From NCBI GenBank assembly GCA_963803805.1, contig CAWDOD010000002.1:448001-512000 (forward strand): a DNA stretch of 64,000 bases, in the 5' to 3' direction. The notes beneath the pieces were generated by a model. It did no database searches, was not told the DNA's origin, and was given only the letters and a program-made list of their open reading frames with translations. Positions within the stretch are counted from its first letter, which is position 1; each line of letters starts with the position of its first letter. Positions 1 through 64,000 of the stretch are shown here, piece by piece. The DNA is from an uncultured cyanobacterium. GTDB lineage: Bacteria; Cyanobacteriota; Cyanobacteriia; Cyanobacteriales; CAWCAG01. The position numbers and the translations under genes were made by a program.

Positions 1-975
1 ACCTTTAAGTGATTTTACCTGCTCTTCAGAAATAGAGTTCAAAGGAGCAGCAACTTCTACTTCAATAAAAAGACCTTTTTTCGTTGGTGAAACTCGCAAA
101 TAGCGAACATTTTCAGATGAAAAAGTCTCTGTCTTGGTAGTGATTAGCTTTTCCACATCTCGGCGAACATTCTTTTTAACCAAAAGATTTTTGAGAGACA
201 AACCTAAAGGCAACATTAATAGAGAAAGCATCACCAAAGAGAAGAACAAGCCTTGCCTAGCTTTTTTTAAACTCCCGTAACGTTGACATAAAAAGACTAA
301 TCCACCAGTAAAAATGATTCCTGTTAAATTAGTGATAAATAGTACCGAAGCCCCAGTACTAAGCTCATTTCTACCCAAGGCTAGACCAATGCCAATTACG
401 CTTAAAGGAGGAACCAAAGCCACAGAAATTGCCACTCCCGGTAGGGCTTCAGCGATACGACGACGGGAGTTGGCAAATGCTCCGGCAGCCCCAGCAGCCA
501 TTGCTATTCCCAAATCAATTAATGTCGGACTTGATCTGGCTAAAACTTCTGTTCCTACGGACTTTAAACCTAAGATATAAGTTGCTAAAAAAGCAGTGGC
601 AATAGTTAAAATACACCCTTTTAAAGTAGTAAGTAAAGAACGCTTCAATAAACGACGATTTGCGACTACCATGGCATAGGCACTACCGATTATCGGTCCC
701 ATCAAAGGTGCAATAATCATTGCCCCAATAATTACGGCAGCACTATTAGCAAGCAAGCCTAAAGTAGCAATGACTCCAGAAAGCCAAAGCATAAAATAAA
801 AGCCAAAAGAAGGAACTGAACTTTGCCAGAGAAGCTTGTTTAAGCTAGCAATTGGTACAGGCCTTTCTACTAACCACTTCCATTCGCCACTATGAGCATT
901 CCAATATTTGCCAAAGATTTGTTGAGGATAAAAAAGCCTTTTAGCCAAAAAAGACTTCATTTTGGTAAAGCTCAT
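1..975 (-). CDS. DUF389 (TIGR00341-like) membrane protein, 3' end outside the window
   Basis: Not in the ORF track; translated by hand from ATG 975 (alternative 960). Shows LSGVIATLGLLANSAAVIIGAMIIAPLMGPI, EVLARSSPTLIDLGIAMAAGAAGA and LPGVAISVALVPPL, the hallmark DUF389 motifs. Confidence 0.9.
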   Translation of the reverse strand, partial: MSFTKMKSFLAKRLFYPQQIFGKYWNAHSGEWKWLVERPVPIASLNKLLWQSSVPSFGFYFMLWLSGVIATLGLLANSAAVIIGAMIIAPLMGPIIGSAYAMVVANRRLLKRSLLTTLKGCILTIATAFLATYILGLKSVGTEVLARSSPTLIDLGIAMAAGAAGAFANSRRRIAEALPGVAISVALVPPLSVIGIGLALGRNELSTGASVLFITNLTGIIFTGGLVFLCQRYGSLKKARQGLFFSLVMLSLLMLPLGLSLKNLLVKKNVRRDVEKLITTKTETFSSENVRYLRVSPTKKGLFIEVEVAAPLNSISEEQVKSLKG

Positions 976-1145
976 AAAAAGAAACTTTTGGTAGAAAGTA
1001 TATTGAACCAGCTACTAAAGATGTAGGCTGCGATCGCTCATTTTACTCTTTAAAATAGTCTGGCGCCCAAAAATAAGTCTAATGAAATACATAAATTAGT
1101 CTTGCTTGCTATACACAAAATGTTTGGAAAATAATACTTTTACTT

Positions 1146-1186
1146 AAAAAAAGGATAAGTTCTATGTAATAGAAAACTTATCCCCT
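1146..1186 (-). terminator. Rho-independent terminator of the GlsB/YeaQ gene
   Basis: Stem GGATAAGTT(TT)CTAT / ATAGAACTTATCC followed by T7 on the minus strand. Confidence 0.7.
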
Positions 1187-1202
1187 TAGTTTTTAGATGA
1201 TT

Positions 1203-1481
1203 CTAAGCTCTACGGGTAATTAGACCCCAGATGAAAATCAATAACATTGCTCCTAGAACTGCAAAAATAATACTAGGAAGACTAAAAGCACCTGCTGAAG
1301 CTGCGGCTGCACCACTGCTACCAAGCAACATTTGACCTAAATATCCGCCTACAAGGGCCCCCAAAATCCCTAAACCCAAGGTTGCGAAAATGCCGCCCCC
1401 TTGATGTCCTGGATAAATAAGTTTTGCTAGGGCCCCAGCAATCAAACCCAAAAGTAGCCAAGCAATAATACCTGTCATCAA
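1203..1481 (-). CDS. GlsB/YeaQ/YmgE family (transglycosylase-associated) stress membrane protein
   Basis: IIAWLLLGLIAGALAK..PG...LGILGALVGG pattern; AGGAGG RBS upstream. Confidence 0.9.
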   Translation of the reverse strand: MMTGIIAWLLLGLIAGALAKLIYPGHQGGGIFATLGLGILGALVGGYLGQMLLGSSGAAAASAGAFSLPSIIFAVLGAMLLIFIWGLITRRA

Positions 1482-1719
1482 CTTTCCTCCTTATAAAACT
1501 AAACTCTATGCTTTTCATTCTATGAGGATTATTTTTACTTTGAGCAATACAAAATATTAATAAAAGCAAACTCTAACTTTTGAAAAGACCAAGTATCTTC
1601 CTAAAGTTATAGTAAGTTATTACGAGGAATTTTTTTTTATGTACGAAGTATGATTCTTGATAAAGTCGTTCTTTGTTATTATAATTACAAACTTAGTAAT
1701 GTTAAAAAGGCACTAATTT

Positions 1720-1905
1720 ATGCATTTACTAATAACAGAAGCAGCTTCCCAAGCAGGAAGTTTTCCTTTAGCTGCAACCATATTATTAGTTGTCGGCTTT
1801 ATCGCCGCAGTATCTCTCGGCTCCATCGCTTGGTATAATTCTAAGCGTCCTGTTGGTTGGGAAGGTAAAGAACGTCCTGACGTAGTTCCCAAAGTTGATA
1901 AATAA
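1720..1905 (+). CDS. psb35: Photosystem II assembly protein Psb35
   Basis: Single TM helix followed by GSIAWYNSKRPVGWE.KERPD.VPKV, the Psb35 signature. Confidence 0.85.
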   Translation: MHLLITEAASQAGSFPLAATILLVVGFIAAVSLGSIAWYNSKRPVGWEGKERPDVVPKVDK

Positions 1906-2020
1906 ACTTCAAGTCTTGAATTTTTTTGATTGCTAAGTTTGCTGTGCAAACTTCCTAGTCATTAAATGCTTTTCAATCTAAATCAAATAAATACTAAACA
2001 CAGTTTTTCAGAAAAAAATT

Positions 2021-2362
2021 ATGAGTGAACAAAAATCTTCTGGTGCTAACTACGACCGCAATCTAGTTACGGCTGAAACCGCAGCCCGTCAGGAAAGAGA
2101 GGGTAAAAATTTCAAGAAAACTCCTGAGAAAGAAGGAGACATAGATACAACTAGTGGCTACACAGTAGATAAAGAAGGATTAGCTAATAATTATGCTGTT
2201 GAACCTGAAATGTATGCAGAAACACCAGGGGATATGCAAAAAGATGAAGAAGAAGTAACCGCAGAGCGTAGCCAAGAACTTAAAGAAGTTAATAAAACCG
2301 ATGAAGATGGTAAACTCTCCAAAAATAAAGATGAGCGTGGCAAAGGGCCTGGAGTTATTTAA
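2021..2362 (+). CDS. Acidic, probably disordered cyanobacterial protein with a Psb34-like N-arm motif
   Basis: 113 aa, E/K/D-rich, no TM; contains GYTVDKEGLANNYAVEPEMYAE. Confidence 0.7.
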   Translation: MSEQKSSGANYDRNLVTAETAARQEREGKNFKKTPEKEGDIDTTSGYTVDKEGLANNYAVEPEMYAETPGDMQKDEEEVTAERSQELKEVNKTDEDGKLSKNKDERGKGPGVI

Positions 2363-2406
2363 TTGAGCTTTTACTTCTTTAGTTAGACAATTTTATTCAT
2401 TCTGTT

Positions 2407-2443
2407 AAAAGGAGCTGTCCAAAATAAATACAGCTCCTTTTTT
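2407..2443. terminator. Bidirectional terminator between convergent genes
   Basis: AAAAGGAGCTGT-loop-ACAGCTCCTTTT. Confidence 0.8.
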
Positions 2444-2467
2444 ATATTTTTGATTTACTTATTAAAG

Positions 2468-4762
2468 TTACTCGGACTCTTGTAACTTCCTGCTTTGGTC
2501 ACGATCCAATTTTAAAATCAACACTCCCAAGGGTGGCAAGCACAAATCTAAGGAATAAGAGTGATTGTGAAATGACCACTCATCAGTCCATTTTCCTCCT
2601 AAATTACCCATGTTACTACCACCATATTGACGAGCATCGCTATTAAATATTTCACTGTAAAAACCAGCTTCTGGAACCCCAACCCGATAATGACTGTGGG
2701 GTTGAGGGGTGAAGTTACAAACTGCCAGCAAAAAATCATCTGATTTCTCGCTACGACGTAGGAAAGAAACTACACTATGGCTGTTATCACTACAATCAAT
2801 CCACTCAAATCCTGCTTGGTCAAAATCTTGGCTATATAGGGCTGATTCTGTTTGGTAGAGGGCATTGATGTCGCTAATGAATTGCTTAAACTGGTTATGA
2901 GGAGGATGTTGTAGCAAGTGCCACTCTAAATCTGCCCACACATTCCACTCACTCCATTGTCCAAACTCCATGCTCATAAATAGAGTCTTTTTGCCGGGAT
3001 GAGCAAACATATAGGTAAATAAGCAGCGCACGTTGGCAAATTTTTGCCAAATATCTCCAGGCATTTTGCCTAACATATTACTTTTGCCATGGACAATTTC
3101 ATCATGAGACAGAGCCAGCATATAATTCTCGCTATGGTTGTACCACATACTGAAGGTGATATTATTTTGGTGAAATTGACGGAACCAAGGGTCCATAGCA
3201 AAATAATCCAGCATATCGTGCATCCAACCCATATCCCACTTAAGGTTAAAACCTAACCCTCCTACATAGGTAGGCCAAGAAACCATTGGCCAATCAGTGG
3301 ATTCTTCAGCGATGGAAAGAATGCCGGGATAGTAGCTAAAGATAACGTTGTTTGCCTGGCGCAAGAAATCAGCAGCTTCAATGTTTTCCCGTCCCCCATA
3401 TTGGTTTGTTACCCATTCCCCTGGTTCACGACAATAATCGAGGTACAACATCGAAGCTACGGCATCAACCCGAATACCATCAATATGATATTTGTCAAAC
3501 CAGAATAGGGCATTGCTAACCAGAAAGTTCCGTACTTCGTTGCGAGAATAGTTGAAAACTAAAGTTCCCCACTCCTTATGTTCTCCCTTACGGGGATCGG
3601 CGTGTTCGTAGAGATGGGTTCCGTCAAAGAAAGCTAAACCATGTCCATCTTTGGGAAAGTGACCTGGAACCCAATCTACAATGACACCAATGTTATTTTG
3701 GTGGCACTTATCAACGAAATACATAAAGTCTTCTGGAGTGCCGTAGCGGGATGTAGGAGCAAAGTATCCCGTTACTTGATAGCCCCAGAACTCGTCAAAA
3801 GGATGTTCTGCTATGGGTAATAATTCAATGTGAGTAAAACCTAATTCTTTGACGTAGGGAATAAGTTTTTCTGCTAGTTCATAGTAAGTAAGGAAGCGCG
3901 CTTCTGGTTTTAGTTCGGAAACTTGTACCTTTTCACCTTCTCCTTTCAGGGTTAGGGCTGGTTCTGCCGAGGAAGTATGCAACCATGAACCTAAATGAAC
4001 TTCATACACAGAGATGGGCTTTTTCAACGCCTCGGTGTTACGACGTTGTTCCATCCAACTACTATCATTCCATTCATAGACTTCGAGATCCGTAACGATA
4101 GAGGCTGTTTTCGGACGTACTTCTTGTTGAAAGCCGTAGGGATCTGATTTTTCGTAGATATGGCCTTCGTAGTTTTTAATCTCGTATTTGTAATGTTCTC
4201 CAGGGGCTATTTGAGGGATAAATAGTTCCCAAACACTATCATTACGTTTACGCATTTGGTGCTGCCGCCCATCCCAGTGGTTGAAATCTCCTAAGATAGA
4301 TACGTTACGGCCACTAGGGGCCCAAACTGCGAAGTATACACCTTTGATACCATCAACTTCTGTGGGGTGAGCGCCTAATTTTTCATAAATGCGATGGTGG
4401 TTGCCTTCTGCAAAGAGATGGAGATCAAAGTCTGTTAATTTAGGGGAACGGAAAGCGTAGGGGTCATAGGTTACTCGCTCCTGTTCTCCCTCTTTGATCC
4501 GTAATTGATAGTTATTAAACTCAGTATCGTCTATTTCGCACTCAAAAAAGTTGGGGTGATAAACAGACTTCATTGCATACTCAGTACGTTTATCGGGGCA
4601 GATAACCCAAGCTGCTTCTGCTTTTGGTAAGTAAGCCCGCACAACCCAACCTTTGATCGTACCGTTTTCTTGTATGGGATGAGAACCTAATATCTCAAAG
4701 GGGTCATGGTGTTGATTCCAAACAATTTTGTCAACCTGTTCGGGAGCGATCATTGTAGACAT
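2468..4762 (-). CDS. glgB: 1,4-alpha-glucan branching enzyme
   Basis: GH13 motifs IYEVHLGSW-like, DWVPGHF, GIRVDAVASM, AEEST, LSHDEIVHGK. Confidence 0.98.
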   Translation of the reverse strand: MSTMIAPEQVDKIVWNQHHDPFEILGSHPIQENGTIKGWVVRAYLPKAEAAWVICPDKRTEYAMKSVYHPNFFECEIDDTEFNNYQLRIKEGEQERVTYDPYAFRSPKLTDFDLHLFAEGNHHRIYEKLGAHPTEVDGIKGVYFAVWAPSGRNVSILGDFNHWDGRQHQMRKRNDSVWELFIPQIAPGEHYKYEIKNYEGHIYEKSDPYGFQQEVRPKTASIVTDLEVYEWNDSSWMEQRRNTEALKKPISVYEVHLGSWLHTSSAEPALTLKGEGEKVQVSELKPEARFLTYYELAEKLIPYVKELGFTHIELLPIAEHPFDEFWGYQVTGYFAPTSRYGTPEDFMYFVDKCHQNNIGVIVDWVPGHFPKDGHGLAFFDGTHLYEHADPRKGEHKEWGTLVFNYSRNEVRNFLVSNALFWFDKYHIDGIRVDAVASMLYLDYCREPGEWVTNQYGGRENIEAADFLRQANNVIFSYYPGILSIAEESTDWPMVSWPTYVGGLGFNLKWDMGWMHDMLDYFAMDPWFRQFHQNNITFSMWYNHSENYMLALSHDEIVHGKSNMLGKMPGDIWQKFANVRCLFTYMFAHPGKKTLFMSMEFGQWSEWNVWADLEWHLLQHPPHNQFKQFISDINALYQTESALYSQDFDQAGFEWIDCSDNSHSVVSFLRRSEKSDDFLLAVCNFTPQPHSHYRVGVPEAGFYSEIFNSDARQYGGSNMGNLGGKWTDEWSFHNHSYSLDLCLPPLGVLILKLDRDQSRKLQESE

Positions 4763-4929
4763 TAAACTATCTTATTTATAAGGTTCGAGGGGCCAATAAA
4801 ACTATTAATAGGTTAACAATATTTAAGAATTGCTACAGATTTTTAGTTTTTGGATTTTGGCCTAATATATTACCCTAGATAGTTCGCCTTTACTCCAAAA
4901 CGAAGGGTCAATTTAGCAATTTGATAAGC

Positions 4930-5247
4930 CTATAAAGGAGTTATTGTACGGAATAACTGCCGTATTTGCAGTAAGAAAATAAGTTGTCTTGTTTTAGCGT
5001 TCAGTTCTGGTGCATAGGGAGACTGGGCTAACTGGGCTTCTAATTGGGCATATTCAGCCGCAGTGAGAACTTGTCCATCAACAGGCGATCGCGCTTCAGT
5101 AATAATTTCTGTACGTAGTACTTCTTCTGGGATATCTTCAGGGGGAGGTAAGGTTTGGGCTACTTGCACCACTGTAGGTAGTAGCCCTATATTTATGCCA
5201 ATTATTCCAGCCCAATACTTAGTTTTCATTCCAGGGATGCTAAGCAA
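4930..5247 (-). CDS. Conserved cyanobacterial hypothetical protein (probable signal peptide)
   Basis: LPPPEDIPEEVLRTEIITEARSPVDG..LTAAEYA motif after a hydrophobic N-terminus. Confidence 0.7.
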   Translation of the reverse strand: MLSIPGMKTKYWAGIIGINIGLLPTVVQVAQTLPPPEDIPEEVLRTEIITEARSPVDGQVLTAAEYAQLEAQLAQSPYAPELNAKTRQLIFLLQIRQLFRTITPL

Positions 5248-5357
5248 GTTGATAAAAAAAATAAGACCTTAGATGTAGTTAAAAAATTAGCAGAAGCAGT
5301 ATGTGACGGGTTAAAACCGCGTCACCGATGTTTTACTTAATTTGATCAGAGTCCAGC

Positions 5358-5486
5358 TTATTCAGTTGGTGATGGTGCTTCTTCTGTGGGGGATTCTGCT
5401 GGTTCTTCACCAGCATCGTTGCAAGCAGCAAGAGGTAGAATCGCAGACAGAATTAAAGCTAGACCAATGAGCTTTTTAAAGTTCAT
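5358..5486 (-). CDS. Small 42-aa lipoprotein (below the ORF-track size cut-off)
   Basis: MNFKKLIGLALILSAILPLAAC-NDAGEEPAESPTEEAPSPTE*; lipobox LAAC; AAGGGG RBS upstream. Confidence 0.75.
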   Translation of the reverse strand: MNFKKLIGLALILSAILPLAACNDAGEEPAESPTEEAPSPTE

Positions 5487-5697
5487 GTTTTTCCCCTTAT
5501 ACGGAGCTAATATTATAACTAAGCAACTGTAGCATGAAAGTTTTCTTCTTTCCTCTTTCTTGGGAAAGAAGCAAGAGAAGTGACTTTTGTACTAGCTACT
5601 TTTTGTGATCTATATGGTTTTTAGATAAATTGCCGAGGGAGGATTTAAGCTTACCTTTACCAATAAGTAAAGCTTCTATTCAGATACTCTTTGCTAT

Positions 5698-6597
5698 TTA
5701 CGAAATTGCGTTTTTAATTTTTTTCCTAACAGAAGTAACTAATTCTTGGGGATGACGAGAAAAATAGGCTGTTCTAACTTTAATAAAATCAGTAAAACTA
5801 TCTACTGCAATATAGCTTTCTCTTCGCAAATAAATCCAGATGCTTTGATAATAAGGTAGCTTTTTTAAGTAACTATTCTCTAGGCTTTTTCGCCTTTTCA
5901 AGCTTTCACCGCTGCGATAGTCATTTAATGATTTAGTTCCTTCAAGTACTCGATAGTTACCCCAGATTTCATCAACATACTTTACGTTAGCTACTTGAAC
6001 TGCTTTAAATAGAAAATCCAAGTCCATTAGATAATTTTCTTGAATATCATATTCACCTATTTCTTCATGCAAACATTTATGATAAAAGTAAGCAGAGGGA
6101 TTAACAGGATGAGGATTGATCTTAAATCCTTTTAATAAGTCTGTTAAACATAGTTTCCGTGGTTTATTAATATATTTTAGCTCTTCCTTAGCATCCCAAA
6201 CATTACAATTGCCTACTAATAGACTTGGTTTAGGTAAATCAGTAAACAATTCTAAGATTCGATTAAGAACGTTAGCTTGGTAGTAATCATCTACATTCAA
6301 GATAGCAATAATGTCACCTTTAGCTAAAGCTATGGCTTTATTCATGGCATCTGACTGGCCTTGATCTGGAGCAGAAATTAAGCGAATATGAGCATACTTT
6401 TCCGCATATTTTTTGACAATATCGACAGTATTGTCTGTTGAGTCGCCATCCATAATAATATGCTCAACTTGGGGGCAATTTTGGGTAATCACAGCTTGAA
6501 GACAATCTTCAATATACTCTGCGCCGTTGTATACAGGGGTAATAACACTAATTTCACCTGTAGAATTCAGGTTAAATAAATCCTCGGACTTCGACAT
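5698..6597 (-). CDS. Glycosyltransferase family 2
   Basis: ISVITPVYN, IIMDGDSTD, DQGQSDAMNK, LNVDD. Confidence 0.93.
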   Translation of the reverse strand: MSKSEDLFNLNSTGEISVITPVYNGAEYIEDCLQAVITQNCPQVEHIIMDGDSTDNTVDIVKKYAEKYAHIRLISAPDQGQSDAMNKAIALAKGDIIAILNVDDYYQANVLNRILELFTDLPKPSLLVGNCNVWDAKEELKYINKPRKLCLTDLLKGFKINPHPVNPSAYFYHKCLHEEIGEYDIQENYLMDLDFLFKAVQVANVKYVDEIWGNYRVLEGTKSLNDYRSGESLKRRKSLENSYLKKLPYYQSIWIYLRRESYIAVDSFTDFIKVRTAYFSRHPQELVTSVRKKIKNAIS

Positions 6598-6692
6598 TTG
6601 TTGAGTAGGAATAATAAAATTAATTCAGGGTATAAAAATCTAGATTAACATAGAAAATATTTGGCAATTACTATAGACAGTCATTACAGCTT

Positions 6693-7994
6693 ATGAAAGT
6701 TCTTTATGATACATCATTACTTGGAGCTAGCACTGGTGCATATGGCTTTAAATCAGGGTTGTTTCGAGTCACAGAAACATTAGCTTCTGAGTTAGTTAAT
6801 CTTCCCGAATGCGAAGTTACTTTTGGTGCTGGTGTCTCTTTAGAGATATGGAGTAACTCCCAGAAATATTTAGAGTCTCATGCTCTTTTAAAAGAAGTTC
6901 CTTTTGTCAGTAATACTGAAGTAAATATAGCCAGAAGAAAGCTTTATGATTTAACCGAAAAATCTATTAATGTTTTCCATAAGTTAGGCTGGCGCAAAAC
7001 CAAAAAAATACGGGAAAGCTTACTAGATTTATGGGCATATAATTTTCAAGCTCTTTCTATTGAGGGCTTACAAAAACAAGATATCTATCACTCTTTATAT
7101 CACGTTATTCCTCAAAGAGTTAAGAAGGTCAAAACCCTTAGTCGCTTTTTAACAGTACATGACATTATTCCTATAATATATCCTCATTTCTTTGGTCTGG
7201 ATAAGAATTTTACTAAAGCCAAGAAAACTTACAATCTCAAAGAAAGTTTGGATAGCTTAGATAGAGATGATTGGCTCATTTGTGTCTCTCATTCTACCAA
7301 AAGCGACCTCTGTAATCACTTAGGCAACAAAATTGATGAACAGAAAGTTTTTGTTACTCATTTAGCTGCCTCAGATTTATTTTATCCTTGCACTAATCAG
7401 CAAAAGGTTGCGGCGGTAAAGAAGAAATATGCTATACCTGATGCGCCTTATATTTTAAGTTTGAGTACCTTAGAACCGAGAAAGAATATTGAGCAAACTA
7501 TTCGCTGTTTTGCAAGGCTTGTAGAACAGGAAAAAATTTCAGATTTGCATCTTGTTTTAGCCGGTAAAAAGGGCTGGAATTATGATGACATTTTCCAAGA
7601 AATTTCTAATAATCCCAAAATCAAAGAGCGGGTGATTTGTACAAATTATGTAGCTGATGAAGATTTAGCTGCACTTTATAGTAGTGCCTTAGTTTTTGTC
7701 TATCCTTCTTTTTATGAAGGTTTTGGTTTGCCACCTTTAGAGGCTATGCAATGTGGCACTCCGGTAATTACTTCTAATACTTCTTCTTTACCTGAAGTTG
7801 TTGGCGAGGCAGGAATTATGGTTGATCCTCACGATGAAGATGAACTTTGTCAGCAAATGCTGAAAGTTTATAATAACTCTTTATTTAGGGATTCTTTAGC
7901 TATTAAAGCAAAGGAACGTGCTAAAAAGTTTAGTTGGTCAAAATGCGCCCAGGAAACTATTGACGCTTATAAATATGCTATGGCTAATTCTTAG
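6693..7994 (+). CDS. Glycosyltransferase family 4 (GT-B, mannosyltransferase-like)
   Basis: [29 protein letters not shown]. Confidence 0.95.
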
Positions 7995-8758
7995 TTGTCA
8001 ATATTAAGCTGTTCGAGAATCTTTCTAACTTCTACCAGAGAAAGGTCATAAACCGCAGCAATTTGTTCTATAGTTAAACCCAAGGATAATAGTCTGCTTA
8101 TCGCTCGTTGACGTTCAGACTCTGCTCGTTGACGCTCAGACTCTTCAGCAAGAGGATAAGGATTACCTTGTTCGTCGTACCAGTATAACCATTCCCTTGT
8201 CCACTCTACATAAGTCCCTCTACTTCTACCGATTCCTAAGCCTATTTCCGGTAGCCAGTAGGGTTCGTTTCCTATTTGTAAAACGTATTCTCCCTCTTCT
8301 AAACGATACAACTCCAGAGGCTGATGTCGCTCTCTTTGCCAATGACTGGGGTTATAAATCAGGTAGTAAAGTACTCCTAACCTTTTATATTTTTCTTTCT
8401 TCTGTTCGTACTCATCGTTATATTTCTTAGAAACTACTTCAATGGCAAACAGGGGCGGAATATAATCCTCTTCCCACAACACATAACTCAGCCTCCCTCT
8501 TTCTCCTTTGCGCCTGTCTACACCAATACTTAAGAAGCCATCGGGTACTAAAACAGGTTGACGTTGGTTTTCCAAAAGGTAGTAAACCCCCATATCTACC
8601 CCAAAAAACCAATCCTGCCGTTCTCGCCAAATAAAAGCCAGAATAGTTAAAAGTAAGTTAGGAACTAGGTTTTGTAGTTCATTATCCACAGGGGTATCAT
8701 CAGAGCAAGGTAACTCCTCACTGGTGGGTAAACGCGAAAGCGGTTCAAATTGTACCAT
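7991..8758 (-). CDS. Uma2 (DUF820) family endonuclease
   Basis: LPCSDDTPVDNELQ, VPDGFL, IEVVS, AESERQR repeats. Confidence 0.93.
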   Translation of the reverse strand: MVQFEPLSRLPTSEELPCSDDTPVDNELQNLVPNLLLTILAFIWRERQDWFFGVDMGVYYLLENQRQPVLVPDGFLSIGVDRRKGERGRLSYVLWEEDYIPPLFAIEVVSKKYNDEYEQKKEKYKRLGVLYYLIYNPSHWQRERHQPLELYRLEEGEYVLQIGNEPYWLPEIGLGIGRSRGTYVEWTREWLYWYDEQGNPYPLAEESERQRAESERQRAISRLLSLGLTIEQIAAVYDLSLVEVRKILEQLNIDN

Positions 8759-8784
8759 CTGTGGTTACTCCTTTAACTAAAAAA

Positions 8785-10023
8785 CTATTCTAAGCTTTGA
8801 ATCGCAAACTTCACCTTTTCCCTCACAGCTTGCCAAGAATATTCTGCTTGTAGCAACTCATATCCCCCTTGAGCTAAATTTCGTCCCAGGTTGGGATCAG
8901 ACCAAAGTTGACTTACCGCAGCAACAATTTCTTCTACACTATCTCTAATCAGCAAATGTGTGCCATCTTCGGCTTTAATACCTTCAGCCCCCTTACTTGT
9001 ACTAACCACAGGACAGCCAGCAGCGAAAGCTTCGAGGATTTTCAGGCGCGTACCTCCTCCTTCTAACAAAGGTACTACCATGACCCTAGCAGCAGCTAAA
9101 TAGGGACGAATATCTTCCACCTTACCTGTAACGATTATACCGGGTTCTTTTTTTGCTATCTGTTTCATGTAAGCTGTGGGGTTGCGCCCGACTAAAAGTA
9201 AGCGACAATGGGGATAAATTTCTTGCAATCGTGGGTAAATTTTTTCTACTAGCATCCTCATAGCAACAAGGTTAGGTTCGTGGGTATAGGAAGCTGTAAA
9301 AATAAGGGTTTGAGAGTTTGGCGACAACTCTGGGGGTATATAACATTGACCAAGGCGTACTGGGTCGTAGTATTCTGGATTAACACCATTAGAAACAACA
9401 TGAGTATCAGCTTTTTTCGTCGCTAACTTTTGCAGAAGAGAAGCATCTTCCTCGCTACAAACCCAAACTTGATTTGTTTGATTAAAGAGATTTTGCTCTA
9501 TAGTTTCTATATGTTTGAGCCAAGATTGAGAAACCTTTTTATCCAAACTTGTTTGCATTTCTTGACGCAAAAAAGTTTCGATATTATGAGCATCATAAAT
9601 TACTTTGCAATCATGACGTTTAAATAAGCTTAAGTAACGGTGGAGCCACAATTCTTCTAAGATGACGATTGAAGGTTTAAATTCAGCTAATATTTCCTTG
9701 ATTTGTTTAACTACAACCTCTCCATACAACTGATTACTCCAGGGATGATGGGCAGGTTGCAACCACCACAACTTATCTTTGATTTTCCTAAAGATGGATT
9801 GCCCTTTAGCAAGTTCTTCAAAATAATAGTTATGCCAAATCTCCACTCCTTCAGGAAATTTCCCCTCACCCTTTACTTTCTCAGAAACAATAGAAACAAC
9901 GGCTACTGACCCCAGGGTTTTCATGATATTAATATTTTGCCAGTTGCGTAAAGCGACTCCACCCATAGGCGGATAGGGTAAATGCCTGGTTATAAACAGG
10001 GTCGAAATTGCTTTTTTATTCAC
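8785..10023 (-). CDS. Glycosyltransferase family 4
   Basis: PYPPMGG..LR, DAHNIE, GGGTRLKILEAFAAGCPVVST. Confidence 0.92.
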   Translation of the reverse strand: MNKKAISTLFITRHLPYPPMGGVALRNWQNINIMKTLGSVAVVSIVSEKVKGEGKFPEGVEIWHNYYFEELAKGQSIFRKIKDKLWWLQPAHHPWSNQLYGEVVVKQIKEILAEFKPSIVILEELWLHRYLSLFKRHDCKVIYDAHNIETFLRQEMQTSLDKKVSQSWLKHIETIEQNLFNQTNQVWVCSEEDASLLQKLATKKADTHVVSNGVNPEYYDPVRLGQCYIPPELSPNSQTLIFTASYTHEPNLVAMRMLVEKIYPRLQEIYPHCRLLLVGRNPTAYMKQIAKKEPGIIVTGKVEDIRPYLAAARVMVVPLLEGGGTRLKILEAFAAGCPVVSTSKGAEGIKAEDGTHLLIRDSVEEIVAAVSQLWSDPNLGRNLAQGGYELLQAEYSWQAVREKVKFAIQSLE

Positions 10024-10054
10024 TGAGAATTGCTTCTAATAAAAATAACAAAGA

Positions 10055-10081
10055 GCGGATTAGATTCTCAGCTAAACCCGC
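10055..10081 (-). terminator. Probable terminator after ilvB
   Basis: GCGGGTTTAG...CTAATCCGC hairpin followed by a T-rich tract on the minus strand. Confidence 0.55.
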
Positions 10082-10119
10082 CCACAAGTATATATATCCC
10101 AATCTTCAGCTAAATATTG

Positions 10120-11982
10120 CTATAGTTTCGCGCCACAATCAGGACAGAAGTTATTGGTAGAAGGATTTTTGACACCGCAACTACTACAGTTAATTAATTC
10201 TGCTGCCTTTTCTAAAGGACTTTTTTCCGGTAGTCCTACCATTTGAGCATTATTTTTGCCCGGTGGAATCATCGGATAGCAGTTTTCGTCCCTAGTTACT
10301 TGGGCATCTATTAAGACAGGGCCTTCATAGGCAAGCATTTCGGCGATCGCATCTGCTAAATTATCCCGTTCTTTTAATACCATACCTTTAACCCCAAAGG
10401 CTTTAGCAAGAAGTTCAAAGTCTGGCATTCCTGCTTGCATATTAGAAGAGGAGTAACGTTCACCGAAGAAGTTTTGCTGCCATTGCCTAACCATACCTTG
10501 CCAGCCATTGTTGATAATCACTGTTTTGACACTGATGTCATATTGAGCCAAAGTAGCCAATTCTTGCAGGTTCATTTGAAAGCTAGCATCGCCACTAATA
10601 CAAATTACTTCTTCTTCTGGGAGGGCAATTTTTGCTCCCATAGCAGCAGGCAAGCCGTAACCCATTGTTCCCAAACCAGCACTAGAAATCCAGCGTCGAG
10701 GGCCATTTTTAAGGAATTGGGCAGACCACATTTGATGTTGTCCAACATCAGTGGTGTAGTAAGCATCTGGGGCCTGGTTGGCAATTTCTACAATTACTTC
10801 TTGGGGAGATAAACTATGACGATGGCGAGGGATGACCAAAGGATAATCTTTACGCCAGCCCGCAATTTTATCTCGCCAACTTTGAGTACGTTCATAATTA
10901 GGAGCAATTTCCAACTCCTCAACGCGCTGAAGAATTTGTTTAAGGACTTGACGTACATCACCAACAATAGGTACTTCCGGGGCGCGGTTTTTACCAACTT
11001 CAGCCGGATCAATGTCAATATGAATTACTTTAGCGCGAGATGCAAATTCATCTAACTTTCCTGTTACCCTGTCATCAAATCTTGCTCCTACAGCGATTAA
11101 AAGGTCACATTCACTAACCGCAAAGTTGGCATAGGCAGTACCGTGCATCCCTAACATACTCACAGCCAGGGGATGATGTTCATCAAATGCCCCCAAACCC
11201 ATTAAGGTGGTGGTGACAGGTATTTGAAAATGCTCTGCTAACTGTTTTAATTCTCCATGGGCGCTAGCAGAAATTGCTCCTCCCCCGACATAAAGTAAAG
11301 GACGTTGGGAACGTTCAATTAATTTAATAGCTTGGTTAATTTGCCGAGGATTACCTTTAACCGTCGGGCGATAGCCAGATAATTTTACTGTACCTGGTTC
11401 TACAGGAACATAGTTAAATTCTTCTAGCCCGACATCTTTAGGAACATCAATTAATACTGGCCCCGGACGACCTGTGCTAGCAATATAAAAAGCTTCTGCG
11501 ACTACCCTGGCCATATCTTGGGGACGGCGCACTACATAGGAATTTTTAACTATAGGAAGAGTAATACCAAAAATATCAGTTTCTTGAAAAGCATCTGTAC
11601 CAATTGACCCAGTTGCTACTTGTCCGGTGACAACTACCATGGGGATCGAGTCCATGTGGGCAGTGGCAATACCTGTAACCAGATTAGTCGCCCCAGGGCC
11701 AGAGGTGGCGAAACAGACACCAACTTTACCTGTAGCACGGGCATAACCATCAGCAGCATGGGAAGCCCCTTGTTCATGGCGGACTAAAATATGTTTGAGG
11801 TGGCCTTTTTCTTCCGCTCGATATAATTCATCATAGATAGGCAAAATAGCCCCACCAGGGTAGCCAAAAATATGCTTGACACCATGACGAACGAGACTGT
11901 CAATTAAGGCAAATGCACCAGTTGCGCGGCTAGGCACAACTAAAGGAGGTTTAGCTTGGGAAATAGCAGTTAAAGAAACCAC
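10120..11982 (-). CDS. ilvB: Acetolactate synthase large subunit with C-terminal zinc ribbon
   Basis: [34 protein letters not shown] motif; CxxC...CxxC tail. Confidence 0.97.
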
Positions 11983-12178
11983 GATGATACCTTTTCTGGT
12001 TAGATAATTGTTTATCTTAAATTTTGTTGCTAAGTATGCAACCTATAGCTCAAAAATTTGATATTAATTAATGTTCTGATTTTAGGCTGAGAGATGTGGA
12101 GATGTAAACTCTCTGTTAATATTGCAATTGGTGGGGTAATGGGGTAAAAGGTTTTAGAATTAAACTATCTGGCCAAAA

Positions 12179-14311
12179 TCAAGAGTTTCCCTCTGTCTCT
12201 GGGAGGATTTGTACCCTGGCGAATTTTAATCCGGTCACACCTTGCAAAGGTTCTACCATCCCGGAAGTAGTTTCTTTGGCAATCCAAGCTTCTCGCTGTA
12301 AATAGGCCAAATACTGACGATATTCTAACCACTCTTCTTCGGTAGAATAGACAAGGGTTAACATTCCTGGTTGAGTGATGCGTTCTCTAGTTTGGGCATC
12401 CACCGCTTTGTCGATGCGCTTTTTAACAATTTCGTAACGGGTATCCCTAGTACTACCTTTAATATCAAAAAGCCTTTCTGTACGTTCATCATGAACAATA
12501 TCTACCGTTGTATCCTGTACCAAAACTAAGTGGGTTAATTCTAAGCTTTGGTTGGAGACTTGGTGCAAAGAAAAGCAACTCCTGGCACAGTCGCAGATTG
12601 CCCTTAACTGTTCGTAGCGTAGACTGTGAAGGTTAAAGAGAGAAAATTGTCGCTTAATAGAAGAACCGGCATAAAGCATATGATCCATGCCATCAGTCAA
12701 TTCAATGTCGCAGTAATGAGGGACAATTTCCTGCATATGTTCTTGCCAGCGTTCCCAAGTTTTTTGTAGGTGGTGATTAATTTCTTGGATAGTTTTATCA
12801 TAGCGATCGCGGGCTACATAAACACAACGGTGTTCGTTAGCAATAGCTTTTTCATAAGTAGCGATCCCTTGGGCAACTTCAGCCCCATATTGTTGCCAAG
12901 AATCAAAATAAGCCTCACAATTTTCTTTCAAGTAGTCGATGGCTTTGACTTCATCTTCTACTAAAATTCCTTGGCTAAGACGTTCTACGTAGGCTAACAA
13001 ATCTACTTTTAATTGCCTTAAGAAGGCGATATTACGCTTTTGGCAAGCAGCTTCGATAATCTTTAAAGCTAGGCAAAATTGAGCTTGTAAGTCTTTTTGA
13101 ATTGCTTGGTTGCGTTCATGGGAAGATCCCCGAATGTCAGAGATTCCATACATAGGATAGACATTTTTGAAGACAATGGGTTCTGGAGGTAAACCTAAGC
13201 TACGCCTTTCTGCTTCTTGAGAGAAACGCCATTCCACTGCCGGGTGAATATGGGTGAATTGTCCTTCTACTCCCTGACGTAAAGCCATTCTTAAAGCAGG
13301 AAGTAGTTTGGAACCATAATTAATATCAAGTTGATTAAAATGATAGGGGCGATCGCTGGCTATGGCGACAATACCCATCAATCTTTCCGATGGTTCTTGG
13401 GTTTCTGAGGCTAGCAGTAAAGGAATAAGTAATAGGGAACGTATCCCTTGATTCAATAGGCTTTGTTCCCATTGTGTTTGACAGCCTTTACTAAGATCTC
13501 CGATGGTAACAACTTTTTCTGTATTAACCGCTTGAAAAAAGCAAGAATCTGCTAAGGTTTTCAGAGAAGGAAGTTCTGATTGTTGTACTTGCTCCCCAGC
13601 ACAAGTAAACATCCTGATTTGTTCGTGTTTAAAACTAATCAAAAGGTTTTTTTGAGCGCGGAATAGCAACTGCAACTTTTCTGTGATTAGTTTGAATTTT
13701 TCTGGTCTAAATACAGAATCTCGCTCCAATAAAAGGGCAATAATACGTTGTATAGTTTCTTGGGCAGTAATATCTACCCCTTCCCACAACCAAAAACCTT
13801 TAACTCGGTAATTACTTAATTTTAGTTTTTGTTGCCAACCAGGTTCTATACCTTGGCAAGCAACAATTTGAGAGACATCAAATTCAGCCAATTCATCTCT
13901 GGTAGGATCGATGCGTTCTATGGTAAGTTGTTCAGAACGCAACCAGAATTGAATGTAGCGTAGTTCTTGATTGGGAGTTGATAAAGTTGCGATCGCTGGT
14001 TCTTCTATTACTTCCCAACAAGAATGTTTGATACCATAAACATCTCGTAAAACCAGAGGTAATAAATGACGGCGGTAAAGTTGTTCCCAACTAAAGCGAT
14101 CCCAATCTGCAAAAAGTTCTAATAAGGTTGTTAAAGGGTTTGAAGCAATACGACGTAGAGATTCGTTAGCATATTTAATAGTTAAGGTTCCCGGTTCCAC
14201 AGCAGCCATAAGAAACTTACTAGATGCTGGTAGTGCCATCAATAAGTCTTTCTCAACAATACCGTTATTATTTACGATGGATGGCTTTGTTTTTGCCTCG
14301 GATAAACTCAT
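12179..14311 (-). CDS. GAF domain protein with an uncharacterised C-terminal domain (possibly a divergent class III cyclase fold)
   Basis: GAF-type GIRSLLLIPL..LMGIVAIAS; C-terminal IHPAVEWRF, SDIRGSS, TDG, RYEIVKKRIDKA. Confidence 0.75.
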   Translation of the reverse strand: MSLSEAKTKPSIVNNNGIVEKDLLMALPASSKFLMAAVEPGTLTIKYANESLRRIASNPLTTLLELFADWDRFSWEQLYRRHLLPLVLRDVYGIKHSCWEVIEEPAIATLSTPNQELRYIQFWLRSEQLTIERIDPTRDELAEFDVSQIVACQGIEPGWQQKLKLSNYRVKGFWLWEGVDITAQETIQRIIALLLERDSVFRPEKFKLITEKLQLLFRAQKNLLISFKHEQIRMFTCAGEQVQQSELPSLKTLADSCFFQAVNTEKVVTIGDLSKGCQTQWEQSLLNQGIRSLLLIPLLLASETQEPSERLMGIVAIASDRPYHFNQLDINYGSKLLPALRMALRQGVEGQFTHIHPAVEWRFSQEAERRSLGLPPEPIVFKNVYPMYGISDIRGSSHERNQAIQKDLQAQFCLALKIIEAACQKRNIAFLRQLKVDLLAYVERLSQGILVEDEVKAIDYLKENCEAYFDSWQQYGAEVAQGIATYEKAIANEHRCVYVARDRYDKTIQEINHHLQKTWERWQEHMQEIVPHYCDIELTDGMDHMLYAGSSIKRQFSLFNLHSLRYEQLRAICDCARSCFSLHQVSNQSLELTHLVLVQDTTVDIVHDERTERLFDIKGSTRDTRYEIVKKRIDKAVDAQTRERITQPGMLTLVYSTEEEWLEYRQYLAYLQREAWIAKETTSGMVEPLQGVTGLKFARVQILPETEGNS

Positions 14312-14422
14312 ATCAAATCCGACTCTTACTAGGCTATATTAAATTGCTTTTTATTCTAACCTTAAGGTTAGCTAAGGGTTCCTAGAATAATATACAAACC
14401 TGAATTTTTCCTAAGTTTTGAC

Positions 14423-15142
14423 CTAATAGCTGTTAGCTTTTTCTTGATAAGGAAACAACCCTGATTCTATGGGAGGGCGTAAACACAAGTAAGCTAAAGC
14501 CCCGATTAAAGGAACTAAGCTAACGGCCCAAAAAATCCAGGTACTCTTGATACCTCTCCTTGCTAAATCATCTCTCAAAAGGGCGGGAAATACCAAACCA
14601 AGTAGACAAAAGTCTAAACTCATGACGTGTATAAAACGATTTGTTTGCCACTGTTGCAGGAAATCTGACCAATCACCTTGCCACAAACCAAATATTAGTA
14701 AGGTTCCTGCGGCTAAGGTTAACCCTAGTCCTAACCAACGGGAATCTTGTAATTTTAAAAACCAGTTTTTCTCTCCCGGAAATTGAGGATTCCTTTGACG
14801 CAACGCTAAGTAGGGCAGTATGGCAAAAGCACCTACACCAAAGGAAAAGGTTACAAAAGGCCAAGCAGGTATTTTTTGTCCCCGACCATCAATGAATAAC
14901 ATACAACCATAAATCATCGGCCAAATTCCCATGAGGTTGAATAAAGCGATAATTAAAGGATTGATACCTGCCCATTCTCCTGTAGAAAGTTTGGTGATCA
15001 ATTCAAAGGTGTCTGGTTGTTGAGGAGGGGCGAGGAAAAAAGCGTAAATGGTGAATGTTAGCCATATTAGTACGAAGCTGATTTTTTTCTTCATGGGGAG
15101 CAGTTTTAAGTAATAAGTTTTAGCTGTGGAAGAAACAACCAC
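14423..15142 (-). CDS. DUF2834-like membrane protein
   Basis: Multi-TM; FNLMGIWP, FIHVMSLDF, DDLARRG. True start may be the ATG near 15094. Confidence 0.7.
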   Translation of the reverse strand: MVVSSTAKTYYLKLLPMKKKISFVLIWLTFTIYAFFLAPPQQPDTFELITKLSTGEWAGINPLIIALFNLMGIWPMIYGCMLFIDGRGQKIPAWPFVTFSFGVGAFAILPYLALRQRNPQFPGEKNWFLKLQDSRWLGLGLTLAAGTLLIFGLWQGDWSDFLQQWQTNRFIHVMSLDFCLLGLVFPALLRDDLARRGIKSTWIFWAVSLVPLIGALAYLCLRPPIESGLFPYQEKANSY

Positions 15143-15234
15143 TTCTTCACATTGAGAATTATTTTATTGATTGGGGTGTTGGTTTGTGTTGTTTTGAAGG
15201 TATCTATAAAGATATCTACATTCGATCATGTTTT

Positions 15235-15770
15235 CTATGATTTTGACCAATCATCTATTGACAAGTCTTTAATTTTCCCAAAATCGATGTGTTTCTGGTT
15301 AGAAGAGTTGCCTTCTTCACAATAGAAATTGCGGCAATTCTCAGATCCATCGTTCCTAGACGTGGATAAAGCTTTCTCAAACGCTGATATTCCACACCAG
15401 CAGTTTGATCAAAGGGGATAATTTGAATTGAACGATAATTTTCTGAAAGCTTTTGTAGCCATTAGACATCTCCGATAATTAAAAATCCAATCAATTCTCA
15501 TACCGAAATTATCAATTCTTACCACTGTTCCCTGTTCCCCGTTCCCCGTTCCCTCTTTTCCGGAGATGTCTATTGATATGCCATTACTTGCTCATCCAGA
15601 GTTTTTGATCTGGAGAGAACACTAAGTCTCCCTCTAAGTTGCTCTTCGTAGGTAATGATAGTGACCGCAACTGAAACGTCATCCAGAGTTGCCAATCTTG
15701 CTAAAATTTGCCTTCCTTGTTGATTGTTTCTCTGAATCAGGCTGAGATGATCAGTATCCAGGATGTACAT
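15235..15770 (-). pseudogene. vapC: VapC (PIN) toxin disrupted by a MITE and a 1-bp deletion
   Basis: MYILDTDHLS...YEEQLRG...AYQ|WLQKLSENYRSIQIIPFD...GTMDLRIAAI...LLTRN; the C-terminal DFGKIKDLSIDDWSKS* lies in a shifted frame near 15288. Confidence 0.9.
15464..15571. mobile_element. 108-bp MITE with 11-bp TIRs and a 3-bp target duplication
   Basis: AGACATCTCCG...CGGAGATGTCT flanked by ATT (15461-63 and 15572-74); removing the element plus one ATT restores the vapC frame at this point. Confidence 0.92.
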
Positions 15771-15787
15771 AATGAAACGCTATGCTT

Positions 15788-16000
15788 CTAATCCGCAGAC
15801 TTACGCCATTCTTGGCCAAGTTTGACCGCTTCCTCAAATTTCGGATCATCTTCAAAGCTACCTGCTATACTTACCCACCACGGGGTTTCTTTTTGAAGCA
15901 AACCGGTAAGTAGCTGTTTCAATTTTGATAGTTCTGTTTCCAAAGTCGCAACTCGCACTTCGAGGTGTCGAGAAGGATTATCCAGTTGTTGGGAAGTCAT
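15788..16000 (-). CDS. Putative antitoxin of the vapC gene
   Basis: LEVRVATLETELSKLK...PWWVSIAGSFEDDPKFEEAVKLG, a pattern typical of cyanobacterial antitoxins; lies directly upstream of vapC. Confidence 0.75.
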   Translation of the reverse strand: MTSQQLDNPSRHLEVRVATLETELSKLKQLLTGLLQKETPWWVSIAGSFEDDPKFEEAVKLGQEWRKSAD

Positions 16001-16245
16001 AAAAGCTTAGTAGGTGAATATTGTAGTCACATTTTAGCAACCTAGCCATATGGGAGTGCAGGAAATTCAAAACCTCTCAATAATTCAATACTTGATGGAT
16101 TGGAAGTCAATAAAATAAACATTAAACCTTATCGGAAATAGTGGAGATGCTTACTATATATTGTTAGGAATAATAGTTTGACCTGAATCGAGATAGGCGA
16201 TCGCTTCGCTGCATCATTAGGTTATCGCGTCTTCCCTACCAAACT

Positions 16246-16773
16246 CTACCAAAGCTTACAGTCGTTAAGAGAATCAACACACTTGATTGTGCCACCTTCA
16301 GGAAAAATAGCGGTATTTAATTTCAAAGCCTGCCAGCCTTCAGGATACTGTAGAGTATATACCGGCAAAAAATTACGGGCTAAGTCTCTTTCAAAACCAA
16401 ATCTAGAATAATACTGAGGGTCACCATAAACAAAAACGATAAATGAACCTATGTTAGAAATAATCTCTAAACCATACTTCACCAGTGAAGAGCCAATTCT
16501 ACTTTTTTGACATTTTGGAGATACTGCTAAGGGAGCAAGTAGATAAGCAAAATGCTCATTATTTTCTTGAAGATAGACTGGGCTAAAAGCTGTATGACCA
16601 ACGACTTCATTGTTTTCTATGGCAACAAGAGAAATTATATTTATTGGTGATTTTTCATTTAGAAGATTGATTGCAAAATCAGAAACCATCTGGGCTTCCG
16701 ATTTGTCAAAAGCTTGGAGATGAATATTCCTGATACTTTCAGAATCACTTAAATTTGCTTCTCTTATTTGCAT
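16246..16773 (-). CDS. GNAT N-acetyltransferase (YhbS-like)
   Basis: LAPLAVSPKCQKSRIGSSLV, VYGDPQYYSRFGF. Confidence 0.9.
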   Translation of the reverse strand: MQIREANLSDSESIRNIHLQAFDKSEAQMVSDFAINLLNEKSPINIISLVAIENNEVVGHTAFSPVYLQENNEHFAYLLAPLAVSPKCQKSRIGSSLVKYGLEIISNIGSFIVFVYGDPQYYSRFGFERDLARNFLPVYTLQYPEGWQALKLNTAIFPEGGTIKCVDSLNDCKLW

Positions 16774-16801
16774 AAATTTCTTTACTAGCGAACTGGCGGA
16801 C

Positions 16802-17128
16802 TTAAGTAAATCCGATACTCTTTGTTACTCTCTTCTCTAAAAGTTCAACCAATTCTGGCTGCATATACTTGTATGTGTCTGGAATACCCAAAACAACAAC
16901 TTTCTTGTTTTTTAGCAATGTACTGAAGCATTTAGTTATTTTCTCTTTGTGAGTCCTTTCCATCACAAAAACCACATCTGCCCACTCAATTAAATCACCA
17001 CTAATTGGTGTTTCCGAATCGCTATTTGTGCCAGCGCTTATTGATTCAATGCCCTCATAATTAGAGAAAACTTCTTCTGCTGTGGGGCTTCGCCATCTAT
17101 TTTTGCTACAGATAAAGAGTAATTTCAT
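16802..17128 (-). CDS. Low-molecular-weight protein tyrosine phosphatase family protein
   Basis: MKLLFICSKNRWRSPTAE (CX5R-type loop), WADVVFVME, LGIPD; start placed at ATG 17128. Confidence 0.88.
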   Translation of the reverse strand: MKLLFICSKNRWRSPTAEEVFSNYEGIESISAGTNSDSETPISGDLIEWADVVFVMERTHKEKITKCFSTLLKNKKVVVLGIPDTYKYMQPELVELLEKRVTKSIGFT

Positions 17129-17344
17129 TCCTACTTTACTTTGAGGTTTAGGCATCGCGCACTATCTCCAGTGCCTCGCCTTTTGCGAGTAGCTTTGGGC
17201 CCTCCCTCCTGAATGCGCTATGTGCGGCCTACGGTCAAAGCATCGGAGAAACCGAGGTCATTTAGAAGGTGATTATCACCTCTTGCGTTTCTCCTCCCGC
17301 AATACACTCATCCGCAAGGATTTCGATCTAGCCTATGTAGAATT

Positions 17345-17625
17345 CTCGGCCATCCGTTTCTATTCCTACCCAGGTATCTGTTCCACAGATACCTGCACAA
17401 ATCCCTATCACTACTATATCTATACTATATCTATTAGTTTGTGTTCTTTGGTTCGCTCTACTCTTGGGTCTGTTAATTCCGTGAAGTGGTCAATTAGTGT
17501 GATTTTCGGTTTTAATTTCATGGCAGTAGATTCTCGGATTTCTCTGTTCTTGTACTAATCTACTTCTTTGTTCTTACTTTCCCGCTTTTCATACTATTTC
17601 ATACTATTTAGATGCAGTTGCCCTG
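17345..17625 (-). mobile_element. ISAs1-family left-end remnant with truncated transposase
   Basis: TIR-like CAGGGCAACTGCATCTAAA ending at 17625. ATG 17521 gives MKLKPKITLIDHFTELTDPRVERTKEHKLIDIV..ICAGICGTDTW; the frame is broken by an 11-bp tandem duplication at 17413-17434. Confidence 0.88.
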
Positions 17626-17719
17626 CTCCACAGCCAAAGGCAAGTATATTTTTTGACGAAAACGGTATAAACTTTCACGCTTTGAACTATAATGCAACCC
17701 CTAGTAGCTCTGTGTCTAA

Positions 17720-18793
17720 ATGGCTAGGACTTTAATGAACCCATACCTTACTGATCTGAACTCTCTAAAGTTACCCCTAAAAAAGAGCAATGAACTCGTT
17801 GCGGTTTCCCTATTTTCGGGAGGTGGGGGGCTTGATTTAGGTTTGTCCCTTGCAGGATTTGATTTCAGATACTCTAATGATGAAGTTCAGTACTATTGTG
17901 ATACTATCGCGTACAATTTCTCTGACTGTATAGCAGAAGCTAAAGATGTTAGAGAGTTGAAAGGGAACATAATCAAAGACTTAATTAATACTGAGAAAAT
18001 AAGTCTCATTGCTGGAGGCCCACCCTGTCAAGCATTTAGCATCTTAGGCAAAAGGGGATCTTTCTCAGATATTCGAGGTCAGCTTGTGTTTGACTATATT
18101 CGTCTTATAAACGAGTTAAAGCCAGAAGCCTTCATTTTCGAGAATGTGCCAGGTTTGTTAACTCTCAACAACGGACAAGACTGGGAAAAGCTTTACTATC
18201 ACTTTCAAGCTGAGACAGGATACGACATTTATACTGAGATTTTGAATGCTGCTGACTATGGAGTGCCACAAATCAGGAAGAGAGTTTTTGTTGTAGGCTT
18301 TTGTGAACCTGCTGACTTTACCTTTCCTCAACCCAGATATCGTGATCCTTCGAGTTTAGACTTACTCAATCAAAATATTCCAGAGTGGATACCTGCCAAG
18401 CTTGCTTTAGAAAATATTGATGGCTTACATAATCATGATATTCGTGTTCATGGTGACAGAGTTCGTAGCCGATACGAAAAGATTCCACCAGGTAGAAGAG
18501 ACAAAGTAGACCATACAGATAGAATTGATCCCGAAAAACCTTCAGGAACAGTGCTGGTTGGTTCTAAAGCAGGTGGGGGTAGACCTCATATTCATCCATA
18601 TCTTCCTCGCCATATCACGGTTAGAGAAGCAGCACGTCTTCAGTCATTTCCGGATTGGTACAAGTTATTAGGAACATCAACAGCGCAGTACAGGCAGATT
18701 GGTAATGCTGTGCCTCCGATACTTGCTCTTGCCGTAGGTAAATCTATTCAAAATACTCTGGAAAGCTTGAATAATAAGGAGATGGTAGTTTGA
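17720..18793 (+). CDS. DNA (cytosine-5) methyltransferase
   Basis: LFSGGGG, GGPPCQAFS, ENVPGL, QIRKRVF, REAARLQSFP, QIGNAVPP. Confidence 0.97.
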   Translation: MARTLMNPYLTDLNSLKLPLKKSNELVAVSLFSGGGGLDLGLSLAGFDFRYSNDEVQYYCDTIAYNFSDCIAEAKDVRELKGNIIKDLINTEKISLIAGGPPCQAFSILGKRGSFSDIRGQLVFDYIRLINELKPEAFIFENVPGLLTLNNGQDWEKLYYHFQAETGYDIYTEILNAADYGVPQIRKRVFVVGFCEPADFTFPQPRYRDPSSLDLLNQNIPEWIPAKLALENIDGLHNHDIRVHGDRVRSRYEKIPPGRRDKVDHTDRIDPEKPSGTVLVGSKAGGGRPHIHPYLPRHITVREAARLQSFPDWYKLLGTSTAQYRQIGNAVPPILALAVGKSIQNTLESLNNKEMVV

Positions 18794-20289
18794 CACTTCC
18801 ATATCCAGGATATTCTTGGTCTTTCAATCACCATATGGGGAGAGTGAATTCGAGGGAAGTCTTTGCGCTTCTTGAATCGGCGTATCAATTCAGGCAACAT
18901 CCAAACTATCGAACATTGGTTAATCAGGCTCTTGTTGCTGGAGAAGTATTTACCGCAAATATTAGAGCTGATTCTGGGCAAGTGGATGCTTGGCGCGATT
19001 ATCAACAAATCCTCCCTGATTTGGGTCTGATTTACTCAACGAGATATATTAGACAACCACAGCTAACACCAATTGGTCTTATGTATATTGATGGCACAAT
19101 TGGTTATTCTGAGCTTTTTTCCACTCAAATTCTTGCTTATCAGTATCCTAATGGACACAAAACAGATATATCTCCAGCGGTAAAAAGAGAGTTATCACAA
19201 GCAGGAATCACTATTCCGCCAAATCGAACAGAGCTAGATGCTAATTCAGGAATCTTAATTAAGCCAGGAGTGCTAATTTTACAAGTTCTGGTTGAACTAT
19301 ATCGTCGAGGCTATGTTCCTGCCCTCGATACCCGTGAGTGTCTTCTGGCGCTTGTACCCACAATTCGCAACAGTGACTGGCAAGAAGCATTTACAAGATT
19401 ATTACAAATAAGACAGACAGGTGATACATCTGAGGCCGATAACCGAAGACTACGAGATGTTCAAGAGTGGTTTCAATTTTTGGGACAAAGTGACTTCGCA
19501 GTTAAGGAAAAAAACACAATTTATTTGGTCCATAAGGCTTTAGCAGAAATTGAACAACTTCAAGCTGTTTTAGATTTTCATACTGATCCAGCAACTTTCT
19601 GGATACCGCAAAGTTCGGTTGAGCGAAAGAATGCGTTATCCTGGTACGGATTCTTTGGTAGCCCAAGCATTGAATCTCAGTGGATAACGCCTGATGAATT
19701 ACGCAGTCAAGAGTATCTTTCAGAAAACTATCCTGATCACGAATTACTTGATAAAATCGATAGTTCTGCGGTGACTGCTGAGGATTCAGAAATTAATCTT
19801 AGACCTTTTTCGCCGAATGTTCCTGAAACTGTTGATGTAAATACTCCCGTCAATGTTGAGAATATTATCCAGGGACGGTCACGGCTGCGTGATAAAACAC
19901 GTCAGCATCAAGAAATTGTTGCAAGACTTGCAGCTAGGTTAACTGAGCTTTCCTACAACGTGGCAGACGATCCAAATTCAGTGGATTTACTTGCAGAGAA
20001 GAACGGCTTAGAAACTATTTTTGAAGTTAAAACCATTAATCGAAGAAACTTTCAACCTCGTATACGTTTAGGTGTAGGACAGTTATCAGAGTATAGATAC
20101 AGAAGACAATTGCAAACTCAAGTAAGACCTTCTTCTATTTTAGTTCTCGGTAATACCCTTCAGCTTCCAAGATGGGCACACGATTATTTTTCCTCTGATG
20201 TAAACATTGGTCTTCTATGCGCTAGAGCAGATGTATTTATAGCTTTAACTGGTGGAGCAATAGAGCTAGAAGTGCAAAATACAAGCTGA
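18790..20289 (+). CDS. Putative type II restriction endonuclease (C-terminal PD-(D/E)xK domain)
   Basis: 4-bp overlap with the methylase; HQEIV...VDLL...FEVKT...GQLSEY nuclease-like motifs. Confidence 0.7.
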   Translation: MTLPYPGYSWSFNHHMGRVNSREVFALLESAYQFRQHPNYRTLVNQALVAGEVFTANIRADSGQVDAWRDYQQILPDLGLIYSTRYIRQPQLTPIGLMYIDGTIGYSELFSTQILAYQYPNGHKTDISPAVKRELSQAGITIPPNRTELDANSGILIKPGVLILQVLVELYRRGYVPALDTRECLLALVPTIRNSDWQEAFTRLLQIRQTGDTSEADNRRLRDVQEWFQFLGQSDFAVKEKNTIYLVHKALAEIEQLQAVLDFHTDPATFWIPQSSVERKNALSWYGFFGSPSIESQWITPDELRSQEYLSENYPDHELLDKIDSSAVTAEDSEINLRPFSPNVPETVDVNTPVNVENIIQGRSRLRDKTRQHQEIVARLAARLTELSYNVADDPNSVDLLAEKNGLETIFEVKTINRRNFQPRIRLGVGQLSEYRYRRQLQTQVRPSSILVLGNTLQLPRWAHDYFSSDVNIGLLCARADVFIALTGGAIELEVQNTS

Positions 20290-20701
20290 AGCACTTAATA
20301 AGCTGCCTTGTGATGTTCTTATGACGTAAGCTTCCCACCAATCTGCTTCAGGTATAGTCCTAACCGATGGCTGAGGCAACCTGACTATATATCAAATGGA
20401 CATTTTATACGAATTTAATCGATCCAATCCCCCCTTTCAGGATTTTATACCGACATTTTCCGTAGAATGCCTATGTGAGGTATTCTACACGGATTTTTTG
20501 CTTCTCAATCTGAAACCTAACACCTAAAAAGTATCTGGTATAAAAATATTCAGCCCAATCTCATCTCACAAGATGTATTGTCTCAGATCACATTAATATT
20601 CTTCTTCTAAGCTGAACATGGAAGAAGTAATTTTTTTTATAATAGACTCGCAAGCCAGATAACAGTTTTTTAAGGACAAGCAAAGACCGCAAGGAGCCTA
20701 T

Positions 20702-21568
20702 ATGTTTCTCTCCACTAATTTATTCATAGACAACCTAATCCAACAATTAATCGTAGGTTATCGCCGTACCTATGGTGGTTGGAAATCTGAGTATGGGGAG
20801 ATTTTGGCTTGGGCTGCTGGTATGGCTTTGGAAAATATTGCCAACAGTGATGCCCTCTATCATAATGTCGAACATACTGTTTTTGTTACCCTGGTAGGAC
20901 AAGAAATTCTTCGCGGTAAACATATTAAAGAAGGTGGAGTAACTAACGAAGATTGGTTACACTTCCTCATTTCCTTACAGTGCCATGACATTGGTTATGT
21001 CAGAGGAGTTTGTAGCACTGACCAGCCCAAGGAAAGGCTGTATGCTACTGGGGTAGGAGATATGAAAGTTTCTGTTCCCCCAGGTTCAACAGATGCAAGT
21101 ATGGCTCCTTATCATGTAGATCGTGGTAAGCTTTTTGTCCAAGAGCGTTTTGGGCATCACAATCTTATCGATTCAGAAGTTCTCAAAAATAATATTGAGT
21201 TAACTCGTTTCCCTGTTCCTAACGATGATGACCATAATAGTACCAGCAGTTTTCCTGGTTTAGTGAGGGCAGCAGATTTAATTGGACAATTGAGTGATCC
21301 TCGCTACCTACAAAAAATTCCTGCTTTGTATTACGAATTTGAAGAAATTGGTACGAATAAGGCGTTAGGCTACCGCAACCCTGGAGATTTGCGTTCCAAT
21401 TATCCTAGTTTTTATTGGAAAGCGGTTTATCCCTATCTCCCTACCGCTCTAGCTTTTTTAGATTTAACTCAAGCTGGCAAACAAATTATCGCTAATCTCT
21501 ATGCTAATGTCTTCATGATTGAGCATGAGAAAGAAAGAATGCGTCTTGCTGGTGTGTTTGCCGCTTAA
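20702..21568 (+). CDS. Npun_R2479-family HD-domain metallophosphohydrolase
   Basis: DALYHNVEHT, CHDIGY, YHVDRG, RAADLIGQL. Confidence 0.88.
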   Translation: MFLSTNLFIDNLIQQLIVGYRRTYGGWKSEYGEILAWAAGMALENIANSDALYHNVEHTVFVTLVGQEILRGKHIKEGGVTNEDWLHFLISLQCHDIGYVRGVCSTDQPKERLYATGVGDMKVSVPPGSTDASMAPYHVDRGKLFVQERFGHHNLIDSEVLKNNIELTRFPVPNDDDHNSTSSFPGLVRAADLIGQLSDPRYLQKIPALYYEFEEIGTNKALGYRNPGDLRSNYPSFYWKAVYPYLPTALAFLDLTQAGKQIIANLYANVFMIEHEKERMRLAGVFAA

Positions 21569-21711
21569 TCAAGTCACTCATTCATTGGCGTAAGTCTTCT
21601 TTTGGGAGTAAGTAACTCATTTTATTTAAGAAATTAGTATCAAGTTTTATAACAAGAACTTGACTTAAGAGCTACTATACTTGTTTGTAGCTCTAGCATA
21701 ACTAAATTTCT

Positions 21712-23076
21712 ATGGCAAACAATACAGACAAACCGACTGTCCATAAAGTTGTTGTGGTTGGTGGAGGTTTTGGGGGGCTTTATACCGCTAAAGCCTTGGG
21801 CAACACTCCTAATGTGGAAGTAACTTTAATTGATAAAAGGAACTTCCATCTTTTTCAACCCTTACTTTATCAAGTAGCTACAGGTTCCCTTTCCCCAGCC
21901 GATATTTCCTCTCCCCTCAGACTTGTACTTAGTGATAAGAAAAATATTAAAGTACTCTTAGATGAAGTTATTGATGTTGATCCTGTTAACCAAATTGTCA
22001 CTTGTAAAGGTCAAGAATTAAGCTACGATACCTTAGTTGCTGCAACTGGAGTTAGCCATCATTATTTTGGTAATGACCATTGGCAAGAAACCGCCCCTGG
22101 CTTAAAAACCGTAGAAGATGCCCTATTAATGCGTCGCCGGATTTTTATGGCTTTTGAAGCCGCAGAAAAGGAAAGTGACCCCGAAAAACGCCGGGCTTGG
22201 TTAAACTTTGTGGTGGTAGGAGGTGGTCCCACAGGAGTAGAATTGGCAGGAGCGATCGCCGAATTAGCCAACTCTACCCTCAAAAAAGATTTCCGTACCA
22301 TAGATACCACAGAAGCAAGTATTATCCTCTTAGAAGGGATGGATCGGGTTTTACCTCCTTACAACCCAGAATTATCAGCAAAAGCAGAAATAGCACTGAA
22401 TAAGTTGGGAGTGACGGTAAGAACGAATAGTTTAGTAACCCAGATTGAAGATAACACCGTTACAGTACGCCAAACCAAAATCAATCAAGTAGAAAAGATT
22501 ACCTCCCAAACCGTACTTTGGGCTGCTGGGGTAAAAGCTTCAGCAATGGGCAAAACTTTGGCACATAGAACCGGAGTAGAATTAGATCGTGCAGGTAGAG
22601 TGATGGTGAAGCCGGATTTAAGTATTGAAAACTATCCCAATATTTTTGTCATTGGCGATTTAGCCAACTTCGCCCACCAAGGAGAAAGACCTTTACCAGG
22701 AATTGCCCCAGTAGCAATGCAGGAAGGGGAATATATGGCTTCTTTGATTAAACGTAAGCTTAAAGGAGAAACCATAGCTGCCTTTCAATATATTGATCGT
22801 GGCAGCCTAGCAGTGATTGGTGAAAATGCTGCGGTAGTAGATTTAGGCTTTGTTAAGTTTTCTGGCTTCCTGGCTTGGTTAACTTGGGTATTCGTCCATA
22901 TTTACTACCTCATTGAATTTGATAACAAGTTGGTGGTGATGCTGCAATGGGCATGGAACTATTTAACCCGTGGTAGAGGGGCGCGTTTAATTACTGGAGA
23001 CGATTCTTTAGGTCAGCCCCAGGTGAATTTAGATGGGGATAGTTACCTGCCTCAACCCAGGGAAGCAAAGGTTTAG
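21712..23076 (+). CDS. Type II NADH dehydrogenase (NDH-2)
   Basis: GGGFGGL, FQPLLYQVATG, GGGPTGVELAG, IGD, AMQEG. Confidence 0.95.
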   Translation: MANNTDKPTVHKVVVVGGGFGGLYTAKALGNTPNVEVTLIDKRNFHLFQPLLYQVATGSLSPADISSPLRLVLSDKKNIKVLLDEVIDVDPVNQIVTCKGQELSYDTLVAATGVSHHYFGNDHWQETAPGLKTVEDALLMRRRIFMAFEAAEKESDPEKRRAWLNFVVVGGGPTGVELAGAIAELANSTLKKDFRTIDTTEASIILLEGMDRVLPPYNPELSAKAEIALNKLGVTVRTNSLVTQIEDNTVTVRQTKINQVEKITSQTVLWAAGVKASAMGKTLAHRTGVELDRAGRVMVKPDLSIENYPNIFVIGDLANFAHQGERPLPGIAPVAMQEGEYMASLIKRKLKGETIAAFQYIDRGSLAVIGENAAVVDLGFVKFSGFLAWLTWVFVHIYYLIEFDNKLVVMLQWAWNYLTRGRGARLITGDDSLGQPQVNLDGDSYLPQPREAKV

Positions 23077-23086
23077 TTATTAAGTT

Positions 23087-23197
23087 GGCGTTGCATCATT
23101 GCGAGATGATTCTGGGATTTACCGAAAAACTCGCCCTTATTTATTGGGGGTTTCAGCCTGTGCAAATTTAGTTATCATCCAACACCTATGCAACGCC
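23087..23197. mobile_element. 111-bp MITE-like element with GGC ends
   Basis: GGCGTTGCAT...ATGCAACGCC perfect 10-bp TIR, extending imperfectly to 24 bp; no target duplication found. Confidence 0.7.
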
Positions 23198-23323
23198 AAG
23201 ACCCCTCACCTGCTATGGCATCACGAAAGCAGCATCAAAAATGACTCTATCAATTTGAGAATAAGAGTGCAAACTTATGATTATGTAACAACATAAGTTT
23301 TGTTAGTCAACCAGACTATCTTC

Positions 23324-23926
23324 ATGAACCAAAAGCGGAAAAAAACTGTCCTGCTTATTGATTACGAAAACATTCAGAATCTTGATTTATCTCTGATTCA
23401 ATCTCATGGTATTCAAATTAAAATATTTGTGGGAAAAAGTCAAAATAAGATACCGATTGACTTAGTTCAAGCCACTCAATGCTTAGGACGGAGAGTTGAA
23501 TGGATACAAATAGAAGGGAATGGTAGCAATGCCCTTGATTTTCATATTGCTTTTTATTTAGGTAAATTTAGTAGATATGCCAAAGGAAAAACTTTTCTAG
23601 TTTTATCTAAAGATAAAGGCTTCGATCCCCTCATTAAGTATATAAATAAGAGTAACATTAGTTGCCGAAGAATAGAAAGTTTACTTGAGTTAGCAAAAGA
23701 GAAGACGATTCGTGAAGATGCAGACTTAATAATGAAGATTATTGCTAACTTATCTAAAACTCAAAAGAATAAACGCCCAAAAACGCGAAAAAGTCTACGG
23801 CAGTATTTGAAATCGCTGCTTAAAAAACAGCAGTTGAGTGAACAAGAAATTGAGCAGCTAGTTGATAGCTTGATTGTTAAAGGAAAGATTTCTGAAGTGA
23901 GTAATAGCCTTACTTATAACTTTTGA
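23324..23926 (+). CDS. PIN-like (PIN7/NYN-related) domain protein
   Basis: LIDYENIQ, GSNALDFHIAFYLG, SKDKGFDPLI; start placed at ATG 23324. Confidence 0.85.
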   Translation: MNQKRKKTVLLIDYENIQNLDLSLIQSHGIQIKIFVGKSQNKIPIDLVQATQCLGRRVEWIQIEGNGSNALDFHIAFYLGKFSRYAKGKTFLVLSKDKGFDPLIKYINKSNISCRRIESLLELAKEKTIREDADLIMKIIANLSKTQKNKRPKTRKSLRQYLKSLLKKQQLSEQEIEQLVDSLIVKGKISEVSNSLTYNF

Positions 23927-23981
23927 CATTTCAGATCAATTGGGGAAAGCTATAAAATAGGCATAAACATAGGAGTCTCTA

Positions 23982-24560
23982 ATGAAACCTATTCCTAACC
24001 AAGGGCAATTAACAACTTGGAAAGATGATCGGGGTTTTGGCTTTATAAAGCCGGATGATGGTGGTAAAGACATTTTCTTGCATATCAGTGCGTTGAAAAG
24101 AGCAAGTCGCCGTCCAAAAGTTGGAGATACAATTTTGTATGAAAGAGTTACTTAACCTGATGGAAAAGTACGGGCCGCCAAAGCCTCAATTCAAGGCGTT
24201 GCCCCTATTAAAACTAGAAGTTTTTCGATTAAGCAAAAATTAAGGAGACGCAAATGGAGTCGATTGGAGATTGCTATTGCTGTTGGAGTTATAGCTATAA
24301 TTGCGCTTTTTGAGATGCAGTTTGACGGTAGTAGTGATACTTCTTCTTCTATGACATCTTCCTCAGAATCTGTTACCTCTACTCTTAAACCTGGATGTAA
24401 TGTTAAAGGCAATATTTCAATGAATTCCGGTAACAAGATTTATCACCTTCCGGGTATGGAAGATTATCAATCAACTGTCATTGATACCTCACAAGGAGAA
24501 AGATGGTTTTGCACAGAAGCAGAGGCAATTAATAGTGGTTGGCGTAAAGCACCAAGATAG
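23982..24560 (+). pseudogene. Cold-shock domain - TM - Cys-motif (CNVKGNI/GERWFC) protein with an internal nonsense codon
   Basis: [24 protein letters not shown]...FLHISAL...ERVT*PDGK continues in frame into ORF 24264-24560; TAA at 24153-24155; AGGAG RBS. Confidence 0.85.
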
Positions 24561-24628
24561 ATATAGTAGCTTAGTATTTACAAGAATGTTTAGAATAAAA
24601 GACAAAGAAAAACTTTTTTTTGAATTAA

Positions 24629-26944
24629 ATGTTAAACAGCTTATCTCAATGGGAAATTATACCAAACTTAGAAATACCTAACTGGTTTGTCGAAGCGGTT
24701 AAAGCCTGTACTTCTCAATCTCAAGGCGATTATGCAGCACAATTATTATGGCGTAGAGGGATTCGGGAGCAACAAAAATTAGCTGGTTTTCTTAACCCAA
24801 ACTTATATGAACCTACTAGTCCTTTTGACTTTGGGCAAGAGATGAATATGGCTGTCAAAAGGCTGATTGAGGGAAGAGAAAGGGGAGAAAAAGTTGTTAT
24901 TTGGGGAGACTTTGATGCTGATGGTATTACTTCTACTAGCGTTTTGTGGGAAGGTTTAGGGCAGTTTTTCCCGCAACAAAACCTTAGCTATTATATACCC
25001 AATCGCCTCACAGAATCCCATGGCTTAAATAATTTAGGTATTGATAGTTTAGCTGAAAAAGGTACTCAATTAATTGTTACTTGCGATACGGGAAGTACGA
25101 ACTTAAAAGAAATAGATTATGCCCAAGAATTAGGCATAGATATTATTATCACAGATCACCATACTCTTCCTCCTGAACGTCCTCCTGTGGTGGCAATTAT
25201 CAACCCCCGCTACTTTGCCCAACATCACCCTCTTTTTCATCTTTCTGGGGTAGCAGTGGCTTATAAATTAATAGAAGCACTTTATTTAACCCTGCCGGAA
25301 GTGCCGCAACAACCTTTAGAAAACCTCTTAGATTTAGTTGCTATTGGTTTAATTGCTGATTTAGTAGAATTAAGTGGAGATTGCCGTTATTTAGCGCAAA
25401 AAGGCATCTCACAATTACAAAAACAAACCGGGAAAAATGCTACTCGTCCTGGAGTTGCTTACCTCTTAAAGTTATGTCAAAAAACAGGCGATCGCCCCAC
25501 AGATATTTCCTTTGGTTTAGGACCAAGAATTAATGCTGTTAGTCGCATTCAAGGGGAAGCAAGTTTTTGTGTAGAACTGCTTACTAGTCGTGATGCTAAA
25601 TACTGTGAAAAATTAGCTTTAGAAACAGAATTAGCTAATACTCGCCGCAAAGAAATTCAAAAGAATGTCACAGAAAATGTGAAAAGAAAGTTAGCTCAAA
25701 TGGATTTATCCACTACTAGGGTAATTGTTTTAGAAGATAGTCAATGGGAAGTGGGAGTATTAGGTTTAGTAGCAGGACAAATTGCTACTGAATATGGTCG
25801 TCCTACGGTTTTATTAACGATAACAGAAGAAGGGGAAGAATTACCCTTAGCTAAAGGTTCTGCTCGTTCGGTAGGGGGAATTGATTTATATGAATTGATC
25901 TATTCTCAAGCTCATTTATTAAACCGTTTTGGGGGTCATCCTTTTGCTGCTGGGTTAAGTTTGCCTGTGGAAAATTTGACTTTGTTTAAAGAAGCAATTA
26001 ACCAAAAATTGAGACAAGAAAGCGGTGATGCTAACAATCTTAGCCAGGTAATTCAAGTTGATTTAACGGTTACTGTAGCGGAATTAGGGAAGGAATTATT
26101 TCGAGAACTGAAATTATTAGAACCTTGTGGCATGGGTAATCCTGTCCCTAAACTTCTAATTAAAAACTGTTGGTTTGAGCAAGTTTGGAATCGCAATCAA
26201 CAAGACTATCGCGGCAAGAAAGTTCAGTATATTAAAACGACCTTTGAAATCTGGGATAGTTCCTGCAAACAAGAAGGATTTCCAGGGATTTGGTGGGGAC
26301 ATTATAAAGAAGATATTCCCGGAAATAAAGAACCCTGTGATGTGGTGGTGGAGTTGGATTTCAACACCTATGAATCTCGTTATGAAGTGCGTATCATTGA
26401 TATTAAACCTGACAAGCAAGGAGATAAACAAACAGCTAATTTATTAGGTGATAACTTCTTGATAGATATGCGTTCCCTGGAATTAAAGAAAACAGAAATA
26501 GCTAATTTTCCTGTCGCAATAGAAGAATGTCCTGGTAGTTGGGAAGAAATTAATACACCTTGTCAAAAAGCCATGGTTCATAATCAAAAAGTTGCTTTAG
26601 CTTATGGCCCATCATCAGAAATTTCTGCCCCGCAAACCTGGAAGAAATTAGTCGGTTTGGCTAAGTATCTTAACCGTACAGGGAAAACAGCAACTTCTGC
26701 TCAACTACAGGAAAAGTTAAACATCAATAGACAGACTTTGCAACTAGGTTTAGAAGCACTAACATCTTCCGGTTTTCAAGTGAATCAGCAGGGAAATTCT
26801 TGGCAAATAAGTTGGCAAGAAAAAGTTAACCATAACCCACAAGAAAAATTGTTAGCCTTTTTTACCGCAGTAGAAGAAGAACAATTCAGGCGCTCTTTTT
26901 TCTATAAAGTTCCCATTTCTACTTTGCAAAATACTATTTACTAA
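24629..26944 (+). CDS. recJ: Single-stranded-DNA exonuclease RecJ
   Basis: GDFDADG, TCDTG, TDHH, GSARS, FGGHPFAAG, LEPCGMGNP. Confidence 0.96.
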   Translation: MLNSLSQWEIIPNLEIPNWFVEAVKACTSQSQGDYAAQLLWRRGIREQQKLAGFLNPNLYEPTSPFDFGQEMNMAVKRLIEGRERGEKVVIWGDFDADGITSTSVLWEGLGQFFPQQNLSYYIPNRLTESHGLNNLGIDSLAEKGTQLIVTCDTGSTNLKEIDYAQELGIDIIITDHHTLPPERPPVVAIINPRYFAQHHPLFHLSGVAVAYKLIEALYLTLPEVPQQPLENLLDLVAIGLIADLVELSGDCRYLAQKGISQLQKQTGKNATRPGVAYLLKLCQKTGDRPTDISFGLGPRINAVSRIQGEASFCVELLTSRDAKYCEKLALETELANTRRKEIQKNVTENVKRKLAQMDLSTTRVIVLEDSQWEVGVLGLVAGQIATEYGRPTVLLTITEEGEELPLAKGSARSVGGIDLYELIYSQAHLLNRFGGHPFAAGLSLPVENLTLFKEAINQKLRQESGDANNLSQVIQVDLTVTVAELGKELFRELKLLEPCGMGNPVPKLLIKNCWFEQVWNRNQQDYRGKKVQYIKTTFEIWDSSCKQEGFPGIWWGHYKEDIPGNKEPCDVVVELDFNTYESRYEVRIIDIKPDKQGDKQTANLLGDNFLIDMRSLELKKTEIANFPVAIEECPGSWEEINTPCQKAMVHNQKVALAYGPSSEISAPQTWKKLVGLAKYLNRTGKTATSAQLQEKLNINRQTLQLGLEALTSSGFQVNQQGNSWQISWQEKVNHNPQEKLLAFFTAVEEEQFRRSFFYKVPISTLQNTIY

Positions 26945-26961
26945 AACCTACATAAGTTCTC

Positions 26962-26993
26962 TTGACTTTCTAGCTAACTAGAGAGTTTATCAT
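26962..26993 (+). promoter_or_regulatory. MerR-type metal-responsive promoter/operator (copy 1)
   Basis: -35 TTGACT, 20-bp spacer, -10 TATCAT; dyad ACTTTCTAG-N4-CTAGAGAGT. Confidence 0.85.
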
Positions 26994-27033
26994 AGAAATT
27001 CAATAAATAATTTAGTTATCAGTTGAATTAGTA

Positions 27034-27603
27034 ATGTCAAAACTCTCATCTAAAATAACCATAGCTTCAATTGTGATTGCAGCTATTGTTGGTGCAAGCA
27101 TTTACTTTACTTCCACTCAAGGCGAAAACGAGACTGCCAATCATTCAAGTATCACTAACAATGTCAACACAGCTACTTTAACTAGTGTCTGGGATAAAGA
27201 AACCGAACCCTTCTATCAAGGAATTAAAGAAATCACTGTCTATCGTAGCCCCAACTGTGGTTGCTGTGGAGAATGGATTAAACACGCCCAAAAACACGGC
27301 TTTAAGGTTGAAGACATCAAAACTGAGGAAATGGAGGCACTCAAGCGAAAATACAATGTGCCTCCAGAGTTAGCATCCTGTCATACAGCCATTGTTGATG
27401 GTTATGTCATGGAAGGCCACATTCCCGTAGATGACATCAAACGTTTCCTTAAAGCAAAACCAGAGTTAGCTGGCTTAAGCGTACCAGGAATGCCTTTAGG
27501 AACCCCAGGAATGGAAGCAGGGGAAACTCAGCAGCCATTTGAAGTATTGGCATTCAATGCTAAAGGAGAAGTTGAAGTGTTTAAGGAATATCAATCTTAC
27601 TAA
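27034..27603 (+). CDS. DUF411 (CopG-like) metal-binding protein
   Basis: SPNCGCCGEW, SCHTA, EGHIP, VPGMPLGTPGME. Confidence 0.93.
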   Translation: MSKLSSKITIASIVIAAIVGASIYFTSTQGENETANHSSITNNVNTATLTSVWDKETEPFYQGIKEITVYRSPNCGCCGEWIKHAQKHGFKVEDIKTEEMEALKRKYNVPPELASCHTAIVDGYVMEGHIPVDDIKRFLKAKPELAGLSVPGMPLGTPGMEAGETQQPFEVLAFNAKGEVEVFKEYQSY

Positions 27604-27625
27604 TACAAAGTCAATTTAATTAATA

Positions 27626-29089
27626 ATGGCTAAGATTAATCGTCGCCAATTTCTCACTTTTAGCGCTGCTGGTGCTAGTGCAGCTATTTTTACCAGTTGC
27701 AAGAGAGGAAAGAGTAGTTACAGCAAAACTTTAGGGAATTCTTCTCTGGATTTACCTCAACTGCACAAAAGCACCAATGGTTTATTGGAGTTAGGTTTGC
27801 AAGCTAGTGAACGTCCTGTCAATTTGGATGGGAAACAAGCAGATTTATTAACCTATAACGGACAAATTCCTGCACCTCGCTTAGAAGCTAAAGCAGGAGA
27901 TCAGGTTCGCATTCACTTTACTAACAATCTTTCCCAACCAACCAACATTCACTATCACGGCTTGCATATTCCCATTGTAGGTAATGCAGATAATGTCTTC
28001 CTCAAAATTAAGCCAGGGGACAAACTAACCTATGAATTTCAGATTCCTCTCAATCATCCAGGCGGAACATTTTGGTATCATCCCCACTTACATGGTTTAG
28101 TTGCCGAACAGTTATTTGGGGGGTTGGCAGGCTTATTTATTGTACGGGGTGAGTTAGATGCAATCCCGGAAATAAAAGCAGCGAAAGAAGAGTTTTTGGT
28201 ATTGCAAGACTTTGCTTTAGATAACGATGGTAAACCAATTGATTCGGCGCAAATGTCTCTGATGGCAGGGCGAGAAGGGGATATAATTACAATCAATGGT
28301 CAAGTAAATCCTCCTCTTTCTTTGCCTGAAGCAGGATTATTACGGTTGCGAATTCTCAACGCTTCTCCTTCTCGCTTTTATAGGTTAGTTTTAGAAGATC
28401 ATCCTTTTTACCAAATTGCTACTGACGGCGGCGCATTGAACAAACCAATAGAAGTTAGGGAATTGTTACTAACTCCAGGACAACGTGCCGAAGTTTTAGT
28501 AAAAGGCGATTCCAAACCAGGAAAATATCGCTTACTTAGTTTACCCTATGACCGAGGTAGTATAGGTATGATGGGCGGCGGTATGATGGGCAGAAATAGA
28601 AATAACCGCCGCAATGAATCAATAACTTTAGCAACCCTCAACTACGAATCCTCTACCAACTCTCTATCTTTGCCAAGTAAGCTTACTTCCATCCCTCAAT
28701 TGCCACAACCTCAGCAAGTGAGAAGCTTTGAACTCAACCACGGCATGAATCCTGGCGTAGGCATGGGTTTTTTAATTAACGGTGAACCCTATCAAGGCGA
28801 TCGCTTAGATACCGAAGTTAAACTTGGTACTGTAGAAGATTGGGAAATAATCAATGCAGGTGTAATGGATCATCCTTTCCACATTCATGGAAATGCTTTT
28901 CAAGTGATTAGTCGTGACGGAAAAGCAGAATCATTACCAGCTTGGCGAGACACTGTACTGGTACGCAGGAATGAAACTATCCGCATTCGTATTCCCTTCC
29001 AAGACTTTGCAGGTAAAACTGTTTATCACTGTCATATTCTTGATCATGAAGATTTAGGAATGATGGGAAATTTATTGATTCAAGCTTAA
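27626..29089 (+). CDS. Tat-exported multicopper oxidase
   Basis: NRRQFL Tat motif; HYHG, WYHPH, HPFHIHG, HCHILDHEDLGM; Met-rich loop. Confidence 0.97.
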   Translation: MAKINRRQFLTFSAAGASAAIFTSCKRGKSSYSKTLGNSSLDLPQLHKSTNGLLELGLQASERPVNLDGKQADLLTYNGQIPAPRLEAKAGDQVRIHFTNNLSQPTNIHYHGLHIPIVGNADNVFLKIKPGDKLTYEFQIPLNHPGGTFWYHPHLHGLVAEQLFGGLAGLFIVRGELDAIPEIKAAKEEFLVLQDFALDNDGKPIDSAQMSLMAGREGDIITINGQVNPPLSLPEAGLLRLRILNASPSRFYRLVLEDHPFYQIATDGGALNKPIEVRELLLTPGQRAEVLVKGDSKPGKYRLLSLPYDRGSIGMMGGGMMGRNRNNRRNESITLATLNYESSTNSLSLPSKLTSIPQLPQPQQVRSFELNHGMNPGVGMGFLINGEPYQGDRLDTEVKLGTVEDWEIINAGVMDHPFHIHGNAFQVISRDGKAESLPAWRDTVLVRRNETIRIRIPFQDFAGKTVYHCHILDHEDLGMMGNLLIQA

Positions 29090-29120
29090 TGATTAATTTT
29101 GCTAGAAAAGTTAAGGATAG

Positions 29121-29157
29121 GCATTAATTGATTGAATTAAAGAAAATCAATTAATGC
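29121..29157 (+). terminator. Hairpin after the multicopper oxidase gene
   Basis: 13-bp perfect inverted repeat GCATTAATTGATT/AATCAATTAATGC. Confidence 0.55.
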
Positions 29158-29204
29158 TAACAAACTAATTTTTGTAACTTAATCTCTTGCCTTAGTAAAT
29201 AAAG

Positions 29205-29221
29205 ATGAAACCGCGATGAAA
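29205..29221. promoter_or_regulatory. OmpR-type (RppA/CopR-like) direct-repeat box
   Basis: ATGAAA-N5-ATGAAA (reverse complement of TTTCAT-N5-TTTCAT) upstream of the Csp3-like gene. Confidence 0.65.
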
Positions 29222-29340
29222 TGCTAGTAAGACCTAAGAGATAAATATTATATTTTTACTATTACTTCGGTTGAGAGAAGCAGTAATTAGACTGTTTGTT
29301 TTATCATTTTATTGGTAAATGAAGTAATAGGAAAGTTCTA

Positions 29341-29676
29341 ATGTTATTAGTTCATGAAAAATATCAATCTAGTTTTGATATCGCCATGAAATGTGCAGTA
29401 GAGTGTGAACATTGTGCTGAGGCTTGTACAGGTAAGCCTGATATGTTTAAATGCGCTCGTACCTGCTTAGATTGTGCAGAAATCTGTCGTACTATGGCAA
29501 CTTATATGGTGCGAGGTTCTAGCTTTGTTGCTCATTTAGCTAAAGCTTGTGCAGAAATTTGTCAAGCTTGTGCTGATGAGTGTAGTTCTCACGATATGGA
29601 TCATTGTCAAAAATGCGCTCAAGCTTGTAAGGATGCCATTGAAGAGTATAAGAAGATTGCTGCTGTTGCTGCTTAG
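29341..29676 (+). CDS. Four-helix-bundle copper storage protein (Csp3/DUF326)
   Basis: 15 Cys in CxxxCxxCxxxC repeats; no signal peptide. Confidence 0.93.
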   Translation: MLLVHEKYQSSFDIAMKCAVECEHCAEACTGKPDMFKCARTCLDCAEICRTMATYMVRGSSFVAHLAKACAEICQACADECSSHDMDHCQKCAQACKDAIEEYKKIAAVAA

Positions 29677-29808
29677 ATAATTGGAATTTACGGGATGAGG
29701 AGCAAGGCAATATTTGTTCTTTGTCCCTAAAAAAGTATTCAAAGCTGCTCAATAACCTCAAGAAAAACTTGTTTAACCTAGCCAGATTAGGGGGTTTGAA
29801 AATTAACT

Positions 29809-30261
29809 ATGAAATCTAAATTTGATATGAACCCTTATGTTCGCTTGCTGATTGCCCTGTCAATCTCTTATGTAGTGATGTTTGCTCTGATGTTTTCGCG
29901 GGTGAATGTACTCAGCAATCTGTTTGTTAGTCTCAATCAAGTGTATATGGCAGGGCTAATGATTGCACCAATGCTGATCATTATGTTATTAACAATGGGT
30001 TCGATGTACCACAACAAAAAGTTGAACCTTATACTTCTGGGAGTAGCAACAGCAGCAATAATTTTGTTCTGGACTCTTTTGCGATCGCAAACGGGAGTAG
30101 GAAATCAGCAGTTTCTCCATTCAATGATTCCCCATCACGCTGCGGCTATTCTTGTTTGTCAACAGGCATATATAACGAATCCACGTATTGAAGAGTTATG
30201 TACAGAGATAGTTCAAACCCAGAAGGAGGAGATACGGATTATGAAAGCACTGATGGATTAA
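29809..30261 (+). CDS. Membrane-bound DUF305 (CopM-like ferritin-fold) protein
   Basis: Three Met-rich TMs, then FLHSMIPHHAAAI...IVQTQKEEI..M. Confidence 0.88.
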   Translation: MKSKFDMNPYVRLLIALSISYVVMFALMFSRVNVLSNLFVSLNQVYMAGLMIAPMLIIMLLTMGSMYHNKKLNLILLGVATAAIILFWTLLRSQTGVGNQQFLHSMIPHHAAAILVCQQAYITNPRIEELCTEIVQTQKEEIRIMKALMD

Positions 30262-30296
30262 CTTTAAAATAAACGATCGCATAAGTTCATAATGAT

Positions 30297-30328
30297 TTGA
30301 CTCTCCAGTGGAGTGGAAACTGAAAAAT
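30297..30328 (+). promoter_or_regulatory. MerR-type promoter/operator (copy 2, weak -10)
   Basis: TTGACTCTCCAGTGGAGTGGAAAC closely matches copy 3; the -10 position reads AAAAAT. Confidence 0.65.
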
Positions 30329-30358
30329 AAAGATAGTTACTTTTCAGAGGGAAGTTCT

Positions 30359-32383
30359 ATGCAAAACTCTACAGCAAAACATCAACATCATCACAACGGA
30401 CATGAGCATCATAGTCATGGTGGCCATGACAAACACGCAGGGCATAGTCCAGAAATATTTAAACGTCGCTTTTTCATCTGTCTAATCCTCACCATACCAA
30501 TACTTTACTTTTCTTCTCAACTGCAAAGCTGGTTAGGCTATCAAGCTATGGAATTTCCGGGTTCTAATTGGATTAATCCAGTCTTTGGCATTATTCTTTA
30601 CTTCTACGGTGGCTGGGTATTCCTTAAAGGTGCATGGCATGAATTACGCAGTCAGATTGGCATGATGACTCTCATTGCCTTAGCGATTACCGTAGCTTTT
30701 GTTTATAGCCTAGCGGTATCTTTCGGTCTTCAGGGCAAGCCTTTTTACTGGGAATTGGCTACCTTAATTGATATTATGCTTCTCGGTCACTGGATTGAAA
30801 TGGCATCTGTAAAAGGTGCATCCCAAGCCTTAGAATCTCTCAAAGAATTAGTTCCTGCCCAGGCGCATTTGTTACGCAATGGCAAAGTTGAAGATATTCC
30901 TGTCAGGGAGGTGACAGCAGAAGATGTCATTTTGATTCGTCCTGGAGAACAAATTCCTAACGATGGAGAAGTAATTGAAGGGGTAACAGAAGTAGATGAA
31001 GCCTTCCTAACTGGGGAATCTCGCCCTATTGCTAAACAAGAAGGAGATGGGGTGGTTGCAGGTTCAGTTAACAATGCAGGTTCAATTAAGGTTAGGGTTA
31101 CTCGCACAGGTGATGAAACTACCCTGAGCCAAATCATGCGTTTGGTGGAGGAAGCACAAAATTCCCGTAGTCGCTATCAGGTTTTAGCAGATCGTACTGC
31201 TTTTTGGCTAACTTTGATTGCGATCGCAGCAGGGACATTAACGTTTATTATTTGGCTCTCTTTGTCTGATTTAGTGTTTGCTATTAACCGGACGGTAACT
31301 GTTTTGGTAATTACCTGTCCCCATGCTTTGGGTTTAGCTATTCCTTTGGTTATTGCTAACTCTACAGCTTTGGCTGCTAAAAATGGTATTTTGGTACGCA
31401 ACCGCGATGTTTTAGAAAGGGCCAAAGATATTAAAATTATGGCTTTTGATAAGACGGGAACTTTAACGGAAGGGCATTTTGGGGTAGAGGAAGTTTATAC
31501 TGAGAGTCTAGATAGAGAAGAAGCACTAGCTATTGCCGCAGCTTTGGAAACTTCTTCGGAACATCCTTTAGGTAAAGCTATAGTTGAAACAGCAGAATTG
31601 GAACAATTAGATTTACCGCAAATGAAAGATTTTGAGACAGTCACAGGGAGAGGTGTTAAAGGCAGAGTTAACGGTAAAATCTATCAGATTGGTAGACCAG
31701 AATGGATTGAAGAGTTGCAGTTGCATTTGCCTTTCTCTTTGCAAAGAGCCTTAGATATTGCCGATGAGAGGGGTGAAAGTGCAGTTGTCTTGTTGGACGA
31801 GGAAAGAGCGATCGCCGTTATTTCTCTGGCGGATAAGGTTAGAGCAAGAGCCAGGGAAACCATTAATAAATTAAAGGCAGAAAGTATCCAACCAGTTATG
31901 ATTACAGGGGATGCGGAGGCGGTTGCTAAAACAGTTGCTAAGGATTTAGGTATTGATAAATACTATGCCCGTGTATTACCTGAAGACAAGGTAAATATTA
32001 TCAAACGGCTCAAACAACAGCAACCAACAGCTTTTGTAGGTGACGGGATTAACGATGCAGCAGCATTACTGGAAGCTAATATGGGTTTGGCGATTGGGGC
32101 AGGAACCAATGTAGCGATTGAATCTGCGGATTTAGTTTTAATTGAAGATGATCCTTTAGATGCAGTTAAAGCTCTTAATTTAGCGAAAAAAACCTACAGT
32201 AAGATGATTCAAAACCTCTTTTGGGCGACAGGTTACAATGTTATTGCTATCCCCTTAGCGGCTGGAGTGCTTTCTGCTTGGGGATTTGTGCTTTCTCCTG
32301 CTATTGGGGCATTGTTGATGAGTTTATCGACAGTAATTGTGGCGATTAATGCTGTACTCTTAGGGAGAGCTAAACTTGCTTAG
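30359..32383 (+). CDS. Copper-translocating P1B-type ATPase (CPH motif, CopB-like)
   Basis: His-rich N-terminus, LTGES, CPHALGL, DKTGT, SEHP, GDGIND, YN and MSLST. ATG 30359 is preferred because the GTG at 30308 lies inside the operator. Confidence 0.95.
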   Translation: MQNSTAKHQHHHNGHEHHSHGGHDKHAGHSPEIFKRRFFICLILTIPILYFSSQLQSWLGYQAMEFPGSNWINPVFGIILYFYGGWVFLKGAWHELRSQIGMMTLIALAITVAFVYSLAVSFGLQGKPFYWELATLIDIMLLGHWIEMASVKGASQALESLKELVPAQAHLLRNGKVEDIPVREVTAEDVILIRPGEQIPNDGEVIEGVTEVDEAFLTGESRPIAKQEGDGVVAGSVNNAGSIKVRVTRTGDETTLSQIMRLVEEAQNSRSRYQVLADRTAFWLTLIAIAAGTLTFIIWLSLSDLVFAINRTVTVLVITCPHALGLAIPLVIANSTALAAKNGILVRNRDVLERAKDIKIMAFDKTGTLTEGHFGVEEVYTESLDREEALAIAAALETSSEHPLGKAIVETAELEQLDLPQMKDFETVTGRGVKGRVNGKIYQIGRPEWIEELQLHLPFSLQRALDIADERGESAVVLLDEERAIAVISLADKVRARARETINKLKAESIQPVMITGDAEAVAKTVAKDLGIDKYYARVLPEDKVNIIKRLKQQQPTAFVGDGINDAAALLEANMGLAIGAGTNVAIESADLVLIEDDPLDAVKALNLAKKTYSKMIQNLFWATGYNVIAIPLAAGVLSAWGFVLSPAIGALLMSLSTVIVAINAVLLGRAKLA

Positions 32384-32406
32384 TAGCTAATAGTTTAGGG
32401 GAAGCT

Positions 32407-33105
32407 ATGCATATTCTCTTAGTTGAAGATGAACCAGACTTGGGGACAGCCATCAAACGCACTCTCCAGCAAGAAGCTTATATAGTGGATTTGGTGGGTG
32501 ATGGTAACGAGGCTTGGGGGCTTTTAGAGAGTAACTGGACTGAATATACTTTGGCAATTTTTGACTGGCTGCTGCCGGGACAATCGGGGTTAGAATTGGT
32601 TAAGAAAGTGCGATCGCAAGATAATCCTTTACCTGTTTTAATGTTAACTGCCAAGGATACCCAAGCAGACAAAGTGGCAGGGTTAGACGCTGGTGCAGAT
32701 GATTATTTAGTTAAACCTTTTGGTATGGCAGAACTTTTGGCGAGAATGCGGGCTTTGCAACGGCGCTCTCCCCAACTGCAACCACCAAAGTTGCAAGTGG
32801 GGAATTTTTGTTTAGATTATGCTACCCATCAAGTTTATTGGGAAGATACTCAAGGAGAAAGTCAGGAAATTCCCCTGACGGCTAAGGAGTTTCAGCTTTT
32901 AGAATATTTTATGAGACACCCTCAACAAATTGTCACCCGCGACCAAATATTAGACCAAATTTGGGAGGTGGGAACTGAACCAATGAGTAATGTAGTGGCA
33001 GCCCAGATGCGTCTTTTACGTCGTAAACTGGCTCAATATAACTACGACTCTGTAATTGAAACGGTTTATGGTTTAGGATATCGCTTTAATATGGAAAAGG
33101 AGTAG
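32407..33105 (+). CDS. OmpR-family response regulator, RppA/CopR type
   Basis: LLVEDE, DWLLPG, GADDYLVKPF, SNVVAAQMRLLRRKL. Confidence 0.93.
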   Translation: MHILLVEDEPDLGTAIKRTLQQEAYIVDLVGDGNEAWGLLESNWTEYTLAIFDWLLPGQSGLELVKKVRSQDNPLPVLMLTAKDTQADKVAGLDAGADDYLVKPFGMAELLARMRALQRRSPQLQPPKLQVGNFCLDYATHQVYWEDTQGESQEIPLTAKEFQLLEYFMRHPQQIVTRDQILDQIWEVGTEPMSNVVAAQMRLLRRKLAQYNYDSVIETVYGLGYRFNMEKE

Positions 33106-33120
33106 AAAACAGGAAGTGGG

Positions 33121-34473
33121 GTGGGAAATACATTATTTAAAACAACACGCTGGCGACTTGCTAGTTGGTATGCCGGGATAACGGCTGCTATACTTAGTTT
33201 GTTTGGCTTTGCCGTTTATGAAGCAATTGCCCATGCCCATCGAGTTACAGTAGAAAGAGAACTCAAATCTGTTTCTGCTACCATCCACAACAGTTTAGAA
33301 TCAGTACTAATTGAACCAGGAAAAATAGACCTCGAAGAAGTTAGGTTTTTACCTAGTCTTTGTCTAGTAAAAACAACCTGTTCTGCTCCAAATAATCAAG
33401 CTGATCATACCCTAACTAATGCTATAGTTCAAGATGATTATTATCTAACTTTGGTAGATATTTCTGGAAATACTATTGCTTATACTGGTGCATTTCCTAA
33501 GCATTTATCAATAACATCTGTAGAAAAAAAATGGCAGACTTTACAGGACAACCAAAACCGAAATTACCGACAAACATCTCTTTTACTCCACACTAAAGAC
33601 AATCAAATCTGGGGTTATTTATTAGTAGGACGTTCTTTAGAAGAGATAGATGATTATTTAGCAATTGTCAGATTAATTTTGTTGTTAGGATTACCCTTAA
33701 CTATGCTTTTTGTGGGTGTTGCTAGTTGGTGGTTAGGGAAACTGGCGATGGAACCTGTTTACCAATCCTACCGACAAATTCAGCAATTTACTGCTGATGC
33801 AGCCCATGAGTTGCGTACTCCTTTAGCCGCAATTCGGGCGACAGTAGAATCTACCCAAAGGATGCCTCACCTGAAGGAAGTAGAAGCGAGGGAAACTCTA
33901 CAAGTTATTGCGAGGCAAAATTCTCGTTTAGTACAGCTTGTGGAAGGGTTACTACTCCTTTCACGGGTAGATAAACAAGGGATGTTATCCTTTGCTAATT
34001 TACCACAGGATACTATTTCTCTTAATGATTTGGTTGAGGATTTAACTGAAGAACTTGCCCCCTTAGCCAGAATAGCAAAGGTAGAATTAAGTGCAGAAAT
34101 ACAAGTTTCTCATGTAATTAAAGTAACAGGTAATGAAGAACAGTTATATCGTCTGGTCGCTAATTTAGTTACTAATGCTATTAATTACACTCCTGCTGGG
34201 GGTAAAGTAAAAGTGGTTTTAGATATTTCTACTTCCTCATCACAAGCTGTTATTAAGGTACAAGATACGGGCATTGGTATTGCACCGGAGCAACAAAAAA
34301 AAGTTTTTAAACGTTTTTATCGAATTGATAGCGATCGCTCTCGAAAAACAGGAGGATTTGGTTTAGGATTGCCCATTGCTTTGGCCCTAGCCCAAGCTCA
34401 TCAAGGTAGCATTGAACTGCAAAGTTCTTTAGGTAATGGTAGTACTTTTAGGGTTTACTTACCTTTTGATTGA
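33121..34473 (+). CDS. Sensor histidine kinase, RppB/CopS type
   Basis: LFKTTRWRLASWY, YEAIAHAH, FTADAAHELRTPL, N/G1/F/G2 boxes. Confidence 0.93.
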   Translation: MGNTLFKTTRWRLASWYAGITAAILSLFGFAVYEAIAHAHRVTVERELKSVSATIHNSLESVLIEPGKIDLEEVRFLPSLCLVKTTCSAPNNQADHTLTNAIVQDDYYLTLVDISGNTIAYTGAFPKHLSITSVEKKWQTLQDNQNRNYRQTSLLLHTKDNQIWGYLLVGRSLEEIDDYLAIVRLILLLGLPLTMLFVGVASWWLGKLAMEPVYQSYRQIQQFTADAAHELRTPLAAIRATVESTQRMPHLKEVEARETLQVIARQNSRLVQLVEGLLLLSRVDKQGMLSFANLPQDTISLNDLVEDLTEELAPLARIAKVELSAEIQVSHVIKVTGNEEQLYRLVANLVTNAINYTPAGGKVKVVLDISTSSSQAVIKVQDTGIGIAPEQQKKVFKRFYRIDSDRSRKTGGFGLGLPIALALAQAHQGSIELQSSLGNGSTFRVYLPFD

Positions 34474-34568
34474 CGAGGGCGAGTTTGCCACCACATCATA
34501 ATACCTGTAACTGCCAAAAGTAATAACCCAAAAGCATTTAAAAAAGGATAAATCATCTCTAGATTAAT
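34455..34568 (-). pseudogene. 3' remnant of a PepSY-associated TM protein
   Basis: INLEMIYPFLNAFGLLLLAVTGIMMWWQTRPRQSKGK*; resemblance is lost upstream of 34568. Confidence 0.65.
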
Positions 34569-34979
34569 ACATATACTAGTTTTGATAGGCGTAGTGATCG
34601 CTCTGCTAAGTATTACTTCACCTTAGAAATTCCTGAAGATACTGGGGAATCACTCAAGGCAGTCAAAATTAAACAGCGAGAATATTTTGCAGACGTTGTT
34701 GAATTTAAAGCAGAAAAAAGTCGTACTTTTATTGGTGATCGCTCTGCCCAAGGAAAAGAAATATCCCTAGCTGTAGTAGGGGGAGATGCTCAACCGGGGG
34801 AAACCACAGTTACTTTTGAGCAGCCCGTCTCCCCTGGTAACAGGGTGACAGTTATGGTCAAACCCAAGCGCAATCCGCAAACAGTAGGAGTTTACTTATT
34901 TGGCGTGACAGTTTATCCAGAAGGAGAAGATAGCCTTGGTATATACCTTGGCCCTGGTCGTTTGCACATTCATGATTGA
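34563..34979 (+). pseudogene. 5'-truncated DUF2808 protein
   Basis: Open frame ..YYFTLEIPEDTGESL...VTFEQPVSPGNRVTV..KPKRNP..GVYLFGVTVYPEG..G.GRL; no start codon or signal peptide, upstream stop at 34560. Confidence 0.85.
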
Positions 34980-35101
34980 TACCAAACCCGGCCTAGTTCC
35001 ACAGGTTATTTGCGGGAGTTGGGAGTCGATTTTGAGAACTTTATTCGGTGGATTTTATGGTAGACCTATTGTACGGGGATTTGGTATCAGTTCTCAACAA
35101 A

Positions 35102-35118
35102 TTTCATTACTGTTTCAT
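35102..35118 (+). promoter_or_regulatory. CopR/RppA-type direct-repeat box
   Basis: TTTCAT-TACTG-TTTCAT about 60 bp upstream of the ATG at 35178. Confidence 0.75.
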
Positions 35119-35177
35119 ATTGTTGAGTCAAGCTAAAACCATCTAGTAAATCATGGCTTCATGGACATTAAGCATCA

Positions 35178-36584
35178 ATGGGAAAACAATCAATCAAAAG
35201 CTTAGCAGCCTTGGCTTTAACCGCAGCCACAATAGTAACTAGTTTTACACCATTGGCTGCGATCGCAGAGCAAAGAAACTCTGTTGCTCATCCTCGCACC
35301 CCCTACCGTTTAGCTTTTTATAATCGCCACAGGCGTAGCTACCGAGTAGCAGGCGCTCTTCATTTTGCCCATAGTAAGTTACACGATGTCCTCTTACTAA
35401 CCCCCTTTGAGAGGCACACAGAGGAAGATAGCAAACTGTACAAAGCAATCCTCGCTTTCTACAACGACCCGCCTCGCATTGAGCCAAGTATGGAATTGTA
35501 TGCTCCTTATACCGCCCGTGCTACCTGGCGACTTTTCCGTACCATTGATTCAGTGCATCTCTTGCATGAAATGACTGAAGATGTTATGTCAGACCAGGAT
35601 GTTGCTTGGGAGGAGAAGGGAGAGACGCTTCAGGAAGCCTATGAATACTACATCTCAAAATATCCAGATATTGCCCTTTCTCCTGCCCCTTTAGATGTCA
35701 CCATGCGTCGTGCTGGGGTAATGATGAAACCCTATTTCACCCTCACTCGCAACTACTATCCCCAAAATAATAACTTCTTCTATGCTGCCCATTGGTGGCA
35801 TCCTGCGGTTTATGAATCTATGATGATTGGGGGCAATGATCAAGAGCAGGATATGATGATGGAGAAGATGGAGGAAGTTTTTCAAACTCAGGTTATACCC
35901 AACCCACCACAACGGATGATTATTAGCAGAGAAGGAATGCCTCGCTACAGTCGTCTTTCTCCAGAAACAGCTAATATTTTTGACAACCTGCATATGCTCC
36001 ATGGCATCACCTATGATATCTTTGCCTATGATGGTTGGACTGTTGAACAGAAACGGGCTGAACTTTATCGCGTCCTTGATGCGATGAGTTACCAACCAGG
36101 AGATGAAAAAATAGCTCGTAAGTTTACAACTCCGAAACCCAATCTCAATCCTCTTGCTTACGATGATTGGAGCAAAAATGTCAATGGTGCTATGACTGAG
36201 ATGATGATGGAGATGCTGGCTGAGATGATGCCGATGATGATGCAGCACGAGAATATGAATTCTGAAATGCCTCAAATGCAGCGCAGTAATATGAGTCCTG
36301 AAATGCACCAGATGCACCAACAACTCATGGCTCAGTTGAAACTAAAACTCGCTCCAGGTATTCAAGAAGGGGAAATTTCTGGTTCCTTTATGGATGCCAT
36401 GATGGAGATGATGCCAATGATGCAAATGTCTCCTGAAGCAATGGCCCCAGGGCAAATCAACCCGATGATGATCGAAGCAATGCTCAAAGGATGGCAAGAA
36501 AAATATGGCTCTTTGCCTGATATTAAACCCCTACCAATGAATAGCGAACCCTCTGCCCAGCAATATTTGTCAGGTAATAAGTAA
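35178..36584 (+). CDS. Uncharacterised secreted His-motif/Met-rich protein
   Basis: Sec signal ending AIA; four HxxH motifs; very Met-rich C-terminus. Confidence 0.8.
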   Translation: MGKQSIKSLAALALTAATIVTSFTPLAAIAEQRNSVAHPRTPYRLAFYNRHRRSYRVAGALHFAHSKLHDVLLLTPFERHTEEDSKLYKAILAFYNDPPRIEPSMELYAPYTARATWRLFRTIDSVHLLHEMTEDVMSDQDVAWEEKGETLQEAYEYYISKYPDIALSPAPLDVTMRRAGVMMKPYFTLTRNYYPQNNNFFYAAHWWHPAVYESMMIGGNDQEQDMMMEKMEEVFQTQVIPNPPQRMIISREGMPRYSRLSPETANIFDNLHMLHGITYDIFAYDGWTVEQKRAELYRVLDAMSYQPGDEKIARKFTTPKPNLNPLAYDDWSKNVNGAMTEMMMEMLAEMMPMMMQHENMNSEMPQMQRSNMSPEMHQMHQQLMAQLKLKLAPGIQEGEISGSFMDAMMEMMPMMQMSPEAMAPGQINPMMIEAMLKGWQEKYGSLPDIKPLPMNSEPSAQQYLSGNK

Positions 36585-36592
36585 TAGGTAAT

Positions 36593-37360
36593 ATGCAAAA
36601 ATCATACACTTTAGTTTATCTGGCGATTGTATCCCTCATCGCCACAGTTTTCCCTCAAATAGCGACAGCCGCAGACCATCTTAACTTAGAAGAAGGGCTA
36701 CCTACTGAGGTTGAAGATGCTTATCCGATTCCTTACCAGGGTATAGAGGTGCAAGGAGTGTTTCGTTATGAACGTACAGGGGAAGGGGAAGATAGTTTTG
36801 TGATTGAACCCCGTATTGAATATGGCTTTGCTCCTAATTGGCAAGGAAGGATTGCTGTACCAACGCAATTTGGTTCGGCAGAAGAAGACGGCTTGGGAGA
36901 TGTGGGGGTTGAAGTATTTTATAACTTTAATACCGAGACTTTAAATACCCCAGCTTTTGCTGTTTCTGTGGGTGCAGACTTTCCTACTAGCGAAGAGGGT
37001 GCAGGAGTTGATCCTACAGTTAAGTTGCTGATGACTAAGACTTTGGGGACTGGGGCTAATTTAGACCGTCTCCATGTTAATGTTGGTTATACTTACAACG
37101 ATGCTCGACAAGGGGGAGAAAGAAGTGATCGCATCCAAGCTATTGCAGGTTATAGTCGTCGTCTCAATTCAGAAACTATATTGGTGACAAACTTTGTTTT
37201 TGAACAAGAGGAAGAGGAAAACGAGGATGCTTATATTTTGGAGTTGGGGGTACGCCATCAGTTGTCACCTCTAACGGTTTTGTCTATTGGCGCTGGTGCT
37301 GGGTTGACTGAAGATTCTCCCGATTTCCGAATTACGGCGGGTTTTCAACAATCTTTTTAA
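36593..37360 (+). CDS. Outer-membrane beta-barrel (MetA-pathway/'transporter'-like)
   Basis: Signal peptide, amphipathic strands, GLGDV, PDFRITAGFQQSF with terminal Phe; starts 8 bp after the previous gene. Confidence 0.75.
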   Translation: MQKSYTLVYLAIVSLIATVFPQIATAADHLNLEEGLPTEVEDAYPIPYQGIEVQGVFRYERTGEGEDSFVIEPRIEYGFAPNWQGRIAVPTQFGSAEEDGLGDVGVEVFYNFNTETLNTPAFAVSVGADFPTSEEGAGVDPTVKLLMTKTLGTGANLDRLHVNVGYTYNDARQGGERSDRIQAIAGYSRRLNSETILVTNFVFEQEEEENEDAYILELGVRHQLSPLTVLSIGAGAGLTEDSPDFRITAGFQQSF

Positions 37361-37429
37361 CTTCTAATACAAAAATAGTCTTGACCATGAAGATTTGAGT
37401 ATGGTGGGAAATTTGTTAATCCAAGCTTA

Positions 37430-37518
37430 TACCAATTCTCATTAACCATGCACTAAATAAAGACTGTTAACATTTGGAATGCTTTGAGTATTTAGTGCAA
37501 TCTCTGTGGTAATTGGTA
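37430..37518. mobile_element. 89-bp MITE with TTA target duplication
   Basis: TTA|TACCAATT...AATTGGTA|TTA, plus a symmetric inner repeat TGCACTAAATA/TATTTAGTGCA. Confidence 0.8.
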
Positions 37519-37547
37519 TTAGTCGTTAAGTCTGGTAACAAATAAAT

Positions 37548-37564
37548 ATGAAATTACCATGAAA
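37548..37564. promoter_or_regulatory. OmpR-type (RppA/CopR-like) direct-repeat box
   Basis: ATGAAA-TTACC-ATGAAA upstream of the permease gene. Confidence 0.65.
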
Positions 37565-37671
37565 TCCTGCTATCTCAATAGTTGGAAGTTGAGATTATCT
37601 CTTCTGTTAGACGCGATCGCGATTCATGATTGTCTAACATTTTATTTAGCAAAATAGTTTGAGATTGATTT

Positions 37672-38940
37672 ATGAATGATGGAGGATTTTTAAGTTCTTA
37701 TAGCGAAGCCGTACTTACTTCCCTAAGCTATTTTTGGAAGGCACTATGGGCCTTTATTATTGGCTATATTGTTAGTAGTGCCATCCAGGTATTCGTTACT
37801 CGCGAACGAATGCAAAAAACTATGGGAGAAGCAGGGAAAAAAAGTATTGCTTTAGGTACTTTCTTTGGCTTTATCTCTAGTTCCTGTAGTTTTGCTGCTT
37901 TATCTACCACTAAATCTCTCTTCAAAAAAGGTGCAGGTTTTGTACCTTCTTTAGCTTTTTTATTAGCTTCAACCAATCTTGTTATCGAACTGGGTTTTAT
38001 TATCGCCATCTTTTTAGGTTGGCAATTTGTTGTTGGGGAATATCTTGGGGGGATATTATTAATCCTTTTGACCTGGTTGATTGTTAAATATACTCGTCCT
38101 AAAAAGTTACTCAAAAAAGCGAGAAGACGCTTAAACGAAAAAGAAGGAGAAGACAAACAAAATGGAGATGCCCCTAACTGGAAAGATAAAATTACTAGCA
38201 AACAGGGATGGCAACAGGTAGCCAAAAAGTACTTCATGGAATGGGGTATGGTTTGGAAGGATGTAACTTTTGGTTTTACTGTGGCGGGAATCATTGCTGC
38301 ATTTGTACCCCGTTCTTTTTTCCAGACTCTGTTTATGGGTGCTGGTACACAAAATCCTAGCTTTTTAGCCATCTTAGAAAATACTTTAGTTGGACCAGTA
38401 GCAGCTTTTTTTACTTTTATTGGTTCGATGGGAAATATTCCTTTAGCAGCAATTTTGTTTAACAATGGGGTTAGCTTTGCGGGGGTAATGGCGTTTATTT
38501 TTAGCGATCTGGTGGTTTTTCCTGTAATTCGCGTTAATGCTAAATATTACGGTTGGAAGCTTGCTTTATATATCGTAGGTGTTTTCTTTGCAGCTTTAGT
38601 AGCAACAGCAATTGTTATGCACTACGGTTTTTCTTTGTTTGGTGTTTTACCAAAGAGTGCAGCCTCTGCCAATCCTCAATCAACAGAGCGTTTTGCCATT
38701 GATTATACCTTCTGGCTCAATTTAGCATTTTTAGCGGTTACCGGAGTTTTAGCTTGGTTGCGCTTTGGTAGTGGTAAAAAACAAAAAGGTCAACATGATC
38801 AACAACCGCATCACAATCATAAAGAACACAGCAGCGGTAAACAAGGATTTACAGAAAAGCTTCTGTTTTGGCTAGCTATCTTATCTTATATCTGGCTGGT
38901 TGGGGGTATCGTTGTTAGTTTATTTGTAAGCAGTCAGTAG
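37672..38940 (+). CDS. Permease, DUF318/ArsP-like family
   Basis: SSSCSFAA, ASTNLVIELG, SMGNIPLAA, FIFSDL; His-rich loop. Confidence 0.88.
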   Translation: MNDGGFLSSYSEAVLTSLSYFWKALWAFIIGYIVSSAIQVFVTRERMQKTMGEAGKKSIALGTFFGFISSSCSFAALSTTKSLFKKGAGFVPSLAFLLASTNLVIELGFIIAIFLGWQFVVGEYLGGILLILLTWLIVKYTRPKKLLKKARRRLNEKEGEDKQNGDAPNWKDKITSKQGWQQVAKKYFMEWGMVWKDVTFGFTVAGIIAAFVPRSFFQTLFMGAGTQNPSFLAILENTLVGPVAAFFTFIGSMGNIPLAAILFNNGVSFAGVMAFIFSDLVVFPVIRVNAKYYGWKLALYIVGVFFAALVATAIVMHYGFSLFGVLPKSAASANPQSTERFAIDYTFWLNLAFLAVTGVLAWLRFGSGKKQKGQHDQQPHHNHKEHSSGKQGFTEKLLFWLAILSYIWLVGGIVVSLFVSSQ

Positions 38941-38975
38941 AATTCACCCTCATCAAAATTTATGCTGTTTGGCTC

Positions 38976-39007
38976 TTGACTCTCCAGTGAAGTAGAAAGT
39001 TTATCAT
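38976..39007 (+). promoter_or_regulatory. MerR-type promoter/operator (copy 3)
   Basis: TTGACT-N20-TATCAT with dyad ACTCTCCA...TAGAAAGT. Confidence 0.85.
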
Positions 39008-39040
39008 AAATTTAATAGCTCACTCACACTAAATAAAATT

Positions 39041-39850
39041 ATGACTAATACTACAACTACAGAAAAAGTTAAACTGTATAGAATGTCTACTCCAGAACAT
39101 GAATGTCCCTGGGGATTAAAAGCCGTCAAATTACTTAAGGAAAAAGGAATTGACTTTGAGGATAACAAACTCAAATCGAAAGAAGAAACAGAGGCTTTTA
39201 AAGGGAAGCATCAAGTCTCAACCACACCGCAAATTTTCTTTGATGATCAAAGGATTGGCGGCTACACAGACTTAGCCGAAAAGTTAGATGTAGAAGCAGA
39301 AGGGGCAGAGTATTCTTATACTCCGGTTATTGCTATATTTTCTACCGCAGGGCTGATGGCATTAGCCACTACGGCAGGTGTAACCGGATTTATGGGCTTC
39401 TCCCTCTCTTTACTTGCTTCTTTAAAGCTGATGGATATTGAATCTTTTGCCGAGAGTTTTGCCAAATACGACTTGATAACCAAAAGAATTAAACCTTATG
39501 CAAAGGTGTATCCTTTTGCCGAACTTGCCATCGGACTTGGTTTTCTCTCCGGCATTGCACCCTTAGCAACGGGAATAACTTCTTTGCTTGTCGGTATTAG
39601 TGGAGGAGTTTCGGTATTTAAAGCAGTATACATCGATAAGTTGGCACTCAACTGTGCTTGTGTGGGAGGAAATTCTCAAACCCCTTTAGGAGTGGTTAGT
39701 TTTGCTGAGAATGCAATTATGGCCATTATGGGGGCAAGCCTGATTTTCTCTGCTGCCACATCAGAAGTGGAATCAACAAAGCTAAGAGAAATACAATCTG
39801 TTAGGAATATTGAAGTGCAAAATACTACTGTAGATAAGCTGGGTGACTGA
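39041..39850 (+). CDS. Glutaredoxin-MauE/DoxX fusion membrane protein
   Basis: HECPWG, TTPQIF, RIGGY; FAKYDL, YPFAEL, CACVGG, ENAIM. Confidence 0.9.
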   Translation: MTNTTTTEKVKLYRMSTPEHECPWGLKAVKLLKEKGIDFEDNKLKSKEETEAFKGKHQVSTTPQIFFDDQRIGGYTDLAEKLDVEAEGAEYSYTPVIAIFSTAGLMALATTAGVTGFMGFSLSLLASLKLMDIESFAESFAKYDLITKRIKPYAKVYPFAELAIGLGFLSGIAPLATGITSLLVGISGGVSVFKAVYIDKLALNCACVGGNSQTPLGVVSFAENAIMAIMGASLIFSAATSEVESTKLREIQSVRNIEVQNTTVDKLGD

Positions 39851-39869
39851 CAGAAGTTATGTAGTGTAA

Positions 39870-39901
39870 TAAGCTGTCAGGCATTTAATTTACTTGTTAG
39901 G
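39870..39901 (+). repeat. TAAGCTGT-family element end; inverted copy at 44119-44150, diverged copy near 50002-50034
   Basis: TAAGCTGTCAGGCATTTAATTTACTTGTTAGG matches the reverse complement of 44119-44150 at 30/32 positions. Confidence 0.75.
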
Positions 39902-40026
39902 GTACGGTGACGAGGAAATACCGGAGAGGCAGAATATTAACTTCTGATCTCAAAACTTACTAGTGGGGGATTTATTTTGATATCATCTTGTGGAACCGAT
40001 TAAATAGGTTCTATTAGGTCTTACCT

Positions 40027-40055
40027 GCATAGGCAAAGCCCACCGTAGGTATCGC
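40027..40055 (+). repeat. SDR5-like 21-nt insertion in a HIP1-like site
   Basis: GCA[TAGGCAAAGCCCACCGTAGGT]ATCGC. Confidence 0.65.
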
Positions 40056-40080
40056 AACTGTTCTTGTCAGGAACGATGAT

Positions 40081-41193
40081 ATGCGTCTATTACAAATTAC
40101 AGCTTACAGTCTCACTGCCCTTGCTGCTGTTAGTTTGACAGCCCAAGCAGGGGAAGAATCTCAACAAGCTGCTGTTGCAACTAACCAAGTAACCTCAGCC
40201 CAAATACAAACTACAGGAGAACTTCTTTCTCAGGAATTAGGAACAGAGTTTTATTTAAAAAACAACCATGATCAACCTCATGCCATAGCAGAATTATCTC
40301 CTCAGACTTCAACCCAAGCTGAGGATCTGCTATCAGAAGAGGTGAACTTAAAACCATTAGAAGTAGCGGCAGAAAATGAACTAGAGGGTAGCTTTACCTG
40401 TGCTTCTGCCCATTCTGTCACCTCACAAACAGAAGAAAATGCTACACCGCAGCAAATAGCTCAATTAAGCAATGCTACTTGCCCTCGCCCCCAACCCATT
40501 AACCTCATTGAGTTGCCGGAAGTAGAAGCAGACTATGCTGCATCTCCTAGCTTAAGCATTTATATCCCTGTTGGTTATGGTGCAGACAACAACACCATCT
40601 TTACCTCCCAAACCTATCAACCCGATGTTAGGGTTGATGAAGGAGGGGTTTACACTGGGGGAATTGGTGTAGGCATCGGTGATGCTGATGAACTGGTAGG
40701 CTTAGAATTATCCTACGCTTTTGAAACCAACGATGATTTTGGTGATGGTGGCTTCAATGCCAAAGTACATCGCCGCTTTGCTAATGATTTTTCCGTTGCT
40801 GCGGGTTGGAATGGTTTCCTGAATATTGGCCGCAATGACTTTGAACAATCTCTCTATGGGGTGGCCACCAAAGTCTTTCGTACTCGCCCTTCTTTAGATG
40901 ATCCCCTCAGCAGAGTAGCTGTTAGCTTAGGCATCGGTAACAACCAATTCCGTTCCGAAGACAACTTTAACGATGGGGAAAATGGTGTTAATGTTTTTGG
41001 CAATGTCGCCGTGCGCGTCATTCGCCCCGTTAGCTTCATTACCGAATGGACAGGACAAGACTTGGCACTAGGGCTTTCCATCGCCCCTTTCAAAGATATT
41101 CCTTTTGTAATCACCCCCGCCGTCAGAGACATTGCTGGCATCGGCGACGGAGCCAGATTTGTGCTGGGTTGGGGTGCTGCATGGCAATTTTAA
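40081..41193 (+). CDS. Secreted/outer-membrane protein (C-terminal beta-barrel-like)
   Basis: Signal peptide (AQA), acidic linker, strand-rich C-terminal half ending WGAAWQF. Confidence 0.7.
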   Translation: MRLLQITAYSLTALAAVSLTAQAGEESQQAAVATNQVTSAQIQTTGELLSQELGTEFYLKNNHDQPHAIAELSPQTSTQAEDLLSEEVNLKPLEVAAENELEGSFTCASAHSVTSQTEENATPQQIAQLSNATCPRPQPINLIELPEVEADYAASPSLSIYIPVGYGADNNTIFTSQTYQPDVRVDEGGVYTGGIGVGIGDADELVGLELSYAFETNDDFGDGGFNAKVHRRFANDFSVAAGWNGFLNIGRNDFEQSLYGVATKVFRTRPSLDDPLSRVAVSLGIGNNQFRSEDNFNDGENGVNVFGNVAVRVIRPVSFITEWTGQDLALGLSIAPFKDIPFVITPAVRDIAGIGDGARFVLGWGAAWQF

Positions 41194-41211
41194 GTAAGGA
41201 GAAATATTTCA

Positions 41212-41619
41212 ATGCGTAAGTTTGCTTATTTCAGCTTTCTCGCTGGCTTATCTTGGTTGGCTATCGGCTTAAGCCCCAACTCTGTTAACGCCCAAAGCCA
41301 GTCTGATATTTCCGGAACCAATATTTGGAACAACGTTGCCCCCATAACTTCTGGGGAAAGTGGTTTAGATCCTGCCCTTGTTAGCCGGATTAGACAGCTT
41401 AATGCCGAAGCAGAACAAACCTTTCAAGACTGCAACGCAGCTATAGTCATTGCTGAACAACAACCTACAGGAGTTCGTCGTTTTTCCCGTCGTCCTAACC
41501 AAATCGCCATCCCTGCTGCTTGCCAGCGTCTCAACACTTTGAGGGGAGAAATGGAAACTCTCAGAACTAGTTTACAAAATCAACCCCAAGCTACAAGTAC
41601 AGATTTTTTCACTTGGTAG
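41212..41619 (+). CDS. Secreted hypothetical protein
   Basis: Signal peptide (VNA), AGGAG RBS, two Cys, helical. Confidence 0.7.
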   Translation: MRKFAYFSFLAGLSWLAIGLSPNSVNAQSQSDISGTNIWNNVAPITSGESGLDPALVSRIRQLNAEAEQTFQDCNAAIVIAEQQPTGVRRFSRRPNQIAIPAACQRLNTLRGEMETLRTSLQNQPQATSTDFFTW

Positions 41620-41663
41620 CCATTAGTTATGAGCAACCAGAGTAGTCTAGAGGAATAAAAATT

Positions 41664-42293
41664 ATGAAGGCAAAAATAGGTTGTTTAGGAAGCAAATTAC
41701 TAACCACTGCTGTAGCAACAGGGTTAGTTAGTTTCTTAGCACCTTCAGTTCAAGCACAGGAATTCTTTGATGGCAACGCGATTGCTTTCAATGAAGATAC
41801 TATAATTGAATTTGAGTTTGTTGAATCCCATGGAGCTTACCAAGCTGCTTTGGGGGTCAGAAACGAAACAACAGGTCAAGAAACCGTATTGTTCCAAGAA
41901 CTTAAACCCTATGATAGCTTTGGTCAGGGAACAACAGAAAGTAGTTCTGTGGGTAATGATAACACCGGAACAGCAACAGATTTCCTTGGTTCAGTTGAAG
42001 GGGGAACCGTAGCTACACGCTTTACTGAATTTACCTTTGAAGCAGGAGAGCGATATTCCTTTTATTTAGTATCTGTTAGTCCCACCGGACAAACAAGTAG
42101 AACAGTTCTTTCTACCCAAAACTTTGCTCGCTTTTTCGGCAGCTTAAATGGTGGGCAGCAAGGAAATGTTACCGGAGTTCGTCTTGGTTGGGAAGATGGT
42201 GGCAGGGTCGAAGTTGGTAACGACAGCGACTATGATGACTTCATTATCGAAGCTGGAGGTTATTTACTAACCAATTGCCCCCCTCTACGTTAA
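41664..42293 (+). CDS. Secreted beta-rich protein (DUF4114-like / PEP-CTERM passenger-type domain without anchor)
   Basis: Signal peptide; FEFVESHGAYQ, GWEDGG..DSDYDDFII. Confidence 0.6.
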   Translation: MKAKIGCLGSKLLTTAVATGLVSFLAPSVQAQEFFDGNAIAFNEDTIIEFEFVESHGAYQAALGVRNETTGQETVLFQELKPYDSFGQGTTESSSVGNDNTGTATDFLGSVEGGTVATRFTEFTFEAGERYSFYLVSVSPTGQTSRTVLSTQNFARFFGSLNGGQQGNVTGVRLGWEDGGRVEVGNDSDYDDFIIEAGGYLLTNCPPLR

Positions 42294-42300
42294 ATTAATT

Positions 42301-42340
42301 AAAAAGGTAGAGAGGTTTTTAAAAACTCATCTACCTTTTT
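42301..42340. terminator. Bidirectional terminator
   Basis: AAAAAGGTAGA...TCTACCTTTTT between convergent genes. Confidence 0.75.
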
Positions 42341-42390
42341 AGCTTTGAACCACATAAGGTACATAGCTTTTTCTCATGCTCCCTACTCCC

Positions 42391-42419
42391 TGTAGCCTAC
42401 GGCAAGGAAGTGCGCCAAC
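42391..42419 (-). repeat. Small dispersed repeat (second copy at 43612-43639)
   Basis: GTTGGCG..CCTTGCCGTAGGCTACA with an identical 17-mer core; both copies are embedded in heptamer repeats. Confidence 0.7.
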
Positions 42420-42480
42420 CCTACTCCCTACCCTCACAGATAAGTCATGTGACCCACGCCCGATTTGGTATTACCTATTA

Positions 42481-43594
42481 CTACAATCCTCTTGCTGTTT
42501 CAGTAACAATTAAATCCACAACATCTTGATAATTGCCTCGTTTTTCATAAGCTTGTCGTTGTCTTTGGGCAGCATTGCCTCGTTTAAGAGTTTGCTTAAC
42601 CAAAGTAGAAATCTCTTGCCAATCTCCTGCGGCTTCCAATGCAGGGCGAATCTCTTCTAACAAAGCTGCAACCAATTCCTTAGCGGGAACAGAATGCTGA
42701 TTAACCACATCAATTAAGTTTCCTGTCAATCCATAACGGGCAGCTTGCCAATGAGCAGATCGTAGCAATTCGTGGCGCACAGGGGCAAACTCTTTTGCTT
42801 CTACAGCTTGTTGATAACAAGTCCAAACTAAAGCCCTGGTTAACCCCGCCATCATCACTGCTTCATCTACGGTTAAGCAAATATCTGTCACCCGAAACTC
42901 AATGGTAGGAAACTTTTCCGAGATGCGGACGTCCCAATAAATTTTGGTAGGATCATTGATGGCTTCTGTGGTGATCAGGGCTTTAACTAACTGTTCATAT
43001 TCGCTATAATTAGCAAAGACTAAAGGTGGCCCAGTTAAAGGTAAACGATACCAAAGTTCTGTACGATAGCTATCATAGCCAGTATCTTTGCCTAACCAGA
43101 AAGGGGAGTTGGCTGTCAGGGCTAACAGTGTTGCTAACCAAATGCGGGCGCGGTTAATGGTTTGGATTGCTAGTTCATGATCTTCTAAGCAAACATGAAC
43201 ATGACAGCCAAAAATCACTAAATCTTTGATGATTTGTTGATATTCTTGCATCAAGCCCCTGTAACGCTCTTTGGGAGTGGTTTGTTGCTTTTGCCAATGG
43301 GAAAAAGGATGGGTTCCTGCGGCGGCGATGGTTTTCCCTTCTTGGGCAGTAGTTTCAATTAAGGTGCGTCGAGAATTGCTGACTAATTCCCGCACTTCTG
43401 CTAAATTATGACAAACAGGGGTAGCAATTTCAATTTGAGAGCGGTGCATTTCCGGTTGCACAACATCTTCTCCTAATTCTTCCCTTGCAGTCGGAATCAG
43501 TTTTTTGCCCCGTTCAATCAATTCTCGCGTTTCAGAGATCAACTACCTGATACTCTTCTTCAACACCAATTGTAAAATCTTTTATAGAAAGCAT
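42481..43594 (-). CDS. Carboxylate-amine (glutamate-cysteine) ligase YbdK family, +1 frameshift near the 5' end
   Basis: ATG 43594 gives MLSIKDFTIGVEEEYQVVD, then GATCTCTGAA (one extra base) joins ETRELI...; also AAGTHPF, GCHVHV, ANSPFW, YWDVR, TIEFR. Confidence 0.88.
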
Positions 43595-43666
43595 TTTAAT
43601 TATTTATCATTGTTGGCGTAAGCCTTGCCGTAGGCTACATTGAACATTAAACATTTCACCAATTTT

Positions 43667-43738
43667 GTAGGGTGTGTTTGTGCGGCGATAAAACTATTAA
43701 TTAAAATAGTAGATTTATGATTCAGCACTTAACGCACC
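43667..43738 (+). repeat. GTAG-type REP-like palindrome
   Basis: GTAGGGTGTGTTTGTGC...GCACTTAACGCACC. Confidence 0.6.
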
Positions 43739-43922
43739 ATTTCCTAGTTGCTGGTTGATTTAGATTATGGGTTAAAATTTAGTTATTCTCACTAATTTAA
43801 CAGAAGAATTTAAGCAAGGAAATCGCTCTTCCGCTATGTATTTCAGGGAAAACGTCTATTTCTTCAGAGAGGGATGACTTGGAGACTGGGTGACTGGGTG
43901 ATGGGAAAGTAATAAGTAATAA

Positions 43923-43984
43923 GTAGGGGCGATCCGTTTCCCAGATGTTATTGACAAACCAGGGTTTAAATTGGGTCGCCCTTA
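43923..43984 (+). repeat. GTAG-type REP-like palindrome within AAGTAAT heptamer repeats
   Basis: GTAGGGGCGATCC...GGGTCGCCCTTA. Confidence 0.6.
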
Positions 43985-44237
43985 ACAAGTAATAAGTTAA
44001 GAGTATAATATTTTTTAGTTCTCTTTTCCCTGAGCTTTTTACCATTAGCGACTAGTAGTCTTTGTCGCAGATTTGCTACTGTGTTTCGGTGACAGCCAAA
44101 TGTCTTAGCTGCTTCCTTCCTAATAAGTAAATTAAATGCCTAACAGCTTACTTCTCATCACCCATATTTAATTGCTGATGCCAAATCTGCCTGGTAGCAT
44201 GGAAATGCTATATCAATACCTGAGAGATCATAACAAT

Positions 44238-45644
44238 TCAATCCCTTCTTACCAAACATTCTTTTGCTAATTCTTGGACTTGTTCATAATTCACTTTCCC
44301 TTGGGCATTGCGAGGCAAAATAGGGGTTGCTAGCCAATATTTAGGTTGCTTAAACTTACATAATTGATTAGCAATAGCGCCTTTCAATTCATTAATAGCA
44401 GTTTCTGATTGCCGGGGAACATAAACTGCTGTAACAGCTTGTCCCCAATAACTATCTGCTAAACCAATGACACAAACATCTTCAACTAACCGAGTTGAAT
44501 AAATAGCTGCTTCTACTTCATTGGGATAAACTTTCTCTCCCCCGGTAATAATCTTTTTGCTGCAACGTCCAACAATATGTAAATATCCTTCCTGATCAAA
44601 ATAACCTAAATCATCAGGTTGGAAAATATCTGTTTGAGCAAAGAGTTGGGGATAGTAACCTAAACAAACAGATTCAGCTTCGATGGTAATAGTCCCTATT
44701 TCCCCCGCCCCACATTCTCTACCCTCACGGTCAGAGATTTTTACTTGGGTATGGGGTAAAATCTGACCACAGCTATTATTCCCGGCTAAAAAGTCTTCTG
44801 GTTTTAAGGTGACGATTTGGGAAGCTGTCTCTGTCATACCGTAGGTAAGTGCCAAAGAAATTTTATTAAACCTTGCCTTAGCTAACAATTCCTGCCAAGG
44901 AGGTGCGCCCCCTAAAAGTACTGTTTGAAACTGGGATAGCCAAGTTGTGGCAGTGGAAGTGAGGAGATATTGCAGTTGGGTAGGTACTAAGGAGATGTAA
45001 AATTCTTTGGGGTCTATGTTGGGCCTAACTCCGGCTTTTAAGGCTTTGTAGGGCAAAACCAACAAACGTCCTCCAGTTAAAAAAGAGCGCAAAAATTGCA
45101 TCAAACCACTAACATGGTACAAGGGAAGAACGCAACAAGAATTAATCGCTTTAGCGCCAAAATAGCTTTGAAAACCCTTGACAGATGCACTCAAAGTTTC
45201 CCAAGTATGGATTGCAAAACGAATTTTACCTGAAGATCCTCCGGTAGGAATCATGATTTTATCTGCATAGAAATTTTTTTTTCCATCTCGAAGGGAATTA
45301 GAGAGAGGGAAATGATATTTGTCAACAGGAAAATCTAATTTTTCTCCCCAGACTAGATCCGGTTGCACTAAATCAAAAACCTGCTGCCATTCTTTAGCTA
45401 TCCAATGAGGATTGCAGAGAAACAGAGGACATCTAGCCGCCACAGCCGCTAAGAATCCGGCGATAAATTTGAGAGGATCACTTTGGGCTAAAAAAATAGT
45501 TGGCGTTTCACCATTTTTAGATAGCTGAGTTAGTTGCTGTAATAATTCTTGAGTTAAGGCATTTAGCTGATTGAGATCAAAATCAACTAACCAATTATCT
45601 TGGCTACGTTCATGTAGAGAAGTAATAATTTGTTCTACTCTCAT
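44238..45644 (-). CDS. menE: o-succinylbenzoate-CoA ligase
   Basis: PTGGSSG, LPLYHVSGL, SLVPTQL, YGMTETASQ; downstream of menC. Confidence 0.92.
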   Translation of the reverse strand: MRVEQIITSLHERSQDNWLVDFDLNQLNALTQELLQQLTQLSKNGETPTIFLAQSDPLKFIAGFLAAVAARCPLFLCNPHWIAKEWQQVFDLVQPDLVWGEKLDFPVDKYHFPLSNSLRDGKKNFYADKIMIPTGGSSGKIRFAIHTWETLSASVKGFQSYFGAKAINSCCVLPLYHVSGLMQFLRSFLTGGRLLVLPYKALKAGVRPNIDPKEFYISLVPTQLQYLLTSTATTWLSQFQTVLLGGAPPWQELLAKARFNKISLALTYGMTETASQIVTLKPEDFLAGNNSCGQILPHTQVKISDREGRECGAGEIGTITIEAESVCLGYYPQLFAQTDIFQPDDLGYFDQEGYLHIVGRCSKKIITGGEKVYPNEVEAAIYSTRLVEDVCVIGLADSYWGQAVTAVYVPRQSETAINELKGAIANQLCKFKQPKYWLATPILPRNAQGKVNYEQVQELAKECLVRRD

Positions 45645-45683
45645 CAGTTATCAATTATTAATTATCAATTATCAGTTATCACT
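45642..45683. repeat. STRR heptamer tandem repeat (TTATCAR)
   Basis: Visible tandem array; other heptamer arrays near 46626-46660, 47693-47735 (TAACATT) and 59647-59669. Confidence 0.75.
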
Positions 45684-45701
45684 TGTCGTCTGGGACTTAA
45701 A

Positions 45702-46622
45702 TTATTTACAAAACCACCTATCGACACCGAAACCCACGGCACGATGGGGAGAAGAGAGTTCTGTTGCTAAGCGGAGTGCCGCTTTTCTCCCTACTTCTGT
45801 TGCCAAAACTGATGAGAAAACCGTATCAATGTGGTATTGCTGACATAGCTTTCTTAATCTTCGGGGAGATCCGGCGATCGCAGCTTTAATGACAAAGATG
45901 CTTCGCCATCCTTGGCGATAACAATCTTCTAGTTGCTTGAGGGTGGCTACCGACTCATCTAAAGCTAGAGGGGTAGCATATTCACTACTCAAAGCCAACA
46001 TTGCCATAAACTGGGAAGGAGCAAGAGGTTGTTCAAGATATTCAACAGTACCGGATGTACTGTCTGCGGCTTTTAACCATCCTTGAGCCTTTTCTAGGTT
46101 TAATCCTCCGTTGGCATCAAGGCGTAGCTTAGCTGCTGATGGCAAATTTTTGATAAGTTGGTGAAAGATGGCCAGTTCTTCTTGAACAGGGGCAAGACCA
46201 ATCTTCCATTTAAAGGTTAATTCTCTACTCTTTGAGTATAACTGTAAACTGGTTAAAGCGTCTTCCCCAGCAGGCAATAAATAGCTGTATTTTAAAGAGT
46301 GCTTTGGGTTAAGTTTATGGAGATCAGTTTCCAACTCTTCTAAAGCTGATTCAAAAGCAAACTGACAAGCTGGTAATTGCTCAGGAATGGCGAAAATTGT
46401 TGTTTTGCTAACTTGAGATGGTAATTCGCGACAAAACTTCTCTGCCGCAACTAAAGTTTCTGAACCAAACCAAGGCAAAGGGGCAATTTCTCCCCAACCT
46501 TCTTTTCCCTCACCATCGGTAAGGCAAATAATAATGCCTTCTCGTACCTCCCAAACCCCGTGACTAGTTTTTAAGGGTTGGCGAAAACGGCGTTGGTAAG
46601 GGATGAAGGTGAATTGGTACAT
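45702..46622 (-). CDS. menC: o-succinylbenzoate synthase
   Basis: GEIAPLP, FKWK, LRLDANG, LEQP, ALDES. Confidence 0.93.
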   Translation of the reverse strand: MYQFTFIPYQRRFRQPLKTSHGVWEVREGIIICLTDGEGKEGWGEIAPLPWFGSETLVAAEKFCRELPSQVSKTTIFAIPEQLPACQFAFESALEELETDLHKLNPKHSLKYSYLLPAGEDALTSLQLYSKSRELTFKWKIGLAPVQEELAIFHQLIKNLPSAAKLRLDANGGLNLEKAQGWLKAADSTSGTVEYLEQPLAPSQFMAMLALSSEYATPLALDESVATLKQLEDCYRQGWRSIFVIKAAIAGSPRRLRKLCQQYHIDTVFSSVLATEVGRKAALRLATELSSPHRAVGFGVDRWFCK

Positions 46623-46693
46623 ATTGCTAGTGGCTAATCGCTAGTGGCTAGTAGCTAATTGGAAACCTTATTTTACCTTTTACCCCTTATCCC

Positions 46694-47668
46694 TTATCCC
46701 TTATCCTTTAAAAACTCATCCACTTCAACTGCCGTTGGTTGAGAGGCGATCGCGCCGGGCTTAGTTGTGGTTAAAGCCCCTACTGCACAAGCATAGGTAA
46801 CAACTTCCTTGGCTACCTGGGCATCTTTTAAGCTAGCAATACCTCGTTTTGCTAGTTGGTGAATTAAACCTGCTACAAAACTATCCCCTGCCCCAGTAGT
46901 TTCTTCCACCTCTACAGAAAAAGAAGTCAGTTTCCCTTCATTTTCTCCCAGGCAGTAACTAATATCTCCATCCCCTGCGGTGACTAAAACCCCTTCTACT
47001 GTATCAAGGCGATATTTAATTGCCCCCGCATCAGTAGTGTCAAATAACCATTCTGCTTCTTCATCAGATAATTTTAGGAAGTCTATATAGGGCCATAGCT
47101 TCTTGATCCAGCTTAGGGCAACTTCAGTATCATCCCAAAACATGGGCCGCCAGTTAACATCTAAAACCACTTTTAAGCCGTACTGTTCAGCTAATTCCAA
47201 AGCACGGAAAACTGCTGAACGAGTTTGGGGATAAGCTAATTCTAGAGTCCCAATCACCAAAAAATCTGCTGTAGCGAAGAGGTTAGTTGGTAACTTTTGC
47301 GGATCAAGAAAGGCATCGGCAAACTCATCGGCTTTTTGATCACCAAATCCAGCAAACTCGCGATCGCCTGTTTCTGAACGTAAGACATAAATTTGCCTGG
47401 TGGGGGCGCTAGGATGATGTTGAACTCCAGAAATATCAACCCCTACTTCTTGGCACAACTGCATTAACTCTTTTCCTGGTTCATCTACCCCCACACAACC
47501 AACAAAACCGGCCCTAGTCCCCAACTTAACTAAAGCACAAGCAACATTAGCAGGGGCCCCTCCTGGATAAGGAGTCCAAGCCGTCACCTCTTCTAATTTC
47601 TTGCCTCGCTCATTAGCCAAACAATCAAAGAGAATTTCCCCTAAACAAAGAACAGATAAATTACTCAC
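46694..47668 (-). CDS. PfkB-family carbohydrate kinase (fructokinase-like)
   Basis: LGEILFD, GGAPANVA, DVNWRP, TTGAGDSF. GTG 47668 is preferred because the longer start overlaps STRR repeats. Confidence 0.93.
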   Translation of the reverse strand: MSNLSVLCLGEILFDCLANERGKKLEEVTAWTPYPGGAPANVACALVKLGTRAGFVGCVGVDEPGKELMQLCQEVGVDISGVQHHPSAPTRQIYVLRSETGDREFAGFGDQKADEFADAFLDPQKLPTNLFATADFLVIGTLELAYPQTRSAVFRALELAEQYGLKVVLDVNWRPMFWDDTEVALSWIKKLWPYIDFLKLSDEEAEWLFDTTDAGAIKYRLDTVEGVLVTAGDGDISYCLGENEGKLTSFSVEVEETTGAGDSFVAGLIHQLAKRGIASLKDAQVAKEVVTYACAVGALTTTKPGAIASQPTAVEVDEFLKDKG

Positions 47669-47865
47669 TCTTATCCTAGCCCTCATACCATTCAACATTT
47701 AACATTTAACATTTAACATTTAATATTCAACATTGAGCAATTAGTAATCTAAAACACCCTCTGAAATAACTTTTTCCTTAAATACTGCAAAGTATTGTCT
47801 TCAAAGTGACTTATATCTTCTAAAATTGAAACGACTGTAAGTAAATATACCAAGAGTAAAAACCT

Positions 47866-48159
47866 ATGGCTGGCTGTGAATCTCATCCAACTTCGGTACT
47901 TTCTGAGCGAGAACTCCAAATTATAGAACTTGTAGCTTCCGGGTTAACTAATTTTGAAGTAGCCCAAAAGCTAGAAATTAGCAAAAGAACTGTTGATAAT
48001 CACATCAGCAATATTCTCAACAAAACTGCTACAGGCAACCGCGTAGCTATGGTTCGTTGGGCTTTGTTATCAGGAAAAGTTTGTTTAGATAACTGGAATT
48101 GCTGCTATCTACCTAACGATCAAGCTATATCTCCTAGCTTGGCTTCGGAAGCAGTTTAG
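47866..48159 (+). CDS. pedR: LuxR-type redox-responsive regulator PedR
   Basis: LSERELQIIELVASGLTN..SKRTVDNHISNIL, with the C-terminal GKVCLDNWNCC. Confidence 0.88.
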   Translation: MAGCESHPTSVLSERELQIIELVASGLTNFEVAQKLEISKRTVDNHISNILNKTATGNRVAMVRWALLSGKVCLDNWNCCYLPNDQAISPSLASEAV

Positions 48160-48190
48160 GCTAATCTACACACGACTAATTCAAACCTCA

Positions 48191-48811
48191 ATGTATCTCA
48201 GATTAAGAAAATTTGGCTTGTTGTTAATGGGCAAACTAAAAAGCAAACTTCCTCATCTACAACAACTCAGTTTCTATATCTTGATGGCATTTTTGTTAAT
48301 TAATCTTAATAGTTGTAGTGATCGCGGTTTTGTTACCCCGCCAGCAAAGAATTTAGGTTCTAGCCTGAATAGCAAAGCCGCAGAAAGATATCCTCATTTT
48401 TCTTATGATGGTCGCTATCTTGTATTCGCTTCAGATCGCCGCGGACAAAGAAGTATTTTCTTTTATGAATTACTATCCCGTCGGTTATTAGAATTACCAG
48501 GACTAAACCAACCAGGTAGTATGCAAGATCAACCAGATATTAGCGCAGATGGTCGCTATATCGTCTATGTTTCCGAACAGCTTGGGAAACCAGATATCTT
48601 CATTTATGATCGCAAGATAGGCAAAGCAGAGGCAATTACCAAGGATCTTTTAGGAGAAGTACGCCATCCTTCTATGAGCGGTAATGGTCGTTTTGTTACT
48701 TTTGAGATTAATCGTGCTGGTCAATGGGATTTAGAAATTTATGATCGCGGTTCTGGTATTGAACTTTCTATTCCCCAAGCGCCAAAAATCATAGCACCCT
48801 CTGCTGAGTAA
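48191..48811 (+). CDS. TolB-like PD40-repeat lipoprotein
   Basis: Lipobox-like LNSC; three SxDGRY/SGNGRF repeats. Confidence 0.85.
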   Translation: MYLRLRKFGLLLMGKLKSKLPHLQQLSFYILMAFLLINLNSCSDRGFVTPPAKNLGSSLNSKAAERYPHFSYDGRYLVFASDRRGQRSIFFYELLSRRLLELPGLNQPGSMQDQPDISADGRYIVYVSEQLGKPDIFIYDRKIGKAEAITKDLLGEVRHPSMSGNGRFVTFEINRAGQWDLEIYDRGSGIELSIPQAPKIIAPSAE

Positions 48812-49213
48812 TTAGGTGATAGGTAATAATAGCTAATGTTTTTGAGAAATACTTGGATTGAAAATTTTAATGAATAAAAGTTTGTTAATCAAACTATTTT
48901 ATAAATAACTCATAAAAGGAAAATATCTTACTAAAGAACAGCTATTAATTTAGTCAAATCTGTTTTTGCTATGTTAACCAAGTAACTTTTTTTGCCTATT
49001 CATTCTCAACAACAAGTTATTGTTCCTAAAAAAGAGCAAAAATATGGATATTTCTGTTTCGTTCTGAAAGAAAGTTTCTGAACTTTACACAAATTAATTT
49101 GATGAAGAGTTGATGAAGATGGCTTTTGTTGTCCACAGAAAATGTATTCTATGGTGGCTGGACTGAAAATTCAGCTCAATATCTCCATTCGGAAACTAAC
49201 TAACACGATTATT

Positions 49214-49825
49214 ATGAAAACTAGTCATTTTCTAGTCAATTCATCTTTGACCTTTCTTGGTTGCTCTTGTTTAATTGTATCACCAGCTACTGCACAAATC
49301 CTTAACTTAGAAGTACTCAGTGCTGATATCACAACAGAAGAAACTGATTTCAAATTAAATACCTTAGATATCCCCACTGCTGGGGAGTTAGATCCTACAA
49401 ATTTGTTCCGTTTTGATTGGGATATTCAAGCTCTAAATACTTTCGATTTTCCTGTACTTGCTGACCTTCTTTCCTTTGATTTATTTGAAATAGATGAAAA
49501 CGGAGAAGACGACTTTCTAGGAAATTTCGTTTTTGGTCCTCCTTCTCAGGATGTCATTATAGCACCAGGACAAATAGGTCGCGCTCCTTGTGTTTTTCCT
49601 GATACTTGTTCCCGACGTTTTAATATCCCAGGAAGTCAACTTAACCCAGCTATAGATGATTTTGAAGGCAGCCAGCTTGAGTTTGCTTTAAGAAATGTGC
49701 AAGTCACAGCTTCAAGAATTCAGGAGCCACCTTCACTGGTTCCTGAACCAGGTACAACTGCCGCTACTATCCTTGCTGGCATCACAGCAGCTTTAGTTTG
49801 TAAGCAACGTAAGGATGCGAAATAA
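49214..49825 (+). CDS. PEP-CTERM sorting domain protein
   Basis: Signal peptide from ATG 49214; C-terminal VPEP-TM-KQRK. Confidence 0.88.
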   Translation: MKTSHFLVNSSLTFLGCSCLIVSPATAQILNLEVLSADITTEETDFKLNTLDIPTAGELDPTNLFRFDWDIQALNTFDFPVLADLLSFDLFEIDENGEDDFLGNFVFGPPSQDVIIAPGQIGRAPCVFPDTCSRRFNIPGSQLNPAIDDFEGSQLEFALRNVQVTASRIQEPPSLVPEPGTTAATILAGITAALVCKQRKDAK

Positions 49826-50134
49826 CTGATACCGTTTTTCTTTAGTTATGTCGGAAAGATACTGGTTTAATTAAGCAGAAAAACAAGTTTCACGAGAAAC
49901 CGAAGAAAAGCTATGAGCTAAGACACATTAAAACTATAATTTCCGGCATTAATTAAATAACTGTCAATGTCTTTACTTGTTCCCTATTCCCTGTTCCCTT
50001 ACCTCACCAACCAATTTACAAGCATAACAGCTTAAGCAGGGCTGTCTCCTTTTTAAAAAAAGAAGGTAGCCCTCATTTTAAGTAATTTTTATCAATAAAA
50101 TATCAAAGCAATATATTTTATAACATCAAAGGAA

Positions 50135-50806
50135 CTATAAACTATCAGCCACTAGCAACTGCCAAACTTGTTGAGCTTCTTGTAAAAAAGGGATAATTTC
50201 TTCTTCCTCACAACGTCTTTCTTGATGATAGTAAAGAAAGTAGTTATCTTTCACTTCACTACAAATATTCTGGGTAGAGGATTGATTTATATACAAATCT
50301 TGTACTTCTATATTGAAGCTATGGCGAATACTTTCAGCATCTTCTCCGGTTAAGCGATAATACTCGGCGAAATTGCGATTACCATCAACTTCGACACTTG
50401 CACTGCGGAATTTATCAATTAAGAGACGGAATACCTTACTATCTGGCTGTAAGGTGAAGTTCGGCAGATTAAGAGTAACGAAATCGAAACAAATTATAGT
50501 TTGGGTAATCGTCGTTTTATTACAGTAAAAAGAATAATCAAAAATATAAAAACGGGCATCTTCTAAATATCCACAGATAACATTCCTGATTTTAGGATAA
50601 ACTTGCCTACTCAAAAGCTGAAACTGGTTGATCTTCGGGAGAATGTTAGATTTGTTCTGACTATAAAAATGCCAACCCATTTTTTGAGCCAGGAGTTTTA
50701 AATTATGACTTCTCCTCAACTCTTTTAAGTAAACTAACTCAAGGGCTACTACAGTTAAACCAAGGATAATTAATAAAGCTATGCGCCGCGATTCCATAAC
50801 CTGCAC
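50135..50806 (-). CDS. Membrane-anchored hypothetical protein
   Basis: N-terminal TM followed by LAQKMGWHF; 223-aa ORF. Confidence 0.65.
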   Translation of the reverse strand: MQVMESRRIALLIILGLTVVALELVYLKELRRSHNLKLLAQKMGWHFYSQNKSNILPKINQFQLLSRQVYPKIRNVICGYLEDARFYIFDYSFYCNKTTITQTIICFDFVTLNLPNFTLQPDSKVFRLLIDKFRSASVEVDGNRNFAEYYRLTGEDAESIRHSFNIEVQDLYINQSSTQNICSEVKDNYFLYYHQERRCEEEEIIPFLQEAQQVWQLLVADSL

Positions 50807-50916
50807 CCTAAATATCCTGTTTGAAAATCACAGGTAAACTTAATTCTATAACCACCACAAGTCTGTAGTTCATTTTATGTAACTGTAGTAGTAAATTTCT
50901 CCAAAGGTCTATTGTT

Positions 50917-52161
50917 TTGCTCACAAAATTCCTTTCCCAGAAACAGCTAGTTATAATCATCAGCTTTTTGATTGCGGGTAGTATTCTCAGGCTACTATGG
51001 GCAGCGGATATGCAGTGGCAAAGTGATGAAATCTGTATGTTTGAACAGGCACAGCTAATTGCTAAGGGGAATTTAACCCCAACTTTGTGGTGTACCCAAA
51101 AAAGTTCTATTCCTGTTCCTCACCCCTATGTAGGGGTATGGATTTTTGGGGCGATCGCAGTTTTTGCTAAAGATCCGGTATCTATGGTGCGTTGGGTACA
51201 ATGGTTCAATGTAGCAACAATTTGGCTATTTTTTAGCTTCATTATCTCCCAAATGACTCCAAAAAATAGAAAACCTTGGTTATGGGGGTTAGCCATTGCT
51301 GCTGTTAATCCTTGGGCAATTACCCTCTCTCGGAAAATTTGGATACCAGATTTACTTGCTCCTTTTTGTTTCTTCGTTTTTTTGGGACACTGGTTTAGAA
51401 AGAAGTTTTGGGGCAGTTTTATTTGGGGAATGGCTAGTATTTTAAGCGCCCAAGTCCACATGAGTGGCTTTTTCTTAACCGCAGGACTTTTCTTGGGAAC
51501 AATTTGGCAAGATTATCAAGAAAGAGATTTCCGCAAATTACCTTGGTTTGCTTATCTATTAGGTATGGGGGCTGGTAGTATTTTCCTAATTCCTTGGCTT
51601 TTAGCAATTTTGCCCCAAATAGGAGAACATACTGAATCAATTGAACAATCCCTTAACCTCTTTCCTCGCTTTTATTTGCAATGGTTAGAAGCTGCTTTAG
51701 GGATTAACCTTAGCAACATACTCTGGGGGGCTTTTTGGCGTGATTTTCTCAAAGAACCTTTGGTTTTTGGTATTCCCACTTATTTAATGATTCCCGCCCA
51801 TTTATTTTTAGTTGGTATTGGTTTATTTCCTTTTTACAGATGGTTCAAATCGAGACAAAACCCTCATCCTAAACAGCCTAAACTCAATTTTTACTTTAAA
51901 GCTATGGCTTTTGGTGTTGGTGGTTTGTTTACCTTAGCTAGAGTTAATGTACATTCCCACTACATCGCTATCATTTTTCCCTTTAATTACATTTGGCTTG
52001 CTCAACTTTACCAAAATCGGGTGAAATTACTATTTGCGATCGCCATAGCACAACTATTAATTAGCTTAACTTTCCTCATTTTCATTCATCGTACCGGGGG
52101 AATTCCTTTTGGTGAGTCTGTTTACGGACTTACCTACAGAGTTCAGATGTTGAATAAGTAA
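50917..52161 (+). CDS. GT-C-like polytopic membrane glycosyltransferase (paralog 1)
   Basis: First TM followed by a W.xDE acidic loop; SRKIW; multiple TMs. Confidence 0.65.
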   Translation: MLTKFLSQKQLVIIISFLIAGSILRLLWAADMQWQSDEICMFEQAQLIAKGNLTPTLWCTQKSSIPVPHPYVGVWIFGAIAVFAKDPVSMVRWVQWFNVATIWLFFSFIISQMTPKNRKPWLWGLAIAAVNPWAITLSRKIWIPDLLAPFCFFVFLGHWFRKKFWGSFIWGMASILSAQVHMSGFFLTAGLFLGTIWQDYQERDFRKLPWFAYLLGMGAGSIFLIPWLLAILPQIGEHTESIEQSLNLFPRFYLQWLEAALGINLSNILWGAFWRDFLKEPLVFGIPTYLMIPAHLFLVGIGLFPFYRWFKSRQNPHPKQPKLNFYFKAMAFGVGGLFTLARVNVHSHYIAIIFPFNYIWLAQLYQNRVKLLFAIAIAQLLISLTFLIFIHRTGGIPFGESVYGLTYRVQMLNK

Positions 52162-52180
52162 TTGCGGCGTTGCTAATACT

Positions 52181-53446
52181 ATGAAAAAGCTTGATAATCG
52201 GCAATTACACCTCATAATCATTAGCTTTTTGGTTTTTGGTAGCATTCTTCGGCTGCTATGGGCTGCCGATATGGAGTGGAAGTACGATGAAAAAACCATC
52301 TTTGAATTAGCTCAACAAATTGCTGATGGTACTGTACCTTGGCCTGTATCAGGATTTCCTAGTTCGGTTATTGTCCGTATTCCTGGCATGAGTGTCTGGT
52401 GTTTTGCTGTCATTGCTAAGTTTGTTGACAGCCCTGTAGCCATGGTGCGTTGGGTGCAATGGCTCAATGTCATCACTCTCTGGCTATTCTTTGGCTTCAT
52501 AGTTTGGCAAATCCCCAAAATTGAAAGACTTACTTGGTTATGGGGATTAGCAATTGCTAGTGTCAATCCTTTTGCCATCCTCATGTCGAGAAGAATTTGG
52601 CAACCGGATATTCTTGCTCCTTTTTGTTTCTTGATTTTTCTTGGTCACTGGTTCCGCCGCCAATTCTGGGGTAGCTTTGTGTGGGGATTTGTGGGTATTT
52701 TAAGTGGACAGGTGCAGATGGGAGGTTTCTTTTTGGTTATGGGGCTTTTCCTCTGGACTGTTTGGGTTGAGTATAAACAAAGAACCTTTAAACAAACAGC
52801 TTGGCTGGGCTGGTTTTTAGGCACTGCCATTGGCTTTATTCCTTTAATCCCTTGGTTATGGGAAGTTTTACCCCAAATGGGAGGCTACAGACGTTCTTTA
52901 GTTGCTCTCCTTGTACCCAAATTTTACAGTCAATGGTTAACCTCAGCCCTAGGAGTTAATTTAAGTTATACCCTCAAGGAGTTTTTCTGGAGCGACTTTC
53001 TCAAAGAACCCTTAATTTTTGGCATTCCCACTTACCTAATGATTCCTGCTCATTTATGTTTAGTTGCTGTTGGTATCTATCCTATTTACAGATGGTTTAA
53101 ATCAAGGAAAAAACCTGCTTTTACACCAGAAGATTCTCACTTAAGTTTTCACCTCAAAGCTATGGGTTTAGCTGTGGGTATTGTTTTTACTTTATCAAGG
53201 GTAAATGTACACCCTTACTACATAACTATTATTTTTCCCTTTACTTATATTTGGTTAGCCAGACTATATAAAAATCACCTTAAAGTTTTAATTGCGATCG
53301 CCTTAGTACAATTATCAATTAGCTGTACTTTTTTAGTTTTTGTTCATCGCACAGGTGGTATGCCTTCCTGTGGCTCTGGTTATGGAGTTTCCTATCGCTT
53401 TCAAGTAGAAAAGGGAATACCTTGTGAAGAAATTCATCATCAATAA
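52181..53446 (+). CDS. GT-C-like polytopic membrane glycosyltransferase (paralog 2)
   Basis: Shares GSILRLLWAADM, MVRWVQW, DFLKEPL.FGIPTYLMIPAHL and HRTGG with the upstream gene. Confidence 0.65.
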   Translation: MKKLDNRQLHLIIISFLVFGSILRLLWAADMEWKYDEKTIFELAQQIADGTVPWPVSGFPSSVIVRIPGMSVWCFAVIAKFVDSPVAMVRWVQWLNVITLWLFFGFIVWQIPKIERLTWLWGLAIASVNPFAILMSRRIWQPDILAPFCFLIFLGHWFRRQFWGSFVWGFVGILSGQVQMGGFFLVMGLFLWTVWVEYKQRTFKQTAWLGWFLGTAIGFIPLIPWLWEVLPQMGGYRRSLVALLVPKFYSQWLTSALGVNLSYTLKEFFWSDFLKEPLIFGIPTYLMIPAHLCLVAVGIYPIYRWFKSRKKPAFTPEDSHLSFHLKAMGLAVGIVFTLSRVNVHPYYITIIFPFTYIWLARLYKNHLKVLIAIALVQLSISCTFLVFVHRTGGMPSCGSGYGVSYRFQVEKGIPCEEIHHQ

Positions 53447-53534
53447 TTGTACAACTTTGCCATTGTTGTACAGTAAATTATTTTTTCTTCTTGTATTGCA
53501 TCTTCTTATTTCAAGTAGAAGCAATTATCAATTA

Positions 53535-54635
53535 TTAAACATTTTCTATTTGTAATTTTTGCTCAATAGTTATTCCTCTATTTTGCAAAGTTTCCACAAA
53601 CAAATTTGTACTCAAAGCTTGTTCTACAGGCCAAATACCGGGTTTGTGTAATCTTCCTTTCAGTAATAATTCGGCAACACTTCCTGTTCCCATACCTGCT
53701 GCGATTGCAGTGTTTTCGTAGGTAAAAGTAGCACAACATTTTGCTTTTTGCCCGTCTTTTTCTCCCTCTATCTTTGAAGCCATAGCTACGCCGATACCGC
53801 TAAAGTGATCGCTTACTTTGGTCATAGCATAACTAACGCGGGAGAAAAATTCGATGCCTTGAGAACTTTCAATCCAAGCCGAGGGAAATATATGGGCTGT
53901 AATCCAAGTTAAATGATTATATAAATCAGGAATAGAACCAAATTTAGTAATAATATTTTTAGCAGCAAAAGATTCAGCGAAGGTATAAGCTTCTGGCATA
54001 TTAAACCAATAAACTCCCGTCTTGCCATATTTAGGAAACTCAATTATTTCGCGATCGCTGTATGGTAAAACTTTTTGCCACTTACCATCTAACCAAGCAT
54101 CAAAAGCTGCCCTCAGCCCTAAAAAGGTTGTCCGCATTACTGTCATTCCTGCTCCCCCAGAACCAGCTACCACATAACTTAAATGGATAGTTTCTATTGT
54201 GTCTAATTGTTCTACTCCTTGGCGTACCATACTATTAGAAATACCAGGGAAAATTCCGGTATTAAGTACAGCAGTGATGCCTGCATTAATAGCCTCATCT
54301 CGATATTGAATTACTTTTTGTAAAAACGAGCGATGATCGCTAACATCAACATAATCAACTTGTTGTTCAATGCAGATTTTTAAGACTCTACCATCGCGAT
54401 AATGAAAAGGCCCAGCACAATGAACTACTACATTAGCCGTGGCGATCGCAGCTTTTAATTGGTCTTGATCATCTAAATCTAATTGTAAAAAATGTAATCG
54501 TTTATTTTCCGAGATTTGCTCAATATTTGTTCTTCGTGTAACTGTAATTTCTGCATCTGTATATTGCAACAAATCCTTAGCTACACTACTACCAATTCTG
54601 CCTAAACCTCCTAGAATCAAAACGCGCTGTTTCAT
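53535..54635 (-). CDS. Saccharopine dehydrogenase-like oxidoreductase
   Basis: GGLGRIG, HCAGPF, YVDVSD, GIFPGISN. Confidence 0.9.
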   Translation of the reverse strand: MKQRVLILGGLGRIGSSVAKDLLQYTDAEITVTRRTNIEQISENKRLHFLQLDLDDQDQLKAAIATANVVVHCAGPFHYRDGRVLKICIEQQVDYVDVSDHRSFLQKVIQYRDEAINAGITAVLNTGIFPGISNSMVRQGVEQLDTIETIHLSYVVAGSGGAGMTVMRTTFLGLRAAFDAWLDGKWQKVLPYSDREIIEFPKYGKTGVYWFNMPEAYTFAESFAAKNIITKFGSIPDLYNHLTWITAHIFPSAWIESSQGIEFFSRVSYAMTKVSDHFSGIGVAMASKIEGEKDGQKAKCCATFTYENTAIAAGMGTGSVAELLLKGRLHKPGIWPVEQALSTNLFVETLQNRGITIEQKLQIENV

Positions 54636-54748
54636 CTTCTCAACTTTCTCATCCCTGAATTTGTGAGCAATCTTAGCTTATTAACGAATGCTGTGAACTT
54701 ACCTGTAGTTTATGATTGATAAATAATAACTGATTGAGACTAAAGCCA

Positions 54749-55312
54749 ATGTCAGTAATGACAGTAAAAGACCTCGAACAACTACAAACTACTCTTAACA
54801 AAGCGGGTTTGGATTATCAACTAGAGTTAGAAGGTGGCAAAATAACCGTCATGAGTCCGAAGGACATTGCCTCCAGTGAAATTGGTGCTATTTTAATTCG
54901 GCTATTAGGTAACTGGGTTTATCCTCGCCTTCTAGGGAGAATTTTCGACTCTGCCGGGGGTTTCATTATGCCTGATAGTAATGTTAAAGCACCGGATGTT
55001 TCCTTTGTCAGGGCAGCAAGATTACGGCAAAGTGTTCGCTATTTTGGGGATATGGTTCCTGATTTAGTTGTAGAAATCAAATCCCAAAGTGATAGAATTA
55101 GACCTCTGGTAGAGAAAATCGAGATGTTTTTATCTTTGGGTGCAGAGGTAGGAATTCTAATTGACCCAGATAATAAAACTGTAGTTATTTATAGAAATTC
55201 TGGGGAACCAACCCAATTAACAAACAATGATACCTTGACAATACCGGAACTTTTTCCTGGTTGGGAACTACCTGTTAGAGAACTTTGGCCTCCTATATTT
55301 GAAGAAGAGTAG
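54749..55312 (+). CDS. Uma2 family endonuclease
   Basis: DSAGGF, APDVSFV, PDLVVEIKS, LIDP; ATG 54749. Confidence 0.92.
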   Translation: MSVMTVKDLEQLQTTLNKAGLDYQLELEGGKITVMSPKDIASSEIGAILIRLLGNWVYPRLLGRIFDSAGGFIMPDSNVKAPDVSFVRAARLRQSVRYFGDMVPDLVVEIKSQSDRIRPLVEKIEMFLSLGAEVGILIDPDNKTVVIYRNSGEPTQLTNNDTLTIPELFPGWELPVRELWPPIFEEE

Positions 55313-55519
55313 AATAGTCAAAGTTTTACGGGCTAAACAGACAATCACAAAGCATAATAATGGGAAGGTGGAATCGTCTCAATCCCATAATTAATCAACT
55401 GACTTAACATTACATAGATAAACTAGGGTGCATCTTACCTTGAAAGGCATTGTATAGTTGAGATTTAGCTTCCCAATGGAAGTAATTCTCCAAATGCTAA
55501 CGTTGGCAACAAGGACATT

Positions 55520-57619
55520 ATGGAACTAAGCGAGAACCAATCTAGGTCGTTGAATTGGCGCGGAGAAAGTGCCTTAGCTGCCATTGTTTTCACAGATGTG
55601 GAGTCTTTTACTCCGATCATGGCAGCGGATGAAAAGCACGCTTTGGCCTTGATACAGAGAGATTTTCAATTAATGGCTCGCTTTTGCGAACAATGGGAAG
55701 GACAAGTACTCAAATACTTGGGAGATGGTATGTTGATGTACTTTGTTAGCGCCGAAAAAGCTGTAGATTGTGCCATTGAAATTCAAAAAGAGTTAGTAAC
55801 CACAGCAACTACTTTAGAAAAGAAAGATATTTTAACCCATCGCATCGGTATACATTTGGGAGATGTCTTCTTTAATGGTCAAGATGTCATGGGAAAAGGG
55901 GTTAATATGGCTTCTCGGTTAGAAGGACAATCTCAACCTGGAGGAATTTGTATTTCCCACACAGTTTATGAAGTGGTTAAAAATCGCCTCCAAGCCCCTA
56001 TTACCTATGCAGGGATGAGGAAATTAAAAGGTATCCGTGAACCTGCCCCTATTTATTTAATCCCCCCACCACGCCAAAAAATAGAAACAAAAACCAGGAT
56101 ATTTATAAGTTATCGTAGCCAAGAACCAGATTTAAGCCTTGCCCAGGAGTTTTACCATACTTTGATTAAAGCTGATTATGAAGCTTTTATGGCAGGGGAA
56201 AGTATTCGTTTAGGGGAAAGGTGGGCCCAAAGAATTGAAGATGAATTAAAATGCTGTGATTATTTACTACTACTTCTTTCTGAACAATCTGCTGCCAGCG
56301 AGATGGTGACAGAAGAGATTCGCCGGGCGAAGGAATTACATAACCTTAATTCCGATGGTAAGCCTTATATTTTACCCATTAGGGTTAAATTTCCCATGAG
56401 TTCACCTTTGAATTACAACCTCAAAGGTTATTTAGATAAGATTCAACAAAGAGAATGGAATTCAGAGGCTGATACTTCTCGGTTAGTGCAAGAAGTCCTG
56501 GATTTAATTCATTCTGGAAAACCACTAGAACAGCCAGAGGAAAATACTTCCCAAGCTTATGAAACTAATTGGGAAAATTCTGATCTTCCTCCTTTACCCA
56601 TAGCTGTCCCTGAATTACCCGATGGGCAAGTAGATGTCGCTTCGGTATTTTATGTTGAACGCCCTCCCATTGAAGATCGGGCCATAGAAACAGTTATTCA
56701 AGCTGGTTCTTTAATCCGGATTAAAGCCCCCAGGCAAATGGGCAAAACTTCCTTAATGGCGAGAATATTGCACCATGCCAAGCAACAAGGTTATTGTGCT
56801 GTCCCCTTAAGCTTTCAGCTAGCCGATGGTAAGATATTTCAAGATTTAGACCGTTTCTTGCGTTGGTTTTGCGCTAGCGTGGGTAGGAGGTTACGCTTAC
56901 CCAATCAGCTTAACGATTATTGGGATGAAATTTTTGGCAGCAAGGATAACTGCACAGCCTATTTTGAAGAATATCTCCTAGAAAATCTTGATGCCCCTCT
57001 GGTTTTAGGTTTGGATGAAGTAGATTGTATTTTCAGATATCCAGAAATCGCCACAGACTTTTTTGGCTTATTGCGGGCTTGGCATGAAGAAGCCAAAAAT
57101 CGCGATATTTGGAAAAAGTTACGCTTAGTGGTAGTACATTCCACAGAAGTTTATGTACCTATGGATGTCAACCAATCCCCTTTTAACGTTGGGCTACCAT
57201 TGGAATTACCAGAATTTACCCCAGAACAAGTTTGTGAACTATCTCGTTTACACGGTTTAGATTGGCAAAAGCCACAAATTATGGAACTGATGAACTTAGT
57301 GGGGGGACATCCTTATTTAATTCGTTTGGCACTCTACCATATTGCTAGGCAAGATATTACCTTAGAAGAGTTGATGCAAGTCGCCCCTACAGAAGGTGGG
57401 TTATACAACGATCACTTGCGTCGTCATTTATGGAACTTACAACAACACCCAGAATTAGCTGGGGGGATGCAAGAGGTGGTGGAAGCTGGTACAGAATCTC
57501 TGCGTTTAGGTTCTAAGTTAGCTTTCAAATTACATAGTATGGGCTTAGTTAGTTTCCAAGGCAATGAAGTTAAACCAAGGTGTAATTTATATCAGCAATA
57601 TTTTCAAGAAAGACTTTAG
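55520..57619 (+). CDS. Class III nucleotide cyclase - TIR - AAA_35 (STAND-like) fusion
   Basis: FTD, KYLGDG, DVMG, VNMASRLE; FISY...VTEEI; APRQMGKTS, LDEVD, SPFNVG, GGHPYL. Confidence 0.9.
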   Translation: MELSENQSRSLNWRGESALAAIVFTDVESFTPIMAADEKHALALIQRDFQLMARFCEQWEGQVLKYLGDGMLMYFVSAEKAVDCAIEIQKELVTTATTLEKKDILTHRIGIHLGDVFFNGQDVMGKGVNMASRLEGQSQPGGICISHTVYEVVKNRLQAPITYAGMRKLKGIREPAPIYLIPPPRQKIETKTRIFISYRSQEPDLSLAQEFYHTLIKADYEAFMAGESIRLGERWAQRIEDELKCCDYLLLLLSEQSAASEMVTEEIRRAKELHNLNSDGKPYILPIRVKFPMSSPLNYNLKGYLDKIQQREWNSEADTSRLVQEVLDLIHSGKPLEQPEENTSQAYETNWENSDLPPLPIAVPELPDGQVDVASVFYVERPPIEDRAIETVIQAGSLIRIKAPRQMGKTSLMARILHHAKQQGYCAVPLSFQLADGKIFQDLDRFLRWFCASVGRRLRLPNQLNDYWDEIFGSKDNCTAYFEEYLLENLDAPLVLGLDEVDCIFRYPEIATDFFGLLRAWHEEAKNRDIWKKLRLVVVHSTEVYVPMDVNQSPFNVGLPLELPEFTPEQVCELSRLHGLDWQKPQIMELMNLVGGHPYLIRLALYHIARQDITLEELMQVAPTEGGLYNDHLRRHLWNLQQHPELAGGMQEVVEAGTESLRLGSKLAFKLHSMGLVSFQGNEVKPRCNLYQQYFQERL

Positions 57620-57757
57620 CAAGGAAGATGGGAACTGTTTCATTATATCTGCGATTCTGAAGACACTGAATCAAGTCAAATGGAACTTGCTAGCATAGTT
57701 CTTAATGTCTCTTTTAATCAGATTTACGAAGATATTGATCTAACTCGTGATGGCTAA
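57620..57757 (+). pseudogene. C-terminal remnant of a Uma2 gene
   Basis: QGRWELFHY...MELASIVLNVSFNQIYEDIDL..* resembles Uma2 C-termini; no start codon. Confidence 0.55.
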
Positions 57758-57773
57758 AGATCCTCAATAAACC

Positions 57774-58889
57774 ATGTCCCCCAAAACACAAAGCCAACAA
57801 CTCAACCAAGACTTAATCCTCTACGACTTTTCCCAAACTCCCCACCGTTTTTCCATCTCTTCCCTCTCTTTAACCAAACAGGAGGAGGAAATCATCGAAT
57901 GCCGCCTCACCTTGCAAATCAGTACAGAAATTTACCAACGCATCGACAGGGGAGCATTGTTCAATCTTAAACCAGAAATACGCAATTCTGCTACTGCAAA
58001 GTTCCAACCTGCCCCTGATATTGAACTTGAAGTATGCCTCAAACCTGATTTGTTACCGCAACTAGCACAACAGGTTGCAAACGTTGAAGAAGCTGTTAAC
58101 TATCTTTTCCATTTGAGTAAAGAACAAAGCGACAATCCCTTACTCTGCACTGAAAGTTGGCTTGCACTTTCGGTTAAACAACAACAAGAATCAGGGGAAG
58201 TAGGCTATCGTACTCTCTGGTCTTATATTAGTCCCCAAGCCCTTGCCCAAGCTACTATTTCTGATTCTGGTGAAGGAATTTCTGAAGCTGTTGTTAACTT
58301 TTTTCTGGAATGGACAGAATCTCATCTATCAGCAGCAACCCAGCAAAGTGCAAACCAATTGCTAGATGGCATCACCGAGTTTTTTGATGAATTGGCTGAT
58401 ACTGCTGTAGATAAGCTGGCTAAAGTTGCTACAGCTAAAGGTAGAATTTTTGAAGAGATAGTAAATTTCTTTACCCAAGAAGATTGGCAATTTACCAAAG
58501 TGCAGGGGGAGTTAAGTCTACGTTTAGCTTGCCAAGGTAGCAATGGGCAATGGCATTGCTATGCTAGTGCTAGAGAAGAGCAACAACAATTTATTTTTTA
58601 CTCCCTTTGTCCTGTCATAGTACCTAAAAAGAAACGAAGACAACTAGGAGAATTTATCTGTCGTGCCAACTACGGGGCAATTATCGGTAACTTTGAATTA
58701 GATTTCAATGACGGAGAAATTCGCTACAAAACCAGCATTGATGTCGAAGGGGATTCCCTTAGTTTTTCTCTCATTAAGCAAATGGTTTACGCCAATGTGA
58801 CTATGATGGATGAATATTTACCAGGAATTATGGCAGTGATTGATTGCAAAGCCTCCCCGGAAGAAGCTATTGCTACAATTGAAACCTAG
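57774..58889 (+). CDS. YbjN-domain protein with an uncharacterised N-terminal domain
   Basis: C-terminal FIFYS..P..VP, EFICRANYG..IGNFELDFNDGEIRYKTSID. Confidence 0.85.
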   Translation: MSPKTQSQQLNQDLILYDFSQTPHRFSISSLSLTKQEEEIIECRLTLQISTEIYQRIDRGALFNLKPEIRNSATAKFQPAPDIELEVCLKPDLLPQLAQQVANVEEAVNYLFHLSKEQSDNPLLCTESWLALSVKQQQESGEVGYRTLWSYISPQALAQATISDSGEGISEAVVNFFLEWTESHLSAATQQSANQLLDGITEFFDELADTAVDKLAKVATAKGRIFEEIVNFFTQEDWQFTKVQGELSLRLACQGSNGQWHCYASAREEQQQFIFYSLCPVIVPKKKRRQLGEFICRANYGAIIGNFELDFNDGEIRYKTSIDVEGDSLSFSLIKQMVYANVTMMDEYLPGIMAVIDCKASPEEAIATIET

Positions 58890-58971
58890 TACCTTGACAT
58901 TCTCATCATGTTTAAAATTAGCGATCGCCTCTTGCATATCTAAAGCCATTGTTGCGGCAAAGTATTCGACT

Positions 58972-59646
58972 TTAATCTGTTAACCTCTTTCTTGCCCCAT
59001 CCAAAGCAGTAGTCGGATTAACTGCCACCCAACCACTAGGAGTTAATTGTCGCCACTCAAAATGGAGATGGGGAAGACTGCTTTTTCCTGTCGTTCCTAC
59101 TAAACCAATCACTTGCCCTTGTTCAACTTGCTCTCCTGATTGTACTAAGATTTTGTCAAGGTGAGCATATTGAGATTCTTGACTATCTTTCTCGTGACGC
59201 AATACCACAGTTAAACCAAATTGATCTGCGTAAGCGGCGATCGCAACTGTACCAGGATAAGCAGCAATAACAGGAGTACCAACGGGGGCTGATAAGTCTG
59301 CACCTGTATTAAATTCATTCGCTTTGGTAACAGGGTTAGTACCCCAACCGAAAGGTACAGTAGTTGGGGCGGCGATGGCTAAAGGAAATTGTAAGGGCAG
59401 GTTATTATTACCCAACTGTCCTTGAGAATCAACTTTGGGTTGGTAATTCTCCACACTACCTTGAAACCCCGGTAAAGGATTAGAATACCTGCGCCCTCGG
59501 TTAACTCGAATACCTTCAGTTTCTGGTCTAGGGGTTTGTGCCTGAGCTAAATTTGTTTGGTATAACTCAATTAAACTACTACCTGCGATCGCTAAGCTAA
59601 CAACTAAGGTAATGCTAGAGATTATCAAATAACGTTTGGGAAACAT
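58972..59646 (-). CDS. M23 family peptidase (first Zn ligand His replaced by Asn)
   Basis: NTGADL, GTPVIAA, YAHL, VGTTG.S..PHLHFE. Confidence 0.88.
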   Translation of the reverse strand: MFPKRYLIISSITLVVSLAIAGSSLIELYQTNLAQAQTPRPETEGIRVNRGRRYSNPLPGFQGSVENYQPKVDSQGQLGNNNLPLQFPLAIAAPTTVPFGWGTNPVTKANEFNTGADLSAPVGTPVIAAYPGTVAIAAYADQFGLTVVLRHEKDSQESQYAHLDKILVQSGEQVEQGQVIGLVGTTGKSSLPHLHFEWRQLTPSGWVAVNPTTALDGARKRLTD

Positions 59647-59860
59647 AAGTCAAAAGTCAAAAGTTAAAATCATTATGACTTATTCCCTACCCCCTTACTC
59701 CGTCCGCACTTTTAATAGCAGTTAGCAATTATCAATCTAGCTTTTGCGTGTTAATACTGAATCAATCTGCTATTCTGTAAATATAGTTAGTGCATATAAT
59801 GAGATGAGGTATCTATCTTCCGAATGAGAATATCAACATTCGTCAAGTTTAACTAAAATT

Positions 59861-61207
59861 ATGAACGACCAAGCCCTGAAACAAGCATTACTGAATTTAC
59901 CAAACCAGGAAAAAGAAGCAGTTGTCAACGACGTTTTTGTCCCAGATTTACTAAATGCTCTTGGTTTTGAGCTTATGGAGCGCATCCCCCAGTTTGCTAC
60001 AGGAAGGGGAAATGATGCAGTCGATTATGCCCTACGTCATAATACTCAGGATGATATCTTTCTCCAAACTAAAGCTAATCCTTCTGTGTTACTTGAACTA
60101 AAAGGTAGAGATATTAATCTTACTGAAGGTTCTTCTCAATATAAATCTACGGTTAAACAAATTCGTCGCTATTTATTATCGCCAAATTGTAAAAGCGTGC
60201 AGTGGGGAATCATTACTAACTCGGCTCATATTCAAGTTTTTAGAAAGCACGGCAAGGTTATTTATCCTGCTACCCAATGTCTAGAAATCACCACGGATAA
60301 TGTTGGTGAGATTGTCCAAAAGGTTGCCAATCAAATCCAAAATACTCCCAGAGCATTAACGGTAGCAGTTTATAACAATAAAGGAGGCGTAGGCAAAACC
60401 ACAACCACAGTGAATCTTGCTTCAATTCTTACTTTGAAGGGGAAGAAAGTTTTAGTTGTTGATTTTGATCCTAACCAACAAGATTTAACTAATTCACTAG
60501 GTGTAAAACCAGGAAAAGTAACTTTTTATTCTTGTTTAGAAGACAAAAAGAATCAAGTTCCCTTTGAGGAGGTGATGCGTCCTTATAAAATTCATTTCAA
60601 AAAGCTCAATAAGGATTTTGTTTTTGATGTTATTCCGGCTAACGAAGAATTTTCAAACATGGGAGAAGATGATTTAAGGAAAAATCTTAAGCGTTTTCGA
60701 TTGCGTCAGTTTCTAGGTAGTTTGAAATCACAATACGACTATATCTTAATTGATTCGCCTCCAAATTGGAGGTTTTTTAGTATTAGCGCAATCTATGCAG
60801 CAGATGTGGTTTTTATACCCACCAAACACAACAACATTTTTTCATTAGAAAATGCTGCTATAGCTATCAGTAAATATATTTCAGACGTGCAAGAAAAGCG
60901 TAAAGATGGAGGGCCGATTGCCCTACCGATTTTCTTCAATGGTGAAAAGATTAGTGATGCGGCTAGAAATACAGCCAACAAAGCAATACAAAATATCATT
61001 CAAAAAGCCAAAAAAGAGGATAAATTTGATTTGCTTCCCTATTTTTATCCCCGTTATACTTCCGCTAAAAAAGACCTTCACATTTTCGACGTACCAAGCT
61101 ACGCTCATATAGCTGATGCCGCCTTTTCCCGTATCCCAGCTACCTACAAAAATAAAACCGCACGGGATTATTACTTAAGCTTAGCCAAGGAGTATTTTTT
61201 ACAATGA
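59861..61207 (+). CDS. HsdR_N-type PD-(D/E)xK nuclease fused to a ParA/Soj ATPase
   Basis: KEAVV..LLNALGF..VDYAL..LELK..QIRRY..WGIITN; NNKGGVGKTTT, DFDPNQ, ILIDSPP. Confidence 0.9.
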   Translation: MNDQALKQALLNLPNQEKEAVVNDVFVPDLLNALGFELMERIPQFATGRGNDAVDYALRHNTQDDIFLQTKANPSVLLELKGRDINLTEGSSQYKSTVKQIRRYLLSPNCKSVQWGIITNSAHIQVFRKHGKVIYPATQCLEITTDNVGEIVQKVANQIQNTPRALTVAVYNNKGGVGKTTTTVNLASILTLKGKKVLVVDFDPNQQDLTNSLGVKPGKVTFYSCLEDKKNQVPFEEVMRPYKIHFKKLNKDFVFDVIPANEEFSNMGEDDLRKNLKRFRLRQFLGSLKSQYDYILIDSPPNWRFFSISAIYAADVVFIPTKHNNIFSLENAAIAISKYISDVQEKRKDGGPIALPIFFNGEKISDAARNTANKAIQNIIQKAKKEDKFDLLPYFYPRYTSAKKDLHIFDVPSYAHIADAAFSRIPATYKNKTARDYYLSLAKEYFLQ

Positions 61208-61887
61208 GTAACTTAAGCGATATTGGGAACTTAATGTACCTGTATCTAGAAGAAATCGAACCGGGTGAGGGGACAGATGCACCAGAATTTCTAATCAAAG
61301 CTACAGCCAAAACTCTCAGCGATTTTGGGGGGCGAAATTGGCTTCCTTTAATTGTTAAAGAAACTGGGGAAGATAGTTATGAAGCGATCGCCAACTTATT
61401 TATCTATGCGGTGGCAGAAGAAGCAGGTTTAGAAAAGGTTTGGTGTATTATTGCTGATGATAGCAAAGAAACTGCTCAATTAGCTAAAACCTTAGCTGGG
61501 GAAGTGATCCCCAAAATAAACCTTTCTACAGCTAGCCGTGATGAAATTCAAGCAACCCTACAATATTTAATTGAAAAACCTGGTAGCCCTCTCAAAGGGG
61601 TGAAACTTTCTGTAGCCACAAACCGCATTGATGAAGCCCCCCGGCAATATTGGCAAAACTTCAACGAAATTACCAAACTCCAATGTGGTATCACCAGGGG
61701 GAAAAAACTTGATACCCTCAAAGAAGTTTTTGAACTCACTCCCCAGCCCATGCCTGATGTAATCAAAGATCCAGCAATCTTAACCACCATGACTACAAAA
61801 GACTTAAAAACCATGGCCAAAAAGCGAGGAATGTCTGGCTACAGCAAAAAGAAAAAAGGCGAATTAGTGGAGTTACTCAGCCAGTAG
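61204..61887 (+). CDS. Degenerate ParB/Srx-like - HhH - Rho_N domain protein
   Basis: ATGA overlap with the upstream gene; LPLIVKE..YEAIAN..AEEAGLEKVWCIIAD; INLSTASRDEI; TTKDLKTMAKKRGMSGYSKKKKGELVELL. Confidence 0.78.
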   Translation: MSNLSDIGNLMYLYLEEIEPGEGTDAPEFLIKATAKTLSDFGGRNWLPLIVKETGEDSYEAIANLFIYAVAEEAGLEKVWCIIADDSKETAQLAKTLAGEVIPKINLSTASRDEIQATLQYLIEKPGSPLKGVKLSVATNRIDEAPRQYWQNFNEITKLQCGITRGKKLDTLKEVFELTPQPMPDVIKDPAILTTMTTKDLKTMAKKRGMSGYSKKKKGELVELLSQ

Positions 61888-61917
61888 GCGTAGACAAAAC
61901 CCGCCGTTAGGCATCGC
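61888..61917 (+). repeat. SDR5-like insertion in HIP1
   Basis: GCG[TAGACAAAACCCGCCGTTAGGC]ATCGC. Confidence 0.7.
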
Positions 61918-62255
61918 GCCACAAAAAACTGTCGCCTATTGCACTCTTTGCCTGTTGCCTTTGCCCTAACATTAGTAGCCTGTAAGACTAACATAAACTT
62001 CGGCTTAGAAAATCATTAAACTTTAGGCATATTTGCTCATATAGCAATTAACTTTAAAAAAGGCCAAACTAGAGTACATTCATTAATTGTCAATAGTTAC
62101 TAACTGAGCGAACATCAAAATTTTCTTGGCTGGGGTCATAAAAAAAGGAGCAACTACCAAAGGTTTTGATCTGGTTGTCTGCCATGAAGTCAATATTACT
62201 GATTGCTTCTGACGCAATCTGACAGGATGCCTGCTGCAACAGGAGGCTAAAACTA

Positions 62256-64000
62256 ATGACCAACAGAGATAGTCTTTATAGAATAGAACAGGAGACACTT
62301 GTGAATCAAAAAACCAACCTCGTAAAACCCATCAATATTCAAGTAGAAGATGACCGCACAGGCATGAGTATTGAAACTCTGAAGCGGGCTTTTGCTGATA
62401 ATCTTTTTTATATTCAAGGCAAACATGAATCCTTAGCTACTGTCAAAGACTTCTACATGGCTTTGGCTTATACTGTCCGAGATAGACTATTACAACGTTG
62501 GTTAAAAACCTCCAAAACCTATTCTGACCGAGATGCCAAGACAGTTTGTTACCTATCAGCAGAATTTTTGATGGGTCGTCATCTCGGTAACAACCTCATT
62601 AACATGGGGCTTTATGAAAAAATGCAGCAGGTTGTCGAAGAATCAGGGTTGGATCTAGAAGATTTGATGGAACAAGAAGTAGATCCTGGTTTAGGTAATG
62701 GCGGCTTAGGAAGGCTAGCAGCTTGTTTCCTCGATTCTTTGGCTGCTTTGGAAATTCCTGCCATTGGTTATGGCATTCGCTACGAGTTTGGTATCTTTCA
62801 CCAAATTATTCAAGATGGTTGGCAAGTAGAAATTCCTGATAAATGGTTGCGTTTTACCAACCCTTGGGAAATTGCCCGTCCTGAAGATACCGTAGAGGTT
62901 CAATTTGGTGGCTACACAGAAACCTACTGTTCTAAAAAAGGACATTATCGTGTATCTTGGGTTCCTGAACGGACAGTTATAGCTGTCCCTTATGATACTC
63001 CTGTACCTGGTTACAACACCAATACTGTCAATCCCCTCCGGCTTTGGAAAGCAGAAGCTAGTGACGAATTTAACTTCGATGCTTTCAATGCCGGTAACTA
63101 TGACCACGCTGTTTCCGATAAGATGACCTCAGAGACAATCTCTAAAGTCCTTTATCCTAACGACAACACTCCCCAAGGACGGCAGTTACGTTTAGAACAA
63201 CAATTCTTCTTCGTCTCCGCCTCCTTACAGGATATTATTCGTAATCACCTACGCCATAACAACAACTTACATAACCTCCACGAAAGAGTTGCTATTCAAT
63301 TAAACGATACTCACCCAGCAGTCAGTATTGCTGAATTGATGCGTTTACTAATAGATGTACATGAGTTGCATTGGGATACAGCTTGGGAAATTACCCAACA
63401 AACTTTTGCCTATACTAACCATACTCTCCTCCCTGAAGCCCTGGAGCGCTGGCCTGTCAGCTTGTTTGAAAGCTTGTTGCCCAGGCATTTAGAAATTATT
63501 TATGAAATAAATCATCGCTTCATGGAAGATATCCACACTTGGTATCCTGGAGATGATGCACGGGCAAGCCGACTCTCAATTATTGAAGAGTCAGGGGGGA
63601 AATCCATCCGTATGGCTAACTTAGCTTGTGTGGGCAGCCACGCCGTTAATGGAGTTGCAGCACTTCATACCAAATTGCTGAAGCAAGATACCTTAAGAGA
63701 TTTTGCTGGAACTATGGCCAGAAAAATTCTTCAACATGACCAATGGTGTTACTCCCCGTCGTTGGATATTGTTAAGTAACCCTAAACTAGCGACCTTAAT
63801 TACGGAAAAAATTGGTGATGGTTGGCTAACTAATTTAGATAAACTCGAAAAATTAGCAGCCTTTATTGATGATGCTGAATTTTGTGAGCGCTGGCGAGAA
63901 ATTAAGCTAGAAAATAAGCGCAAGCTAGCTAGTTACATTTGGAAACAAAAAGGTCTGCGGGTAGATCCTGATTCCATCTTTGATGTCTTAGTTAAGCGCC
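62256..64000 (+). CDS. glgP: Glycogen phosphorylase with a +1 frameshift at 63708-63709; continues beyond the window
   Basis: YLSAEFLMGR, GLGNGGLGRLAACFLDS, QLNDTHP, AYTNHT, NGVAALH; removing one G gives [22 protein letters not shown], open to the window end. Confidence 0.95.

Follow-up and report, generated by a model that had tools for sequence, protein, structure and literature searches.

A predicted nuclease-ParA ATPase fusion and its ParB-like partner form a two-gene module found on chromosomes and plasmids of cyanobacteria

Bacteria move DNA and other cargo with ParA/ParB pairs, which are textbook machinery. In type I ParABS systems, especially those of type Ia (P1 ParA/ParB and F SopA/SopB), a ParA with a deviant Walker A motif is followed in one operon by a partner with the ParB fold, and these systems are found on both plasmids and chromosomes. 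The ParA proteins of type Ia carry an N-terminal extension, which is a helix-turn-helix (HTH). Nucleases controlled by an NTPase are known from Gabija, Septu, and PARIS/OLD-type systems, which use ABC or OLD-type ATPases for this control. PadC from Myxococcus xanthus (PDB code: 6RYK) is an adaptor resembling ParB, which brings ParA to bactofilin and does not segregate DNA (available sections of PMC12704722; see also PMC5703909); PadC and KorB are also placed among the ParB homologues with a ParA-binding motif in the available sections of PMC12704722.

The pair of genes described here was found in the window, i.e. the whole stretch of 64,000 nucleotides that was analysed, and has the same gene order as the type I systems. 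Its features are listed below, with the evidence for each in parentheses.

59861..61207, forward strand: gene 1, a predicted nuclease domain fused to a ParA ATPase, 448 aa (ORF translation; homologues; model)
61204..61887, forward strand: gene 2, a predicted ParB-like partner, 227 aa (ORF translation; homologues; model)
61204..61207, forward strand: ATGA overlap, with the stop of gene 1 at 61205-61207 and the ATG of gene 2 at 61204-61206 (ORF coordinates)
59861..60346, forward strand: predicted restriction-type PD-(D/E)xK nuclease domain, HSDR_N/BpuSI_N-like, gene 1 residues 1-162 (fold match; Pfam in homologues)
60023..60103, forward strand: putative catalytic core D55...E79-x-K81 (codons 60023-60025, 60095-60097, and 60101-60103)
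60347..61204, forward strand: predicted ParA/Soj-type ATPase domain with deviant Walker A, gene 1 residues 163-448 (AAA_31; fold match)
60380..60403, forward strand: deviant Walker A motif KGGVGKTT (K174-T181) with the signature lysine (translation)
61213..61512, forward strand: predicted ParB/Srx-fold head, gene 2 residues 4-103 (fold match; ANLFIYA at Box II; strongly acidic)
61510..61743, forward strand: predicted ComEA/Tex-like (HhH)2 domain, basic, gene 2 residues 103-180 (fold match)
61765..61884, forward strand: predicted Rho_N/SAP/LEM-like helical hairpin with a lysine cluster, gene 2 residues 188-227 (Rho_N; fold match)

The ATGA overlap reported in the preliminary description agrees with the ORF coordinates, and all of the motifs quoted there for gene 1 and gene 2 are present in the ORF translations. 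The gap between the tblastn matches of the two genes is 0 in most of 78 loci.

A restriction-like domain had been proposed for the N-terminus of gene 1, the translation of which contains the motifs KEAVV (E19), VDY (D55), ELK (E79, K81), and QIRRY (Q100..Y104). The fold comparison bears this out. In the predicted model of gene 1 (pLDDT 92.4, pTM 0.92), residues 2-163 align with the N-terminal part of BpuSI (3s1s_A; Z 13.1, rmsd 3.2, 144 residues aligned) and with DrdV (7lo5_A; Z 12.5, rmsd 2.7, 130 residues aligned) in VIA-align. The Pfam families HSDR_N (4.7e-4, 20.5 bits) and HSDR_N_2 (7.5e-4, 20.0 bits) match gene 1 of the window below their cut-offs of 25.1 and 25, respectively; among 49 gene 1 homologues, HSDR_N_2 is matched by 39 at E<=0.01 (best 1.6e-8) and HSDR_N by 18. 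BpuSI_N and HSDR_N_2 clusters were also obtained as weak leads from a feature search (scores 0.84-0.86). D55, E79, and K81 are invariant across the 49 aligned homologues. The expectation that the nuclease residues are conserved holds wherever they are covered among 79 loci, with D55 present in 77 (the remaining two are gaps) and E79 and K81 each present in 78 (one gap). The dN/dS of the nuclease domain is 0.03-0.23 in ten of eleven close pairs, and 0.64 in the remaining pair, the divergence of which is very low. Overall, it appears that the N-terminus of gene 1 is an intact-looking restriction-type PD-(D/E)xK nuclease domain.

The fold and the D...ExK arrangement are common to gene 1 and the endonuclease domains of type IIG/IIL and type I enzymes (e.g. 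BpuSI, PDB code: 3S1S; DrdV, PDB code: 7LO5). However, unlike these restriction enzymes, gene 1 lacks a methyltransferase, a target-recognition domain, and an SF2 motor, and the position of the motor is occupied by the ParA ATPase. In a search limited to proteins with lengths between 785 and 2,240 aa, none scored for a shared N-terminal domain, which is weak evidence. Membership in the type I restriction-modification systems was considered and rejected, since there is no SF2 motor/helicase domain, HsdM, or HsdS.

The remainder of gene 1 was described earlier as a complete ParA ATPase, and this description stands. The motifs KGGVGKTT (174-181), DFDP (201-204), and IDSPP (297-301) are present, AAA_31 matches at 1.4e-34 (120 bits against a Pfam cut-off of 27), and residues 163-448 align with ParA (8ray_A) at Z 27.6 over 248 residues. 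K174 and K179, the Walker A lysines, are found in all of 79 loci, as are D201, D203, and D298. The Foldseek list for gene 1 is headed by Soj, ParA, and McdA. Judged by its motif set, family profile, and modelled fold, this domain appears to belong to the ParA/MinD (deviant Walker A) ATPases, with Soj/ParA as its probable closest relatives. The pTM of the model with both domains suggests that their arrangement is fixed. The sequence alignment of the ParA domain to HpSoj stops short of the C-terminal region, in which the DNA-contacting lysines of HpSoj lie. The predicted ATP-dependent dimerisation and non-specific DNA binding of the ParA domain are supported only indirectly, by its mean net charge of +7.3.

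Three segments had been proposed for gene 2, namely a degenerate ParB/Srx head, a ComEA-like HhH segment, and a Rho_N/SAP-like tail, and all three are recovered by fold matches in the predicted model (pLDDT 90). The best match of the head (residues 4-103) is the ParB/Srx domain of PadC (6ryk_B; Z 11.1, rmsd 2.6, 94 residues aligned), followed by KorB (Z 10.4), sulfiredoxin (Z 9.3), and Spo0J (Z 5.8). The Foldseek list is headed by ParB, Noc, and KorB, with M. xanthus ParB at E 1.7e-6. In Pfam, ParB_N matches gene 2 of the window at only 0.017 (15.6 bits against a cut-off of 26.3), and is matched by 36 of 45 homologues (best 2.6e-4). The position of the CTP box (Box II, GxxRxxA) reads ANLFIYA (63-69), and arginine is absent from positions 63-69 in all of 79 loci. 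The N-terminus reads SDIGNLM, in which G8 and L10 are invariant and a basic residue is usually absent; in the alignment of homologues, gene 2 has neither a free basic N-terminal peptide nor the LG(R/K)GL ParA-binding motif, as this motif is given in the available sections of PMC12704722. It appears that gene 2 encodes a ParB/Srx-fold protein that lacks the arginines of the CTP switch.

Residues 103-179 align with ComEA (8dss_B; Z 6.6, rmsd 2.1, 61 residues aligned), and the (HhH)2 domain also matches the ComEA-related 2duy_A (Z 6.4) and Tex (Z 5.6). This domain is doubled in forms of gene 2 with 266-317 aa. Rho_N matches the tail at 5.3e-6 (26.7 bits, above the cut-off of 24.9) and is matched by 44 of 45 homologues; residues 188-227 align with the Rho N-terminus (1a62_A; Z 6.3, rmsd 1.2, 40 residues aligned). 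In the PDB, a sequence profile of gene 2 gave only chance-level matches (FtsY at E 0.07) and Rho at 0.28-1. Neither an HTH nor the C-terminal (dimerisation) domain of ParB is among the fold matches listed for gene 2. The HhH and Rho_N/SAP parts are predicted to be non-specific nucleic-acid-binding modules, and appear to replace the HTH and dimerisation domains of ParB. Gene 2 thus resembles PadC in its head, but PadC binds CTP and bactofilin, whereas gene 2 lacks the arginines of the CTP box, carries HhH and Rho_N parts, and is paired with a ParA that bears a nuclease domain.

The two genes are tightly linked, as had been expected. Among 80 genome loci, gene 1 is followed by gene 2 in 78, and the other two stop at a contig edge; of the 50 genomes with both genes, 48 have the two matches on a single contig. 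Patristic distances are correlated between the trees of the two genes (r=0.86; Mantel 0/999). No third conserved gene was found beside the pair, and the next-best cluster occurs in only 6 of 81 loci. In cyanobacteria, the pair thus makes up a self-contained module of two genes, present on chromosomes as well as on plasmids.

The gene 1 homologues share 56-100% identity across cyanobacteria, and both proteins are 56-90% identical across orders. The dN/dS is mostly 0.03-0.35 across all five domains, which suggests purifying selection on every domain of the pair. The gene tree groups by taxonomy: it has 21 changes, whereas the mean after shuffling is 35, and none of 200 shuffles reached the observed value. 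Together with a mostly housekeeping neighbourhood and a copy in a streamlined genome of 1.7 Mb, the high identity, the low dN/dS, and the taxonomic clustering would suit a housekeeping DNA transaction such as repair, nucleoid management, or the processing of genome copies in polyploid cells. This explanation is nevertheless improbable, since the distribution is patchy: the N-terminal domain of gene 1 was found in 55 and gene 2 in 59 of 401 sampled cyanobacterial genomes (e.g. eight of 45 in one family, f6). Further points against a housekeeping role are the two or three divergent copies found in some genomes, the carriage on plasmids, the spread of Nostocales over at least three clades of the gene tree, and the presence of broken copies (G314, G002, G068, and G230).

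The pair is present on eight cyanobacterial plasmid records, and the plasmid copies are nested among the chromosomal ones in the tree. In Nostoc sp. UHCC 0870, the variants borne by three co-resident plasmids differ from one another (68, 56, and 33% identity). A Pseudanabaena plasmid of 12.6 kb carries the pair together with a CyRepA1 rep gene, and the pair is the only ParA-like system among the nine larger ORFs of this plasmid that were scanned with Pfam. The plasmid carriage of the module was overlooked in the preliminary description. Its statement that no methylase, HsdS, or rep gene is adjacent, and that no parS array could be seen, agrees with the window; as regards the rep gene, it applies to this chromosomal copy alone, since one of the related plasmid copies lies beside CyRepA1. 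The carriage on plasmids makes replicon maintenance or inter-replicon competition a serious alternative.

A different explanation would be non-canonical partition or positioning in the manner of type Ia ParAB, in which the extension of ParA is DNA-binding or regulatory and the partner marks the cargo, be it a plasmid, a copy of the chromosome, or some other structure. The translationally coupled order of a ParA and a ParB-fold partner would be expected of such a system, as would the occurrence on plasmids, the position of the pair as the sole ParA-like system scanned on the Pseudanabaena plasmid, the relationship of the ParA domain to Soj/ParA, and the strong purifying selection; the different variants on the three Nostoc plasmids are what incompatibility would select. 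However, E79 and K81 are invariant even in the plasmid variants at 25-33% identity, which read PD...ENK, and mere DNA binding needs no such residues. The extension of gene 1 is a catalytic-looking PD-(D/E)xK nuclease domain and not the HTH of type Ia ParA, and gene 2 differs from type Ia ParB in that it lacks the CTP box and LG(R/K)GL, has no HTH or dimerisation match listed, and comes with no parS that could be found. No parS-like array was detected near the pair, only short two-copy repeats in 59400-62400, and the generic HIP1 word was the only one enriched in flanking DNA (73 and 78 loci), which leaves room for a distant or degenerate site. Moreover, ParM/StbA, ParA + ParB, or small ParA systems are also present on plasmids that bear the pair, and the host genome encodes a canonical ParA/ParB pair; therefore, the nuclease-ParA/gene 2 pair is an extra in this host. 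Overall, partition of this kind appears unlikely. Canonical parS-based partition is also rejected, on the lack of a CTP motif, of a listed HTH, and of a parS near the genes, and on the other par systems of the same plasmids. A Nostoc-specific upstream word was also found in the search for parS.

In the preliminary description, a role in anti-plasmid/anti-phage defence, toxin-antitoxin control, or DNA elimination was put forward. The absence of defence neighbours, the high conservation, and the genomes with gene 1 alone do not support it. There is no methylase, HsdS, or rep gene near the pair in the window, and no methylase or specificity gene among 143 immediate neighbours in 78 loci; according to Pfam, these neighbours are mostly housekeeping genes. 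Matches to PADLOC at 1e-10 were obtained for 12 of the 143, all of them generic or Uma2, with Uma2 (candidate PDC-S03) in four. As none of the 143 is a bona fide defence system, an association with defence islands, for which a check had been suggested, finds no support. The pair itself has no full-length system match in PADLOC-DB 2.0; gene 1 has only matches to PDC-M28B (candidate) and mad8 that are limited to the P-loop (residues 159-206), and gene 2 has none. The pair shares a general NTPase-nuclease logic with Gabija, Septu, and PARIS/OLD-type systems, but differs from them in its ParA ATPase, in the lack of a PADLOC match, and in the lack of an island. For a conflict system, 56-90% identity between orders is high, and together with the mostly low dN/dS (0.03-0.35) it makes the conservation of both proteins unusual among defence genes. 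Gene 2 was found in none of 50,697 phage records. In IMG/VR, 12 loci were matched, of which one (L092) holds a full pair, one (L093) the head alone, and the other ten the Rho_N tail alone.

In three genomes of one family (G140, G276, and G398), the N-terminal domain of gene 1 is matched and a gene 2 match is absent. G140, the only one of the three that was inspected, has no gene 2 ORF downstream and retains an intact D...ExK. It appears from these genomes that the partner is not always needed, which argues against an obligate toxin-antitoxin logic. An addiction cassette, in which gene 1 would be a toxin that the ParB-like partner restrains and post-segregational killing would stabilise plasmids or genomic regions, would account for the two-gene arrangement with its ATGA overlap, the presence on plasmids, the variable context (sometimes beside PIN, HicB, or Uma2 genes or integrases), the patchy distribution, and the several copies in some genomes. 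Apart from the gene 1-only genomes, this explanation is at odds with the nature of the partner, which is a large three-domain predicted DNA-binding protein unlike typical antitoxins, and with the conservation of both genes, which is far greater than in typical toxin-antitoxin pairs. It is thus a rather remote prospect.

The reading that is preferred here, tentatively and at somewhat less than an even chance, is that gene 1 is an ATP-gated nuclease dimerised by its ParA domain and steered by a non-specific DNA-binding partner, with a function in inter-replicon conflict or replicon maintenance. A possible scheme can be described as follows. ATP would drive the ParA domains into their usual sandwich dimer on DNA, and the dimer would bring two nuclease domains together for a double-strand cut. 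In type I, IIG, and IIL enzymes, such pairing of nuclease domains is a condition for cutting both strands. The basic HhH and SAP parts of gene 2 may keep the partner on DNA, while its acidic ParB-like head may dock on the ParA domain, which is basic, in the way that ParB and PadC dock on ParA. The mean net charges of the head (-9.4), HhH (+5.0), and tail (+3.4) of gene 2, and of the ParA domain (+7.3), fit this idea of docking. Docking might either switch the ATPase, by which the nuclease would be released and silenced, or tether the ATPase to particular DNA. The role would be the targeting of whole-replicon DNA, either against foreign or competing plasmid DNA or for stabilising the carrier replicon. 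The analysis shows the identities of the domains, the conservation of catalytic and ATPase residues, the linkage of the two genes, the purifying selection, and the carriage on both kinds of replicon, whereas we infer the dimer-gated cleavage, the contact between head and ParA, and the biological role.

A bolder version, which is doubtful, is that DNA-scanning, ATP-dependent ParA dimers cut unless they are switched off by the CTP-less ParB-like partner, spread non-specifically on resident DNA. The module would then represent replicon-level immunity or plasmid competition of a new class, based on ParA, widespread in cyanobacteria and missed by surveys at Pfam cut-offs.

Cyanobacteria are polyploid and rich in plasmids, and a conserved ParA with a live-looking nuclease and a ParB without the CTP switch would extend the partition machinery to DNA cutting. 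It would also fill a gap in the knowledge of how cyanobacteria manage or police their replicons, and the plasmid copies may matter for stable cyanobacterial vectors. The claim that no characterised system has this layout is in line with the literature searches, in which no description of the pair or its layout was found, including the available sections of PMC12704722 and PMC10899382; the supplementary datasets of PMC12704722 might list relatives. In 2025, the ParB-CTPase fold was surveyed by searches with Pfam domains at gathering cut-offs, according to the available sections of PMC12704722, and gene 2 falls under the cut-offs used there. The module is currently mis-annotated: relatives of gene 1 are named 'cellulose biosynthesis protein BcsQ' and 'cobyrinic acid a,c-diamide synthase', and the source names of gene 2 relatives include 'Rho termination factor'.

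The pair consists of gene 1, a nuclease-ParA fusion, and gene 2, its ParB-like partner, and the four bases ATGA are common to both open reading frames. The pair and the features around it in the window are:

54734-55312, + strand, Uma2-family putative endonuclease, further upstream of the pair
55520-57619, + strand, cyclase-TIR-AAA_35 protein of 699 aa, two genes upstream of the pair
59861-61207, + strand, gene 1, open reading frame of 448 aa
61204-61887, + strand, gene 2, open reading frame of 227 aa
62256-63999, + strand, glycogen phosphorylase, frame broken near 63,700-63,780

All motifs quoted in the preliminary description were found in the two translations, and its division of gene 1 into two domains and of gene 2 into three was borne out by structural comparison of the predicted models. 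In Pfam, the last two thirds of gene 1 are assigned to AAA_31 (ParA-type ATPase; 1.4e-34), while residues 48-129 match HSDR_N and HSDR_N_2 only below threshold (20.5 and 20.0 bits against cut-offs of 25.1 and 25, respectively); NCBIfam shows only generic ParA-family similarity, far under every equivalog cut-off. In the gene 1 model, which is based on an alignment of 49 homologues (pLDDT 92.4, pTM 0.92), residues 163-448 resemble ParA (PDB code: 8ray, chain A; Z 27.6), as well as MinD, McdA and Soj, in an exhaustive comparison. Residues 2-163 match the N-terminal parts of the type IIG enzyme BpuSI (3s1s_A; Z 13.1, rmsd 3.2 over 144 aligned residues) and of DrdV (7lo5_A; Z 12.5, rmsd 2.7 over 130), stretches which we take to be the endonuclease domains of both enzymes.

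The residues expected at these sites are conserved: D55 in 77/79 loci (the other two are gaps), E79 and K81 in 78/79 each (one gap each), and Q100 in 78/79; the Walker A lysines and the aspartates of Walker A' and B are kept in each of the 79. E19, Y94, Q125 and the E-x-K pair stay invariant even once plasmid variants sharing only 25-33% identity join the alignment, and these variants bear a classical 'PD...ENK' sequence. A catalytic triad that is invariant down to 25% identity argues that the nuclease would cut, the complete ParA domain argues for ATP-dependent dimerisation on DNA, and the fusion of the two suggests dimer-gated cleavage.

Gene 2 (alignment of 45 homologues, model pLDDT 90) passes the Pfam cut-off for Rho_N (26.7 bits) and is well under that for ParB_N (15.6 vs 26.3 bits). 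Structurally, residues 4-103, the head, adopt a ParB/Srx fold (PadC, 6ryk_B, Z 11.1; KorB, Z 10.4; sulfiredoxin, Z 9.3), residues 103-180 resemble ComEA/Tex-type (HhH)2 domains at a moderate level (Z 5.6-6.6), and residues 188-227, the tail, resemble the Rho N-terminal hairpin and SAP/LEM domains (Z 6.3, rmsd 1.2). ParB, Noc and KorB were also ranked top by an independent Foldseek search. At the ParB GxxRxxA box, gene 2 reads (G/A)N-x-F-(I/V)-Y-A, with no arginine in any of the 79 loci. PadC and KorB, the best structural matches of the head, are listed in PMC12704722 among ParB homologues with a ParA-binding motif. The LG(R/K)GL ParA-binding motif given there is absent from gene 2, whose N-terminus reads SDIGNLM. 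By mean net charge, the head is strongly acidic (-9.4), and the HhH domain (+5.0), the tail (+3.4) and the ParA domain of gene 1 (+7.3) are basic. Gene 2 seems to bind DNA non-specifically, and its ParB-like head may contact ParA. Overall, the molecular description of the pair is secure.

No description of the pair was found in literature searches or in passages of PMC12704722 and PMC10899382. PMC12704722, a survey of the ParB-CTPase fold, searched Pfam domains at gathering cut-offs, under which gene 2 falls, and names a ParB-DUF3850 fusion as the only one with parA as a consistent neighbour. A search of 1.84 billion representatives returned only 207 proteins at E<=0.001, among them proteins bearing a head relative as C-terminal domain, of which P0283 (48.5 bits), P0281 (33.9) and P0320 (29.6) exceed the Pfam ParB_N cut-off. 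Such C-terminal relatives occur in otherwise unrelated proteins, e.g. P0383 (a Mu-type portal protein), P0313 (a GNAT acetyltransferase fusion) and P0288. In partner forms of 266-317 aa the HhH domain is apparently duplicated, query residues 104-180 being matched twice (e.g. L089, ORF 2254-3195, with many further matches in homologue and genome searches); these pair with their own nuclease-ParA subfamily, and both subfamilies are present in some genomes (G148, G356).

The two genes are tightly linked. Gene 2 lies directly downstream, mostly abutting, in 78 of 80 genome loci with a gene 1 relative, the other two (L049 and L075) being cut off by a contig edge, and no other conserved gene was found within 5 kb of the pair (next-best cluster in 6/81 loci). 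Of 401 genomes sampled across the phylum, 59 contain a gene 2 match and 55 a match to the nuclease domain of gene 1; both occur in 50, on one shared contig in 48. Among the five genomes with the nuclease domain only, the match is at a contig end in G116 and carries stops in G314; the remaining three (G140, G276, G398) belong to a single family with genomes of 2.5-2.6 Mb and have a gene 1 match with no gene 2 match. Between the two gene trees, patristic distances correlate (r=0.86, Mantel 0/999), and dN/dS among 11 close pairs is mostly 0.03-0.35 in each of the five domains, with higher or undefined values in a few short segments that have diverged very little.

In G140, gene 1 keeps D...ExK and is followed by an ABC ATPase gene, with no gene 2 frame between. 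This solitary homologue (L088, G140:C1:1769500-1774500, ORF 1347-2801, 484 aa) has a likely rpsB, called from sequence, on its other side.

What chiefly extends the first reading is that the pair is carried on plasmids. Of 72,556 plasmid records, 8 contain a gene 2 match, and all 8 are cyanobacterial. Three of them are plasmids residing together in Nostoc sp. UHCC 0870, with variants of 68, 56 and 33% identity; the rest are Acaryochloris pREB8, pLBA (two Leptolyngbya boryana strain records) and two plasmids of Pseudanabaena. In 7/7 records inspected, the match comes after a ParA-type gene of about 450-480 aa. On a 12.6-kb Pseudanabaena plasmid, the pair accompanies a CyRepA1 rep gene and is the sole ParA-like system among the ORFs scanned; other plasmids with the pair also bear ParM/StbA, ParA+ParB, or a small ParA with a small partner, and contig 1 of the window's own genome encodes a canonical ParA (255-aa frame) and ParB (309-aa frame). 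Classical partition is argued against by these co-resident par systems, by the missing CTP box, by the lack of an HTH among the listed structural matches of gene 2, and by the lack of a parS-like array near the genes.

The pair is patchily distributed (families f3 14/25, f6 8/45, f7 10/20, twelve other families together 1/225), with two or three divergent copies within some genomes and broken copies in four (G002, G068, G230, G314). The carriage on plasmids, the divergence of variants on plasmids of one host, the patchy occurrence and the presence of several copies in some genomes all point to a role at the replicon level. The tree of 82 concatenated pairs follows taxonomy (21 label changes vs 35 when shuffled, reached in 0/200), with Nostocales split over three or more clades, and with two plasmid copies nested among chromosomal or MAG copies.

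A defence role had been proposed in the preliminary description; the absence of defence-island context at 78 loci and the high conservation of the pair argue against a typical anti-phage system. The 143 immediate neighbours at these loci are mostly housekeeping or miscellaneous in Pfam, with minor families (Uma2 5, PIN 3, integrases 3, XisI 3, HicB, a TnpB fragment) and no methylase or HsdM/HsdS gene. PADLOC at 1e-10 matched 12/143 neighbours, all generic (ABC/UvrA, amine oxidases, TPR, TnpB) or Uma2. Uma2, the family also present in the window, adjoins the pair at 5 of the 78 loci and matches candidate PDC-S03 at four. For the pair itself, gene 1 hits were limited to the P-loop and gene 2 had none. 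Phage records gave no match to gene 2, and one full pair is present on a 58-kb IMG/VR contig.

The evidence on the nuclease, ParA, partner, plasmids and context therefore tentatively favours an ATP-gated ParA-nuclease under a degenerate ParB-like partner, possibly acting in replicon conflict or replicon maintenance. Among rival readings, partition of a non-canonical kind is rather unlikely, a housekeeping DNA transaction is distinctly unlikely, and an addiction cassette is very unlikely. In such a scheme, ParA would dimerise on DNA with ATP, the dimer would gate cleavage by the fused nuclease, and the partner, its head contacting ParA, would control the enzyme.

Copies of 53-62% identity (L043, L049; P0061) come from MAG bins that bear the names Tatlockia (Legionellales), Ignavibacteria and Actinomycetota; in the tree, L043 falls with Chlorogloea, and binning contamination is more likely than transfer for these copies. 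The match to gene 1 is interrupted in L056 (Fischerella muscicola contig, about 887-9490), where gene 2 follows after a 387-base gap; genes for a TcA-like-domain protein and a telomere resolvase of the ResT/TelK type lie beside the pair, a setting that hints at a linear element. Seven Nostocaceae/Aulosira loci (L005, L011, L013, L017, L041, L060, L071) share a conserved word, GGGAACACTAGACTTAGACA with small variations, some 40 bases upstream of gene 1; it is probably a lineage-specific promoter or operator, and the window has no such word. In the window, the pair lies between an M23 peptidase upstream and the glycogen phosphorylase downstream. The 699-aa protein combines adenylate/guanylate cyclase, TIR and AAA_35 (STAND-like) domains and is possibly a signalling or immune protein. 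ORF 62256-63779 of the glycogen phosphorylase spans positions 2-364 of 713 of Pfam Phosphorylase and another frame resumes from 63703, a break that is a frameshift, pseudogene or sequencing error.
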